A stretch of 63,970 nucleotides of DNA, the filler included, from Dirinaria sp. TL-2023a (Eukaryota): the NCBI GenBank assembly GCA_051941275.1. It is 42 parts of 42 records of this genome, joined end to end, with 100 filler letters (N's around TTAATTAATTAA, not from the genome) between each part and the next. Parts side by side here need not be neighbours in the genome. Positions count along the whole stretch, not along the records: positions 21,740 to 23,173 come from JAVEBF010002729.1; 41 more parts are not named here. One strand, given 5' to 3'. Below, one piece after another: positions 1 through 63,970 of the stretch (position 1 is the stretch's first letter; every line of letters begins with the position of its first letter). The translations under genes were made by a program, and so were the position numbers. A model generated the notes under the pieces. That model did no database searches, had not been told where the DNA came from, and worked only from the letters and a program-made list of their open reading frames with translations.

Positions 1-685
1 CGTGAGGTCATTTGGCTCTGCTGTATACCGTAGTAACAACAGGTTCGTAGCCGGCACCGCGTACAGATAGACCTCGTCGTCGATCAAATAAAATAGTTTA
101 TTTTTAATCTCATTTATATTGCGCATTCGAATAGATTAGAGTTAGAAATAATTCGTATCATGTTTTGATTTTGCGACAGCTAGTCAGCTCGTCAGTGAAC
201 ATCTTGCATGCTTTTGCTCAAGATATCTCAGACAGCTTCAGAAATAGATCAATCTACAAATATAATCATTCTCATTGCAGTATTTCTACATGAGCAAGAC
301 GTTTGTTATCGTCTATCATTGTAGAGTTGTGATTAAGATTTAGCTCTGATTCAGCGATTCTAAAAACTTTCAGTAAATAATCACAGTTCTGAAATCTCCT
401 TATCTCTTCTCGAATAGTCTCAGAATTAAGAAATTTTAGCGCTGAGTAACGAAGAGTCAGAAATCGTAAAAATTGTTGAAAAGAGACGAACAAGAAAGCG
501 TTCTCATTTTAAGATGCGTTAGAAGAACACATGACTGCGCAGAATAGAATCAGAAAATACATATGACTGCTACAGCAGTCTGAAGCCACGCATAAGACGC
601 TGCGAGAAGACAAACAAAAGAGAGTTGCATGTGCAGATAAGAGTTGATAATCGTTTGTTTTGATGAAGACTTATCTTTCAAGTAC

Positions 686-934
686 TGTCAGGACCGGTGT
701 AGAAGGTATGATTTATGCAGGTGCTATCAACTAAATACACAAAGCATGAAGAAGGAAAGAAATCTATAAACTAGAACCAGGCATTATATGGATGTGTGGG
801 CGTTGGACCCTGATCGGTCGGACCGATCATCACTTCGGATGCGCTAACCTCGATCAGATCAAAACTCAACATCACACACAAAAACCTTGTATAAAATGAC
901 TCGAGTAACAACAGTGAGAGTCATACTCGTAACA
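686..934 (-). repeat. 3' LTR of a Ty3/gypsy chromovirus (LTR family A)
   Basis: Reads TGTTAC...TGACA on the minus strand and is preceded by the polypurine tract GAGAGAGAGGGGTAG. Homologous copies at 43907-44155 and 50915-51163. Confidence 0.9.
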
Positions 935-1467
935 CTACCCCTCTCTCTCAAAAAGCGATGTTCTCATCGCGTGTATGTCTTAGTCATGACGTCGATGACG
1001 TCTCTGCGAAGATTTGTTATTGTTTACGTTTTTCGTCTTGTCGAGATATCGATGATGATAATTCTGAGTGATGTTCTTCGCATACATGAACTCGTCATTA
1101 TCGATATCGTATCATGTCAAATCTCTACTCTTTTTTTCTACTCATCGACAACGATATTGTAGTCTCTCATAATATCAGCACGAGCTGATTATTTCGATCA
1201 GCTCTCATTCATCGCTTTCGTTAATAACGATCTTGTCGAGAGATTCTTGTACTTGACTCGATAAAGAGTTTTCGAAATTCTTGCGCAACAGACTTGAGTG
1301 AAATATATTGTGTATTCTCATAATGTCAGAGAGTTGAAGCTCATAAAAGATTTCTATGACTTTGATTATCGAGAAAGATTCTAGCATCTTGTCTTCGATT
1401 TTTCTTGAAGATCTATCGATGACAATGTTCTTGCTCGATAGAAATATCATGTTCTCAACGTTATAAG
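935..1467 (-). mobile_element. Decayed gypsy integrase C-terminus plus chromodomain (family A)
   Basis: RSSRKIEDKMLESF..YELQLSDIMRIHNIFHSSLL matches the RPSRKL..GPF..YxLxLP..IHxVFHxSLL motif with P>S and G>E changes; in-frame stops follow. Confidence 0.85.
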
Positions 1468-1567
1468 NNNNNNNNNNNNNNNNNNNNNNNNNNNNNNNNN
1501 NNNNNNNNNNNTTAATTAATTAANNNNNNNNNNNNNNNNNNNNNNNNNNNNNNNNNNNNNNNNNNNN
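1468..1567. other. Artificial contig spacer N44-TTAATTAATTAA-N44 (first of 41 copies; last at 62481-62580)
   Basis: An identical 100-nt spacer recurs every ~1.5 kb. The palindromic core has stops in all six frames, and the intervening segments decrease monotonically in length. Confidence 0.99.
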
Positions 1568-3031
1568 AAACAAGTAGTGTGCCTATCGTTAGTGGTACAG
1601 CCACAGCAGCGAAAACCCATGCATTAGAGGCGAGGATGATCTTGTTTGAGTTTGGGTCCTGATTGACGAAAACCGTCGAGTAGAAGTTCTGCCTGCCTTT
1701 AGCGGAATCTATTAAGCTCACGGAAAAGTAATACAGACCGATACAACTGTGGCCGGTAGGTAAATCAACGTGATGATGGTGAGAACTTTTACAGCAGCTG
1801 CATCTCTGGTACTCTTTTCTGTTAAATTGCGCATTATTGCGTTCTCTTGTCGAGCATCCTCAGCGAGACTTTTAAGTGAGCTTCCGTTGCCCAGATCGAG
1901 TAGGCTTGACAGCTATAAACTCTATGATGAGTACAATTATCAGTCTGGAGGCGGGTAGCGCATACGAGCTGAATTGTCCCTTGAACTTTCTTGTGCAAAG
2001 TCTCAACTTGCCTCCTATGCGAGAGGACTTCCTGATGCTGATCATGTAGGGCAATCTCAAGCATATCGAGATCGTCCGGGCCAATCTCTGTTGTTTTGGC
2101 GCCACAGTCGTGGCTATACTTCACATATGCGGACATCAACGATGTTATTGTGTCCGAGGCAGAATCTAAAATGAGCATTACGTCAATTAAAGAGTCTTCA
2201 GAATCTTTGAGAATCTGCCGCTCCTCGAAGGTTAATAGCTGCAAAGGCTCTTGCTCGGGCAGAGAAGCAACAAGGATCCTATCTGACTGCGAGGAAAATA
2301 AGCATACCGCCACCGTGATTTGATGTAGCAATACCTGCTCAGTGATCTGCTCAGTAAGATGCACGATATAAGGTCTCCAGCTTCCTAGCATAGCATGAAG
2401 TAAGATGAGATGAGGCTCGAAGGGGTTTAAAGCCGAAAGATCCGACGACGATCTAATATACCGATGTAAGGAGGATTTAGTCTTCTTAGATGTAGCGATC
2501 ATGACCCAGGTGGATGAATTGAGATTTTTTTGGTATCCACATCTGTGATATACCGCTGTCTGCCGTATGGACCAGGGTTTCCGTGGGTTGCGATGATTGA
2601 GCTCAGCATACCTGAGCGCGTAAGCGCATTCTGCTAATTGTTAGCAAGTAGGAGTATGACTTCCTTCTTGATGGATACCAAAACCCGAAATTTCCCGATG
2701 AATTGATCCCACGTTACTCTTCACGAGTCTTCGAAAGCGCAATTGAGGGAGACCGATCTCTTTTTCGCTACGCTTCGCACCAAACAAGAGCACAAAGTCC
2801 TTGAATCGTGGAAAGATTTCGAATTCTGCTACAAGTGTTCTGAAAAGTTCTTCCGTGATCCGCAATCGACTAAATGTATGCCTCTGGCTCAAAAAGCTTG
2901 AAGATTATTAGCATCTTGCATATCATCCCTCTGCACACAGGGTTTTGCCACCATAACCGGAAAAATCCTCTGGACTCCTGCAGGGGAGAAATAGACTTAG
3001 TACGTGGCAGGAGAATACAGCAGTCCTGGGA
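1568..3031 (-). CDS. Fungal CorA-like transporter-domain protein, internal multi-exon fragment
   Basis: Exons read ENAIMRNLTEKSTRDAAAVKVLTIITLIYLPATVV and NFYSTVFV..NAWVFAAVAVPLT (two C-terminal TM helices), separated by GT-AG introns. Confidence 0.7.
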
Positions 3032-3131
3032 NNNNNNNNNNNNNNNNNNNNNNNNNNNNNNNNNNNNNNNNNNNNTTAATTAATTAANNNNNNNNNNNNN
3101 NNNNNNNNNNNNNNNNNNNNNNNNNNNNNNN

Positions 3132-4594
3132 GTGTCATTGATCACGAATAAAGTTGACATCTTGACTGAATATGTTAAAGTCGGCGTCAATGTTGAAGGA
3201 GTACAAGCAACAATCAAGACATGATTAGTGAATGTGATTATATACGATCTGCTTCTTGATCTTACGTGAATGCGAAGAGTTCACTGTAATTCACATTATG
3301 ATCTGAGAGTGATCACGATTAATGAAGATGACGACTTATCTCGACAAGTACAAGCACGACTAGCTCCTTTAGAAACAACCCTCTTCGTCGTTGAGTTCGA
3401 CGACGATGACGACGAGTCGACAGATCAGGCTTGTCAAGATTTAATTGATGAGCAGAAAAACATTCAGCTCTGATCATCGAAACAGAGAGAGATCAGAGCT
3501 ATGATAAATCTGCAAAACAACATCAGCATGCTTTGTTTGCTTTGTCAAAATCTATCGATATTAACACATTCTTATCAGCAGCAATTTTAACACATTCATC
3601 AGAGACTGACGAAGCTCAAATCTTTTCAATAGATTGTAAGTTCCATAGTGCACGAAAAGTACTCAAGTATGCTTTAGAAAAGGAAGAGAATTTCTTTATT
3701 GAACGACGATCAATGAAGAGAATGCTTTCTAAAATACTCTTATCAGAGATTCAAGCATGAGTACAAGAAAGCGAAATAATTATAGAGTCTAAAGCAGATA
3801 CATCTCGTCGTCGCGAACTCGCGCAACGATTGATATACACATGAAAGAACTGCTTCGCTCCTCGTATTAGAAATATTAAAGTAACAGATTTGATAGAATA
3901 TTCTATTGATTTGAAATCAAATGCGAGATCGATCATTAACTTCTTGCTCAAATACACTATGACAGAGAGAGAATTTGTCAATCGCATTTTTTCAGAGCTA
4001 AAAGAAGTCGACATAATAGCACGAAGAAGCAGCTCTTGAGAACATCGAATTAAGTTTTCATCAAAGAAGAAAGATTCGTCTCTGCTTCGAGTGATTCACA
4101 ATTTCATATCGATGAATAAATACATTATCAAGTCGATCTATCTCGTACATCATTTGAAAGAAGTAATCATCACTCTGATTGCTTCAGACTTTGATGTTTA
4201 CTTCATGACGAATGTCTTCAATTCTTACTGAGCAATATCAATGAAGTTCTCAGATCAAAACAAAATAGACTTTCTTACTTCAAATGATCAATGAGTCTAT
4301 CTGAGAATGAAACAGAGACTCAAGAGAGCATCGCACACGTATTCTCAATTTGATGATTTTGTTTTTGATTTCTTGTCAAGCAACATCGAGGACATTGAGA
4401 AGATGTCAACATTATTTGAGCGTTTCGAAAATCATGCATTTCAAATTTACATGAACGATCATTCTGTTTCAGCACGAGATTTTGAAGCAATGTTCATCTT
4501 TTTACACGAAAGTTATTTCTCAAAAGTTGCTTTTGAGTCGATTTATTTATCAGATGCTAAAACGCATGTTTTTTCAGATAGTTTAGAGATGTTG
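3132..4594 (+). mobile_element. Decayed Ty3/gypsy pol (protease end plus reverse transcriptase)
   Basis: YDLLLDLT* (from YDLLLGxxW), RVIHNF, YLRMKQRLKRASHTY (from MGQGLKGAPHTY), FQIYMND (from YMDD); many TGA stops. Confidence 0.85.
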
Positions 4595-6719
4595 NNNNNN
4601 NNNNNNNNNNNNNNNNNNNNNNNNNNNNNNNNNNNNNNTTAATTAATTAANNNNNNNNNNNNNNNNNNNNNNNNNNNNNNNNNNNNNNNNNNNNTGAAGC
4701 ATGCTGCGCTTGCATTTGCGGCACCATCTCGCGCTGAACCTGGGGACGATATTGACACGTGAAGTTGCTGCCGTCATCCCTCCGAAACCTTCCGTCAGCA
4801 CCATATTGATCAACAAAGAAAGGCATTCCTTGGGCCGGCGGTTTCTCATCTCGGTGGAATGAAGTTTGTGGGTTCTGTTGTCGAAAGTAGGGTGCAGCTT
4901 CTTTTCGCTGGTGAAAATTTCCTGGATCCATTGATGTTGAGAACTCGGGCTATGTAGTAATTTATATGTTGTTTGAAGTGCTTTTGATGCCCGTGGCACT
5001 AGCGTTGCTAGAAGGAAAAAAGGGGTCGTAAATTGAGTTGCGCTCGCTGACGTTAAGGATACTTTGAATCAGACGAAATGCGCATCAGGAATTCCGTCTG
5101 TCGCGTCGATCTCTTCCTCTACCTATACGATCGGTATCTGAGATGAGTAAGTGAGCAGAAAAGTGATTTGAAAATGTGGTACCAAGTGCGATATTAAAAC
5201 AATCGAGAAAGTCAAAAAAGTGCTAAGACCTAAGAGTGCGCCAAATTGTGCCTCTCATATATTAATCAAAAAGAACACTGTAAAATCAAACCGGAAGATA
5301 CGTGCCATCTAAGGAAGATCAGAAAAGGCACCGTGTAACGTCCATTTAAGGTCAGCTGAACACGTTTAAGCGATCTGACATACTCAAGACGGAGCCTGGA
5401 ATCTAGACCTTCCCACTAGGCAGCCAAGCGAGCCAAGCTACTTGTCGGGACCATTGCCCTGAAATGATTGATCGATCGTGCGCAGCCTTTCCTCTAGATA
5501 GGCAGCAACAACTTTATTGTTGGATATTTCCTAGTTTCGGAACCACCGCATTCTTCAAGAACGCAGTATGTTGAAGTGGCATGGAGAGCGACGCCAGAAG
5601 TGCTGGCTCGCGCGGTCAATGCCGCTACCTACCTTACCATAGTGAAGTCAACTGCAAGGCGCCCGGGGAACCACCTAATGTTATCACCCGAACTTGCAGA
5701 CTAGTTACCTAAGGTAGGTAGGCTTCTAGGGTGCAGCTGCCTTCTGCAAAGCCTACCTTAATACCTTACTGTACCTGTAGTCACCTGGACGGCTAGGTAG
5801 TCTTGGCAGACATCACGCTAGCCAGCACTTCCGTATTGGAGGGAGAGGAAATCGGAGTGAGCTGATGGTTACATCAATCAGCAAGACGACATTTGTGGAA
5901 CAAACATCACATCTGCAGAGCCGTGGAGAAAATGCCAGCATATTTCCGTTTAGCAGAGTGCTACGACCCCTTTGTGTGTGGTGGCTTTTATCAATTGCTC
6001 GAAAGGACGTTGCTTCGAGGATATTCAGTACCGTAATAATAGAACAACTACCTAAGCACCGAAACAGTATTGCCATTAAACTACATTGAAGTGAAATACG
6101 ATACAGGCTTTGGAGGACTGAGAGGTTACCTCCATCCTCCCGCGTCAACTATAAATNNNNNNNNNNNNNNNNNNNNNNNNNNNNNNNNNNNNNNNNNNNN
6201 TTAATTAATTAANNNNNNNNNNNNNNNNNNNNNNNNNNNNNNNNNNNNNNNNNNNNTTTTACGAACGTCAATCCAAACGGGAGGGCTCCAGGTAACGAAA
6301 CGCTCCATGATCCCAGTCCCAATGTTGAGGATGATGATGATGATGGTTAATCTCTTTAATCTCGATCTTACGCTTTTCATAGCGATCATCGACCCAAACA
6401 CCGATACCGTGCTGTTCGAATTCAGCGCTATTGTGATTTATTTGATTACGATCTACGGAAAATCTCATGCTCTCATTTATATCTTTCTCTCGAGATCTTT
6501 CAACTTCAGCAGTGAGCTTTTTTTCAGATCTCAGATCAGAGTTCGTACTTTGAGCAAGCTGCGTGATATGTGCGCCGTCTTATTATGTTCCCTCTCTCTC
6601 TCTCCTTGCCAAAGATAGACTGTAGAATGTGCCCTAGCCCACATATACACATACATGAACACAAAAGAGACACCCTGATCTTTCTAACCACCCGAAATCC
6701 CCCCAATGAAAAACTCGCC

Positions 6720-7020
6720 TTCTCCCAACCAGAACCAGTCCAATCCGCCAAAGACCGCTACAACAACGCGATCCACCGCGTGGTCCGGGTACTCGACTCG
6801 GTCCTACATCATCAGTTGTGACTCGTGGGCCACAAATGCATCTACTTCGATCTGAGCTTCGTCATGTGGAACCTGCAGATCGGGTACGTCCTGAAAGACG
6901 CGACGGAGCAGCCGTGGGATGTCGAGAGGTATTTTCATTATATCAGGGGAATGGAGGCGATGCAGGCGCGGGACAGCGTGAAACATGTGTTGAGCGTGGT
7001 GATGCATAAGGAGGTTAAAA
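6720..7020 (+). pseudogene. Glutathione S-transferase (Ure2-like) C-terminal domain relic
   Basis: PEPVQSAKDRYNNAIHRVVRVLDSVLHHQL*LVGHKCIYFDLSFVMWN..MQARDSVKHVL. The TGA at 6819-6821 replaces the Trp of the WLVGxKxTYADL motif; no N-terminal domain is visible upstream. Confidence 0.7.
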
Positions 7021-7817
7021 GCCAAGGGAAGGGAGTTGAGGGATTTGTTTGCTTGCTTGTCTGCTTTTAGGCGCTATATATGATAAAGGGGCTTTAATCC
7101 TCACATACGCTTTCTCTCTCTCTTTGTGTCTTCTATCTGTTTCTCTCTGTAAGCAGAATCCATACCCCCTTCCCAAAAAAAAAAAAAAAAAATTAGATCG
7201 AATTGCGAATCAAAAAATTGAAACCCTGCCTCCCACCCCACCAACCCTTCTCTTTCAAAAAGATAAAAACAGAACCCCCACACAAATCTCATCTCCCATC
7301 TCCCTAGAATGAAAACCCCCTTGGCTACAAAACCTTTTCTTAATAAAAACAAATAAAACTACAACCTTAGGAAACCCCCACAGAACCAGGTCCAAAATCC
7401 TCTCCTTGCGCTTCTCTCTCACTCTTTTTTTTTCTGCTTGCTGATATTGCAGGGGGGTTTTTTTTAAAAAGAGGTCCCCTCTCTTAACACAATCCCATAT
7501 CCCATACCCAACCGAACCCCCGCCCCCATCCCTTCTACTCTCCATTTCCATTCTCCAGCCTTCCGCACCCGTTCGATTGCAATTCTTCGTTGCTCGCGCG
7601 AGAATCAACGACATCGCATTCATCACTTTTTTTTGTTTCGATGCTGGGCGAGCCACTGAGAGTAATGATTATTATCATGAAAGCTCGATTCAAATTTTTT
7701 TTTGTTTTTTTTTCTCTNNNNNNNNNNNNNNNNNNNNNNNNNNNNNNNNNNNNNNNNNNNNTTAATTAATTAANNNNNNNNNNNNNNNNNNNNNNNNNNN
7801 NNNNNNNNNNNNNNNNN

Positions 7818-7905
7818 TCGCGTATCCCGATCGAGTTAGCGTATTACCCCTGAGAACCCTGGGAGGTGTTGCCCCAGGTAGTATACCAGGTGCATGCTCG
7901 TAACA
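7818..7905 (-). repeat. Partial LTR, family C
   Basis: Reverse complement of the start of the 37509-37725 LTR; ends ..CTCGTAACA on the plus strand. Confidence 0.85.
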
Positions 7906-8631
7906 ATCACAAAGAAATAAAAGACAATGAAGAAACGAATAAAATAGTCAACGAGACAAACAAATATTCGCTGCTCGATCAACTGACGTGTGAATCTGCT
8001 GTCAGAGCAGCGTTGATTCAAGAATAAACTCGCGCAGAATGACGAAGAAAATGAAAAAAAAGACATCAACGAAGTTCATTATCGCGCGTTGACGTTTACG
8101 ATAACTCAGAGTCATATGCGACTTCACGATGATCGAGCGAAGTCACACAGCGTTTTGTTTACACAGCTGAGATCGAGTAAGATAGACTTCAATCAATTTT
8201 TAAGCGAGCGACTCGTCTTCGAAATGATCACAGAGATCTGCGACTTCGAACAAAATCGCATGACAGTCAGACACGTGCTATTAACGTGTTCTACGTGAAG
8301 ACAGAAGAGACTAAAGATGCAACGAAGAACGAATAACATCACAGATGTGCGAAAACTACTCGATAGCGTCGCTGATGTCACAGCGACGATACGTATGATC
8401 TTATTCACTGATCTACTCAGTCAGTTTCAGACGACTGCTTTTTCTTCGGATTCTTAGACTCATAGAGTTCTCGCATGAAGAATTTTCTAGTATTATGAAT
8501 AGAGAAAACTGCACGTAACAAGAAAAGAGTCGACGCAGCGCTGACGCGCCGCCGATATAAGTATATAGATCTCGCATAGGCCCCTTGTGGGTGTTGAATC
8601 GAGTAAGAATTAAAAAAAAAAAAAAAAAAAA
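7906..8631 (+). mobile_element. 3' end of a decayed Tad1-like LINE (RNase H end, CCHC knuckle, 3' UTR, poly(A))
   Basis: HKEIKDNEETN (from HxGIxGNExAD) and TQLRSSKIDFNQFL..CDFEQNRMTVRHVLLTCST*; an A-tract ends near 8631. Confidence 0.85.
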
Positions 8632-8812
8632 TATGTTTATATAAGATATAGATAAGTGATAATAAAAGCAATAAGGTGCGAAACACAAAAAAACGCGTAT
8701 TAGAATTATTTATTTGCATGATTTGCAGACCCCCCCTGCTAACGTATCCGAAAATCCCGGTGGTACGATTTGTGATCATTAATAGTATATCTCGAAATCG
8801 ACTTATAGAACT

Positions 8813-9059
8813 TGTTGCGTGTCAAAGGGTAACGTCCAAAAAGATGGGCAAAACGAATGTATTTGAGTCTAAGTTGCCCAGGTCAAGTTGCCCAGGTCCA
8901 GAAGGACCGTCTAGATACCAGGAAAGCTAGCTAGTCTAGATGTGGTATAGTAATAGAGGGGTGACTAGGAAGTTGCCCTAGACTGCAGTCAATATGGTCC
9001 CTAGGACCCTGGTCATGGATAAACCGATCCGTCTAATAATCCCATGTCATATCATAACA
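8813..9059 (-). repeat. Solo LTR (family G) with 5-bp target-site duplication GAACT
   Basis: TGTTG...TAACA termini; GAACT at 8808-8812 and 9060-9064; homologous to 29945-30193. Confidence 0.9.
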
Positions 9060-9200
9060 GAACTGCTAGTATAATATCATTATATATTTAAATTACACTG
9101 ATATTCTTTTTCTTTTAATTTCAAGCATGCAAATTAATCATTATATACGTCTCGATGCTGTTTGTGTCTTGACGTCAGGTCTCCATTGACAAGATGTAGA

Positions 9201-9278
9201 TGTAAGATCGTATGCGTCGATTATCCGCCGACGCAGTACTTGTGTGAAAGACGTGGCAGTGTAATAGATTATATAGCT
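9201..9278 (+). repeat. Partial LTR-like repeat, family D
   Basis: Starts TGTAAG; matches 59431-59495, 40031-40120, 40121-40512 and 61089-61327. Confidence 0.85.
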
Positions 9279-10131
9279 NNNNNNNNNNNNNNNNNNNNNN
9301 NNNNNNNNNNNNNNNNNNNNNNTTAATTAATTAANNNNNNNNNNNNNNNNNNNNNNNNNNNNNNNNNNNNNNNNNNNNCATTGATTCCTCCTCTCAGCAC
9401 TCCACCCCTTGGAAAGGAGTCTGCTGTAGTTTTAACCCTTACGCTATCGAGGATTTGTTAGCGGGATGGAAGGGGTTATTTACGGTCATATAGGGAACAG
9501 ACCTTTGTACAGAAGAGCACGGAAATGCGAAGACGGGGCAAACAGAGCCTTGGAAACGATTATTACATGCTAAGAGATTCAACTTTATGGAGCTCTATTG
9601 GTTTTCTTGCTTTTTTACTTACGCTACTGCTTTCTTCGGAGATACGTGATGGCTGTACGCCGATTACAAGTCTTGCAATTGAAGGAATACCCACCCACAT
9701 TGCTAGACAGCTATGGTGGTAGTATCATTCAATTCCAACAACACGTTCCCCGTTTGTGAACAGATCTTCACGGATGACAGGTTACCACACCAATTTGCTG
9801 ACCCCTCCTATCTGGAAATCTGTGCGGGACAAGTGGACTCTTTATTTGATCAGATATTCTACTGTTTCCTCGCAGCAGTCAATTTCTCAAGCCTCACGTC
9901 TTGAGTTTCATATAAGGTGGGTGAACGACAGATATCGAAATTGGCCCAGCACCTGATTAGACACCATTGATAAAGCGTAATTGTTGTTGTTTTTTTTTTT
10001 CCTTCGAAAAATGGACGCGCTCATCTTTATGCTCTGCTTCATGAGACTGGAGCCCGGATAGGGGGTTCCTGCATATACATACACGGCGTTCATGACCTGT
10101 TTCGAGAAAAGCCACATCACCTCGATCGCTT

Positions 10132-10835
10132 CTACTTAATATCAGGCCTAAGCTCGCGTACGCTCACCTGCACTGCCTTTTCCGCCGGACCTTTTCCCTC
10201 CTCATCTTCCCACCTAGAACGATCCCATGGTCCCGTCAGCCGACTCGCTCCCCTGGACCCCAGGCTGATTTTGGGCGCCATGCTCCCTCTAAGCCAGCGC
10301 CACGCCAGAAAGCTTCCCACATTCCTCTTTCCTTGCTCCGGCGTCCTTGCCGCCGTTTTCTGATTCTCGCCGTTTGATTCCCGCTTTCGTGCCAAGAAAA
10401 ACATTTTCTCTGGCAGTATCCGGACCAAGATGGGACGGAGAGTCGGGAGGCAGGCTGCGATGATGTAGTTGGCAGGTTCATTGATGGTCCATATGGTCCA
10501 TGCAATAGCGGCGGTTGAGTCTGGGTCCTGGGCCGGGTTGGTGTGGAATAGGATTCCGAGGCGGGCGACGGAGGCGATGAAGCCGCTGTTCGGTCGATTA
10601 GCTAAGAGTCTGAGAGAATCTTTCTCGGTACATTGCAATGGGTTTGTTGGTAATGAGATAATGGATGGAGATCATGGATACCACTTACATGATCCCGTGT
10701 AAGAAGGTCGCAGTCAACGCAACCTTCCGCTGAATATCCAATTCTAATTCCCAGACCAGGGAAATTGGCATTACGAGCATGACGAGTCCGTCTACAACAT
10801 TGGGCACGGCCATGAAGCGTGCAAAGGCTACCATG
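10132..10835 (-). CDS. PTH11-like (rhodopsin-domain) integral membrane protein, 3' part
   Basis: PNVVDGLVMLVMPISLVWELELDIQRKVALTATF, then an intron (~10588-10688), then GFIASVARL..IWTINEPANYIIAACLPTLRPIL. Confidence 0.8.
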
Positions 10836-12485
10836 NNNNNNNNNNNNNNNNNNNNNNNNNNNNNNNNNNNNNNNNNNNNTTAATTAATTAANNNNNNNNN
10901 NNNNNNNNNNNNNNNNNNNNNNNNNNNNNNNNNNNAACGCGCCCGAACACGAGGCAGCTAATGTTGTTGATTTTTCCCTGCAACTTGACCATATGAGTTG
11001 CCAGTAAATAGCACGTGCAGCAACACGCTGCCGAAGATTCTGCAATCTCTTGACGAGTGACTTTGTCTAACTGCACCGTATCTTGAAGGAGACGATATCT
11101 ATAGGAGAAGTCGATGGTCCTTCATCGATTGGAGATGGTCAATAGTATATTGTTTGCGAATAGAGGAAAGTGGCGATGTTTCATAGATGTGAATAAGTTA
11201 CGTTTCGTGGGGGAGTTCATGAGTCTCCTCGAAATTCTTTGATTTCATTTTCGCTTTTTCACATTTAGCATGAATAAAAAAGTCTGTTACTAAGCCTTAT
11301 TGCCATTCCCTTACTAATTGGCTGTAATTGACCACGTATCTATCATCTCTAGGGGAGGTACAAGTCAGCAGATTCTCTCTTTCCTCAAAGGACTGTCCAG
11401 CTCCAGAGCGCTCAGTAGCACCATAATGATCTTGTCTGGCTGAGTCTTATTTATACTCTAATGATGAGATTCGTAATCGACGTATCAGTGCGTGGAGACG
11501 GTACGACGCACGTCGAACTCGCCTTAGTGCATCCCAAGACCCGGTCTATTCTTTTTACTCACTCATCACTTGATGTCACTCTCGAGATTTCGACAGTCGT
11601 AGATGGCGTTGCTGATCATGATAACCAGTTCGAATTCGAGCCAAGTAGTCAGATTGATGGTGCGTAGAATGGCAACGGGCGGTTGCTGTAGCTAAGCAGG
11701 CTAAATGATTACTTATTATCATGGGCGCTTTGGGATCGACGCGCGGTTACTGAAAATAATCGTCTATTCAGTGATGGCAGAGCAATATGGATGTGGTTTG
11801 AGACTCGAATGGTTATCGTCCGTGAGGCGGGGAGAAGATTGAGGGTCACCTTCTTGATTAATGTGATGGTAATCGTCATGATATGAAGAGTTAATAATAG
11901 GAGTAAGGAGATATAGTATATCAGATGAGTATTGGAAATCTTATTGCTGCGACAAGATGCAGTTCTATTACGATGATCATCGCCGCTGCATGACCCAGGT
12001 CAGCATTCTTTGGACCTTTCGCATCAAAATTAGCAATGCTTAGGAGGTTTCACTCTCCACTTTTTAACCAGCTTGGGGGTTGGAAAGAGCTCCGTCCTCA
12101 TTTAGCGAATTCTACCCATGAAATATTCGACGAAGTCGGCAGCCCTGCACGTACGCGTAGAAAGAACCGCAACTTTAGAGTCGAATCGGTGGCTCTTCAA
12201 TGAGAGGTCACCGCCTGATTTGTCTCAGCTTGTCAAGCTACAGTAGAGCTCACGATCGAGCTGAAGCTGACTTCGGCAATCTGGCCCCAGTCACCCTAGA
12301 TCGTATTTTGAGCGCAGACCTTGACTTCTATGATGCAGTGATCAGTAGATACGCATCAGCAGTTGTTCGCTGATGCTATAATGACNNNNNNNNNNNNNNN
12401 NNNNNNNNNNNNNNNNNNNNNNNNNNNNNTTAATTAATTAANNNNNNNNNNNNNNNNNNNNNNNNNNNNNNNNNNNNNNNNNNNN

Positions 12486-13466
12486 GCGCCAGCACCACGC
12501 CCAAGGTCCCCATCCCCCAAAGAGGAATTTCAACAGATCGAAATTCGCCGCCAGTAAGTACCTGCCCAACCTCCTCGTAAATCAGCATTCAAGCTCACCT
12601 GCGAACAGGGTCGATCGCAATGGGCGCCACTATGACGAAGATATTATCATCGATTCTGGCGCGCGGCGCAACGAGGAGCGTGCTCTGCGCCGACGCTCCC
12701 CTAGCCCTCTCCCTCGGCACCGATCTCCCAGTCCTGCCCCTACACGCTCTCACTATCGTGGCGAGCGGGAAATCGCCGAAGAGGCGGCATACTACAACGA
12801 ACGTGCGCGCGAACGCGGATACATTGGGGAAGCGTACAACGGCGCCACGCAAGACTGGGCGATCGTGGACGTCCCGCCCGGCACGCGAAGGGTCGAGATG
12901 GAGGGCGTCGGCGGTGCCCATCAAGAGGTCACGTGGCAGCGGTACAACGGCGTGCGGCGCAGTAAATTCATCGCCGAAGATGATGTCTACGGCGGTGGGG
13001 AATTGATCCCCGCACCGGCGCCTGCCATCGAAGAACGGGACCGGGGCCGGCGCTTCGTGAAGGAGAAAAGCAAGACCGAGGGCATGTGGACGGAGATCAC
13101 AAAGGATCTTGTCAGCGAGGACGCCATCAAAGAGATGGGATACGAATTCGAAGAAACAGAGTTCTTCTACTATGTCATGACTTATCTCCGATACGTAAAT
13201 GTCCCCCCCTCTTCCTTCTCCTCTTCCCCCCTTCCCCCCAAAAGCAAGCACTAATGAAAGGGGAAAAAAAAAAACAGGAAGATGTCCAGCGCCTCGTCGA
13301 CCTCTCGGAAGACATCAAACGCGGCCGCCGCGACCGCATCCGCGAAATGCAGTGGGAGCGCGAGAGACCCCCGCCTCGGAAACAGCTCGCGCTGCCCTGG
13401 GACGAGGAACGCATTGTGGAGAGGGAAGTCATTTACGACGGGCCCCCGCCTAGGCGGTATCGTTAG
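12486..13466 (+). CDS. Conserved Pezizomycotina Glu/Arg-rich protein of unknown function, 3' exons
   Basis: MWTEITKDLVSEDAIKEMGYEFEETEFFYYVMTYLRY / EDVQRLVDLSEDI..RIREMQWERE; introns near 12554-12608 and 13194-13277; strong GC3 bias. Confidence 0.75.
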
Positions 13467-14719
13467 CCCCCTCCCCCTTTTCTTCCCTGCGCCCCATCTC
13501 CATATCCAGATCACAGACCACAGATCACAGAACTAGATTGCTGCTGCTGCTGTTTGGCGCTAGTCGCTTTGTTTTGTTGGGCATGGGAAGAAGGGTGGTG
13601 GTGGTGGTTGCAGTGGTAGTAGTAGTAGCCTAGTTAGGAAGGGAAGGGAGGGAGCATGAGAGAGCTTTTTCTTTCTTTTCTTTTCTTTTCTTTCCAATGT
13701 CATAAAAACGAGAGAAACGATCATTTATTAGAATGAGCTAGAATGAGTGAGTGAGTGAGTGCAGTGTGAAAGTGTGAATAGCAAAGACGGGAAAGGGGAC
13801 AAGGGGGGGGGGGAGAGATTGCTAGAGAGAGCCCTTGCCTTGCCCTGCCGTGGTACAGCGAGTTCAGTTCAGTTCAGTAACATTCTAGCATGATGAGATG
13901 AAAGTACCTTATGATGGCATATGATGGCATATNNNNNNNNNNNNNNNNNNNNNNNNNNNNNNNNNNNNNNNNNNNNTTAATTAATTAANNNNNNNNNNNN
14001 NNNNNNNNNNNNNNNNNNNNNNNNNNNNNNNNGCCGACACTTGCTCGGGCGATTTTCTTTTCTCTATTAAAATTTCCTGTTCTTTTTTTAGAAGTCGCTC
14101 CAACGATGAGTTGGGTGATTTTTATTCGGTTTGGCTTTCGCCAACACTCCCGTCAGCAATGACGGCGTCTTTGAGATTCACCTTGAGACATTGAGTCTTG
14201 CTCTTTGCGATCTTCGGGCCCAGAGACTTGTTATCACGTCGACACTGAGTCGGGTGATTTTAAATCCACTTAAAAAAAAAGTTTTTCTTGTTTGGGCTGA
14301 GGGGCTACTTTACCGGCAACTCGCCTCTGGGTAACTCTACCTTCGCAGGTAATCCCGCCTCCTTAGGCAACCCGCCTCCTGGCAGCTCAGGCCCAGAGAG
14401 CGGTCTAAACCTGTCGAGCTTGGTGTCAGATCCTCCGGAGCCAATGCCAGTGGGTCAGGGACTGGCTGGCAAACGGTTCCTGGGAAACAAGCGTCGACGA
14501 GATAGGGGCGACCGGTCCATCCAGGCTACGCAAGCTGTAGCTGTGACCGACCAGCAAGTTTTGGAAGTCTTAAGGGAAAGCCAGAGCCTTGAAAGGAAAC
14601 ATTGCGAAAGTGGAACCCGAAAGGATACGTCCAAGGCTTGTAGCTGCTCCTCCTAAGCCCAAGTCAGTCACATAAATACGGAGACGGCCAACTTCTCTGA
14701 CCCACCCTCGGCCGCTGGA

Positions 14720-15273
14720 CTGTTGATCACAAGAACATCAAGAATCCGGAGAAGCTACTCAGAGCGGCACTGCTAATAAAGCAACTAGATCTTGCGGTTG
14801 GCGGTGCCTTTGAGCAGCCTAATAACCATTCAGTTGAATTGTATATCGGCGGAGGACGATACGGACAGCTGGCAGTCCAGATCCGCTTCAAAATCAACAT
14901 GGAGTTCCAGGGCAAACCAGGTTCGGAAAACTCAGCTGAGATGTATGATTTCACGCTCCCGTGGAAGTTCAATGTCCCAACAGGTGATAACAATTACTCG
15001 ATACAAGATTGGCCGCATGGTCCAGTCCATTTGAGGGACAAATCCGATAAAATTCTGCATGTGAAAGATGAAGCGGTCAATATTGGCAGCGTCACCTTAG
15101 GTTGCCCGCCTAACGTTCGTCACAGAATCGCGAAAATGAGCCTGACCGTAACGCACACTCTGGTCTCGCAAGGCAGTGTACCATCAATCCAGGCAATCCA
15201 AGATGATGGCCTTGTCAGAATCATCGAGAGTCTAACCGATAAGTCGTCTATACCATTAACGTTGAGTATCTAA
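14720..15273 (+). CDS. Hypothetical protein or degraded ORF
   Basis: About 180 open codons with protein-like composition; no recognised family. Confidence 0.3.
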
Positions 15274-15578
15274 GTTTCCTACAAGACTAACACTGTATTG
15301 GAAGACGAATATCTCAAATGCATTCGAACGAGCGACTAATGAAATAATACCTCCTTTGTCATAATAGTACGATGGAATCAAGCTAACTGGTGTGCCAGGA
15401 GCACGCCATCGTTCAACTTACATATGTAACGGCATGTACATCAAAGTTACGAACGTCGGCCAAGCCATATCCTTTTACNNNNNNNNNNNNNNNNNNNNNN
15501 NNNNNNNNNNNNNNNNNNNNNNTTAATTAATTAANNNNNNNNNNNNNNNNNNNNNNNNNNNNNNNNNNNNNNNNNNNN

Positions 15579-16144
15579 CATCCAACGGTCATGTCACAGT
15601 AGTGCAGATGCTGCTCGATCACAAGGCAGATGTCAACGCGCAAGGCGGAGAATATGGCAACGCACTGCAGGCGGCGGCATCCAACGGTCATGTCACAGTA
15701 GTGCAGATGCTGCTCGATCACAAGGCGGATGTCAACGCGCAAGACCGATATTTTGGCAGCGCACTGCAGGCGGCGGCATACAACGGTCATGTCACAGTAG
15801 TGCAGATGCTGCTCGATCGCAAGGCAGATGTCAACGCGCAAAGCGGAAAGTATGGCAACGCACTGCAGGCGGCGGCATACAAAGGTCATGTCACAGTAGT
15901 GCAGATGCTGCTCGATCACAAGGCAGATGTCAACGCGCAAAACAGATATTTTGACAGCGCACTGCAGACGGCGGCATACCAAGGTCATGACACTGTAGTA
16001 CAGATCCTGCTTGAGAACGGAGCCTCTGTCGATACTTTAGATGAAAAGGAAAAGGATTGGGTGCTTGAAAAATATTTAGACGTAATATCACGTCGCAATA
16101 ATAATATGAATGCGCCTCCCCACCGGATGCCCGACTCGGGGTGA
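15579..16144 (+). CDS. Ankyrin-repeat protein C-terminus (NLR/NACHT-ANK type)
   Basis: Four near-identical 99-bp units encoding GHVTVVQMLLDHKADVNAQxxxYGxALQAAA, plus a capping repeat. Confidence 0.92.
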
Positions 16145-17805
16145 TTGGGTTGGGGCAAAATTCTCATCCTCAAGGGCCAGATAACAAAACCTGCGACGAT
16201 CTAAACTGCGATTCCAGTTTCTGGGCCCGTAGGCGAGGAACGGAGGCTCATGGATCTATTCCGAGAGCCTGCATACATCAATGATTGTGCGCTTACAGGT
16301 ACTCAATTTTGAGCGCAGGCAGAGAAGAAAGAAAGACAGAGAAGAAGAGCACGCTGGCAGCATGACAAACTTCCCTCCTCAAGCGGTAGACGTGAGCTTG
16401 CATTCATACAACGATTGGAGAGAAAGAAGAGAAAGAAAGAAGCCGAGCCGCTGCAAAACTCGAAAACTCCCTTCCTCCGAACCCACCCGCCGAGAACCAT
16501 ATCATATACCTCGAAAGGGGGTGGCGTGGTGCGAAGCCGGAAGATGCGTTCCAAGAGCAAGTTTGAAAAAAAAAAAACAAAAAAATTTCCTGGTACGAGT
16601 ACTTGGCGCAGGCCATGTCTTAGTGTTTTGATCAAAAGCTCTAAGTAGGGTATATAAAAGTATCGCAACCTGATAAATTATCCTTGAGACGGAATTTTAT
16701 CCTCTGATAATTACTTCTTCTTTTTTCTTTTTTTCTTCTCCCACCTACTCTTACTCTGCTCTGAGTCTGAAAATATATAATATGTATATAATATGAAGAT
16801 ATATACATGAAGAAACCCATTTCCCTTCCCCTTAGCCTTAGCCTTGGAAATCGGGAGCGAAGAAGAGGATGAAGAAGGGGGAGAACCGGTGAGAAGGAGC
16901 CAGAGATAAGTCAGAGAAAAGAGTAGAAGAGGGAAAATTAGGAATATCTTCCTGTTGCTGATTTTGGGCCCTATCCCATTTTCCCATTCCTCCTCGAGTC
17001 CTCATCCCCTCCCTCCCTCACCTNNNNNNNNNNNNNNNNNNNNNNNNNNNNNNNNNNNNNNNNNNNNTTAATTAATTAANNNNNNNNNNNNNNNNNNNNN
17101 NNNNNNNNNNNNNNNNNNNNNNNAGTAGCCGATGAGGCCTGCGAGGTTCTAGGCATAGCACCAATACCTCTTTCTAGACCGCGTCCGGTCAAAGGTTTTA
17201 ACGGGGAGCTCTCCGTTTCTACAATCCGAAAGCTTCCGTGTGCAAGGCGGCAGCCGTCTCAAAATACGAGTATGGATACCTAACGCTGCCCGCTCCAACG
17301 GCTCCAGGAAGGATTGGTGAAATGGAATGAGAAATTCATTGGCGAGGACTGGGTTCGCTCGCGAGCACGCGGCAAGAATAATACAATTCTTTGAATCGAG
17401 AGAAAGGGCATCCAATTGGTCCGTCTACGCAAGTGGTTCAACACACCACAATGTCTGTCTGGAAAGGATCTACCTCCCGAAATCCGAGGAGAGTGAACAC
17501 GCTGGGCTACTCTGCACAGTGGGAGCAAGCACACCGAGTTAGGAAGGCCTGAAAGGGCAAGAGCGACAATGGAGAACGCCGCTGGCTGTTTATAAGGATC
17601 TTGAAGTTTTATATAGAGACTGAAAATCATTTCAAAATGTCCAAGTTATATATTGTCGTGTCCAAAATTATACTGTCCTCACTCCAATACTATCCGATCA
17701 TGAATGTCATATGTAATGTATGTATGTATGGCTTTGCTAGGCGTCCAGACAAATAGACAGCTCATGACTACCACACCAATATCCGGATAGAATAATTTTC
17801 CAGCA

Positions 17806-18564
17806 ATGCCTGCGCGAGTGCCTCGCTCTCTGCGGCTACGAAACCCCTTTATCCTCCCTCGCCGCCTCCATACTTCTCCCGTATACTCTGCTGATAAGAA
17901 ACCCATCGTACTCGAAAAGCCCGCCAAATTCAACCCGCCTTCACACCCTGCCAAGCTGCCCACACGCCGGCGACTGCCTCGCGTCTATGGACCTTCACTA
18001 TCGGACAAGGAGCGGGAGGATCAAAACACGAAGCAGTATCCTTCAATGATGCCTCCGGAGGGGTCATTCCTGTTCTGGTTTCTGTCGAACAGGAGCATTC
18101 ATCTATGGATTTCTCTGGTACGATCTTTCATACTTATCTTGCCCCCTCCAGAACTCTATACTACAATGCAGTTCGCCCACGCAGGAACAAGATCCAAATA
18201 ACTGATCCACACCGTACGTGAATTGTGTGTGTGCAGGGCACCCTAACCTGCCTAGCGGTCTTCGTCAACCTCGAGACCTTCCACAAGACCTCTCCCGTCG
18301 CGCACCTGCTCCCCGAGCGCAGCTACTTCCTCTCCCACCCGCTCGACTATCTCTCGCAGTACCTGACCATCTACAAAATGCACGTGAACGAACGGAGCAA
18401 GGAGACCCAGGCTCAGCGGGATCGAAAGACCGAGGATATCCAGAAACGGGATAAGTACCGCCAGGCGCATGGCATTGAGGATACGCAGTATGTGTTTGGG
18501 TTTGGGCGGCGGTTGCGCAAGGTTGAGAAGAAGGAAGGGGACGGGGAGGAGGGAGGAGAGGCGG
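17806..18564 (+). CDS. Conserved fungal hypothetical protein, probably mitochondrial; exons 17806-18117 and 18237->18564
   Basis: Arg-rich presequence-like N-terminus, KPIVLEKPAKFNPPSHP..YPSMMPPEGSFLFWFL, a GT-AG intron and a TM segment. Confidence 0.75.
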
Positions 18565-18664
18565 NNNNNNNNNNNNNNNNNNNNNNNNNNNNNNNNNNNN
18601 NNNNNNNNTTAATTAATTAANNNNNNNNNNNNNNNNNNNNNNNNNNNNNNNNNNNNNNNNNNNN

Positions 18665-20007
18665 TACGATAATTACTGCAATCTGTTCCATTATATCCTG
18701 AATTCGGAGGGGCCCGTGGATCTGGAAGTGCCTTCTGTATGTTATACGATCCGGAATCTTTCCCCTTGGATCTCCAACCCCTTGAGTCAAACCTACCCTT
18801 TTCCCCCCTTTTTTTTTTTTTTTTTTTTTTTTCCGTTTTTGTGAATACAGCCGAGCTTACGAGAAAATGAAAACAGTACTACTGGGCCTGGGAGGTCATT
18901 GACGAATTCATCTACCAATTCGAATCCTTCTGCCGGTACCGCAACCGAGTGGCGCGGGAACGGCCCCCTTCGGACGAAGACCACCAGCTCCTGCGCGAAA
19001 ACCCCAACACATGGGGCTGCTACAGCGTGCTCAACGTCCTCTACTCGCTGATCCAACGCTCGGAAATCACCGCGCAACTGGACGCCATGAAGCGCAACGA
19101 AGACCCGACCGCGGTGGCAGGGGAATACGGCACGCGGCCACTGTACCGGATGCTGGGCTACTTCTCGATCATCGGCCTGCTGCGCGTGCACTGCCTGCTG
19201 GGCGACTTCAGCCTGGCGCTGAAAACGCTCGACGACATCGAACTCAACAAGAAAGCCATGTTCGCGCGCGTCATGGCCGCGCACTTCACGACCTACTACT
19301 ACGTCGGCTTCAGCTACATGATGCTGCGGCGGTACGCCGACGCGATCCGCATGTTCTCCCACATCCTGGTCTACGTGAGCCGGACCAAGAACCTCCAAAA
19401 AAAAGACGTCGCCCAGTCGTACGACAGCATCAGCAAGAAGAACGACCAGATGTACGCCCTCGTCGCGCTGTGCGTCAGCTTCCACCCCACCAAACTAGAC
19501 GACACGATCCACGCCGCGCTGCGGGACAAATACGGGGACACGCTGACGCGGCTGCAGCGCGGCGGGCCCGACGCCCTGCCCCTATTCGAAGAACTCTTCC
19601 GCGCCGCCTGCCCCAAATTCATCTCTCCCACCCCGCCGGACTTCGAGAACCCGGCCCTGAACCCGGATCCCGTGGAGCACCATCTCGCCATCTTCATGGA
19701 CGAGGTCAAAGCCAATATGTTCAGCCCTTTGATCAAATCGTACCTGAAACTCTACACGACCATGGACCTGAAGAAGCTGGCCGGGTTCCTGGACACGGAT
19801 CCGCAGACCTTGAGAGGGTGGTTGCTCGTCAACAAGCAGCGCAGTCGGCAGGTGCGGTGGAGCGAAGGGGGGTTGTTGGAGGGCGAGGTCGTGAACGCGA
19901 ATGAACTCGATTACGCGCTCGTGGGCGACTTGATCCACGTCAGCGAGGCGAAGGTGGGGCGGAGGCTCGTGGAGTGGTATTTGAGGAATTTGGCTAGGAG
20001 TTATTAG
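18665..20007 (+). CDS. EIF3L: Eukaryotic translation initiation factor 3 subunit L, 3' part (intron 18737-18876)
   Basis: YDNYCNLFHYILN / WAWEVIDEFIYQF..LYRMLGYFSIIGLLRVHCLLGDF..ACPKFISP..SYLKLYTT. Confidence 0.97.
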
Positions 20008-21739
20008 ATTAAAATTTTCTTTTCCCCTCCATAACTATTAAACCTCTATCTAAATAACCGAAAAAAAAAAAGAAATCTATCCCCCTTCCCCCCCCTGCCT
20101 TCCNNNNNNNNNNNNNNNNNNNNNNNNNNNNNNNNNNNNNNNNNNNNTTAATTAATTAANNNNNNNNNNNNNNNNNNNNNNNNNNNNNNNNNNNNNNNNN
20201 NNNGTGCAGTGGTACACCCGACCCAAAAAATCTCAATGAAGCCGAAATCTGGTCCTACCCCTTATAGTACAGGGCATACCAGGAGGGATTTTCTAGGGAA
20301 GGCCCCCCTCAAAAGGGGCCCTCCTGAGCTTTTTGCCATTTTTAATTCATATTACCATTTCTAATTCATGATCCCACCGACTGGGTTGTGCTATTTCGCT
20401 CTGAAAAAACATCTCAAGTCGTGGATCAGGCCGGTTCGAACCTGCGTCTTTGCTCAATTTTGTGAGGTGCGTTGATTAGGGTTTAGCTCGAGGACTGCTC
20501 TCGTAGACCCTTTCAGGTAAGATACCTTAGGGGTGGTCAGGTCTTTCTTCTCTCCCGTGATATGTTTCAATGGCAGCCCCTATCTGTATACTGCTTTTGG
20601 TATTCACACACCGCGATATCTTCTTCGAGATCCAACAAGCATGACAAAACCTCATATCTAGCTGCCCAGACAAATTGGTCTATGCTTCACGCGCCTGCTA
20701 ACATACTCCTAGTTCCAAGCACATCAGGATAATCTGACAAAAGGACAATGGAGATACGACGATGAAGCACAATATCAACGAGAGATCATTGTCAGTTCCC
20801 CAAAACCCTCAAACCTGGTTTATCCGTTGCGAGGCCGCCCAAGAAGATGTCAAAATGGTGTACAATTAGCCGGAGACAGTAATGTGCAAACAGGAGCAAC
20901 TGCCATTTTCATGAAGTCTGCCTTATGCTGGTCACCGCTCATTGGGAGTCTAGTCCATGCTTCATGAGTCGCAGGTCTATCAGCAAAATTTCAGTCAATT
21001 GGGTCGTCTACGTTCTAACACCATCAACATCCCAGAGACAATCCCGATCACTAAGCCCGAGCATCTGGGAACATCACACTCAGGGGAGTGCCAAACGAAC
21101 CAAGACAACTCAAGTCACCGCCGGTGAGGTTTCGAAACTGGAGGTGCAGTGAACTCGCTGGTTTGCGGTGAGGGCGTTGAAGCGATATGAGCAGCTCGTG
21201 TGAGAGGAATCCAAAATATGTGACAAGATAAACAGGAATGGCCTGTGATAAGCTTAAAGTGATCGCAGAGGAAGAATTGATTCCAAGTGTGGCATTGTCA
21301 GACAGGAGCAATCAAACGCCGAACCTCTTGAGTTGAAGCGTTGTCACCATCCGTCCATGCCTCTGGAACAATCGCCTTCTTGTCAGAACCGAGAGCCCTT
21401 TCATCAGCGTTGTGAGGGGTAATCTCAGAGGTTCTTATACATGTGAGCGCAGCATCCTGAACCAATTACAAACATAGAGTATCTCACAGAGAATACCTCA
21501 GAGAGCCTTCCTCTGTATTTTTCAACCAGTCCTCACTCTCCTCCACATAGCCACATGCTCAATCCCCTCCTCCCACCACTCGCCCATGCCCTCATCTTTC
21601 ACGAAACCACAGCCTACCCAGAACCGCTCGATGTGTTTCNNNNNNNNNNNNNNNNNNNNNNNNNNNNNNNNNNNNNNNNNNNNTTAATTAATTAANNNNN
21701 NNNNNNNNNNNNNNNNNNNNNNNNNNNNNNNNNNNNNNN

Positions 21740-23173
21740 ATATAACTGTGAAAAATCGATATTTATTATCAAACATTGAAGAACTACAGAATCGCTTATC
21801 AAAAGCTCGATACTTTATCAAACTGAATTTAAAAGAAGTTTACAGTCTTATACGAATGAAAGAAAACGAGAAATGAAAAACAGTTTTTCGAACACGATAT
21901 AAATATTACGAATATTTGATCATGTCATTTGAACTCACAAACGCGTTTGCAACATGTCAAGAAATGATTAACGATATACTCAAAAAATATTTAAACGATT
22001 TTGTGATCGTTTATCTTGATAATATATTGATTTATTCCACGATTTTAAAACAACACGTGAAACATGTCAATCAAGTTTTGAAAAAACTAAACGAGAGAGA
22101 CATGAAGATCAAATTAAAGAAATGTGAATTTTATCGAAAAGAAATCGATTTCTTGAATTTCATCATCGAAAGAAACGAAATTCGCATTGATTTTCGCAAA
22201 CTGCAAGCAGTTCGAAACTGACAGACATCAACAACTGTGAAGAAAATACAATCTTTTCTCGATTTCACAAATTACAATCGAAAGTTCATCAGAGACTACT
22301 CTAAAAAGATAGTATCTTTAACTAAACTCACTGCGAAAAATACTCAATGAATCTGAGAAAAGAACGAACAAGAAACATTCGAACAATTGAAAAAGACATG
22401 TTTGAAAAAATCAACACTTAGAATGTTTGACGAAACGAAATCAATACGAATCGAAACTGATGCATCAGATTTGACTATAAAAGTTTGTCTGTGTCAGAAA
22501 AAACAGAGCAAATGACACTCGATAATATATTTCTCGAGAAAATTATCGTCAGCTGAACAGAACTACGACATACAGAACAAGAAATTGCTAGTTATCGTAA
22601 CATTCTTGAAAATCTAAAAAGTATATGCGAAAGAAGTATTTGAATTTGAGATACTAACGAATCATAAAAACTTGCTGCACTTTACGACAATAAAGTAGCT
22701 AAATCGAAGACAAATCAAATGATCGAAACTTTTTGAACAGTACAAATTTACTATACGATATACGTCAGAAAAAGACAATAACAGAGCGAACGCATTAAAT
22801 CGACGAAACGATTATATGAAAAATAAAACGAAGTTCAATCATAGCATATTAAAAGTGAATCAAAATGAATCACTATCGACAACCAAAACTCAGAAATTGA
22901 ATGCAACACTGCGCATATTTCGAGACGATTAAGAGCAATACTTTATATAGAGAAGAAAGTTGCAAATATCGACAAACAAGATTAAGAATTGTATTAAAAA
23001 ATATCACGATTAGTCACTGCAGAGACATTCGAGAATATTCAAAACATTGCGGCTTTTACGACAGAATTGTTAGTTTTTACATATGAGACAAGAGATCGAG
23101 ACATACGTTAGACGATGCTTTAGCTGTTAGAAGAATAAACATGCAACTCATGTTAAATACGAAGAATTGCAGT
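21740..23173 (+). mobile_element. Decayed Ty3/gypsy pol (RT, RNase H, start of integrase)
   Basis: E K*KTVFRTRY..MSFELTNAFATCQ (from MPFGLTNAPAT), VYLDNILIYS, IETDASD, EQNYDIQNKKLL, TNHKNL. Confidence 0.93.
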
Positions 23174-24411
23174 NNNNNNNNNNNNNNNNNNNNNNNNNNN
23201 NNNNNNNNNNNNNNNNNTTAATTAATTAANNNNNNNNNNNNNNNNNNNNNNNNNNNNNNNNNNNNNNNNNNNNTTCCTCCGGTGCTAACTCTCGATTCAA
23301 GACACGCTAGACATATCTCAGAGTACTCTCTTCAAATTCTATCACAGGAAGCAAGATGTGTCTTCATAACGCAAGGCAATGCCCGTCATGAAACCCTTTC
23401 CAGTTTCCTGATAGACGCTTCTGCGTTTTTATGTTATATCTAGCACAGAATGTGGATTGAAAGCCGATACCTGGAAATTATATCAATGCTTCATTCTTCG
23501 GATACAATACGCATTTCGGAGACAAACCTACGTATTCCGTCACATCTAACTCGACGCTCCATTCTCTAGATATCGCCTTTTATTAAAGCCCGACTAAAAT
23601 ATGTTAGTTAAATTCAGTTTTGTATATCGCAGTTTTCAAAGGGTTTCTCTTATGATACGATCTGAAAAAGGATCTGACGAAGAGTACTCTAATGTTGTGG
23701 TAGCCTGGTGATCGCGTCAGGAGAAGAATAGTACTATTGACCCTCCTCCCTCGAATGTCCGATGAAAAGTCCTCCGATGTGATACACAAGGTTCGCATTT
23801 CGTGCTTATGTAGCTGAAAATTTAGAAGTCTCATGTGTGAACTGATCTCGGCATGCTGCGGTGAAACAAGTTTCGAATGCGATGCGCTGTTTTCTAGCGT
23901 TCATATAGACGACTACTCATAGTCTCTTTATCTCTTCTTGTCCTTTCCGTTACGTATGTGGCCAGAACATTTAGAGATTATACGCGTCTTAGACCACAAG
24001 CAGACAGGTCTGGCTTCAAACCAAGACTTGCGATTCTCTCTAGAAGTGATTTTGCCAAGCCTAGACTCTAGTAGGTTGATGCAGGAAAGTATCCATTATC
24101 GCTCACAAACTGCCAGGCCAGGAAATAATGACAAGATTCTGAGGATGTTCGCGTAATTTCGTACGTGCTCCGCCGGTATGATATCTTTCCATACATCGTC
24201 CTATCGCGGCTTTATATATGCCTTTATAAAACAGTGTGATTTACAGACGATTCAAAGAACCGTCAGACAAGAGGCATGGGGTATTCAAAAGAGATAACAA
24301 CATTTGATGGGGACCTTGTCGAATCGTGAGAAAAATGCATGGTTTGGCTGATTTCGGTCGAATGGTGAGGTTGAATAGTCGACAAGCCGGTGAGGGGAAT
24401 ATACGAAGCAT

Positions 24412-24705
24412 TCATTCCATTTGCATACTAGCGAGGCTGCCTATTCTGTTTCGAAACCTGGTCCATAAATGTTCATGGTTTCTTGTGCCGGAATTCTTCC
24501 TTTTACTGGCATTGGGTGTAGTCTTGGCATCGTTTATGTTCACGCTACCAACCTGCTCGTTGTCATAATCCTCGATACTATCGTCCTTGTTGGCACCGTA
24601 CACACGTTTGTTTTCATCCATGATTACCTCCAGGCGTTCGAGAACCTCTTTCACTCTCAGTACCAACTCATGATCAGGACCCAACAGCTCTTCATATCCA
24701 TTTTT
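24412..24705 (-). CDS. C-terminal end of a probable TPR-repeat (kinesin-light-chain-like) protein
   Basis: GYEELLGPDHELVL resembles the last LGPDHPxTL-type TPR unit; only a short fragment is present. Confidence 0.45.
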   Translation of the reverse strand, partial: KNGYEELLGPDHELVLRVKEVLERLEVIMDENKRVYGANKDDSIEDYDNEQVGSVNINDAKTTPNASKRKNSGTRNHEHLWTRFRNRIGSLASMQME

Positions 24706-24805
24706 NNNNNNNNNNNNNNNNNNNNNNNNNNNNNNNNNNNNNNNNNNNNTTAATTAATTAANNNNNNNNNNNNNNNNNNNNNNNNNNNNNNNNNNNNNNN
24801 NNNNN

Positions 24806-25510
24806 ACATGAGTTATAAATTGTCTGCTCAATTCGTCATTGAACTCTCGAATCGAGCGCGAACGAGTTAATTTCATCGAAATTATATTCAACGCTCTGCA
24901 TATTTCATTCGTTTTTCGATCATCGATAACGAAAATCACTGTTGACTTTATATCGACGAGACAGATATCATCGATTTGTTCAAAAAATGACGTCAATGTG
25001 CATGACACAATGAGTGCTGTTTAATGCGATGTGTTTTTATAAAAATTGTAAATAAAATTAAAAATTGAAATGATTATATCGTTTTTCGAAACGTCACTCT
25101 CGAGAGTTATGCGTTTTTCGCACTGTTATTCTCATGATCATGCTCATGATCATGATTATAAACATTTTTTAATAATCATTGATTTTCAGTGATATTCGAG
25201 TTCATATAAATCTCGTGAATTCGATTGTTTTTGTCGCGATCAAAACAATTTTTAATCAAATGACTCAATTTCTCACATTCGTAACAAGGAGATTGTTTAA
25301 ATAATTCGACATTCTGACGTTAATCGTCTGAACGATATGATTCTGATGACAATATTTTAAATGAGAGAGCTCGATAATCGATAAAACGACTAATTGCGAT
25401 AAAAAAATTAAAAATGAATGCAGTGCGGGATGTCGATCGTCGATCATATTCTGTTTTGTTATAAACGAGATTGCGTTGTTTAATATCAATCATTTGCAAA
25501 AAAAATCTTT
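24806..25510 (-). mobile_element. Decayed gypsy gag/aspartic protease region
   Basis: CLVDIKST (from DTGA)..KLTRSRSIREFNDE..ITH (from LxxPxPIRGFDG..ITH); CC/GG-depleted. Confidence 0.7.
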
Positions 25511-25974
25511 ATTTCGAATAAATCAGTAAACTTAACATCTCGAGTAACAAACACATTTTGCGATACTCTCAAAATCAGAAACATAAAACCATTAGCATAA
25601 AAAAATATAGCCAAGGGAGTAATTAGATCCTGTACTAACGAAAAAAGAAACAAAATTGAAAATTGGGAATAATATTTCTGAACTCGATCATATTATCAAT
25701 TATAACTATCTTTGAATTCGAAAAGTTACTGAGAATTATCACTGACGATGAGGCTCGCGATTCATTCTGATCGTCGCGATGAGATGAACGCGATCGACGC
25801 GACGTCGACAAATGAACGAGACATCATCGAGACGTCTTCGCAGAGAAAAATATCAAAATCGAGCGAAATATTGAATGAGATAAATAAGATTGTGAGACTT
25901 TATGAGTTTAAGAGAATCAATGTCAGCGAAATGATGTCGATGACTGAACTGTACAATCTGTTCGACATAATTCT

Positions 25975-26236
25975 GTTACGTTCTATCAGTCTAATATCTA
26001 GGGTTAGGTCCTAAAAAGGAAAGGTGCTAGGGTTTGATCTGTTGAAGAGGTCTGTTAAGAAACAACGAATGTTTTTGAGATGATATGACGATATCACAAC
26101 AAGATACAAGTTACTCTGAGCAGTAAATAGCTATTGCAAAAATGTTGAACACGATGCTAGAAGAGCGTTGTTATGCTAGTAAGAAGTTCCTTATGGAAAT
26201 CAAGTACTAGCTAGGTTATGTGGCAATGTGCAATAG
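25975..26236. repeat. Probable LTR fragment (unassigned family)
   Basis: TGTTAC start coincides with an abrupt compositional switch; no second copy in the window. Confidence 0.4.
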
Positions 26237-26336
26237 NNNNNNNNNNNNNNNNNNNNNNNNNNNNNNNNNNNNNNNNNNNNTTAATTAATTAANNNNNNNN
26301 NNNNNNNNNNNNNNNNNNNNNNNNNNNNNNNNNNNN

Positions 26337-27708
26337 AGTCAACAGGCCGAGTGGCGCTCATCTCAATCTGGGTGGACGAGTGGATCCACAAACATCACGT
26401 TACCTTCATCAAGACTCCGCGCTTGCGAACTCTCTGCTAGCTCAGCAAGCGAATGGAAACGCACAACCTTTCGGCTATCAATTCTCTCAGCTGGCAGAGG
26501 TCGACTATGCACCACAGACCAGTCTACCTAGACCCCACGATGCGCTTCCGATCGACACGGCATACGCTTCACAGCCGGAGTCAACGTATGGGTCGCCTCG
26601 AGAAGATAACCGTTTACCGCTCTCTCCAGTCGCCCACCTTAGCGCTCTCGATGCTCCGATGCCAGCATCATTTGACAGTCAAGGCATATCCTACATGGCA
26701 AGACATGGTCCTGTGGCTGCTTCTGTACCTTCGAAGTTCGGCCTCGAGTCTCCACCGTCGTCATTGCCTCAGAAGGCTATGATACCGTCCGACTCTGTGC
26801 GTAACGTACCTGAATCCGCTTACAATAAGGACATGCGCTCCAAGGTCCCAAACATGGGTTCATCTCCCATTGGCTCGGGAGACGAAGGGCCTGGGCAGAG
26901 GATCATGCACTCGCAGAGAGTGACGAAGCCTAAAATGATGTCAGCAAGCTTGCCCAGAGTGCGAGCCAACGACGAATGGGATGACCAATTCATGTTCGGC
27001 GGAGAAGAGGACTTCTTACCCACCAGCCTTCACGATCTACTGACTCCACAGGAGAAGATGCGACGATTGTCACGGACGGAAAACGAAGCGAGTAGCCACC
27101 GCGAACAGCTCAGCGGCATCGGTTCTCCAGCGGAGCCGTCCAGCAAATTCGGTTCTCCCAGCGGCGCAAGCCCATCGCGGTACGGCGCTCTTTTCGCCCG
27201 ACAAAAGCGGGATGAGGAGAGCCATCCGGCGCACAACTCAGCATTCGGCCATGTTGGCTCGCCACTTCGCAACTCCTCCCTTCAGCCAGGCTCCAGCCCC
27301 GGGCTTCGCGCCACCTCCAATCCCACTGTCTCCGGCGATGTGTCACCGTATTTCGCCAGCCCACCGCGGCAGTCGTCGATGTCGGCCCTCTCCCAACAGC
27401 TCTCGCATGCCCGCCTTGCCTCGCGCAACGATCACGCAGGGTCGAACAATGAGCCAGCAACAACGACGACAAAGGGCCTTCATCCCAGCTCCGCGCGCCA
27501 CTCGTCACATTCCAACGGGCGTTCGGACCGCCACTTTTCGTCCTCCAGCTTCGGAACCAACCGGATCGACGAGGAGCAAGGGGAAGGCGTGTTCAGCATG
27601 GAAGAAGAGGAGGAGCACAGCAACAAGCGGTACAGCGGAGGCTGGCATTCTGTCTCGTCCGGTGAGCGGGTCTCGCCACGTCTGGGCCCGATAGGGGGTG
27701 GAAGATAA
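26337..27708 (+). CDS. cps3: Cps3/Scp3-like (Lee1-related) CCCH zinc-finger protein, C-terminal part
   Basis: LSALDAPMPASFDSQGISYMARHGPVAASVP and EEDFLPTSLHDLLTPQEKMRRLSR blocks recalled from this family; the zinc fingers lie outside the contig. Confidence 0.7.
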
Positions 27709-27866
27709 AATCTGTTGCCGCAGCACGGCAGAAGGAGTACATAGCCAGGCCCCAAAAAATGCATATNNNNNNNNNNNNNNNNNNNNNNNNNNNNNNNNNN
27801 NNNNNNNNNNTTAATTAATTAANNNNNNNNNNNNNNNNNNNNNNNNNNNNNNNNNNNNNNNNNNNN

Positions 27867-28488
27867 AAGAAGGGGACTTTGAAGATGTCAAGAGCGTGGC
27901 TGCAATGGACCAGCAGGTAGGAATCTCGACAGAGGAAGAATTCGATCCAATGAAGCCAAAGTTGTGCACAAGTTGTGAGAAGAGGCTTTGCGATTGCATG
28001 TGAGTTATCATTATTTCCCATCACTCGCTGCTTCGAGCTGCTTTTCTGTACTGTACTGCTTGCTATTGTTTTCGAGATCACATTGAAGTATGACACACAA
28101 TTATTGTTTCGACTGGCTTTTTCCGTCTGCCTCCTGTACTTCGCATAGGACCATCTTCCTCCCTCTATACAAACTTTACACAGACATACCCTCTTCCTAC
28201 ATCAACGGACTCAAACATGTCAACGAACTAACATCAACGCACAGCGTTCGCCCCTGCAACCACACCTTCTGCAACACCTGTATCTCTTCTTTCCCCACTT
28301 CCGAACCACCAGACAGCATGAAATGCCCCCGCTGCTCCGCTCCTATTCACCACGTCGCGGGCTTCTCGGCACCGATGAACATCCCCGGAGAGGAAGCATT
28401 GAAGATCAACGTACCCGTGCGCCTTTTGGAGGTGAACCACGATGACGGGAGGGTGAGGCTTAAGAGCTCTTACGAAAGTAGGATTTGA
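27867..28488 (+). CDS. Protein ending in a C3HC4 RING finger (intron 28000-28244)
   Basis: Spliced CTSCEKRLCDCIVRPCNHTFCNTC..CPRC; GTGAGT donor, CTAAC branch point, CAG acceptor. Confidence 0.75.
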
Positions 28489-28612
28489 AGTTCTATCTGC
28501 GGCTGACGGTTTAGTCTTGCGTCGTCAACATTCTTTGACGCATTACGGCTTTATGAGTGAGTAGCTGCTGTGTACGGATCAAGTCTCGCACACGGTCACC
28601 GAGGTTTCTGTA

Positions 28613-28645
<33 letters not shown>

Positions 28646-29393
28646 TTCTCAATCACTATTTTGACGATTTTTTCGAATCTAGATACTTTATGCTTTGCCT
28701 TTACAGATAGCTGGATCTCCCCACTTATGAAATCAATCCACAGTCATCACTGAACAGATAAGCCTCGAGATGTCGGTCCCATCATCAAATGAACTATGAG
28801 CTAGAATTCCATATCTGAGAATCACATTCTCAACAGGACGCCAAAGTAACCTTCATGATTCCCGGAATCCGACTCTCATTACTTATGGAACCCCCCCTCA
28901 CAATCCAAAAAATGATCTATCAACGCTCAATCACCCCCCCATCTCCCACTCAAAACCCATCAAAGCTCCTTAAAAAAAAAAACAAAAAATCGCCAAAAAC
29001 GCTCCAAAGAAGAAAAAATTATCCGAGAACTTCGTTGACAAGTCAGAACCAATAAGATGAGCAAGATTCTTCATGGTTCCTCTACGGTCATGACCGCACC
29101 AAAAAAAAAAAATGCGCCAATGGAAAAGACATTCTTGGGTTCCCCTTTTATGAAAAACCTGTGGGATTCAAGTCATTTAGTTCGTTTTTCTCTCTCTCTC
29201 TCTAAGAGACGCTGAGTAACGTCAGCATCTCTTGCTAAAGTGCTCGCCTCTAGGGATCTTTTTTTTTTTTCTTCTTTCGATGTTTATTTATTTNNNNNNN
29301 NNNNNNNNNNNNNNNNNNNNNNNNNNNNNNNNNNNNNTTAATTAATTAANNNNNNNNNNNNNNNNNNNNNNNNNNNNNNNNNNNNNNNNNNNN

Positions 29394-29944
29394 AATACAT
29401 TCTGTGGTCTCGATAGCACAACTGAAATCTATTCCCAGGACGGTCGATCCGTATAATCGTCCACTCCTCGATCACTCAGACTTCGTTTTCGTCGAGAGCG
29501 ACATCGAGAAGATCAAATTCTATGAGATAAAGCGAATAATACGTCATCGTGTTATCAAACGTCGTGATACGAAATATCTAGTCAGATGAAAAGACTATGA
29601 TTCAGAGTACGATGAATGAAGAAATGACTCAGAAATGAAGAACGCACAGAACCTGATTAAGAAGTACGAGCAACGAATAACATCGATGATCGACTCGCAG
29701 GATCGCAGCTCATCTAGATCTGTCAAGAAATCTACTCTCATCGTCATCAAATCTACTAATAGCACGAAGAAAATAGTGTCATTGACTGAGAGCTCGAAGT
29801 CTTCTAATACTAGCATAGTACTACGCAATTCTAGGATCGTTTTTCTCAATCAATTCATCACTCGTCGATCTATTAGATTGCTGAAGAACGATCGAGTCAC
29901 ATGACATCGAGGTCGACGTCTTTTTTCTTTTGCGGTGAGCAGGT
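29394..29944 (+). mobile_element. Decayed chromovirus integrase end plus chromodomain (family B)
   Basis: IHSVVSIAQLK..FYEIKRIIRHRVIKRRDTKYLVR*KDYDSEYDE* (from YLVRWKGYGPEYDEW). Confidence 0.88.
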
Positions 29945-30193
29945 TGTTATAGCATGACTTGATATTGCTATTTAGATGAATCAGAGTTTCTGGTTCAATA
30001 GCGCGGTCAGGGTTCATATGACTCTGGTGACTGCACTTTGAGGCGTCTTTCTAGTCACCTCTCTATTACTATATCACATCTAGACTAGCTAGCTTTCCTG
30101 GTATATAGACGGTCCTTCTGAACTTAGCAACTTAGACTTGAATACACTCATTCTCCCACTTTTTGGACGTTGCTATTTGGCATCACAACAACA
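29945..30193 (+). repeat. 3' LTR of the family B element (LTR G)
   Basis: TGTTAT...CAACA after a purine-rich tract; homologous to the solo LTR at 8813-9059. Confidence 0.85.
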
Positions 30194-30818
30194 CGGAATT
30201 TCATAGCCCCGATGTAATCGTAATAGCACCTGGTCGTCTTCTTTCAAAAACATGCTCTGGTGCTTAGAATTATAGATCCTAACGGTCTGCATCTGTGCGA
30301 AAGCTATGACGTTCGCGACGACTATTCGAGTGATCACGAAAATGAATTTCACGTCAGATGATTTCGTAAACTCTAGTAAGTCGATCGATTGCACAGAGAT
30401 AAATTCATAGACAGCCTCATTAGAAATATGCTCAGTCGTCGTAAATCGACTGTTATTGATGTCACGCTGAATACGAAGTAGAATTCTGATTCATTCGATA
30501 GAGTTCGACATGTCGGCAAGATAAAATCGAAAAGCAATCTCAACAGTTTGATTAATTCTTTCGCTCTGATCGTCCGTCTGAGAATGATAAGTCGTGATAT
30601 ACATGAGCTTGATGTCTAAACGATTGAAGATGGACTTTCACATATTCGATAAGAACTTTGAGTCTCGATCGAAGATAATGACCTTGAGAATACCTCAGTC
30701 TGCTACATTCAAGCGATCAAGTAAGATCACGTCTCATTGCTGTGCAGATCATTTAGTTTTGCCAGATATAAGGGTTACACGCTTTGTAAACTTGCACGTG
30801 ACTGACATAACAGAGTTC
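30194..30818 (-). mobile_element. Decayed gypsy integrase core, interrupted by the element above
   Basis: IFDRDSKFLSNM* (from SDRDPKFLS), TTYHSQTDDQSERINQTVE (from YHPQTDGQSER), VLLRLHRGYEIP. Confidence 0.88.
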
Positions 30819-32934
30819 NNNNNNNNNNNNNNNNNNNNNNNNNNNNNNNNNNNNNNNNNNNNTTAATTAATTAANNNNNNNNNNNNNNNNNNNNNNNNNN
30901 NNNNNNNNNNNNNNNNNNCTCTAGTTTCCTCCCAAAATTCTCGGGCGCATTAAAGATATCCCTGGCAATCGAATTGTACCGGGTTTCGCAACTCAGTAGT
31001 ATCAGATGCAGCTCAGATCCCCCAGCCTCACACATTCCAGAGGAACCATGGACAAAAGAAGAAGACAAGGTCCGGCAAGCGGTTGGGGCGGGAACCTGCC
31101 GCTCTTGCTCTTTGAGCCTCCTTGGACTCGTGGAAGTCGTGGGATGAGGCTGGAAGCCACCACACGCATGATACGGAGCAGCAGTGGCATCACAAGGGCT
31201 TTGTCTGAACGAACATGGTGACGTCTGGGTGCGTCGTATATAGGTTGTTATCGGGCCGACGCCCTTCTGTGAAAGAATGCAGTCTTGTTAACAGGCATCC
31301 TACATATTGTTAGCCAGCGAAAAGGCAGCAGGCCAGTTCTGATGAGAGAGAGAATGGTAGGTATAGTATAGTACAACCCAAAAGGATTATAAAAAACAAG
31401 GAAATCAAGTCAAAAGGCCACAGCAACTCCTATTCGGTTCAAACTCTTGCCCTATGAAGTTGCATGTTCCAGAGATTGCCCTTATCCCTCTAGCAGAGGT
31501 GATACAGAAGTATCTCGTCGTGACTACAGCAATAACATATTTTAGGTAAGATTGTGACTGCTAAGGTATGTCAACTCATCCGACAGTGACGGTATGTCAG
31601 AAGGCCAACCTCAAAACCCTATTCTGTGCTGGAAAATAAGGTAGGCTATGTAGGTATGTATGACATGGGTATGTACTGTAGATAGTTTCCACAACACTGC
31701 AATAGCTTCAAGTATTTGGGCGATATGCCCAAATTCATGGTCTACAATGCGAGTTCAAATTCGAATCCGGGGCGCATACACTACTGTGTCGTACTTATCA
31801 CAAGGTTAAAGCTTAGGCGGTCCTTATTATCCCATCTATCTACAGACTCCTTTCGAGTACACTTTGCTACCTTATTTTCGTTCCCTCCATTGCCACCCAC
31901 CGATGCCCGGAAAGAATTCAATCAGACTCCACCAATCCCCAGAATTAGGAGCAAGGTGTCAAAACCCATTCGTTGCCAGACCGCCCAGATGGACATGGAC
32001 TCAACTTTTAGTACACCTCAACATATCGTAACTTCGGCGATGAGACTTTGGTGAGAGACAGCAGGTAATGATCTGTTGACGCCGAAGTCGTGTTTCGATC
32101 CTGTCTGGGTGTGAAATCGTTGCCGACGGATACGTTCTTTATAGTTTTACAGCAAGCCCACCCACGTGCGGCCAGAGGAAGGAAAAAGATTGCCCGGAAG
32201 CCGCGATCCCAGGTTCATGTAATATCAGATGGGTTTGACCCCTCTCTTTGAAATGTCTTTAGCAAGCTTGGTAGCATCAGTTGACCGCTTGCTTCAGGTT
32301 AGGTGACACCAAAGGCTTGGTTGAACCCTTCTCATCCCAGGNNNNNNNNNNNNNNNNNNNNNNNNNNNNNNNNNNNNNNNNNNNNTTAATTAATTAANNN
32401 NNNNNNNNNNNNNNNNNNNNNNNNNNNNNNNNNNNNNNNNNGTTGGTGAGTGCGGATGAAACTCATGCTTGCGAACTTTGGGCAGTTGAAGTGCCGGGAT
32501 GTGTAATTTTGTATTAAGAAAAGGAAGACTGCGATATTTAGCTGCCAAAAGGATTTATTTTTTTTTAATTGCACTTTGGCTCTACCTTATTAAAGTTATC
32601 ATACAGACATTCTCAAAGTACGACGTCATCATAAACCGATAGATTGACAGGGGTTCGGGTAGTAGTAGCTTGCGGTGTGAGATATCCGGTCTTAGCAAAG
32701 CTTGTCACCAATCTTGGTACTCGTACTCTACATTCAAGCCCTACCTGGGCCCTACTCTACTCCATAAGCTCCGGTCTCCGGAGTATACCCGGCCAATCCT
32801 CAAGCATAAGCTGAATCTCGCCGAACCCTTCGGAGATCCAAAATCTCCCTCTCTCTCACACACGGACATTAATATTCTATCTAACCACCTCCCTTTCCCC
32901 CTCTCTCTCTGATCCTCGTAAAGCCCCACACACA

Positions 32935-33786
32935 ATGGCAGCAGCAGTGAAAGCGCTGAACGCCAAGATTCGCTCGAATACAGTGCTCGACTATATCTGC
33001 TCCACACGTACGTTTGCAACCCATCCACCCCGCCCGCCCCGCAAGTCCCTATGGCAATCACAGTCCCACCGAGCCGCGCGGTGGGGAGAATTGAATAAAT
33101 GGCTGACGCTTATTTCTCTCTCTGTGTGTGTGTACAGATTTCTGGGGCCCAGTATCCAACTTCGGGATCCCGATAGCAGCGGTGTTGGACACGCAGAAGG
33201 ATGCCGAGCTGTACGTTCTTTTTCATCCCACCTACTCAAATCATTAGAGAACCCCAGAGTTAGGAGGGGGGAGGGGAGGGGCATCCATCCAGAGCAGCGA
33301 TAGCTGATACGGGAATTTTTGCGAGAGAAATACAGGATATCCGGCCGGATGACGGGCGCGCTGACGCTCTACTCCGCAACCTTCATGCGCTACGCCTTGG
33401 CCGTCACGCCCAAGAATTACCTGCTGTTCGCGTGCCACACGGTGAATTTCGGGGCGCAGGTGACGCAGGGGGTGCGGTTCTTGCAGTACTGGAAGTACGT
33501 ATCCCCTCCTCCTCCCACTTCCTACCCTTGCAGAACTTTCTTTTCTTGTTTCACAAAAGCAGGTTCTTCTCAGACAGGATGTTCTGACTTTATCTTTCCT
33601 GTTTGTTTGTTGGGATATAGTTTCGGTGGCCGCGAAGCACAGCTCCAGGAACGAGCGCAGCAGGGGATTCAATCCACCGAGGCAGAGGCGAAAGGGTTAC
33701 TAGCGGGCGCGGAAGAGAAAGGGAAGGGATTCGTTGATGATGCGAAGAGGAAGGCGGCTGAGGTGAAGGATAAAGTCACGAGGTGA
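32935..33786 (+). CDS. MPC1: Mitochondrial pyruvate carrier 1, complete; exons ~32935-33007, 33139-33210, 33337-33495, 33621-33786
   Basis: DYICSTH/FWGPVSNFGIPIAAVLD..ISGRMTGALTLYSATFMRYALAVTPKNYLLFACH; canonical introns. Confidence 0.96.
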
Positions 33787-33960
33787 GATTTTTATCTAAG
33801 GTCGGGATTTTTTTGGTCATGGGTGGTTGGTAGGGAGGGTGGTTGATGCTTGTTGTATATNNNNNNNNNNNNNNNNNNNNNNNNNNNNNNNNNNNNNNNN
33901 NNNNTTAATTAATTAANNNNNNNNNNNNNNNNNNNNNNNNNNNNNNNNNNNNNNNNNNNN

Positions 33961-34429
33961 CCATTACCGCCTCCGCGAGATGCAGCGGGCGGGCCCCCTC
34001 CCCCCCCTCTGCCTCCGCCGTCTGGACGAGAATCTACAACTGCTCCGGCTCTGCCGCAACCGTCAGGTGCAAGAGACGATCTTCTTGCTTCGATACGTGG
34101 AAGCGGAGGTGTTGGCGGTGGCCGACTGAAACGAGTCAGTAGTGCGGAAAGAAATGATCGAAGTGCCGCAGCAGTCCCCGGTGCAGCAGCCAACTCAACT
34201 GGCCCCAGCGGTGGCGGAGGAGCAGCAGCAAGTGGAGGAAGTGGCGGTGGCGGCCTAGCTGACGCATTGGCCGCCGCATTGAGCCAAAGAAATAAGAAAG
34301 TGAGCGCCAGTGGTATGTTAAATCTTGGCTCCTTCCGCTCCTGCCCCAAATCACTGCTAACAGAAGGTCACCTGCATAGATGATGAAGATGATGATGATG
34401 ACTGGGACGACACCCCGAAACGGAAATAG
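33961..34429 (+). CDS. LAS17: WASP/Las17/Wsp1 C-terminus (polyproline, WH2, central, acidic); intron 34313-34379; absent from the ORF track
   Basis: PPPPPLPP..GARDDLLASIRGSGG..LKRV..LADALAAALSQRNKKVSAS/DDEDDDDDW. Confidence 0.9.
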
Positions 34430-35478
34430 ATCACTCGTGTCCCCAAGTTCCTGTGTAATTTTATCAGTTTTGCGCAATAATAGCTTTCCAAACACGATAA
34501 TCCGAGCCGATTCGTATGCTATCAATAAGCCGCAGGAGAGAGCCATAGAAAGTGCTCGCATGGCTATTATACCATCCAAACCAAAAACCAAAAAAAAACA
34601 TAAGTATGCTTTCAGTTCGAATCTCATTCTCGTACTGCAACACGTCCCCATGAAAGGTCCACCTAGTCACTCTGTTCAAGGTCTCATGAAATAGAAGTGT
34701 TCATACGTCCAACTCCATAAAGTATACCTTAGGCTTACTGTGTGTATGAAGCAGTAAAGGTAAGGCTAAGGTTTATCCTCGCCGGTTCTTACCCAGAGAA
34801 TACTATCCCAATATGCTCAGCAGAAAGGCAGGGGGTTTCTATGCCCGAAATTTGTCGCTTAAGGTAAGGTGGATAGGTAGGCAGGCTAGCACGTATGTAT
34901 CTTTAATAAAGCTTTCAATCATAAATGTATATCCCTCGTTTCTGTTACCTCGTCTGTCAGACCTGATACTTCCAACCCGGGTTTTATATCTCTCCGACCA
35001 GTGTATGTATTATCATCGCCAACAAAAAAAAAACTCAAAAAAAGCGCCTGTATTAAAGTACTGAACCCTATCAATACAATACCCCGTAGCCTTGATTACC
35101 TTATATTTCGTTTCCCCAAACATATAAAAACTCTGGAACTGGGAATGGATATTCAATCCAGCTTTAGCTTGCACATTTTCCTTTTAGGCTGATTTATATC
35201 CCTGTTTATTTTTACGCCTCGCTTCATTAAATGCAAAGAGCCCAGTAAATTATATGAAATATAGGATTGCATCATAAGGGTTATGAAGGATGTAGAACTA
35301 AGTTGGCGGATGCTTTTCTCTTCCGTTGGTACGGTTCGGCGGGCATTCGTTGATCAATGCAGTGAGTCGTATAGACTCNNNNNNNNNNNNNNNNNNNNNN
35401 NNNNNNNNNNNNNNNNNNNNNNTTAATTAATTAANNNNNNNNNNNNNNNNNNNNNNNNNNNNNNNNNNNNNNNNNNNN

Positions 35479-36165
35479 TATGATATTCTCTGCTTGTGAG
35501 TGGGGTAGCGCGTTTGATGGCAGACTGGACTGCTGTACAGGAGGCACATCGGGAAAGGAATTCGTACGATTATAAGTGCTCAAAGCCGCCAAATCATCGT
35601 TGCCAGCTACTTCATCCCAGGTAGTCTTAGTAGGAGCAGAGGAACTCCAAAACCACTCAGATGCGGCAGCATCAGAAGGGTGCTTTTCACTCCCCTGCGC
35701 TTCAAAGATGGTGTCGTTTTGTCCCTTATTAGGTAGTACTTCTGAGTCCGATCCATTGAGCTGTTCGTCAAGCGGAGATCTTGTTGTATCGCCAATAGTC
35801 ACTCCATGCTGCAACTTTAGGGGTTGTTGCTCGTTACGCACCAGTCCAGATTGATCCCCTAGTACTGCATGATTCGAAACTTTCGCACTCTTAGGAGACC
35901 CACGCTGACGATCCACCGGGCTCGGTTCTCGCTCGAAATATGCTTGGGCAGAGCCTGCCGGTGTCGAAGAGAGCTCTGGGGCCATTACAGCATCCTGATT
36001 ATTTTGATGGTCGTCGGAATCCTTTTCCAACACAGAATCTGCTTTGGAAACGTCCGAATGCTTCTGTATTCCATTGACAACCTCGTTTGTGTCTGGTCTA
36101 CGAGCTGGGTGCCAGTCCCCGAGTGTATGTCCTGGACCCTGCGTAGCTAGCATTGGAGGCTCCAT
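35479..36165 (-). CDS. SEC16: COPII coat assembly protein Sec16, N-terminal part
   Basis: WHPARRPD and RTNSFPDVPP motifs recalled from Pezizomycotina Sec16 N-termini; the rest is low complexity. Confidence 0.65.
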
Positions 36166-36695
36166 GTTAATTCTAGTAGAAGTCGGATTGAATCATTAGT
36201 GAAGATGGAATTTCCGCAGACGGAACGAATGGACTATAACATTGCCCCTTGTAAGCCACGCGGCGGAAAAGCAGAGAGCTAAGATTCTTACCGAGCTGAT
36301 CACACATGTCCATTCAGGGATGATAACAGATGGATAGCGCGCTAAGATTTTCTCCCAGACTTCATTGTAACGGAGGTTCGCACAGGCATTAGTAGTCGCC
36401 TCGATTCTGGATCCTCGAAATGGCAATATATTCTGACAAGTCGGCTTACCTCGGCGCTAGTCCGCTTTCGGTAGATCCTCGGTTCCCGCCAGTCTCAGCA
36501 GGCTAGTCACATTGGAGGCATCTGTTCATTTCTCCGCCCCAGTTTCTGAGACACAGGACATGTCGACTAGACCATCAAGAGGTGGTGAGGATATATTAAG
36601 GCCTACGCAGCGCAATCGTTGGAGAATACTCTAGCCGGCAAAGTCACTGTAACAGATTATGCTCAACGAGCCAGCATCGTAGCATCAATGAAGCG

Positions 36696-36896
36696 ATGTC
36701 GAGAGCGCATGCCTCCCAACAACCGAACGCCCCAGACTCACCTACCGAAGAATCAGACTCTGACATCGAGCTCGATCTGCATGAGCTGGACCCAGCTACC
36801 GCAAGTGGTAAGCCTTCCGGTAGTGGCAAGAAGCTGGGGCGGGATGGGCAAGGCAGGCGACACATTGCTCTCAAGAACTTGAGACCTGGACGGGGT
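36696..36896 (+). CDS. NEO1: Probable P4-ATPase Neo1 N-terminus
   Basis: PDSPTEESDSDIELDLHELDP..IALKNLR resembles filamentous-ascomycete Neo1 N-termini; only 67 codons are visible. Confidence 0.55.
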
Positions 36897-37309
36897 NNNN
36901 NNNNNNNNNNNNNNNNNNNNNNNNNNNNNNNNNNNNNNNNTTAATTAATTAANNNNNNNNNNNNNNNNNNNNNNNNNNNNNNNNNNNNNNNNNNNNATGT
37001 TAGTTGTTTAAAATTCTCTAGCTTAGTATTGTGTGGAAACATGCTTCAAGTGTGTTCATCTTATCGTTGACAAGATGTTAGAATAGCAAGTCAAGTAATA
37101 TCGATTTAATGCGACTTTTTCGAAGTCGTTCATGAAATTTTTTGCCTTTTGTAAGGAAAGTCTCTGCATTGCTAAGCTTAATCTAGATTTCAGATAGAAT
37201 AGCAAAAAACTTTTATTATTAGGTGCTTTTCAATATTACCTTTCAAAGTATCTTAAATTAATCTCGTAGGGAAAAGATATTTCACGGAACAACGTTCTTC
37301 ATCGATGTT

Positions 37310-37508
37310 TCAGATTTCTTTGAAAGATAAAGATGCTAATTCATCATCATATACTTGTAACTTGTTCAGATAACGTCCGATCATTTTCATATTCGAATAA
37401 TCTGAATCTTCGAGTTTTGTAAAGTTATTCATTGCTCGCTGATATATCTTCTTCGCCTCGATCAGCTTGCTCTGATCAGCGTAAAGACGGTCCAAGTTGT
37501 TAACGATG
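37310..37508 (-). pseudogene. TPR-repeat (NB-ARC/TPR type) gene relic truncated by an LTR
   Basis: IVNNLDRLYADQSKLIEAKKIYQRAM..EDSDYSN (from TVNNLGxLYxDQGKLxEAExMYQRAL..GPDHP). Confidence 0.75.
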
Positions 37509-37725
37509 TGTTACGAGCATGCACCTGATATACTACCTAGGGCAACACCTCCCAGGGTTCTCAGGGGTAATGCGCTAACCCGGGGTGTTTACCCGACACC
37601 CGCACACACGCATATATACCCGGGACCCCCTATTGTATCTAGTTTTCCTTCTTCTTCTTTCCTTAGTGACAATATCCTTAGTTAATCATATCTGCATTGA
37701 CCAGAGCTCTGCACCGGTTCTAACA
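37509..37725 (+). repeat. Complete LTR, family C
   Basis: TGTTACGAG...CTAACA; partial copies at 7818-7905 and 51873-52012; no TSD, so probably a 5' LTR. Confidence 0.88.
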
Positions 37726-37859
37726 CTATATTATCACTCCATCTAGCTGAGAATGTAAACTTCAGATCACACTCGCGATGCTTGCGGACGAGTATAATCT
37801 TCGCAATTGCCGCAACATGATGTTTCTCTGCTCTTGTGATTTGAGCATCGTTGCATCAT

Positions 37860-38370
37860 CAAGTCCGTGTCATCTCGAGAGTGCGAGAAGACTCTACACG
37901 ACGGAGCAGTTCAAGTTCGTGCCATCTGAAGAATGCGAGAAGACTCTACACGACTGAGCAATTGTGTGAAGTCCGTGCCATCTGAAGAATGCGAGAAAAC
38001 TCTACACGGCTGAGCAACTGTGCGAAATCCGTGCCATTAGAGAATGCGTCGATAAAGTTCTGATGCGGCAGGCAGTTCGAAATTCGTGCCATCAAGAGAA
38101 TGCGACGAAGTCCTGATGCGACAGACAATCGACTTCTTAAAAACCTTTTTTGGTCAAGTCCTACAGTGAGCCTGCTTCAATGACACCGCCAAGGCCTGTT
38201 TAGACACTTTACAAAAGCTCTGCCCGACAGACACCCCTTATAGTGAGTCTGCTTCAATGACAATCACATCGTCAAGGCCTTTTCAGACATTCTACATCGT
38301 CAAGACCTGTTCAGACACTTTACAAAAAGCTCTGCGCGACAGACACTTCATCAAGACCTTCTTAGGCACT
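37860..38370. repeat. Two imperfect tandem arrays (about five ~55-bp units, then AGGCCTGTTyAGACAC-type units)
   Basis: Repeated AAGTCCGTGCCATCTGAAGAATGCGAGAAGACTCTACACG core at 37860-38125; a second array at ~38160-38370. Confidence 0.8.
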
Positions 38371-39262
38371 CCGTGTTATGATGAGATCAAATTCAACATC
38401 AAATAAGGGCATGCNNNNNNNNNNNNNNNNNNNNNNNNNNNNNNNNNNNNNNNNNNNNTTAATTAATTAANNNNNNNNNNNNNNNNNNNNNNNNNNNNNN
38501 NNNNNNNNNNNNNNCCCCAAAACCTTTCTTGTCTTTCTCTCCTTTACCATTTCACTTTGTCCCAATCTTCCAAACCTTGGCTGTGGGAAATCTATATTTC
38601 AAATCCCACAAACAAACCAAATTTTTTCCTCTCATAGCTAGGTATAGCTATATAGCTTGGCCTACTTACGTACCTCAACCGTTCAAATAACTTATTTTAT
38701 TTACATGTACCTTACCTTACCTGATGAGCTACTTTAAGGTAGCCAGGGTTTATATATATACTTATATATATAGGTATTTATACATACATAGTTATATTCA
38801 TAAGTTAAGGTACATAAAATCAAAGTAAAGTCAAGTCAATTAAAATAATCCTAGATATTGGAACCCCCCCTTTCCCTAAATTAAATCAAACCAAATCAAA
38901 AGAACAGAACAGGACAGGACAGGACAGGACAGGACAGATTATAATGGCGGGATTGGATTGGATTGAGATTGATGATGGACGATGGAAGGTGGAAGGAAGG
39001 TTCTTGGGGTCGAGTCAAGTCGAGGATTGGGGGAGTGGAAAGAGAGTGGGTTTATTGATTCCAGTCTTCTTCTCTCTCTCTTTTTTTTTCTTTCTTTTTT
39101 TGGAGATATTTAATGATAATCTACTACCTATTTAATAATATCCTCTACGATACAAGCAAAACAGAACAGAACGCCCTCGCTATGCCCCCTCCCCGGCCCC
39201 TCAACTTCATCACCGTCATCGTACAAGTCCAAATTCTACATGTACTTTGTAGTATATCTACC

Positions 39263-39930
39263 TTACAGCGCCCCTCCCACGATGCTGACTATCCACATCG
39301 CGACCCTCACCCTCCACCGGGCTCTCCTGTCCTCGGCCATCAACTCCCGTTCCCCGACCTCCCTCGTCCCCTGCGCCAGCATCTGCTCTTCCCGCCTCCA
39401 TTTCTTGCGCAGCGCCCCGTCGCCCGACACCACCAGCGCGCCGACCTCGAGATCCAGCCCGTAGCTCCGCGTCGTGTAGTTCGAGCTGCCGATTATGACT
39501 GCCGAGGGGCCGGGGCCGTTGGGGGGTTCTTGTGATGATGACGGTGATGGCACAGGGTTAAGGGTGACCCACAGCCCCTTTGCATGATACGTCCATCCCC
39601 CTTGCTGGCCTACGGTGCCGAGGCGCCATTCCCGGAGCCGGATATCCGCACTTGTTTTCTGCGCGGCGCGCAGGAAGCGCAGCGACAGGTGCGTGTATGC
39701 TGCTGGCAGCATGCCCGAGATCCCCGCGGAACCGTAGAACCCGTTTGCGTAGGGCGAAGCGGTGAGGATTGTGCCTGGGCCGCGAGCGGCGAGGAGCGAG
39801 GATGTGATGCATGGGTGAGGGTTGAAGTAGCCGGCTGTGAAGGTGTAGCAGCTCAGTGCTGGAGTGCGGAGGAGGGTTTGTAAGGCCGGGAGCTCGGTGT
39901 TGAGGGTTGGAGGGTGGCAGAGGAGGGGGT
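39263..39930 (-). CDS. PGS1: Phosphatidylglycerophosphate synthase Pgs1, C-terminal part
   Basis: YTFTAGYFNP..ASPYANGFYGSAGISGMLPAAYT..WTYHAKGLW..IGSSNYTTRSYGLDLE (second PLD motif). Confidence 0.95.
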
Positions 39931-40030
39931 NNNNNNNNNNNNNNNNNNNNNNNNNNNNNNNNNNNNNNNNNNNNTTAATTAATTAANNNNNNNNNNNNNN
40001 NNNNNNNNNNNNNNNNNNNNNNNNNNNNNN

Positions 40031-40512
40031 ACAGTATGAGGTAGCCATATAATCTATTACACTGCCACGTCTTTCACACAAGTACTGCGTCGGCGGGTAA
40101 CCGGCGCATACGACCTTACAACAGATATATATTGATCAATGCAGGCTAGCGCCACTTGGTAGCCGGGGGTGCTCAGGGGCAATCCTTCGGGGTCTGAAGC
40201 ATGGCTAGCGCCGTCTAAGAGTCAGGGTCGGAAGGTTGAATCTCGAGACTGATTAGAAGTCAGTGCGCAGTTGACACTTATAAAGCATTGTGCCTACGAG
40301 CGCTCGTGACTCGTCAGCGCGGGGCTCGTCATGGTGAGGCAATGTTGACGCTCGCGTTTAAGTATAGAGGACCACTCACCCTTTCGGAGGGGGGTCCTTA
40401 GTGATTAGTTCTAGCAGGAACTACAGTATCAGGTAGCCGTATAACCTATTACACTGCCACGTCTTTCACATAAATACTGCGCCGGCGGGTAACCGGCGCA
40501 TACGACCTTACA
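40031..40512 (-). repeat. Two abutting family D LTR-like copies (40031-40120 and 40121-40512)
   Basis: The same terminus, ..GCATACGACCTTACA, occurs at 40120 and 40512. Confidence 0.85.
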
Positions 40513-41286
40513 ATTGCTAATTTATCATACAACACGAATTCTACTGCGTCTTTCGAAAACGTTTACATTCGTCAAATCATGTCAGCTGCTGCACACTAAA
40601 TTCTCGAGATGAGACTCATATATTTTATCGACTCTACTACTCTTTTTACGATTCTCGGCGTCAAAGAAGATCGATTTCTAAAAATCACATCACGAAATTT
40701 ATGCAATCGCTGCATCATTGTCAGAGTAGTCAGACTGAGAAACAAAAATCGATGTCGATTGAGACGAGATCGACATTCTGACACTTAATTCGTCGATTTC
40801 GACTCACGATCGAAGACTAATTTGACGTTTAGTCTCTCGAGTAATAGATTAAAATTCTTGTTAATGTGTGATTCGTATCGAAGCATCAGATCGACAGATA
40901 AACAGCTCGAGCGATCGCAATGTGAAATAAGTCATTTGTTAATAGATCATATGCCTGTTCGATAGTTCCTTTTCTCTAGATTCTCGTTGCAAGCTGAAAC
41001 TCTCAGTCAATGTTCGCGCAGAGTAAAGAATTATCAAACTCTAAAAATCATGCGAGTTGAGCTTGATTGAAGTGACTCAATCAGTTCAAGTCGATTTATA
41101 CAGAAAATGTTAGAAGATCGATCAGCAGCTTAGCTTTAAATTATGTTGACATACATCGACAGCGCAGCAAATTGAAATTTGCTCATAAACGTGTAACGTT
41201 TGTTTAATTGATTTTTGTCACGAGAAATACAGCTTCAATCGTGACTTTCAATCGTTGAAATCATCTTCATAGTCATATCGATTGCT
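40513..41286. mobile_element. Decayed repeat of undetermined class
   Basis: CC/GG-depleted, TC/GA-rich tract between LTRs; no confident motif. Confidence 0.5.
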
Positions 41287-41446
41287 TGTCATAAACATGA
41301 CCTAGAAGCACCTATGTGTGGACCCTGGAGGACCCTGAGGACTCTGATATTAAGGGGTTTTGCACTATACCCTCCTAGGCGTGTTACCCGCATACCCGAC
41401 CCCCTATTTGTTGCTTGCACCTCCTGTACTTATACTTCTGCTTCTT
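41287..41446 (+). repeat. Partial LTR related to family E
   Basis: TGTCATAAACATGACCTAGAAGCACC resembles the family E start TGTCATGAACCTAGACCTGAAGCACC. Confidence 0.6.
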
Positions 41447-41808
41447 NNNNNNNNNNNNNNNNNNNNNNNNNNNNNNNNNNNNNNNNNNNNTTAATTAATT
41501 AANNNNNNNNNNNNNNNNNNNNNNNNNNNNNNNNNNNNNNNNNNNNTTCTGTGGTGCTTCAACGCCATATAGTAGTAGTTATCTAGGAGATAAGGACCGT
41601 ACACCAATATGCGAGGGAAAAGTCTTTCCATTAATAGGTAAAACGTAAGTATGACATCCAGATGCCGTGAGACACACAATGCGATAGACGTGCCGTATCT
41701 GTAAGGCCATTGTGTATGCGAGGGCATGGAGAGACTTTCAAAACACGCCCTGATCACGAACAGCTACAAGATCGCAGTTGCAAAGCCGGGGCCAACAAAA
41801 GACGTCAA

Positions 41809-42549
41809 TTACCCGACAACAGTCTCCTGATCTGTGGGTGCGCGGACCGGTCGACCAACGACACTTCCGAAGAGATATATGACAAGCTTAGGCGGGTCTG
41901 ACGATTCAAAGCATTCCATCGGATGCAAGAAATCCAGGAGACTTGCCGCCGCTTCCTCCAATACAGCATGGGTCTTGTCCTCGCCTGGATAATCTTCTCT
42001 CTCGACGCTGCATGAAAAGGGCAAACGAAGGCTTTGCAAATTTGGCATCATGTCCAGCAGTCCCTTGATTGTAATGCCGAGATCAGTATCGAATTCGCGG
42101 TTCTTCTTACTGCCTCGTGGTTGTTTGACGAACACGGTACAGAGAAGATGAATCTCGATACTTGTTATGTGTATCTTACCAGAGGGTCCGATGTAATCCA
42201 AAGTCGTATCAGCCTTATCCAGTAGCCTAGGCATAGATATGAGACTGAAGGATCTAGAAATCTCAAATCTATTGCGTTGCCAAAAGATAGGTAAAGCCTC
42301 ATCCCGGAAGTGACGCGAGATCGTGAAAAAATTGACAAATTCTTGGTATTGTTTATACATCCCAGCTCTATGGTCGCTGGGTTTGCACATGTACGTCGGA
42401 AGCTTTCCTTTAGGGGCTAGAGTGATGTAAGATGTAACGTTGTGAAAGGACATTATTCGAGTGTAGATGTCGTCTCGGATCTCCCGAGGTAAGTCAAAGA
42501 AACCATACGGACGGTCATTGCCTGATGCTGCCATTGCTGATTGCATCAT
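41809..42549 (-). CDS. F-box-like/2EXR-like domain protein (true 3' end may be spliced)
   Basis: GFFDLPREIRDDIY..SRHFRDEALPIFWQRNRF in a 246-aa ORF. Confidence 0.65.
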   Translation of the reverse strand: MMQSAMAASGNDRPYGFFDLPREIRDDIYTRIMSFHNVTSYITLAPKGKLPTYMCKPSDHRAGMYKQYQEFVNFFTISRHFRDEALPIFWQRNRFEISRSFSLISMPRLLDKADTTLDYIGPSGKIHITSIEIHLLCTVFVKQPRGSKKNREFDTDLGITIKGLLDMMPNLQSLRLPFSCSVEREDYPGEDKTHAVLEEAAASLLDFLHPMECFESSDPPKLVIYLFGSVVGRPVRAPTDQETVVG

Positions 42550-43060
42550 GAGACAGACAGATGCTTTTTCGCTGTCAAGGTGAAGGAGGAAGCCAATGTG
42601 GCCGAAACTTGAAGTTGTGCCCTCGGGAAGGATCGTGTCCTTTTCTGCAAGCTTGTCATGTCCGAATGGTGAACGTATTTCCTTTGCAAGTTGCTCGGCA
42701 ATGTGAGGTTGCGGTTCATAGAAAATTGCAGCCAGCGAAAGTGGTTAGCTGTAAGGAGCACTGGCATATGCTACCTGTTTTTCGCGAGCATAGCTTACAT
42801 AGGTTTCGCCGGTGGGCAGCACTTACCTTTGATTTATCCTTTTTGAACTGGAAGGCTCGGTCATGGAGAAATTGAATTTTCTTACTTTCCTCGATCAATC
42901 ATCAAGAAAGGACGTGGACGGTTAGGGGATACAGACGGTAAAGTCAGTGGAGAAAGGCAGNNNNNNNNNNNNNNNNNNNNNNNNNNNNNNNNNNNNNNNN
43001 NNNNTTAATTAATTAANNNNNNNNNNNNNNNNNNNNNNNNNNNNNNNNNNNNNNNNNNNN

Positions 43061-44155
43061 GTGCGCGAGCGACGACGAGCTCTGCAGTCAGTCGCTCGTT
43101 TTCAACTCTCAATGAATCGGCATCTTGCGATATTTCGCGTTGTGCGCGAGCGACAGCGAGCTCTGCATTCAATCGTTCATTTTCGACTCTTAGTTGATGA
43201 TTTTTCTCATTCAGACGAGCATTCTCGTTCTTCGCACGATCGTGTCTGATCTGTAGTTTACTTCAATCGTTTCTTCATTTATTGACTTTCTCTCGAGACT
43301 GATTATGACGATCTTGAGTCTCAATGACAATATTATTGATCTCGTCGCGTTTCTTAACTAGCTCATTTTAATCGTCGACGCAATGAAGAGTAGTATCGCG
43401 TTTCAGACGACTCATTTTCATCGAGTTTAGCATCTCAACAGAGCGTTTGTTTACTCAGAATTGTAACTGTGAGATCGTATGTATATTCTTCGAGATGTTT
43501 GCTTCTTCTGACTCTGCGGAGACAGTATCTGACATCATCGATACGCGTCGTTTTTCTGTCTTCTTCAATAATCAAGTTATGCGTTGCTGAGACGTCATTG
43601 TCAACTCATCTGAGAACTTCGATAACAGTTGTCGCGTCGACGTCTCTTCTTTTTTCTGTTTCTGAGTCTGAGTATGTGCTTGCGTCTATTACGTCTGTGC
43701 TCTCTCGTTGGCGTCTCTAGTCATTGCTGATATCATCAATCAAATCGTACTTCTTTCTGATTACCTCGCGAAGCAACGAGAGCAAAGAATAAGATGTGTA
43801 AACAACAGTGTTTAGTTCAATTGTAGATGATGACACAGATGTTGTTGCGATTGTTTGAAACTCGTACAATTGCAAAACGAGATAAGGGGTTTGATGTTTT
43901 GTGTAATGTCAGGACCGATGCAGAATGTATGATCTATGCAGATGCTATCAACTAAATACACAAAGCATGAAGAAGAAAAGAAATCTATGAACTGAAATCA
44001 GGCATAATATGAATGTGTGAGCGTTGAACCCTAATCGATCGGACCGACCACCACTTCGGATGCGCTAACCCCGATCAGGTCAAAACTTAACATCACACAC
44101 AAAAACCTTGTAGAAAATGACCCGGGTAACAACAGTGAGAGTCAGACTCGTAACA
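43061..44155 (-). mobile_element. 5' LTR (43907-44155) plus decayed leader/gag of family A
   Basis: Same LTR as 686-934; the internal part is collinear with 50612-50914 and 61680-62480. Confidence 0.88.
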
Positions 44156-44474
44156 GTTACTAAATGTTTTAGAAAAGACAACAGAGACATTCAAGCTCTG
44201 AGTCAAATCGCATGAGATGATCAAAATAGCATGAACAGACGAGTGCACTCAGACAGTGAAAGAGATTAAACGTTTGCGTCGCGAATGTCGTATTTCGATA
44301 GACTAACAAACGTATATAAAAGTCTGCGATCGCAAAAAAAAGATATTGAGAAAACATAAACGAAACGAGTTTCGCACGATCATGCAGATCTCGAAAACGA
44401 CTAATAAAACTCTCTTCAGCAACGTCAAATGAGCTCGAAACGCGATAACAGACACGTTGACTCAAGCGATCATT
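44156..44474 (+). mobile_element. Decayed LINE ORF2 segment between endonuclease and RT
   Basis: A*TDECTQTVKEIKRLRRE..YIKVCDRKKKILRKHKRNEFR..VK*ARN (from WTxEC..RRxRR..KxxIRxAKR). Confidence 0.65.
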
Positions 44475-44574
44475 NNNNNNNNNNNNNNNNNNNNNNNNNN
44501 NNNNNNNNNNNNNNNNNNTTAATTAATTAANNNNNNNNNNNNNNNNNNNNNNNNNNNNNNNNNNNNNNNNNNNN

Positions 44575-45229
44575 GGACCGGACAGCCAGGCCCAAGTTTC
44601 AACTACGAGCTTTTTAACTGCAACAACTTTAATATACGCTATTGGAGCTGGAATTACCGCGGCTGCTGGCACCAGACTTGCCCTCCAATTGTTTCTCGTT
44701 AAGAGATTTAAATTGTACTCATTCCAATTATAAGACCCAAAAGAGCCCTATATTGTTATTTCTTGTCACTACCTCCCCGTGTTGGGATTGGGTAATTTGC
44801 GCGCCTGCTGCCTTCCTTGGATGTGGTAGCCGTTTCTCAGGCTCCCTCTCCGGAATCGAACCCTAATTCCCCGTTACCCGTGAATACCATGGTAGGCCTC
44901 TATCCTACCATCAAGTTGATAGGGCAGATATTTGAATGAAGCATCGCCGACACAAGGTCATGCGATTCGAGAAGTTATTATGAATCACCAAGGAGCGGTA
45001 AACCGCGTTGGTTTTTATCTAATAAATACACCCCTTCCAGAAGTCGGGGCTTTAACGCATGTATTAGCTCTAGAATTACCACAGTTATCCATGTAGTAAA
45101 GCAACATCAAATAAACTATAACTGATTTAATGAGCCATTCGCAGTTTCACAGTATAGGTGTTTATACTTAGACATGCATGGCTTAATCTTTGAGACAAGC
45201 ATATGACTACTGGCAGGATCAACCAGGTA
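44575..45229 (-). rRNA. 18S rRNA: 18S rRNA gene, 5' ~655 nt (basidiomycete-like)
   Basis: Starts TACCTGGTTGATCCTGCCAGTAGTCATATGCTTGTCTC and includes GTGCCAGCAGCCGCGGTAATTCCAGCTCCAATAG. Confidence 0.99.
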
Positions 45230-45987
45230 ACTGTTCACCAATCCAGACAAGAGTCTGAAGTACTTCTAATCAGTCGAAACCTTTCAAAGCGGCGTTCTGT
45301 TTCCTTATTGAAGTATCCAGATCACTTTTTGCTCACACCCTTTCGGGATTAGAACTCGAGCGAACTGGACTAGCCTTGTTATCCGACTCTCACACATTGC
45401 AAACAACATCCCTCACTCCGGAGAGTAAGGTCAGCGTCTACAGTGAAGACTACATCAAGCCGACCTTTCGATCTGACCTGAGCGCGCCTCCAAATGATTA
45501 ACTGCACTAGCTTAGCCATGGGCAATCAATCCCCACATTTCAACATTGCAAGCAGTGAGACACTACCCGACTTCTTGGACAAGCACCGAAATGCAATATC
45601 CCAGCCAGCAGAGCTTATGCCGTATAGATCCACAGAGAGACCTTCATAGCATTAGACTTTGCTAACTTGGTCAAGCCCACAGTTGTTGCTGTCTACAAGT
45701 CACCCTTTGACGCTAGCCAAAGGAACCAGAGTATACAACGACCCACGATTTGACCTTGAGATTAGAGCCCCAAGCAGCATTGGCCATTTGACTTTCGTCT
45801 CTGACCATGCCCCAAGCTGCCCACTTCTCATACTATAGGAAAGGGCACTTTTTTCGACCCACCCCCGATGTTTTTACGAGAGGCGTGAGTAAAGGTGTCC
45901 GCGATATCGCGCCTTTCTTTGTTTTGCACTTGCGCTAAGGGTTTTGAAAAAAAAAAAAAGTGCTTTAAAACGTTTACCACAACTAGA
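45230..45987 (-). other. rDNA 5' external transcribed spacer / intergenic spacer
   Basis: Lies immediately upstream of the 18S; several UUCG/GAAA-capped hairpins; Pol I start site not determined. Confidence 0.8.
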
Positions 45988-46087
45988 NNNNNNNNNNNNN
46001 NNNNNNNNNNNNNNNNNNNNNNNNNNNNNNNTTAATTAATTAANNNNNNNNNNNNNNNNNNNNNNNNNNNNNNNNNNNNNNNNNNNN

Positions 46088-47496
46088 GGAGAAACTGTAG
46101 GGTTACCGCAGGGTTATGACTAAATCATTAGTAAAACACCAAGCACCAGGAAATTTGCGCACACACATCTACCTCATCATCTGCACCTGCACCTGCACCT
46201 GCCTAGGTAAGATAACTACGCAAAGCAATGGCGTGTAAGTTGGCTATCTCCTGAAAAGCCTGGGTAGAAAGTACTGCTAAATCCACCGCGCAGGCACCAT
46301 AGGATAAGTCGGCAAACCGTCTTTACACCTACTGCACCTACTACACCTACCTTACTGCACCTGCTGCATCATGACTTCACTACCCACGCCGGGGTTTCGC
46401 GAAAGCGAATATGTGACCTCAGAACCTGCTTCGATCATGCCGCCGCCGTCAATTGACGATGCGGAGTACGCGACCGATGAAGCGCTTATTCATGCTTTGA
46501 ATCTCTTTACCAAAGAGCATGGCTATGCCGTTATCATTAGAAGCTCTGCTAAATCACCTCAAGGCGTGAGAAACAAAATCTACATACGCTGCACACGAGG
46601 AGGCAAGCCGGACTCTAAAGCTCATGCATCTAAGCGACCTCTTGCAGGTAGCAGACTCATTGACTGCCCTTTTCGCGCCGTCGCCAGAATGGAGAACGAT
46701 AAGTGGAAGCTCACAGAGATACTACATTCGAAGCATAATCACGAAGGCGGCAAGGAGGGTTCTCATCCTTACTTAAGGCGATACTTCATGACCGAGGAGG
46801 TTCGCGAGGTCATAGCAGATCTACATGGCAGCGGTTCAACGCCGCAGCAAATCCTCAATTACCTTCGCATTAAATTTCAAATGGAGGTGGACAACTGTGT
46901 TATCGGCATTCAGGATATTTACAACGCTTTGCAAGTTATGAGGCAACAAGAGCTGGGAAATCTAACACCCATACAAGCTTTGAATGTTCAATTGCATGCT
47001 ACGGAGGGCACTTGGAGCACTATGATACAAGTCAATGAAGATACTCGCAAATTGGAGTATCTCTTCTTCATCAACGATGCTTCCATGGATATTCTTCGAG
47101 CCAATGGCGAGGTCTTGATCATTGATTGCACATACAGGACCAATCGCTATGGCATGCCTCTTGCTATTCTCACCGGTGTTACGAGTCTCAATACATCCTT
47201 TTATGCCGGAATGGCCTTCTTGATGGGCGAAAAGTTGGAAGGTTATCGATGGCTTATTCGCTCTATACGCTTTTTATATAAGCATTTGAATATACCGCTC
47301 CCTAAGGTATGGCTTTCTGACGGCGAGCCAAACATTCCTGAGGCCATTGCTTTAGAGATATCGCCAAATGAAGTTCATCTTCTATGTGTGTGGCATATCG
47401 AAAACAACATACTCACCAATTGCCGAAAATACTTCGACAAGAAAGGTTGGACAGAGTTTTTTCAGAACTCAGATGATACTAAACCCATTGGAGACT
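46088..47496 (+). mobile_element. Mutator-like (MULE) DNA transposon, left part; transposase ORF 46371->47496 is intact
   Basis: FAR1/WRKY-like domain (YIRCTRGG..IDCPF..HNH) and DDE-core motifs IDCTYRTNRYGMPL, WLSDGE and LLCVWHI; CACCT(A/G)C subterminal repeats upstream. Confidence 0.93.
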
Positions 47497-47747
47497 NNNN
47501 NNNNNNNNNNNNNNNNNNNNNNNNNNNNNNNNNNNNNNNNTTAATTAATTAANNNNNNNNNNNNNNNNNNNNNNNNNNNNNNNNNNNNNNNNNNNNCCTC
47601 CTCTTTCGGGCCCCCTGCCCCCCCAAAAACAAAATCAATCAAATCAAAAAATCAAAGGAAAAAAACAGAAAAGATCAGGACAGTACCACAAACAAAGAGA
47701 AACACGAGAAACAAAAAAAAAAAATCCTAACTTACACCCCAAAACAG

Positions 47748-48046
47748 GATCCCGCGGCATCTTCCCCACCAACAACACCCTCGCTCCCCTAACCCATCCA
47801 CGCATCCGCCAAGCCTTTCTGAACATGCAAACACTCGCCGCCTCCGCCGGCGCAGATCTGACCGACTGCACGCGCCTGGTCGTGTACGTGAGCGACATGT
47901 TCCGGTACCGGCCCGTGGTGAACGAGGTGCAGAAGGAGCTCTGGGGAACCGAGGGGCCGTTCCCGCCACGAACGATTGTGGAAGTGCAGAGATTGAACGA
48001 GGACGATGTTTGTGAAGTGGAAGGGACATTTTGGATTGGCGGGTGA
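47748..48046 (+). CDS. RidA/YjgF/YER057c/UK114 family protein, last exon
   Basis: RIRQAFLNMQTLAASAGADLTDCTRLVVYVSDM..PPRTIVEVQRL..CEVEG; CTAAC..CAG acceptor. Confidence 0.88.
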
Positions 48047-50611
48047 GGATTAGGTTGTTCCTCTCTGTAGCGGGGATGTAAGTCATGGCGATAACGATGA
48101 TGATTGGGTTCATTGCTGATGATTAGGATAGGATTATCTTCATCGAATAAGGCATAGGAAAAGCGTCTTTGCGTCTTTGTATTCTTGTCCGCACGGGACT
48201 TGTGCAAAGAATACTTGCTCATGGAATAGAAATCGCGTATATCCTACTATTATAGTCGAAGACCGCTAACACCAACTACCTTATCTCATAGATACACCAA
48301 CAGTGGCCCGCTAAACTCTGCCCAATTTCCCCAACCTGAAAATCCAGCCCTCAAAATCCGAGTCTCAACCATCCAAACCTCCTCCTCATTATCACCGCAC
48401 ACTTAAAACCCCGACTTGAAAGCTTTCATCCCCTTAAACCTCGCCTTTAAAGTCGTGATACAAAGTCCCATCTCTATACCCCAATCTCCTACACTCGATT
48501 CTCTACCTTTCATGCGCTAAGAACCCCATAACCGATATATAGAAAAACAGGATATATGAGCGACGAGGAAACTTACCTAACCAGCAACACACAATAAAAC
48601 TCATGATCTGACATCAGACTCGAATCGAGCTTCGTACAGCTTTACATAAATTCGCGGAAAGAGACCGCAGATGAGAATTTAACTCCATTCTTTCTCCAAC
48701 GGCACGAGGGGGGATCTAAATATATCTTGAGATTATGCGTTGGTTTCGGTTGCGAACTTCAAGCGGGTAGTTTTGTGAATGGATGTATGTAAGTAGGTAG
48801 ATGGGAGTTAAGTTCTTTTTCGAGAAAGTTGGTTTGAAAAAAGGAAAGAAAAGAAAAGGTCAAGGCATTCTTCAAAAATCAAGAGAGAAAAAGTAACTTC
48901 AATGCCGGATGAAGTGTTTCTCATGACATCGAATCAAACCTCTATAAAACATACTAAGCCATAACATCCTTGAATTAAACACCGCCGCCCCCCCCCCCTC
49001 TTTTNNNNNNNNNNNNNNNNNNNNNNNNNNNNNNNNNNNNNNNNNNNNTTAATTAATTAANNNNNNNNNNNNNNNNNNNNNNNNNNNNNNNNNNNNNNNN
49101 NNNNGATTAGAGAAGGGAAGGGAAGGGGGGTTTGATATTTGAAAACTGTGAAGAACTGATGAGATTGTGTCTGATTTCTTGTGATGAATAATATATGACA
49201 AACTGATATTGATGAATTTCTAGCGAAATCGAGAACGTGAGAGAGTTCGATTCTTATGTAGAAGATTTTTTTTTGTATAATGCATCTGTACGAGAAGCAA
49301 GATGTGAGAGGAAATTTTGGGCGCGGAGTGGAGGATTTGAGAGAGAGAATTTTTTTTTGTGTTTTTTGATTTAAGAAAAGGAATCGTTAATCCGCTACAT
49401 CATTCGATACAGTCAAGAAATCTCTCTCTCTTTTTTTTCTCTTTTCAATTTCGTAAAGAGCTATAAAGTAAGACGTTGCTACTGTCCATGCAAGGGGAAG
49501 CAAGAGGTGAGAAGAGCGTTGTATATTTGAAGTGACATCCCCCTTTTATCAATTTATTTTCTAAGATTCTCTCGAATATCTATCATGTTACGCGTTCGTT
49601 ATCTCTTTGAGAATCTACTAAGGGTTCTGTATCAACGCAAAAGTTTTCTAATGAGCGGTGGTTTGCGGATTAGGAAAGGGAAGGGGGTAGAATGTTTTGC
49701 AAAGTGTGGAAGGGTAAAAGGGAATGTGTCACAAATATAGATTGAAAAATCTTCGAGCTGATTTTAGAGCGCGGGAATTTTTGTGTTGGGGGGGAGAGGC
49801 GGGTTTGATCGTTATGTACAGTAGAAGTTTTTCTTGGCTTTTGTTATCCTGCATCTCTCTGTTCGAGAAGGAAAGGTTGAGAGGGAACTTTTGGCGCGGA
49901 GTGGAGAATTTGAGAGGTGGAATCTGCGGCTCTCGTCTCGAACGAGTTCCTAGATGCTATACTTCTCTGATATGAATCAGCGAGCATTGAGTGGGCAATC
50001 ATAAATATCACGAATCTTTTTTAGATCTATATATATTTTTTAGCGTTATCATATGAGGGTCATTTTCCATTTCAAAAACAATTTGAAGGCTCGTTTGAAA
50101 TATTGACCTGAGGTGAGATGTAGTTTAAAATGTTTGATTGGAATATGTCGAAGATTTGATACAAGTCTAGAACAATGAATGGAATATGATCATTTACTGA
50201 TGCTGGTTTTTGCGCGAAGTATATGCGAAGTTGATGAATTGAGATTTTGTTTTGCGCCTTTGGCTGGGTGGATTGCGGACAAGAATATCGAATTACAACC
50301 CCGAAGAGACGTTCGGCCAGCATTTGATAATCTCACACATTGGATGTGGTCATTAGCCGGCGTGACTCGAATTGATCCACATAAAACTCGTCGCGCACCC
50401 GGCAGCAATGCCGACGACTGGCGCAGAAGCATTCACTGGAGGTATAGAAAGCTCCTTCCATGCATCTTTAACATCCCCATCTCCATCAACCTCAGGTCCA
50501 CAATTCCCATGNNNNNNNNNNNNNNNNNNNNNNNNNNNNNNNNNNNNNNNNNNNNTTAATTAATTAANNNNNNNNNNNNNNNNNNNNNNNNNNNNNNNNN
50601 NNNNNNNNNNN

Positions 50612-51163
50612 AACTCATCTGAGAACTTCGATAGCAGTTGCCGCGTCGACGTCTCTTTTTTTTTTATTTTTGAGTCTGAGCATGTGTTTGCGTTTGTTGC
50701 GTCTGCGCTCTCTCGTTGACGTCTTTAATCATTGCTGATATCATCAATCAAATCGTATTTCTTTCTTATTATCTCGCGAAGCAACGAGAGCAAAAAGTAA
50801 AATGTGTAAACAACAGTGTTCAGTTCAATTGTAAATAATAACACAGATGTTGTTGCGATTGTTTGAAACTCGTACAATTGTAAAACGAGATAAGAGATTT
50901 GATGCTTTGTGTAATATCAGAACCGATGCAGAAAGTATGATCTATGCAGATATTATCAACTAAATACACAAAGCATGAAGAAGAAAAGAAATCTATGAAC
51001 TGAAACTAGACATAATATGAATGTGTGAGCGTTGGACCCTGATCGGCCGGACCGACCACCACTTCGGATACGCTAGCCCCGATCAGGTCAAAACTCAACA
51101 CCACATATAAAAAGCTTGTAGAAAATGACCCGGGTAACAACAGTGAGAACCAGGCTCGTAACA
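50612..51163 (-). mobile_element. 5' LTR (50915-51163) plus leader of family A
   Basis: Collinear with 43605-44155. Confidence 0.88.
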
Positions 51164-51872
51164 AATATGAAATTTCGTTCATCGATGTTTTAGACAAAAA
51201 ACTGAGTCAACAATACGTGAGCTCATTTAAAATAATAGAACGCATCGAACAATTTGTTTATCTATTGAATTTATTTAAAAATTGACGCATACACTCTGTG
51301 ATTATCATAACTCAACTGAAATCTTTTTTCAAATCGATCGATTTATACAATAGATCGCGTCTCGATTATTCAGATTTCGTTTTCGTCGAAAACGATATCG
51401 AGAACGTTAAATTTTATGAGATAAAGCGCATAATACGTTATCGTATTATCAAACGTCGCGATATCGAGTATTTAGTTCGATGAAAGAGATACGATTCGAA
51501 ATTTGATAATTGACGAAATGATTCGAAAATGAAGAATGCGCGGAATCTGATTAAAAAATATGAACGAAGAAATGTCTCGACGATCAATTAGTCGCAGCAC
51601 GTTAACGATGCGCAGAACATGATCGTTACAACGATTCTCGATAACGCGAAAAAAATAGCGTTCGTCGTTGAGCAACAGAACAACATGTCATTTATTTCAT
51701 GTGACACGATGCTGCGCGAATTTCGCGTAATTCTTTCAAATCGAAATATTAAGAGATCGCGAACTCTTATCGTCGGCAACTCTGAATCGTCGCGTCGATC
51801 GACGAGACTATTGTTGAAGAACGATCGAGCTACATGACACTTCGTTGAAGAACGATCGAACTATATGGCATC
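51164..51872 (+). mobile_element. Decayed family B integrase end plus chromodomain
   Basis: YEIS..KKLSQQYVSSFKIIERIE (from YVGPFKI)..FYEIKRII..EYLVR*KRYDSKF; homologous to 29394-29900. Confidence 0.88.
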
Positions 51873-52012
51873 TGTTAGGACCGGTGCAGAGCAAGTCAAT
51901 GCAGGTATAGTTAACTAAGATATTATCACTAAGGAAGGAAAGAAGAAGAAGAGAAGCTAGATACAATGGGGGTCCCAGATATATACGCGTGCGGGTGTCG
52001 CGTACCCCGATC
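51873..52012 (-). repeat. Partial LTR, family C
   Basis: Reverse complement of the end of 37509-37725. Confidence 0.85.
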
Positions 52013-53162
52013 NNNNNNNNNNNNNNNNNNNNNNNNNNNNNNNNNNNNNNNNNNNNTTAATTAATTAANNNNNNNNNNNNNNNNNNNNNNNNNNNNNNNN
52101 NNNNNNNNNNNNACGCTGCAAACGTCGCTCGTGATTTTTTGCAGTGCTTTCCTAGTCACGTTCTTCGGGCAAGATTGGTCGAACCCGGCGGGGCGATAGC
52201 CTGGCACAAGCAAGACTTCAAGCCAGCCTACAAAATCGAGACCGTCTAGGACTTCTCGACCATGCGCCGAGCGTTCGGCTTCGCGGTGCCTTCTGACATC
52301 GTCGTCGGCACGATAACCGATTACAGATAGCCTCAAAGCAGTCGAATATAAGTAACATACAAGTAATTAACCAATCACTTTACTGTGCAATCGTCTTCAT
52401 GATGAACGCTGTAATGACCAAGTATATCACACTGAATACAAGTGCATTCAAATACCTCGGGCCTCCTTCGAGAGGGCGTAGGATTGCTACATTGGCTTCT
52501 CTATTTCCGATCGCACGGCATTTCTCTCATTGCGCTAGATACCGCTATTCTCCGATTAAACAGCCATGGATGTTGGTTTGGGGGTGTTGAACAGGCTTTG
52601 AAAATCCGAGGGATTGGGTGACATCTACCTTAGTCACCACTACCCAAGGAGCCGCCATCTCAGGTACCTCTTCAGCTCGAGCTCAGTAGTTAGAGTGGCG
52701 GCATGCGCCTAGTGGTTAGAGTTACCTACTTGGACCTGCGAAGGTTTCAGAAAATGCGAAACGACCAATCCCCAACTCCATTCCCCCTGCATTTCTTTAG
52801 CTTCCCCGTTGTGCCAGCACACCCAGACCACCCAGACAACCCAGACAACCCAGAACACCGTCCCGCACTTCACCCCTTTTGCCCACATATCCACCCTATC
52901 CCCAAGCTTTGCTGGATGCTGCTTGACCCTCACACGGACAAGCTTCATTCGGCTCTCTCGGTACTACTGCAGAAGCTGCATCGCCCGCTGGTGGACCGTA
53001 CGCGTGAATCCACTGAGGCACCTGCTCGACTTTCTCGTGATTTCTGCCCAGTGTCCACTACCGATCCCAACCGTTGATGCCCTGCTCTTCAACCGCGCAA
53101 TTGGCTGAACAACACGCCCAATCTTCCATCCAAATGAAAGATCTGCAGAGACATCTGTCAAG

Positions 53163-53512
53163 ATGATGATCAATCGCAAAGATACCCCAGCGCCGTTCAT
53201 GCAGCGCGCAAACCATCCCCCTCCCCTGGACTTGGGGATTAAAAGCACATCAGCCCACGCATCCTCCAAAGACCCTCCTCCGCAGACACCGCCCTACCGA
53301 GTTCGTACGAAGGGGAGTCGTGCATCCAAGGTGCATAAGGCGCGACCGACCCCGCGCGAGAAATATATGGAAGGTCTCACAGATGGCAATCAAAGGCATG
53401 CAAGGGGTGCCAGTGGAAATGAGCCTCCGCACGAGAGGATATCACATGATCTGTCGCTGACAGACAACCCTCGATATTCGGTGGTGGACAACATGCTCAA
53501 TTCGCTCAACCC
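53163..53512 (+). CDS. N-terminus of a probable Rho GEF (Gef1-like)
   Basis: HDLSL..SVVDNMLNSL block recalled from fungal DH-BAR GEFs; the DH domain is not in the contig. Confidence 0.4.
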
Positions 53513-54097
53513 NNNNNNNNNNNNNNNNNNNNNNNNNNNNNNNNNNNNNNNNNNNNTTAATTAATTAANNNNNNNNNNNNNNNNNNNNNNNNNNNNNNNN
53601 NNNNNNNNNNNNCCCGTAACCTCTAAGAAGAATTCAATAGCTCAAGAACATAAAAAGAGAAGGAAAAAAAGGGGGGGTTGAATAAATCTACCTAAAGCAA
53701 TTCGAAACCGGACACTTTCTTTTCGAGTTCAAAAATTTTTAAAGGATGGGGAATTCATCGTGGTTTAGAGTTTTGATGCGATATGTACTCATACTTAATG
53801 AGTAAGAGCAAGAAAAGGAATATTGAATAGTGGTGAGATGGATGAGACCTTCACAAGGAGGGCATGCATGAGTGAATGGATGGATGTTTAGGAGTGGGGT
53901 GGGAAGGGGGAGATTGAGATTGAAAGGAAATTTTTGTTGCTTCGGACTGGAGGAATATACCCGCATTGCTAGTTCATAGAAGGAAAAATGATGTATATAC
54001 TCAATGAAAGCCGCGGCGCGGGGTTCTATCATGTACGAGTACGCTGAATTATCCAAGGGAAAACACCAAAAAAGGAAGGGGGCTCTCTAAGCCGTAT

Positions 54098-55010
54098 TTA
54101 CTCCTCAACCCTAACACAAATCTTGCCTCTCGCCCTGCCCGTCTTCAACTTCGCGTACGCCTCCCTGGCGCCCTGCAGGTCGAAAACGGAATCAATGACC
54201 ACCTTCACACGTCCCTGCTGGACCCACGCCCCTAGGGCCTCGAAATCCGCCCGCTTGTTCTGCACGCCCAAGATCACGTACTTGTGTTTCCCGCCGCCCA
54301 GCTGCGTGGGCCAGAACATGCGGCTCAGGAACATCCACAGGGTACCCATCGCCACCGAGCCGCCGATTTGGATGAACCGGCCTCCTTCTTTCAGGAAGTG
54401 GTCGGCGGCGTTGTAGAGCGTGGAAGGGGAGCCGACGTTGTCGACCACGAGGGCGAAGACGGGGCCTTTGGATCGCAGGGCTTTGATGATGTCGGTGGTT
54501 TTGTAGTCGAGGACCTCGTCGGCGCCGAGGTCCTTGCACAGCTGCACGTTGGTCGTGGAGCAGGTGGTGGTGACGGTGCAGCCGAGCGCTTTGGCGATTT
54601 GGATCTCGAACGTGCCTGTCCCGCCGGACCCGCCGTGGATGAAGACGTGGTCGCCTGCGCGGACGAAGGGGACGAGAGTTTGGTACGCGGTGAGGCCTGC
54701 GGTGCCGATCCCCGCCGCGTGGTTATGGTCGACACCGGGGGGCAAGGGCGCGGCGCCCTCTTCCGGAGCGAAAATGTATTGGCCCAACGTCCCGAACTTG
54801 GTGGGCATCTCCAGGCGGCCGAAGACCAGCTGGCCTGGTTTGAGGGAAGAGGAAGGGCCGACGATGGCGACCCGGCCGCAGTAGTCAATGCCTGGGGATG
54901 AGGGTCTGTACACTGAGATGCGCCCGATGAACGGCACTTCGGGGAGTTTGTAGTCGACTGGGTTGAGAGACATGGAGATCACTTCGACGAGGAGGTGGTT
55001 AGGCGGAAGC
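54098..55010 (-). CDS. Zinc-independent MDR oxidoreductase (RTN4IP1/Yim1/quinone-reductase-like), 5'-truncated
   Basis: SLNPVDYK..PGIDYCG..AGLTAYQTL..VFIHGGSGGTG..LGADEVLDY..GRARGKI. Confidence 0.93.
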
Positions 55011-55669
55011 NNNNNNNNNNNNNNNNNNNNNNNNNNNNNNNNNNNNNNNNNNNNTTAATTAATTAANNNNNNNNNNNNNNNNNNNNNNNNNNNNNNNNNN
55101 NNNNNNNNNNAGTCTATACAGCACATAGAATCTCACAATAGAGAATAATTCAATCTACGTAGAGAACTGCAGGCATGGGCGCAAATTTCACTACTATCCA
55201 ACATTTTCTTTCGTTTCCGGATTGACTAGACATTGAGATTGACAAGGTGAATGAATATCGAGTCCTACTTGGTCAAACGGTTGCGAGTGAAGCCAGCAAG
55301 TAAAGGCTGTTCACCAGCCCTTGATACCTTTGCAATCTGCCCTTTCCATCCACATTTTATAAAGTAAAGTAGAGTGTTCCTGAGTTTCTTTGTCGGTTTT
55401 ATGTTCGACCGATACCTTGTCGGATATACTTTATACCGACCCGTCCATGCACTGAAAAGGATCATTTCACTTTGAATGACACGCTAAAAGTGGTGAAGAG
55501 CGACGGGCGGCCTTATAAATGCTATCAAACACTGCTTGTCAATTCTTTATCGCACAGCACCCATCCCCATACCCTCTCTGCTGCTAAAGCCCACCGCTGC
55601 AAGCTCTCTGTTGAAGCGTCGACTATCTCAATTCTTACTCTACAATTTCTACAGTCTTCTCCTTTCATC

Positions 55670-56390
55670 ATGGCACCAGCTGTCACTGTTGACACCACTG
55701 CTTCAGACTTCATGTCTCCAGCGACCAAATCCGCTCCAACGCCACGCACCCTCCTCTTGTCACCACCATCCTTATCCTCCCACCCCGAGCGTCTGGAGGA
55801 GGTCCGTGCAGCTCACCATCGCGATACAACAGACATCCAGATGCTCGACCGCCTATCCCTGAACCTCGTCTCCCTCCCCGAAGAAACCTATGACATAATC
55901 ATGATCCTCATCGACGCCGATCAAACCCGCACAGAGTCAAAGAACCTTCTCTCCAACCAGCTCCTCTCCACCCTCGTCAAGTCACTGAAAGCTGGTGGAC
56001 GCCTGCAGAGCCAAGATGGAACCTTTGCTTCGGCCCAAGATTCCAACGAATACCGAGAAGCAATTTTTGCCGGTCTGACCGACCGCGATGGGGTGATGAC
56101 GAAGCCAGAGTATGCGTCGAGCGAAGCAGTGCCCCTCCGCTTGGGCAAGAGGAAGACCGAGGGCGGAGCATCCGCCACCACAAGCGCAGCGGGGACGGGC
56201 GCTGTCTCGCTCAACATTAGCGGGAAGAGGAAGAACGGCCCTGCGGAGGCTACGCAGCCTGCAGGCGTTGGCTTTGTAGATTTCAGCGACGATTTTGACG
56301 CGCCGGTTGTGGACGATGATGGTGAGGATGATCTAATTGACGAGGACACGCTCCTGAGCGAGGATGATTTGGCAAAGCCAATCGTGCAGC
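55670..56390 (+). CDS. DRE2: Fe-S cluster assembly protein Dre2, first exon
   Basis: RTLLLSPPSLSSHPE..DIQMLDRL..EAIFAGL..PAGVGFVDFSDD..LIDEDTLLSEDDLAKPIVQ, then a GTAAGC donor at 56391. Confidence 0.95.
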
Positions 56391-56607
56391 GTAAGCCCCT
56401 TACCTTTCCTGATCTCTCTTCTCTCAGTCTTCTGACTTCTCGCCCCTGCCTTGCCCTTCCATATCCTATCCTCCCCTTTCTCGCTCCCCAATTGAACCTC
56501 ATCCTCANNNNNNNNNNNNNNNNNNNNNNNNNNNNNNNNNNNNNNNNNNNNTTAATTAATTAANNNNNNNNNNNNNNNNNNNNNNNNNNNNNNNNNNNNN
56601 NNNNNNN

Positions 56608-57435
56608 GCATGGCGCCCCGCACCCAGCGCCTCAAACATGGCATGGTGGAGTCGGAGCACGCAGTACGTAAAACAGGAGCTGCGGTATGCGATTGAGATC
56701 GAGGTACGGTCCCTGGAAGAAGAGGAGGAGAGGGATTATGAGCTCGCGTACCGCGATCTGAGGAGCACGAGAATGGTGGAAGAGGAGGTTCATGGGGGGA
56801 AGATGGATTTGGAGAGTATGTGCGGATTTTTTTTTCTTTTTGCGGTGAATGGTGATGATGATGATGATGAATGCTGGACTTATTCATGCTGAACGCGATA
56901 CATATATATATCTTTTTGGGATTTTATATTCGTGGTGCTTTTGGATTTTGTTTATTTTCTTGCTCCACGTCCAAACATCCTAATCAAACCTCCCCCTCCC
57001 ATCTCAAGGGCCTGTTAAAAAATAAAATAAATAGGGAATTATCACCGCGGCTATTCCGACATCCACCGCGCCGCAGACCAAGACCGTGCGTATCACGATC
57101 AAGAACGCCGACGAAGACAGCAGCAAGAACATGTCTATCATGATCAGCAGCGTCGAGCGTATGTGCACGAACAGATCTATTATAACAATCAGCAGAATCA
57201 GCGCCATCGAGGAGATATGCAAGACCGTGGTAGCAGCTCGCGAACAGTGCGGTATGAGTATTACGAGTATTACGAGGGGTATGCTGAACGAGATGAATTT
57301 GGTTCTAGGTGTGTGAAGGAACAGGAGCGCGTATGGTATGAAAAGGAGGAGGAGCGGAGATATGATCAGGACCCTGGGTCCAGCGGACGGCGCCATTATC
57401 AAGGTCACCGTTACGGAGGGTTTCATCATGGATAG
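56608..57435 (+). CDS. Hypothetical low-complexity (E/R/Q/Y-rich) protein, probable 3' exons
   Basis: Two open segments separated by a GTATGT..AG intron-like region; no family recognised. Confidence 0.35.
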
Positions 57436-58152
57436 AGAAGTCACGACCACAGATATCGTTATCACGATCAAGATTGACTTCGTTGTGTGCTTACCTATGT
57501 AATTTAGGTTTGGTTCTTGAGGGGTTTTGGCGGGGAGATGAGATCAGTAGGGTGGAGCGTTGAAGAAGAGTGGAGGAACTATTGAAGGGGCGCATGTTGC
57601 AGTTTGCGAGAGCCATTTTTTGTGTCATTGGTCTAATAGGGTGAGGTGCTTCTTTGCTTTTTTCTTAGCCAAAAGCCGGAGTCATCGAGTACGCAACGAT
57701 GAGTTGGTCGTCTGTCTTGAAACACTGTAGATTTGTCATCCTCAGCCATCACTATTTTCAGGCCCCCTTTCACCCTTTCACTCGAGAAACATCTATCGTT
57801 GAGTGGAGTAGTAGAAGATAGTGCTAAGCTCATCTTCGAAGGGAAAAAAAAGAGAAGAAAAAAACTGGACATAAGAGAAAGCTAAACCCCCAAAAAAGAA
57901 AGAAAAACAAAAAAAAAGGAGAAAATGTCACGAACCAAAACCCCCAAGGAAAAGGAAAAGAAAAACTCACCCTCCACAAAGCCCCCACCCCCTCATCCAA
58001 CNNNNNNNNNNNNNNNNNNNNNNNNNNNNNNNNNNNNNNNNNNNNTTAATTAATTAANNNNNNNNNNNNNNNNNNNNNNNNNNNNNNNNNNNNNNNNNNN
58101 NAGATTTGACGACAAACAATATCGAGAAAGCATAAGAAGCATAACTCGAACT

Positions 58153-58285
58153 TGTCAAAGACCCAACCTTGGTTAGATAGGTTTTCCAATGGTAAAAGTC
58201 CCGGCAGCGCCAAAAGACTAACTAAACCAAGTCAAAGAACTTGATGCCTATCTTACTACTTGGTTTTGTTTCCAGGGTTGTAACA
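58153..58285 (-). repeat. Very short (~130 bp) LTR, family F
   Basis: TGTTAC...TGACA; second copy at 62857-62986. Confidence 0.85.
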
Positions 58286-59430
58286 TGCGAAACGTCGTTT
58301 TTCATTCATCGCTCTGTTTAATGCGTATTCGATAATAGACATCTTTAAGATCTAATTTTGTAAATGCTTTAGCTTCACTCAGACGATTCAGTGTCTTAGT
58401 TATAAGAGATAAGAAATGACGATTTTTAATTGTAATCGCGTTTAGCTCTCTATAATTTACACATAATCGTAGTTCTTTATCTTTTTTAGATACAAAAAGA
58501 ATCGAAGCTTCTGTTGACGAAACGAAACGACGAATTCAGCTCTTTCTTAGAGCGTTCTTTAGATAGCGTCGCAGCTCAGTCAGCTCGATCTGAGAAAGAT
58601 TGTATAAAAGCATAAAGAGTGATTCTCGACTCTTCATTAAATCAATAACATAACTTTTCTGATTTTGTTCAGACAGAATCTCGACTTTCTCGTTATCAAA
58701 TTGATTTCGAAACTTCAACAGCTTTTTGAGCATTGAAAGTTTCGATTTCGATTGACTTGTCGTCGTCGTTACATCGACGCAAATCAGTGTATACACTCGT
58801 TGCTATCTCGTTAGATCTATGACAAAATTGACGAGTTCAAAGATTTCGAATTTTTCGAAGACAATTTTGAATCGTCAATTTGCTGTCTCTAGATTTAACA
58901 AAATACTCTGACTTGCAAGCATGAGCATGCTCAAAATCAAATCGAGATCGACAAAATCAACTGTATAAAACAGAGTAATACATTCGCGACTCTGTTCTCA
59001 AGAGTCAACTAGTTAGTAGATGAGTTCATAAACGTCATAGCAATAGCGGCTCTCTTCGTCTAGAAATCTCGACAGCGACAAGACGACGACTATCTGCGAT
59101 AAGTTTCACTGAATAACAAACGCGTTGTTAATCAAATCTAGCTTTGCTTCGAAATTCAGAAGAGCTTTAATTTGACGCTTATCTCTCTGAAATATCGCTC
59201 ATTTCTTAGTTACGATGAGGTCGATCGTCTCAACTGATCTTTTTTGCTTCGTTTCTGAGACGCTTGCGAAGCGTCGAAGTTTTTTAAATTCACGACGTCG
59301 TCTACGACAATGTCTAAATTTGAGAGTTTTGAACACGACTTACTTCAGCGTTCAAACTCGTCACAATTATAACAAGCGTCTGACTCTTTATTCGCAGAGT
59401 CATCGACGTTGCGACGTTTTTGATTCGATC
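58286..59430 (-). mobile_element. Decayed gypsy gag end, protease and RT
   Basis: LYNLSQIELTELRRYL..SILFVSKKDKELRLCVNYRELN (from APILFVPKKDGxLRLCVDYRGLN)..DE*KTTFR. Confidence 0.92.
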
Positions 59431-59495
59431 TGTAAGGTCGTATGCGCCGGTTACCCGCCGGCGCAGTACTTGTGTGAAAGACGTGGCAGTGTAAT
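59431..59495 (+). repeat. Partial LTR-like repeat, family D (least mutated copy)
   Basis: TGTAAGGTCGTATGCGCCGG...; abuts the gypsy gag region. Confidence 0.85.
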
Positions 59496-59665
59496 NNNNN
59501 NNNNNNNNNNNNNNNNNNNNNNNNNNNNNNNNNNNNNNNTTAATTAATTAANNNNNNNNNNNNNNNNNNNNNNNNNNNNNNNNNNNNNNNNNNNNATATA
59601 TATATATATATATCTACATATATATATAAGGACTCGAGGCGAGCCCTTTTAAGGGGGGAGATAGT

Positions 59666-59946
59666 TGTGACGGCCTCGCTGACGTCACACGGAGCTTCGT
59701 CTGCTTCGCGCAGCGAGGCAGATTTTGTCGCACTGAGTCTTCTATGCGATTGGAGCGCAAGCAGGATCACGTCAACCTCGTCAGCGTCGTCTTAGCAAGG
59801 TCTGGAGCGAAGTTAAACCTTGAAAGCTATGATAGCAAGGGGAAGCAAGGGTATTTGAGAGAGGCAGATCGCTCACTTCTTTCTCGCTCCTCAGTTATTA
59901 GTCTTAGCAATAGAAGCAATCTGCTACTCTGCAACTTCGCATCACA
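59666..59946 (+). repeat. Probable 3' LTR of another family
   Basis: Polypurine tract AAGGGGGGAGATAG followed by TGTGA...TCACA; the right boundary is uncertain. Confidence 0.6.
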
Positions 59947-61088
59947 CAGTCAATCGTCGTCCGCGTTCACGCGGTGTGCTTCCTGCTTCGTCTGTAGCTT
60001 CGCTTCAGCTACGCAGCTCCACTCAAACGAGGCCCTTCATCTCACATTTTCGTAGCCATGATAAACAGAAGAAACGCGTCGATGCTGCGTCAGCTAGCGA
60101 TAAACAATCAGTACATAGTTGTTTATCTTTCTCTTCTCTTTTCTTTTTTTCTTTTTTTTTCACTCATATTAACATCTCTAAACTCGTAAGTATACTGCTT
60201 TTAACATGTGCTTGATCTGCTAATTTTTGATCGCTGAGATCACAGCACAATATCATCAGTAAGTACATCTCAGTCTGTGTAATCTGAGATGATTTTGTCG
60301 CTGACGCGCGCGCTTCGGCGGCGCACATAGTCAGCATCATCACAATCATCAAGCTTTTTTTTTTTTTGTGTTATCATGCCGTCAATGTGATCAATTTGTA
60401 AACGCTAATGCCGCAATGACGCATGATCGAAATGCTGATGAATATAGAGAAGAAAGATCTCTCTTGCACCGCGTGCTTGGAAAAGCGCGACTGCACTCGA
60501 GATCTTGAACCGTGCGATTGATGCAAGAACTTGCGCCACGGTCAACGCCGATGTGTCAATGTAAGTTTTTTCTCTTGCGCTGTCGTTGCAGCGACGCATT
60601 TATCGCGCTGACATCACGGCGGCGCATGTTTCAGTTGATTGAAATTTCACGCTAATAGCATATAGTTCATCGCCGAACATCGTCTCGATGTAAAAGTCTG
60701 TCTGCGTCGCTTCGCTCGCTGACAACGCCACTCTACTTTCGCTCCACGGACGAAAGTAGTCAGACGAGTGAAGCGAATTCGTGCACTGTCTCGTCAGTGA
60801 CGGATGTCTCGTGGCTATACTTCAGCCACGACGAATATCGCATATCTGCGTATTCGTCATCTCGTTGACGAGATAAACGCGCTAAAAACGCAGCTGAGCG
60901 AAACTGAGAATCAGCTCGCTGATGCTCAGAATCAACTGACTGCGCGAACAGTCGCGATGTGAGAGAATGAGAAGGAGAACGAGAAGCTNNNNNNNNNNNN
61001 NNNNNNNNNNNNNNNNNNNNNNNNNNNNNNNNTTAATTAATTAANNNNNNNNNNNNNNNNNNNNNNNNNNNNNNNNNNNNNNNNNNNN

Positions 61089-61327
61089 ACGCTTATAGAG
61101 CATTGTGCCTACGAGCGCTCGTGACCCGCCAGCGCGGGGCTCGTCATGATGGGACAATGTTGACGCTCGCGGTTAAGTATAGGGGACCACCCACCCTTTC
61201 GGAGGGGGGTCCTTAGTTATTAGTTCTAGCAGGAACTATAGTACCAGGTAGCCGTATAACCTATTACACTGCCACGTCTTTCACATAAGTACTGCGCCGG
61301 CGGGTAACCGACGCATACGACCTTACA
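61089..61327 (-). repeat. Partial LTR-like repeat, family D, inserted in family A gag
   Basis: Matches 40275-40512. Confidence 0.85.
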
Positions 61328-62480
61328 CTCATGATTAACTTTTTTTTCTTTATTGACTTCATCATACACGTTTTTCAGTATCTCAAGAATCATCAGATGA
61401 TTCTGAAAATAAAACTTGTTCGCAATGCGATATGCGTTAATGTGAGTAATCGTCTCATCGTCAACGCGTTGCATAATATAAATCGCTTTAACATCTTTCG
61501 AAACGAAGTGATTCTCATTGAAAATTAACTTGTCGACTATTTTATTGAATCAATTCTCGTATATCGAGTTTTTGTCATCAATAAACATAGACGAATCAGA
61601 CATTTTGACTGATCGTTGTACATGCGTCTAACTGTTTATTTGAGAGACATGAGATATTTCGCTCTGCGATACTTCGCGTTGTGCGCGAGCGACAGCGAGC
61701 TCTGCAGTCAATCGTTCGTTTTCAACTCTCAATGAATTGACATTTTGAGATACTTCGCGTTGAGTACGAGCGACGACGAGTTTCGCATTCAATCGTTCAT
61801 TTTCGATTTTTAATTGATTATTTTTCTCATTCAGACGAGCATTCTCGTTCTTCGCACGATCGTGTCTGATCTGTAGTTTACTTCAATCGTTTCTTCATTT
61901 ATTGACTTTCTTTCGAGACTGATTATAACGATCTTGAGTCTCAATTACAATATCATTGATCTCGTCGCGCTTTTTAATTAGCTCATTTCAATCGTCGACG
62001 CAATGAAAAGCAGTGTCGCGTTTTAGACGACTCATTTTCATCGAGTTTAGCATCTCAATAGAACGTTTGTTTACTCAGAATTGTAACTGTGAGATCGTAT
62101 ATATATTCTTCGAGATACTTGCTTCTTCTGATTCTGCGAGAGCAGTATCTAACATCATCGATACGCGTCGTTTTTCTGTCTTTTTCAATAATCAAGTCAT
62201 ACGTTGCTAAGACGTCATTGTCAACTCATCTGAGAACTTCGATAACAGTTGTCGCGTCGACGTCTCTTCTTTTTTCTACTTCTGAGTCTGAGCATGTGCT
62301 TGCGTCTGTTGCGTCTGTGCGCTTGCGTTGACGTCTTTCATCATTGCTGATATCATCAATCAAATCGTATTTCTTTCTTTTTATCTCGCGAAACAACGAG
62401 AGCAAAGAGTAAGATGTGTAAACAACAATGTTCAGTTCAATTGTAGATAATAACACAAATGTTGTTGCGATTGTTTAAAA
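61328..62480 (-). mobile_element. Decayed gag/leader of family A
   Basis: Collinear with 43061-43860; no CC or GG seen on a manual scan. Confidence 0.85.
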
Positions 62481-62647
62481 NNNNNNNNNNNNNNNNNNNN
62501 NNNNNNNNNNNNNNNNNNNNNNNNTTAATTAATTAANNNNNNNNNNNNNNNNNNNNNNNNNNNNNNNNNNNNNNNNNNNNGGTTATACTTCGAAAGAACC
62601 TTATTTTAATCGCAACAGGGACGTTGCTTATTGAAGGGGGAGGGTAA

Positions 62648-62852
62648 TGTCATGAACCTAGACCTGAAGCACCTTAGGTCAGGTCACATGATCAGGTCAC
62701 ATGATCAGACTCAGCGTTCTCTCGGACCGATATTGCTTCGGGTCCCTATTTGAGTCTTTCTGTAGATAGATTTTCTTTTCTTTTCTTTCTTATAGATAGT
62801 GTTCTAGTCTACTAGCACTCATATGTCATTGAGCGCTGTGCAGGTCCTGACA
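62648..62852 (+). repeat. 3' LTR, family E
   Basis: Polypurine tract GAAGGGGGAGGG followed by TGTCA...TGACA; second copy at 63585-63789. Confidence 0.9.
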
Positions 62853-62856
62853 TTAG

Positions 62857-62986
62857 TGTTACGATCCTGGAACACCTAAGTAGTAAGATAGGCATCAAGT
62901 CCCTTGACTTGGTTTAGTTAGTCTTTTGGCGCTGTCGGGACTTTTATCATTGAGAAATCTATCTAATCAAGGTTGGGTCTTTGACA
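62857..62986 (+). repeat. Short LTR, family F
   Basis: Reverse complement of 58153-58285. Confidence 0.85.
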
Positions 62987-63239
62987 AGGGGGATCAAAAG
63001 TCAAACATCAAATACTTTCTTCGCGTCTCTCAACAAATCCTCTAGTCTCTCTTCTCACTCAAGCATCTTATTTTGATCTCTCTCTCATGATGAGTCGCTC
63101 GATGACTGTTATAGAGCTATTCTATTACAATTTCTCAATCAATAAGATATCAAGTTATTATACATTTAGTATTACAGAATCTTCGAGCAAGTCGACAATC
63201 GAGAAAACGAACTAGCTTCAATTTAAGCATGAGTCATCA

Positions 63240-63584
63240 TGTATCACAGCACAACGACTGAGAGTCGAGCAGCGTAGAGTCAAAAGAGAGATGTATCGAA
63301 AAAGAAAGATGACTTTAGTGAAGAAGACTCACGAGCTTGAGAAACTCTGCGATGTTGATATAGCTATCACAATCTGTCGAAATGATCGATGTTTCATCTA
63401 TCACTCAATGAATCGACAATCGTGATCGTCATCAATGAAACAGATTGTATGTTCTATATCACTTTTTCTATCGATATACTAACATTAAGAAGAAAATCTC
63501 GAGACATGAAAAACCTCGAAACTTTGATGTCAAGAACTCATCGACGATAAGATCAGACACGTCAGACACGTCAAAGCGTCGAAT
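63240..63584 (+). pseudogene. MADS-box (SRF-type) transcription-factor relic
   Basis: YRKRKMTLVKKTHELEKLCDVDIAITICRNDRCFIYHSMNRQS*SSSMKQI, then an intron GTATGT..ACTAAC..AG (63447-~63490); truncated by LTR E. Confidence 0.8.
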
Positions 63585-63789
63585 TGTCATGAATCTAGAC
63601 CTGAAGCATCTTAGATTAGGTCACATGATCAGATCACATGATCAGGCTCAGCGTTCTCTCGAACCGATATTGCTTCGGGTCCCTATTTGAGTCTTTCTGT
63701 AGATAGATTTCCTTTCCTTTTCTTCTTCATAGTTAGTGTCCTAGTCTACTAGCACCCATATGCCATTGAGCGCTATGCAGGCCCTGACA
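63585..63789 (+). repeat. LTR, family E (second copy)
   Basis: TGTCA...TGACA; direct repeat of 62648-62852; no TSD. Confidence 0.9.
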
Positions 63790-63970
63790 ATCAGTTCGCT
63801 AGAAGCATTGACCCTGGGACTACGAAAAGAAATGAAGATAGATGTCGATCAGATAGAGAAGATAGTCTCGTTCGTTGCGGCATCGTGGTGGAAACCATCA
63901 GCGATTAGTATACAATCGTCAAAAGATAAGGTAGAAGAGAAACACAAGGATTTGATGAACAAGACACAGG

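Follow-up and report, generated by a model that had tools for sequence, protein, structure and literature searches.

Introduction

RIP, as described for Neurospora and other Pezizomycotina, leads to C:G to T:A transitions on both strands, is concentrated in repeats, varies in degree among their copies and goes together with a RID-type gene. These features recur in the lichen repeats described here; however, in Neurospora the CpA context is prominent and the third base is reported to matter little (10.1101/344036), whereas in our material CpA is a minor context and the target is CCD (where D is not C). Only CpA, CpT and CpG signatures appear in the accessible text of a RIP survey of ten genomes (PMC4352252). 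In Pucciniomycotina, a RIP-like hypermutation with the trinucleotide target TpCpG has, as in the present study, been inferred from copy alignments (PMC3318451), but the motif differs, and it is found in another phylum and in fungi without RID. Closer to our organism, GC-depleted transposons and RID homologues have been described for the lichens Cladonia rangiformis and Xanthoria; as far as the accessible text of these reports goes, RIP in C. rangiformis was scored by GC content (10–20 % GC, as compared with ~30–37 % in the most depleted Dirinaria contigs), the word 'dinucleotide' is absent, DIM-2 was found, and the target context in Xanthoria is not named (PMC12542154, 10.1101/2025.11.25.690456). 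RIP is likewise reported or mentioned without a target context in the accessible text of another lichen paper (PMC13535494).

Both M.CviPII and its fellow chlorovirus enzyme M.CviQIX target the first C of CCD and set a precedent for a C5 methyltransferase that can read this motif, although they are viral nicking-modification enzymes and are listed as CC in the assay of the same paper (PMC9636781). No M.CviPII-like gene was present among the C5-methyltransferase matches of the genome studied here, which were RID and DNMT5 only. APOBEC3G also causes C to T changes in a CC motif on retroelements, but it edits the 3′ C, on one strand, which gives GG>AG. No CpC-dominant case was found in the accessible text of PMC7882544, PMC5737583, PMC5602860 and PMC5555474. 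Our literature search returned no report of CpC- or CCD-dominant RIP in the text that it covered; supplementary RIPCAL tables could bear on this point. The likeliest place for a precedent is the survey by Clutterbuck from 2011, which reportedly covers 49 genomes and is said to handle CpC contexts.

In this study, we examined repeats in the genome of a Dirinaria species, a genus of the Caliciales. We show that they have undergone a hypermutation of the first C of CCD which is real, robust and not an artefact, and we weigh the mechanisms that could account for it.

Results

The window, by which we mean the whole stretch of 63 970 nucleotides that was analysed, consists of ~42 unrelated contigs of ~1.4 kb, chained by artificial linkers (N44-TTAATTAATTAA-N44, for example at 9279..9378) that are identical at every join; because small contigs were joined artificially, pieces on the two sides of a run of Ns are unrelated. 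The source assembly comprises 27.7 Mb in 3105 contigs. A predicted eIF3L frame in the window has its best named matches in Lecanoromycetes (85 %) and, judged from its sequence, the host is a lichen-forming Lecanoromycete.

According to the initial annotation, two copies of a repeat referred to as family D (9201–9265 and 59431–59495) differ at exactly five of 65 positions, always at the 5′ C of CC, and both statements were borne out. The two copies are 5′ ends of an LTR on the + strand (9201..9278, locus L026, and 59431..59495, locus L001), each stopping at a contig end, and the overlap is short because the contig of the second copy ends at 59495. It is the 9201 copy that has all the T/A alleles: on the + strand, C was changed to T at two positions and G to A at three, giving five CCD>TCD changes, and all eight CC sites are intact in the other copy. 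As 5′ Cs of CC make up eight of the 36 C/G sites in the GC-richer copy, the hypergeometric probability of five out of five is 1.5e-4. The contexts on the C strand were ACC at three sites and GCC at two; an RCC motif, at which these five sites alone might hint, was ruled out by the rate at TCC given below. The same pattern had been claimed for family A and is indeed present there: the 249 bp LTR at 686..934 (+ strand) has the derived states CTCGAGT at 900 and ATCATC at 826, versus CCCGGGT at 44121 and 51129 and ACCACC at 44047 and 51055. The latter two copies belong to stretches of internal region plus LTR on the + strand (43061..44155, with the LTR at 43907–44155, and 50612..51163), and in the first of these the internal part is nearly free of CC, with leftover differences at CT and CA. 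Another family A internal region is located at 61681..62480 (+ strand).

Family D is an LTR of ~412 bp (TGTAAG...TGTTACA), for which a genome search gave 40 scored matches among 51 candidates. A 5 bp target-site duplication was seen in three of 18 complete copies, and one common internal sequence follows several copies. At locus L042 the LTR lies upstream of a frame that shares 70 % identity with an RT-RNase H polyprotein, which suggests that family D is a Ty3/Gypsy element. Further copies in the window, all on the − strand, are a 387 bp LTR (40126..40512, locus L003), after which a second copy follows head-to-tail, and 5′ parts stopping at contig ends at 40031..40120 and, with light mutation, at 61089..61327 (locus L008). 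The unmutated fragment at 59431..59495 adjoins a CC-depleted reverse-transcriptase relic (58102..59430, − strand) with 19 CC/GG as against ~92 expected. Family D LTRs form head-to-tail arrays in L028:679-1665 (with a 441 bp period) and in L003, and an inverted arrangement in L020. In the copies of L018, L042, L010 and L007 the LTR is mutated much less over its final ~100 bp than in the middle; possible readings are mosaic LTRs that arose via template switching, or selection.

Among the other repeats in the window, a family C LTR of ~205 bp adjoins a family E repeat of ~133 bp at 62648..62988 (+ strand), and both show the CCD bias of the other families; a second family C LTR is located at 63585–63789 and another family E copy at 58151–58285. 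Two contigs are almost devoid of CC/GG, one with three as against ~67 expected (21740..23173), which we read as the end state of the process, and one with 10 as against ~91 (3132..4594). Family E (62857–62988 and 58151–58285 in the window) occurs in same-strand pairs ~330–360 bp apart, like a miniature LTR element of ~470 bp (TRIM-like), and such pairs are also found in genome contigs C16, C265, C1216, C1361, C2260, C2355, C2472, C2538, C2677 and C2974. A MULE transposase frame at 46308–47495 is open and has a normal CC content; there are five MULE matches in the genome, two of them with stops, and locus L132 has terminal inverted repeats of 156 bp that are 95.5 % alike. Tandem 99 bp ankyrin-like coding repeats at 15579–16014, ~90 % alike, are without CC bias (17 transversions among 33 differences).

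To obtain C>T rates, every family was compared against its GC-richest real copy. In the 30 alignments of family D, 723 of 1774 CC sites were changed, as against 73/1073 for CA, 92/1349 for CT and 42/1518 for CG, and the changes were strongly directional, with 930 C>T/G>A changes, 122 reverse changes and 61 transversions. CC was also the top context in the family A LTR (292/933), family C (132/535), family E (142/788) and the family A internal region (23/38); over the five repeat sets, rates were 0.18–0.61 for CC and 0.015–0.12 for CA. When the 30 largest repeat clusters were counted all against all without polarisation, CC ranked first in 28, the exceptions being one cluster without CC sites and a small one (CA 0.087, CC 0.065). 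CT and CA are changed at a low rate (~0.05–0.11) and prevail after CC is exhausted.

Isolated CC sites in the five sets now read CC 1168 times, TC 811 times, CT 46 times and TT 35 times, and CC>CT is thus far from being as frequent as CC>TC. The base before CC is irrelevant (ACC 0.32, GCC 0.36, TCC 0.35, CCC 0.29), whereas the base after it matters (CCA 0.43, CCG 0.38, CCT 0.36, CCC 0.16). In runs of C the penultimate C is the hot position, and in three polarised pairs CCC had become CTC in 23 cases and TCC in one. From the effect of the 3′ base, the hot penultimate C and the CCC>CTC outcomes it follows that mutation is aimed at the first C of CCD, on either strand. The proposal that the 5′ C of CC mutates was therefore correct as regards the predominance of CC>TC, but does not extend to every CC, since CCC lags behind.

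It had also been stated that copy-to-copy comparison fixes the polarity of the changes. Two copies alone are insufficient for this purpose, but the polarity is fixed independently by premature stops and by a tandem pair. Our stop analysis was based on the 83 stops located in well-aligned stretches, out of 197 detected; 57 were TGA, 38 of them opposite Trp, and five were TAG, none opposite Trp. Because it is TGA and never TAG that stands opposite Trp, the change is C>T at the 5′ C. Proline was replaced by serine in 75 cases versus leucine in 11. The tandem pair is a direct repeat of 1324 bp at locus L146, the two copies of which differ at 96 sites; one difference is a transversion, and the other 95 are transitions that all fall in one copy. 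By context, the changes hit 81/140 CCD, 4/34 CCC, 3/196 CA, 5/160 CT and 2/100 CG sites.

Both strands are affected at similar rates in family D (+ strand 410/1059, − strand 313/715); of the 85 copies that carry four or more CC changes, 80 were changed on both strands rather than on one. This supports the earlier view of a duplex-DNA process such as RIP rather than single-strand cDNA editing. Locally, however, the strands are not hit evenly: in the mutated L146 copy 33/76 sites were changed on one strand versus 48/64 on the other (Fisher p = 2.7e-4), and neighbouring changes in 55 copies with moderate mutation lay on the same strand 235 times versus 208 ± 10 expected by chance, where the p value is generous because the copies are related. 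The pattern is thus, on statistical grounds, burst-like and strand-coordinated, and together with the one-sided transitions this coordination fits enzymatic bursts on duplex DNA over repeated rounds. The number of changes per copy in pairs of linked copies was 14 and 21 (L028), 9 and 19 (L084), and 95 and 0 (L146). Among family D copies, 0 to 100 % of the CCD sites are changed and all 46 sites are variable; site counts are not independent events because the copies share ancestry. Four gametes were present in 649 of 903 family D site pairs, conflicts which imply recurrence or recombination.

The observed/expected ratio of CC was 0.94 in unique DNA (192 kb) versus 0.60 in repeats (118 kb), and at reverse-transcriptase loci it was 0.29 in 14 broken versus 1.06 in two open ones. 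Judged by composition, single-copy DNA is spared and the loss is confined to repeats, with some long regions being intermediate. In the contigs of the window, the index (CC+GG)/(TC+GA) is mostly 0.7–1.3 in those with genes and falls to 0.01–0.3 in repeat relics; the affected elements comprise LTRs, a second class of reverse-transcriptase relics and a MULE relic with stops. Intermediate values were obtained for C4:20001-30000 (L099; 0.40–0.49) and for parts of C10 (L174, L175; ~0.5). The C4 region contains no frames of at least 230 aa, and a search for a partner copy gave short scattered repeat matches and no long duplicate. In 17 LTR flanks, which were chosen on the far bin and contain nested repeats, the index was 0.37–0.55 within 600 bp and 0.85 beyond. 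The TpA/ApT ratio was 0.76 in repeats versus 0.72 in unique DNA (0.68–0.76 overall), and (CpA+TpG)/(ApC+GpT) was 1.09–1.11, which is not the canonical CpA-type RIP signature. Because TpA/ApT is flat, the standard RIP indices, as defined in PMC2621366, are blind here.

With regard to coding capacity, transposon proteins lose Pro, Gly and Trp and gain TGA stops. In an open reverse-transcriptase frame, a stop could arise from five CCD sites (out of 145) versus 24 CA sites (out of 199), and with so few stops from CCD changes relics may keep long open frames almost without Pro, Gly and Trp. In two reverse-transcriptase relics, L109 and L114, the frame is open over 409 and 321 aa, respectively, and Pro makes up ~0.5 %, Gly ~1 % and Trp 0.2–0.3 % of the residues. 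Open-framed relics such as these could pass as live or intact genes in annotation.

Profile searches of the genome gave two C5-methyltransferase loci, a RID-type gene and a methyltransferase-SNF2 gene that we read as DNMT5. The RID-type ORF (L030) contains SPPCQ and TLEQT, in line with the Masc1/RID criterion of PCQ in motif IV and EQT or EET in motif VI, EQT being diagnostic (PMC6709928). It is identical to a protein with the genus label Dirinaria; the contig ends before the last exon of the gene, which could not be located elsewhere in the assembly. EQT is present in 117 of 120 RID homologues. In motif IV the gene has the variant PAHT, found in five of 120 homologues (DAHT in 104), and no link could be made between this variant and the CCD target. 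The presence of RID is weak evidence because RID is widespread and has other roles. The DNMT5-like gene (L143/L144, contig C712) has a long open frame, though CpG is the least mutated context in repeats. DIM-2 was not detected with the PF00145, TIGR00675 and PF25423 profiles and a RID protein query, which gave only RID and DNMT5; PF25423, which we take to be a profile tied to DIM-2, had no matches in the controls either. The absence of DIM-2 is not established by these searches, as the assembly is evidently incomplete, given that an exon of RID is missing from it. At L139, one of three BAH matches, no methyltransferase-like frame was found beside the match.

The same rule was found in a second lichen lineage. 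A Gypsy reverse-transcriptase scan of metagenome contigs gave 617 matches, the best of which correspond to 79 loci, and a 500 bp window with an index of ≤0.1 was present at 47 of the 53 loci from 14 JAABU-prefixed assemblies (in 13 of these assemblies) versus none of the 26 other loci. The JAABU assemblies have to be counted as one lineage because their elements are shared at 85–95 %. Comparison of L228 with the intact-looking L197 revealed 443 forward changes, five reverse changes and two transversions, distributed over 384/397 CCD, 30/88 CCC, 19/456 CG, 8/571 CT and 2/510 CA sites. In 25 JAABU alignments CC had become TC 5406 times versus CT 115 times, and CCC had become CTC 555 times versus TCC 27 times; the commonest outcome of CCCC was TCTC (133), which is what a stepwise CCD rule predicts. 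A host gene beside L199 has its best named matches in Letharia and Alectoria (60–61 %) and shares 57 % identity with the orthologue of the Dirinaria genome; on the evidence of this one gene, the JAABU host is a distant Lecanoromycete. The secondary context is CpG in the JAABU lineage, whereas CpG is the lowest in the Dirinaria genome. Locus L233 (JAABUJ) is CC-depleted but, unlike other JAABU loci, also loses CpA (observed/expected 0.61–0.83) and keeps CpG, and possibly represents a third context hierarchy.

Discussion

The CCD hypermutation described here is probably RIP proper with a CCD target, where we infer the homology trigger, the premeiotic timing and the enzyme. According to this model, repeated DNA would be marked, most likely through homology pairing before meiosis, and the first C of CCD would be engaged by an enzyme acting on cytosine C5, for which the RID orthologue is the likeliest candidate, with or without the help of a deaminase. 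This C would end as T on either strand of the duplex, with bursts locally favouring one strand; action on both strands and the motif are observed. Runs of C would be eroded stepwise over several rounds (CCC>CTC, CCCC>CCTC>TCTC), in keeping with the end patterns, and weaker contexts would accumulate once CC/GG is nearly exhausted. Two observations fit this model less well. RIP normally mutates both linked copies, whereas only one copy of the L146 tandem pair was mutated, for which a later insertion or a chimeric assembly would account. In addition, CC loss is intermediate over long stretches in which repeats are no more than scattered, and chromatin spreading would fit these equally.

The one-sided tandem pair and the long regions of intermediate depletion (C4:20-30 kb and C10) would fit an alternative in which silent chromatin rather than pairing picked the targets. 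In this case, an unassembled DIM-2-like enzyme or RID would methylate CCD during vegetative growth under the guidance of heterochromatin, and 5-methylcytosine would deaminate over time. DIM-2-dependent mutation is reported to spread into single-copy DNA in Neurospora (10.1101/115501), and chloroviruses have C5 methyltransferases directed at the first C of CCD (PMC9636781). We nevertheless regard this explanation as unlikely: DIM-2 was not detected in three profile searches and one protein search, although in a fragmented assembly and with one search lacking a positive control; 95 transitions to one transversion together with the strand coordination point to enzymatic bursts and not to slow decay; and CpG is mutated least of all contexts, despite the presence of the CpG enzyme DNMT5.

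It seems less probable still that the CCD context is set by a putative double-strand DNA cytosine deaminase, recruited by RIP-like or chromatin signals, with the specificity of RID unchanged. A two-step model with methylase and deaminase has been put forward for Neurospora, since DIM-2 mutates CpA although cytosines in all contexts are methylated by it (10.1101/115501), and the catalytic motifs of the lichen RID are ordinary, EQT being nearly universal among its homologues. However, this explanation can in part be regarded as a version of RIP proper with a CCD target, and the two are not mutually exclusive.

Lichens are exposed to the sun, CC and CT are dipyrimidines and the assembly is fragmented, so that UV photoproducts, damage to the specimen DNA or a sequencing or assembly artefact might be considered. 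We judge this to be very improbable, since there is no dependence on a 5′ pyrimidine (by the base 5′ of the mutated C, TCC does not exceed GCC, and TCG and CCG are at 0.02 and 0.01), tandem CC>TT changes are few (35 versus 811 CC>TC), unique DNA is spared while copies span the whole range of CCD changes, and the same rule holds in 13 other assemblies and at none of the 26 other loci. That the cDNA of retrotransposons was edited in the manner of APOBEC is hardly credible, as, although its targets are retroelements and its motif includes CC, the equal strand rates and the copies changed on both strands refute cDNA editing and, as the initial annotation had noted, the pattern is the opposite of that of APOBEC3G, with the 5′ and not the 3′ C changed and 38 TGA but no TAG opposite Trp.

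These findings also bear on the chemistry of RIP, which is still unsettled, as RID reportedly does not act as a methylase in vitro (PMC13297926) and the involvement of a separate deaminase has been suggested (10.1101/115501). A natural motif that is both sharp and different permits components to be swapped in order to see which part chooses the base. Furthermore, indices based on TpA score CCD repeats as untouched, and surveys of RIP and arguments about cryptic sex in lichens that rely on them would therefore miss the process, whereas (CC+GG)/(TC+GA) detects it. We tentatively suggest, as a possibility about which we remain doubtful, that several Lecanoromycete lineages run a RID-only, DIM-2-less form of RIP whose enzyme reads the trinucleotide CCD. 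If this is true, the target choice of RIP would have switched more than once within one fungal class, the lichen RID would be a natural specificity variant that could show whether RID or a deaminase picks the base, and a hidden share of the lichen genomes that have been scored as RIP-free or RIP-weak would in fact be heavily mutated.

Follow-up and report, generated by a model that had tools for sequence, protein, structure and literature searches.

Filamentous ascomycetes keep transposons in check mainly by RIP, a process that also shapes the architecture of their genomes. It strikes double-stranded DNA present in duplicate, where C:G>T:A transitions build up densely on both strands in successive rounds that stay confined to the repeats. 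RIP is tied to RID (DNMT1 class I) and/or DIM-2 and takes place in the premeiotic dikaryon. Its recognition relies almost everywhere on CpA>TpA, and in Neurospora no context is used less than CpC. The preferred context differs among lineages: it is CpG and CpA in Aspergillus nidulans, CpT and CpA in Magnaporthe, Botrytis and Sclerotinia, and one study ties the preference to RID sequence motifs (PMC2621366, PMC4352252). Microbotryum and other Pucciniomycotina show a TpCpG hypermutation, while the CpG decay of Tuber and rusts is ascribed to methylation (same sources). The RIP variants in the available text of these two papers have CpA, CpT or CpG signatures and none is CpC-dominant. Among lichen-forming fungi, RIP is taken to explain the large AT-rich repeat compartments of Cladonia rangiformis, Xanthoria and Endocarpon, and Cladonia is reported to have homologues of RID and DIM-2 (PMC12542154). 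The available text of these lichen studies defines RIP through GC content, RIPper or CpA-based indices, and no context analysis or mention of CpC was found there. A CpC target preference for RIP, or a CpC-dominant form of it, is unreported in the literature searched, in which subscription journals are thinly covered, so that an earlier description is possible. The repeat relics analysed here, mostly Ty3/Gypsy, were probably inactivated by a RIP-type C>T hypermutation that prefers CpC and spares CpG, in a fungus of the Pezizomycotina. The form observed would be a variant of the known RIP-type system.

The window, that is the whole stretch of 63,970 nucleotides analysed, consists of 42 short contigs (1390-1467 bp each) joined by spacers of the form N44-TTAATTAATTAA-N44. 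Genes "in the window" therefore sit on other contigs and have no physical linkage to the relic of contig 15 (Table 1). The eIF3L gene is 83-85% identical to those of Loxospora, Varicellaria, Xylographa and further Lecanoromycetes; a separate match reaches 96%. By this gene content the host is a member of the Pezizomycotina, nearest to the Lecanoromycetes, and most likely a lichen-forming Lecanoromycete; a preliminary description of this DNA had taken the organism for a fungus. Extending the assignment to the relics assumes that gene contigs and relic contigs belong to one organism. The link between them consists solely of the common assembly and of the fact that the nearest named relatives of the Gypsy clade are ascomycete (Aureobasidium pullulans, 51%).

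Contig 15 contains 2 CC and 1 GG, where its base composition predicts 33.4 and 33.1. Over 20,000 mononucleotide shuffles the sum of the two averages 66.3 (sd 7.0, minimum 41), and for the CC/GG-free stretch of contig 41 it averages 78.9 (minimum 51; 20,000 shuffles). A recount thus reproduces exactly the three and zero occurrences given by the preliminary description. Its remark that CA/TG and CG remain common and TC/GA abundant also holds: the observed/expected ratios (o/e) in contig 15 are 1.89 for CG, 1.53 for GA, 1.31 for TC, 1.07 for CA, 0.91 for CT and 0.64 for TA, so that CG, CA and CT are retained and TC/GA enriched. CG o/e reaches 1.63 in the ten strongly depleted contigs pooled, and 1.6-2.0 within the window. 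These ten, and four partly depleted contigs, stand beside 28 of the 42, carrying genes and 18S rDNA, with a normal CC+GG o/e (0.76-1.28); genes do keep CC/GG as claimed, though on contigs separate from the relic. Every depleted stretch of the window is a repeat or transposon relic. A single contig can hold both depleted and normal DNA, the change falling within about 50 bp: in 50-bp maps, bins with 5-9 CC/GG give way abruptly to bins with 0.

AT content, set beforehand as a refuting test, fails as an explanation. The ten 400-bp windows with GC <= 0.40 in the 28 unaffected contigs keep their CC/GG (CC+GG o/e 0.70-1.76, median 1.14), and depletion also occurs at GC 0.47-0.50, in windows at 60251-61000 where CC+GG o/e is 0.23-0.29. 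More generally, it is very improbable that no mutator acted and that composition, sequencing chemistry or a foreign organism with genome-wide CC/GG avoidance produced the pattern. The window does mix short contigs, and the sample is possibly multi-organism. However, depletion is independent of GC and stops sharply within contigs, bisulfite-like conversion would have stripped the CA and CT that contig 15 retains, the protein-guided comparison below shows that Pro, Gly and Trp codons were lost in one direction, by C>T/G>A, and that 13 stops arose, and the signature recurs in independent assemblies (JAABU*, below). UV damage was rejected separately: its target is the 3' base in dipyrimidines, TC included, and it is not confined to repeats, whereas TC is enriched here.

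Table 1. Depleted elements and LTR-end-like repeats of the window (o/e, CC+GG observed/expected unless stated otherwise)
Feature	Positions	Strand	Description
Contig 15, whole	21740..23173	+	Ty3/Gypsy pol relic: RT, RNase H, start of integrase; GC 0.305
Contig 41, CC/GG-free stretch	61328..62480		0 CC, 0 GG in 1153 bp; family of contigs 29, 34, 01
Contig 39, depleted part	58302..59401	-	Gypsy RT relic
Contig 20	29394..30818	-	Gypsy integrase-core relic, partly depleted, o/e 0.40; nested island keeps CC/GG
Contig 29	43061..44474		Repeat relic, o/e 0.22; nested ~260-bp LTR-end-like island retains some CC/GG
Contig 34	50612..52012		Same family as contigs 29/41, o/e 0.42
Contig 01	1..1467	-	Relic with Gypsy integrase C-terminal region, o/e 0.32
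Contig 03	3132..4594		Strongly depleted, CC 5, GG 5, o/e 0.11; Gypsy similarity weak
Contig 17	24806..26236		Depleted, o/e 0.30, CG o/e 1.94; no domain (six-frame Pfam)
Contig 40	59596..60988		Depleted, o/e 0.36 despite GC 0.46; no domain (six-frame Pfam)
Contig 42, depleted part	63081..63580	+	Includes MADS-box (SRF-TF) relic, ~63264-63377
Contig 27, depleted part	40581..41280		Normal DNA on either side
Contig 06, depleted part	7918..8517		Normal DNA on either side
LTR-end-like repeat	61089..61327	+	Ends ...CTTACA; normal CC/GG
Further LTR-end-like copies	40031-40121, 40270-40513, 9201-9278(-), 59431-59495(-)

The frame of contig 15, read from 21742, shows no frameshift and 13 stops (6 TGA, 2 TAA, 5 TAG). 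It matches the Pfam profiles RVT_1 (4.7e-19), RT_RNaseH (2.5e-21), RT_RNaseH_2 (9.6e-21) and Integrase_H2C2 (1.2e-11). Twenty intact homologues (49-60% identity) define 279 conserved positions, 80 of which are changed in the relic, and 75 of these 80 changes are attainable through C>T/G>A alone. At these conserved sites none of the Gly (0/16), Pro (0/15) or Trp (0/5) residues is kept. Cys (7/7), Tyr (17/17) and Lys (19/19) are all kept, as are most His (7/11), Gln (8/9) and Arg (15/18). The predictable decay of Pro, Gly and Trp put forward earlier is therefore real, and its example MPFGL>MSFEL is present in contig 15; the other example, YMDD>YMND, is not, the polymerase box reading Y-L-D-N. 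Measured against the intact homologues, the mutational direction is C>T/G>A. Tallied by 3' neighbour on both strands, mutated sites amount to 34/36 for CpC-type, 5/38 for CpA, 5/17 for CpT and 0/22 for CpG, in agreement with the proposal that CpC is the dominant context. The CpC-type sites comprise the first position of Pro codons (15/15), the second of Gly (14/16) and the third of Trp (5/5), while the second position of Pro is mutated in 6/15 and Arg CGN codons in 0/22. On this comparison the preferred target is the 5' C of CpC (CpC>TpC, or GpG>GpA on the opposite strand), CpT and CpA are mutated far less and CpG is essentially spared. Four relic frames (contigs 15, 39, 20 and 01) compared with 150 more distant homologues give 41/46 for CpC, 1/23 for CpA, 0/12 for CpG and 5/19 for CpT. 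Both strands are affected in contig 15, since CC and GG are lost alike, and the claim that both are hit, and within the window only in repeat relics, stands.

Paralogues within the window differ almost only through transitions. Contig 29 shares 91% identity with contig 41 along 800 bp and 90% with contig 34 along 563 bp; transitions account for 63 of its differences from contig 41 and transversions for 9. At positions where contig 01, which is less mutated, has kept a C, the 3' base is again C in 31/55; A follows in 16, T in 8 and G in none. The preliminary description had listed both Gypsy and LINE relics among the affected elements. The Gypsy part is supported by Pfam and phmmer. The LINE part is not: six-frame Pfam searches identified no LINE domain in depleted contigs 03, 17, 29, 40, 41 and 42, and contigs 01, 06, 20, 25, 27, 34 and 39 were screened by phmmer against Gypsy homologues only. 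A LINE identity of the CC/GG-free stretch of contig 41 was likewise dropped as unsupported, six-frame Pfam giving no match and no recognisable protein domain there. The MADS-box relic (PF00319, 9.9e-8, 31.8 bits for a cut-off of 26) is not a transposon gene. Its position inside a depleted stretch indicates that the process is not confined to reverse-transcribed genes.

The same signature was searched for in metagenomes, using a CpC-decayed RT motif as query. Of the 120 loci found, 62 combine a CC+GG o/e < 0.7 with a CG o/e > 1.25. This set coincides with the 62 JAABU* loci; none of the 58 others qualifies (0/58). The JAABU* loci belong mostly to one Gypsy family, with CpC > CpA ≈ CpT > CpG and a CG o/e of up to about 4.2 (mostly 1.3-3.4). 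Homologue-guided tallies at 22 loci yield 934/1133 for CpC, 264/595 for CpA, 207/589 for CpT and 72/252 for CpG, a weaker preference (CpC 0.82, CpA 0.44) than that of contig 15. An alignment of 35 copies, related and whose cells are thus not independent events, gives mutated fractions of 0.675 (CpC), 0.404 (CpA), 0.395 (CpT) and 0.263 (CpG) over a background of 0.007-0.010 for reverse transitions and 0.008 for transversions. Change at C sites therefore affects 26-68% of cells against about 1% or less for the other classes. Contigs 15 and 39 are only 87% and 84% identical, even with transitions merged, to a column-wise JAABU* ancestor; at such divergence between the families, context fractions from this comparison are noisy and uninformative.

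The 35 copies bear on the possibility that a cytidine deaminase unrelated to the DNA methyltransferases, either AID/APOBEC-like and acting on single-stranded cDNA or specific for double-strand DNA, edited the retroelements. Such deaminases carry out dinucleotide-specific C>T editing, the affected sequences with a recognisable domain are mostly Gypsy relics, and APOBEC3G editing also converts C to T at CC dinucleotides in retroelement sequences. This explanation is nevertheless improbable. APOBEC3G deaminates the 3' C of CC on minus-strand cDNA, leaving a strand-asymmetric GG>AG signature, and for APOBEC-type and DddA-type enzymes it is the 5' base that sets the context. Here it is the 5' C that changes, as the two Pro positions illustrate. 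Within each of the 35 copies, C>T and G>A occur on the top strand in nearly the same fractions, and strands are equally mutated in all copies examined, unlike the outcome of minus-strand cDNA editing. The fractions at CpC hardly vary with the preceding base (ACC 0.68, CCC 0.66, GCC 0.66, TCC 0.68), so that, to judge from this alignment, the 5' neighbour is without influence on CpC sites and the 3' base decides. Neither the strand asymmetry nor the 5'-neighbour context of AID/APOBEC editing is thus found. TC is enriched rather than depleted in contig 15, and the MADS-box relic, a non-retroelement gene sequence, is mutated too.

Another alternative is a slower process. A DIM-2 or MIP-like methylase of the Masc1/Masc2 type could mark mainly CpC in repeats, spontaneous deamination of 5mC then doing the rest over evolutionary time with no active mutator. 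Such decay would likewise give repeat-confined C>T changes alone, on both strands. With non-target change at ~0.8-1% in JAABU* and 26-68% at C sites, a strongly raised 5mC deamination could perhaps suffice, and the transversion level (0.8%), taken as background divergence alone, is compatible with it. CpG-type signatures in some fungi have been ascribed to methylation followed by deamination, as far as the available text goes (PMC4352252). The private mutations of close pairs contain no strand-coherent runs of C>T versus G>A (runs test, z -0.5 to 2.1). Lightly RIPped Neurospora copies are said to show strand-coherent runs, but their absence here is not decisive as many rounds of mutation may have occurred. 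Against slow decay, CpC is ~94% saturated in contig 15 while CpG and CpA stay at ~0-13%. It would then need a CpC-specific methylase, none of which was found reported. The 259 transitions and 5 transversions that separate L067 from L076, a pair 90% identical, speak for bursts and not for clock-like decay, and RIP is an established process within Pezizomycotina. Slow decay is therefore considered unlikely, though it is the most serious of the alternatives. CpG-methylation decay and TCG hypermutation have in common a loss of CpG that is not found, CG o/e being 1.89 in contig 15. The relics resemble the Pucciniomycotina case as a repeat-associated fungal C>T process outside the CpA paradigm, as far as that case is described in the available sources, but differ from Pucciniomycotina, Tuber and rusts in that CpG is kept or relatively enriched.

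RIP-type mutation accounts best for these features. As in Neurospora crassa and most Pezizomycotina, C:G>T:A transitions are dense and prevail in each comparison (75/80; 63 vs 9; 259 vs 5), occur on both strands (contig 15; 35 copies), appear within the window to be confined to repeats, with sharp borders, and depend on the 3' neighbour, here preferably C. Relics are stop-rich, copies differ in their degree of damage, neither the rDNA nor the genes of the window are affected, and the host is of the same subphylum according to eIF3L, if relic and gene contigs represent one organism. The difference from Neurospora, where RIP is RID-dependent and CpA>TpA, lies in the context: CpA is little used, TA is not enriched and CpG is the least affected. 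The mutator would be a RID (or DIM-2) cytosine-methyltransferase-like machinery with an altered 3'-base preference. It may be triggered by sequence duplication, with which the data are consistent, and may act during the sexual phase, successive rounds mutating duplicated DNA on both strands with preference for C followed by C. That CpC-directed mutation is the normal genome defence of a whole lineage of ascomycetes, presumably lichen-forming, through a RID/DIM-2 paralogue or another enzyme that reads a 3' cytosine and avoids CpG, is a more tentative proposal and somewhat doubtful at present. Lichen fungi in which RIP has been reported (Cladonia rangiformis, Xanthoria, Endocarpon) belong to the same ecological and taxonomic group.

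A CpC-preferring form would imply that RIP target specificity is far more plastic than the reported CpA/CpT/CpG range, and would provide a natural variant with which to locate the residues that recognise the 3' base in RID, DIM-2 or another enzyme. If the lineage-wide proposal is true, surveys based on CpA/TpA have systematically under-called or mis-described RIP in such fungi, and the enzyme is a natural specificity variant usable to map target choice by RIP enzymes.

RIPCAL already defines a (CpC+GpG)/(TpC+GpA) index, which would pick up CpC-type mutation. The classical thresholds are TpA/ApT >= 0.89 and (CpA+TpG)/(ApC+GpT) <= 1.03, as quoted in the available text of PMC3897900. TpA/ApT is 0.51-0.82 in the ten strongly depleted contigs, all below the threshold; (CpA+TpG)/(ApC+GpT) is <= 1.03 in three of the ten only (contigs 34, 39 and 41), and all composite indices are negative. 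CpA-based indices thus miss these relics, as had been anticipated. Such values reflect a failure of the index for the CpC context and are no argument against the mechanism. Since index-based tools are negative on heavily mutated DNA, the extent of RIP in lichen fungi and metagenome bins may be misjudged.

The LTR-like repeat, present in at least five places in the window, has normal CC/GG and few CpC-type differences. A 22-mer taken from it gave 0 matches in the metagenome scan. One copy adjoins the depleted stretch of contig 41 exactly at 61327/61328. The nearly unmutated state of this repeat speaks against the RIP-type reading; either the process has been idle since the repeat spread, or short pieces escape. 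Contig 01 has the copy of the ~260-bp island with the fewest mutations. Nested LTR-like pieces carry fewer mutations than the DNA that surrounds them, as expected from successive rounds of mutation.

The 63,970 bases of the window are made up of 42 separate contigs of 1390-1467 bp each, ordered by length and joined by a spacer (N44-TTAATTAATTAA-N44, e.g. 1468-1567 and 21640-21739), so that the adjacency of neighbouring contigs is meaningless. Positions 21740-23173 correspond exactly to one entire contig, contig 15 (GC 0.305). As the preliminary description had counted, it contains only three CC or GG dinucleotides (CC 2 and GG 1, against 33.4 and 33.1 expected), while 20,000 shufflings gave a mean CC+GG of 66.3 and a minimum of 41. 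The total absence of both dinucleotides reported for 61328-62480 is likewise exact (shuffled mean 78.9, minimum 51). The other observed/expected ratios (o/e) of contig 15 are CG 1.89, GA 1.53, TC 1.31, CA 1.07, CT 0.91 and TA 0.64. The observation is therefore real and far beyond chance. The depletion does not stem from AT-richness: in unaffected contigs, windows rich in AT show CC+GG o/e of 0.70-1.76 (n=10), and the ratio is 0.23-0.29 in 60251-61000 despite a GC content of 0.47-0.50. Contig 40, where a search for protein domains found none, is depleted at a similar GC content (see table), and depletion therefore does not need AT-rich DNA.

Depletion is strong in 10 of the 42 contigs (o/e 0.05-0.42; contigs 01, 03, 15, 17, 20, 29, 34, 39, 40 and 41) and partial in four (06, 25, 27 and 42), the remaining 28 being normal (0.76-1.28). 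Counted per kb on both strands, CC falls from 60.3 in normal to 10.7 in depleted contigs, with little change in CA (64.3 to 61.7), CG (53.7 to 58.7) and CT (64.6 to 58.7). Classical RIP (repeat-induced point mutation) measures fail on these relics, as had been anticipated for CpA-based indices. Across the ten contigs with strong depletion, TpA/ApT lies at 0.51-0.82, (CpA+TpG)/(ApC+GpT) at 0.91-1.50 and the composite RIP index is negative in every case. The ratio (TpC+GpA)/(CpC+GpG) reaches 4-73 in strongly depleted contigs versus 0.7-2.0 in normal ones.

The frame of contig 15 (from 21742) runs over 477 codons with no frameshift and 13 stops (6 TGA, 2 TAA, 5 TAG). Its matches to RVT_1, two RT-RNase H domains and an integrase H2C2 finger identify a Ty3/Gypsy pol relic. 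The earlier claim that Gypsy and LINE relics are both affected is confirmed for Gypsy but not for LINEs, the domain scan of contigs 03, 17, 29, 40, 41 and 42 having found no LINE domain. Similarly, of the decayed motifs proposed, MSFEL is present in the RT box where MPFGL is the expected form, but YMND is absent, the polymerase box being YLDN. The relic was aligned with its 20 closest intact homologues (49-60% identity), positions with at least 80% agreement among at least 15 homologues being taken as conserved. Eighty of these 279 positions are changed, 75 of them in a way attainable via C>T or G>A alone; the changes include P>S (9), G>E (9), D>N (8), A>V (7), E>K (5) and W>stop (5). The predicted decay of Pro, Gly and Trp is complete (0/15, 0/16 and 0/5 kept). 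Cys (7/7), Tyr (17/17), Lys (19/19), Ile (17/17) and Met (6/6) are fully kept, and His (7/11), Gln (8/9) and Arg (15/18) mostly so.

Where the codon fixes the ancestral dinucleotide in this alignment, CpC-type sites are mutated in 34/36 cases (Pro position 1, 15/15; Gly position 2, 14/16; Trp position 3, 5/5) versus 5/38 for CpA, 5/17 for CpT and 0/22 for CpG (Arg CGN). The changes are neither spread evenly over CpN nor dominated by CpA, and CpC is indeed the dominant target. In Pro codons the second C is altered in just 6/15 cases, indicating that the target is the 5' C of CC. A wider tally with 150 more distant homologues and the frames of contigs 15, 39, 20 and 01 gave CpC 41/46, CpA 1/23, CpG 0/12 and CpT 5/19; the frames of contigs 03 and 34 yielded no conserved position and added nothing to it. 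Within the window, paralogues differ chiefly by transitions. Of the 55 Cs retained by the less mutated contig 01 relative to contigs 29 or 34, 31 precede another C, 16 an A, 8 a T and none a G. Residual differences in the saturated pair 29/41 are CpT 32, CpA 21, CpG 6 and CpC 4.

Maps in 50-bp bins show CC/GG dropping from 5-9 per bin to zero inside contigs 06, 27, 39, 41 and 42. Such borders inside contigs, together with the directed codon decay, exclude an artefact or the composition of a foreign genome. The step in contig 41 lies precisely at 61327/61328, where an LTR-like repeat ends (...CTTACA) that is found again in contigs 27 (two copies separated by 392 bp), 06 and 39. This repeat lies at or close to contig ends in five places and is therefore probably a family both young and high in copy number, at which the assembly breaks. 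Its copies differ by 9 CpC-type, 4 CpA-type, 1 CpT-type and 18 other changes, the latter mostly of arbitrary polarity in a stretch covered by two copies only. Almost unmutated in at least five places of the window, it either spread after the last round or belongs to short pieces that escape; in Neurospora, short duplications are said to escape RIP. Another LTR-end-like repeat, ending ...CTCGTAACA, is common to the starts of contigs 06 and 25. In contigs 01, 29 and 34, copies of a further LTR-end-like piece of about 260 bp, ending ...CTCGTAACA, have different flanks, are mutated to unequal degrees and form islands retaining some CC/GG within depleted DNA. Nested, younger pieces therefore carry fewer mutations than the older DNA that surrounds them.

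Genes keep normal CC/GG, as had been stated: eIF3L, DRE2 and a zinc alcohol dehydrogenase are on unaffected contigs, as are an open MULE transposase frame and a fragment of 18S rDNA, the last indicating that a repeated rRNA gene is unmutated. The MULE frame (396 codons, with FAR1 and SWIM-associated domains) is a DNA-transposon-type gene, unmutated (CC/GG o/e 0.88). The process is not restricted to retroelement genes, since a MADS-box relic lies in depleted DNA of contig 42, possibly a host gene, duplicated or captured by a transposon, that the same process struck.

Features located in the window
Feature	Contig	Position	Strand	Remarks
LTR-end-like repeat, end ...CTTACA		40031-40121, 40270-40513, 61089-61327, 9201-9278 (-), 59431-59495 (-)		Normal CC/GG
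Second short repeat, ~260 bp, end ...CTCGTAACA	01, 29, 34	about 680-940, 43895-44155, 50910-51165		LTR-end-like
18S rRNA fragment, eukaryotic	30	44631-45226	-	Rfam RF01960, 619 bits, model positions 4-605; normal CC/GG
MULE transposase frame	31	46308-47495	+	Open
Contig 40	40	59596-60988		GC 0.46-0.50; CC+GG o/e 0.23-0.36; CG o/e 1.4-1.7
MADS-box relic (SRF-TF, PF00319)	42	63264-63377	+	E 9.9e-8; CC/GG-depleted stretch

A metagenome scan for the CpC-decayed RT motif M-S-F-[DE]-L-T-N-A gave at least 120 loci. Among the matches listed, 62 of 120 combine CC+GG o/e <0.7 with CG o/e >1.25 (GC about 0.17-0.38). They are exactly the loci on metagenome contigs (up to 846 kb) with prefixes JAABUJ, L, O, Q, S, U, W and Z; none of the other 58 listed does so, and the decayed motif by itself therefore does not force the signature. 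Apart from loci L032 and L077, those of at least 3 kb form a single Gypsy family (75-90% identity over up to 5 kb), about 64-66% identical to contig 15 and sharing its closest intact proteins. Thirty-five copies were aligned (leaving out L032 and L077 as another family, L058 as a near-duplicate of L003, and loci <3 kb) with the least-mutated column ancestor as reference. C>T tabulated by 3' neighbour is again highest at CpC (mutated fraction 0.675; CpA 0.404, CpT 0.395, CpG 0.263), although the cells are not independent events, since the copies share ancestry, and the column ancestor dilutes the contrast by counting subfamily differences as mutations. Reverse transitions (0.007-0.010) and transversions (0.008) are rare. 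CpC mutation is independent of the 5' base (0.66-0.68 for all four), and the ranking is the same in every copy down to the least mutated, L079 (CpC 0.39, CpA 0.24, CpT 0.20, CpG 0.13). Homologue-guided tallies for 22 of the loci of at least 3 kb, likewise from copies of shared ancestry and hence not independent, gave CpC 934/1133, CpA 264/595, CpT 207/589 and CpG 72/252.

Both strands are affected, as claimed, and to a similar extent in each of the 35 copies. This symmetry, the 3'-neighbour rule, the choice of the 5' C and the damage to the MADS-box relic disfavour an APOBEC-like or other deaminase. A less likely route to the same end state would be methylation by a CpC-specific methylase and subsequent slow deamination of 5mC. 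In the closest pair (L067/L076, 90% identity), 259 transitions stand against 5 transversions, with C>T and G>A randomly interleaved along the sequence; this excess, like the near-saturation of a single context, speaks for an active mutator.

The organism is a fungus, as proposed: the eIF3L fragment shares 83-85% identity with its counterparts in many Lecanoromycetes, among them Loxospora, Varicellaria and Xylographa (96% with one further database entry), and among named relatives of the Gypsy relic the nearest come from Aureobasidium pullulans (51%). These similarities point to an assembly dominated by a Pezizomycotina fungus, most likely lichen-forming, to which we assume the relic contigs belong. 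Direct tests support the core of the earlier reading, a C>T mutator directed at repeats that prefers CpC and is missed by CpA-based indices. It resembles RIP in hypermutating both strands by transitions only, in its graded damage and 3'-neighbour context, and in its Pezizomycotina host; within the window it also appears to be confined to repeats, with sharp borders and with genes and rDNA spared. It differs in the identity of the preferred neighbour. The process would be RIP-type hypermutation of repeats with C as preferred 3' neighbour; from known RIP biology, the enzyme may be a methyltransferase of RID or DIM-2 type, the trigger homology and the timing premeiotic. A CpC-preferring repeat mutator is of clear interest for research on fungal genome defence.

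In the relevant passages of two reports (PMC2621366; PMC4352252), the signature is CpA in most fungi, CpG+CpA in Aspergillus nidulans, CpT+CpA in Magnaporthe, Botrytis and Sclerotinia, and CpG/TCG in Microbotryum, rusts and Tuber, CpC being there merely a scoring category. The words Lecanoromycetes and CpC are absent from the main text of PMC7882544. No report of CpC-dominant RIP was found in the full-text literature, whose coverage mostly excludes subscription journals, and an earlier description is possible. RIP reports on lichen genomes rest, in the parts concerned, on GC content, RIPper or CpA indices (PMC12542154; PMC3897900; bioRxiv 10.1101/2025.11.25.690456). Since published Xanthoria and Cladonia data were called RIP by conventional tools, the CpC trait need not be universal among Lecanoromycetes.

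L032 and L077, on JAABUQ contigs, represent another Gypsy family, distinct from the main one (81% identity between the two, about 56% to the main family). Their CC/GG o/e of 0.03 and 0.07 indicates that more than one family is affected in these contigs. L003 (JAABUS) and L058 (JAABUW; prefixes as listed for the pair) are 99.98% identical over 5,023 bp, so that related assemblies share near-identical genomes or contigs.
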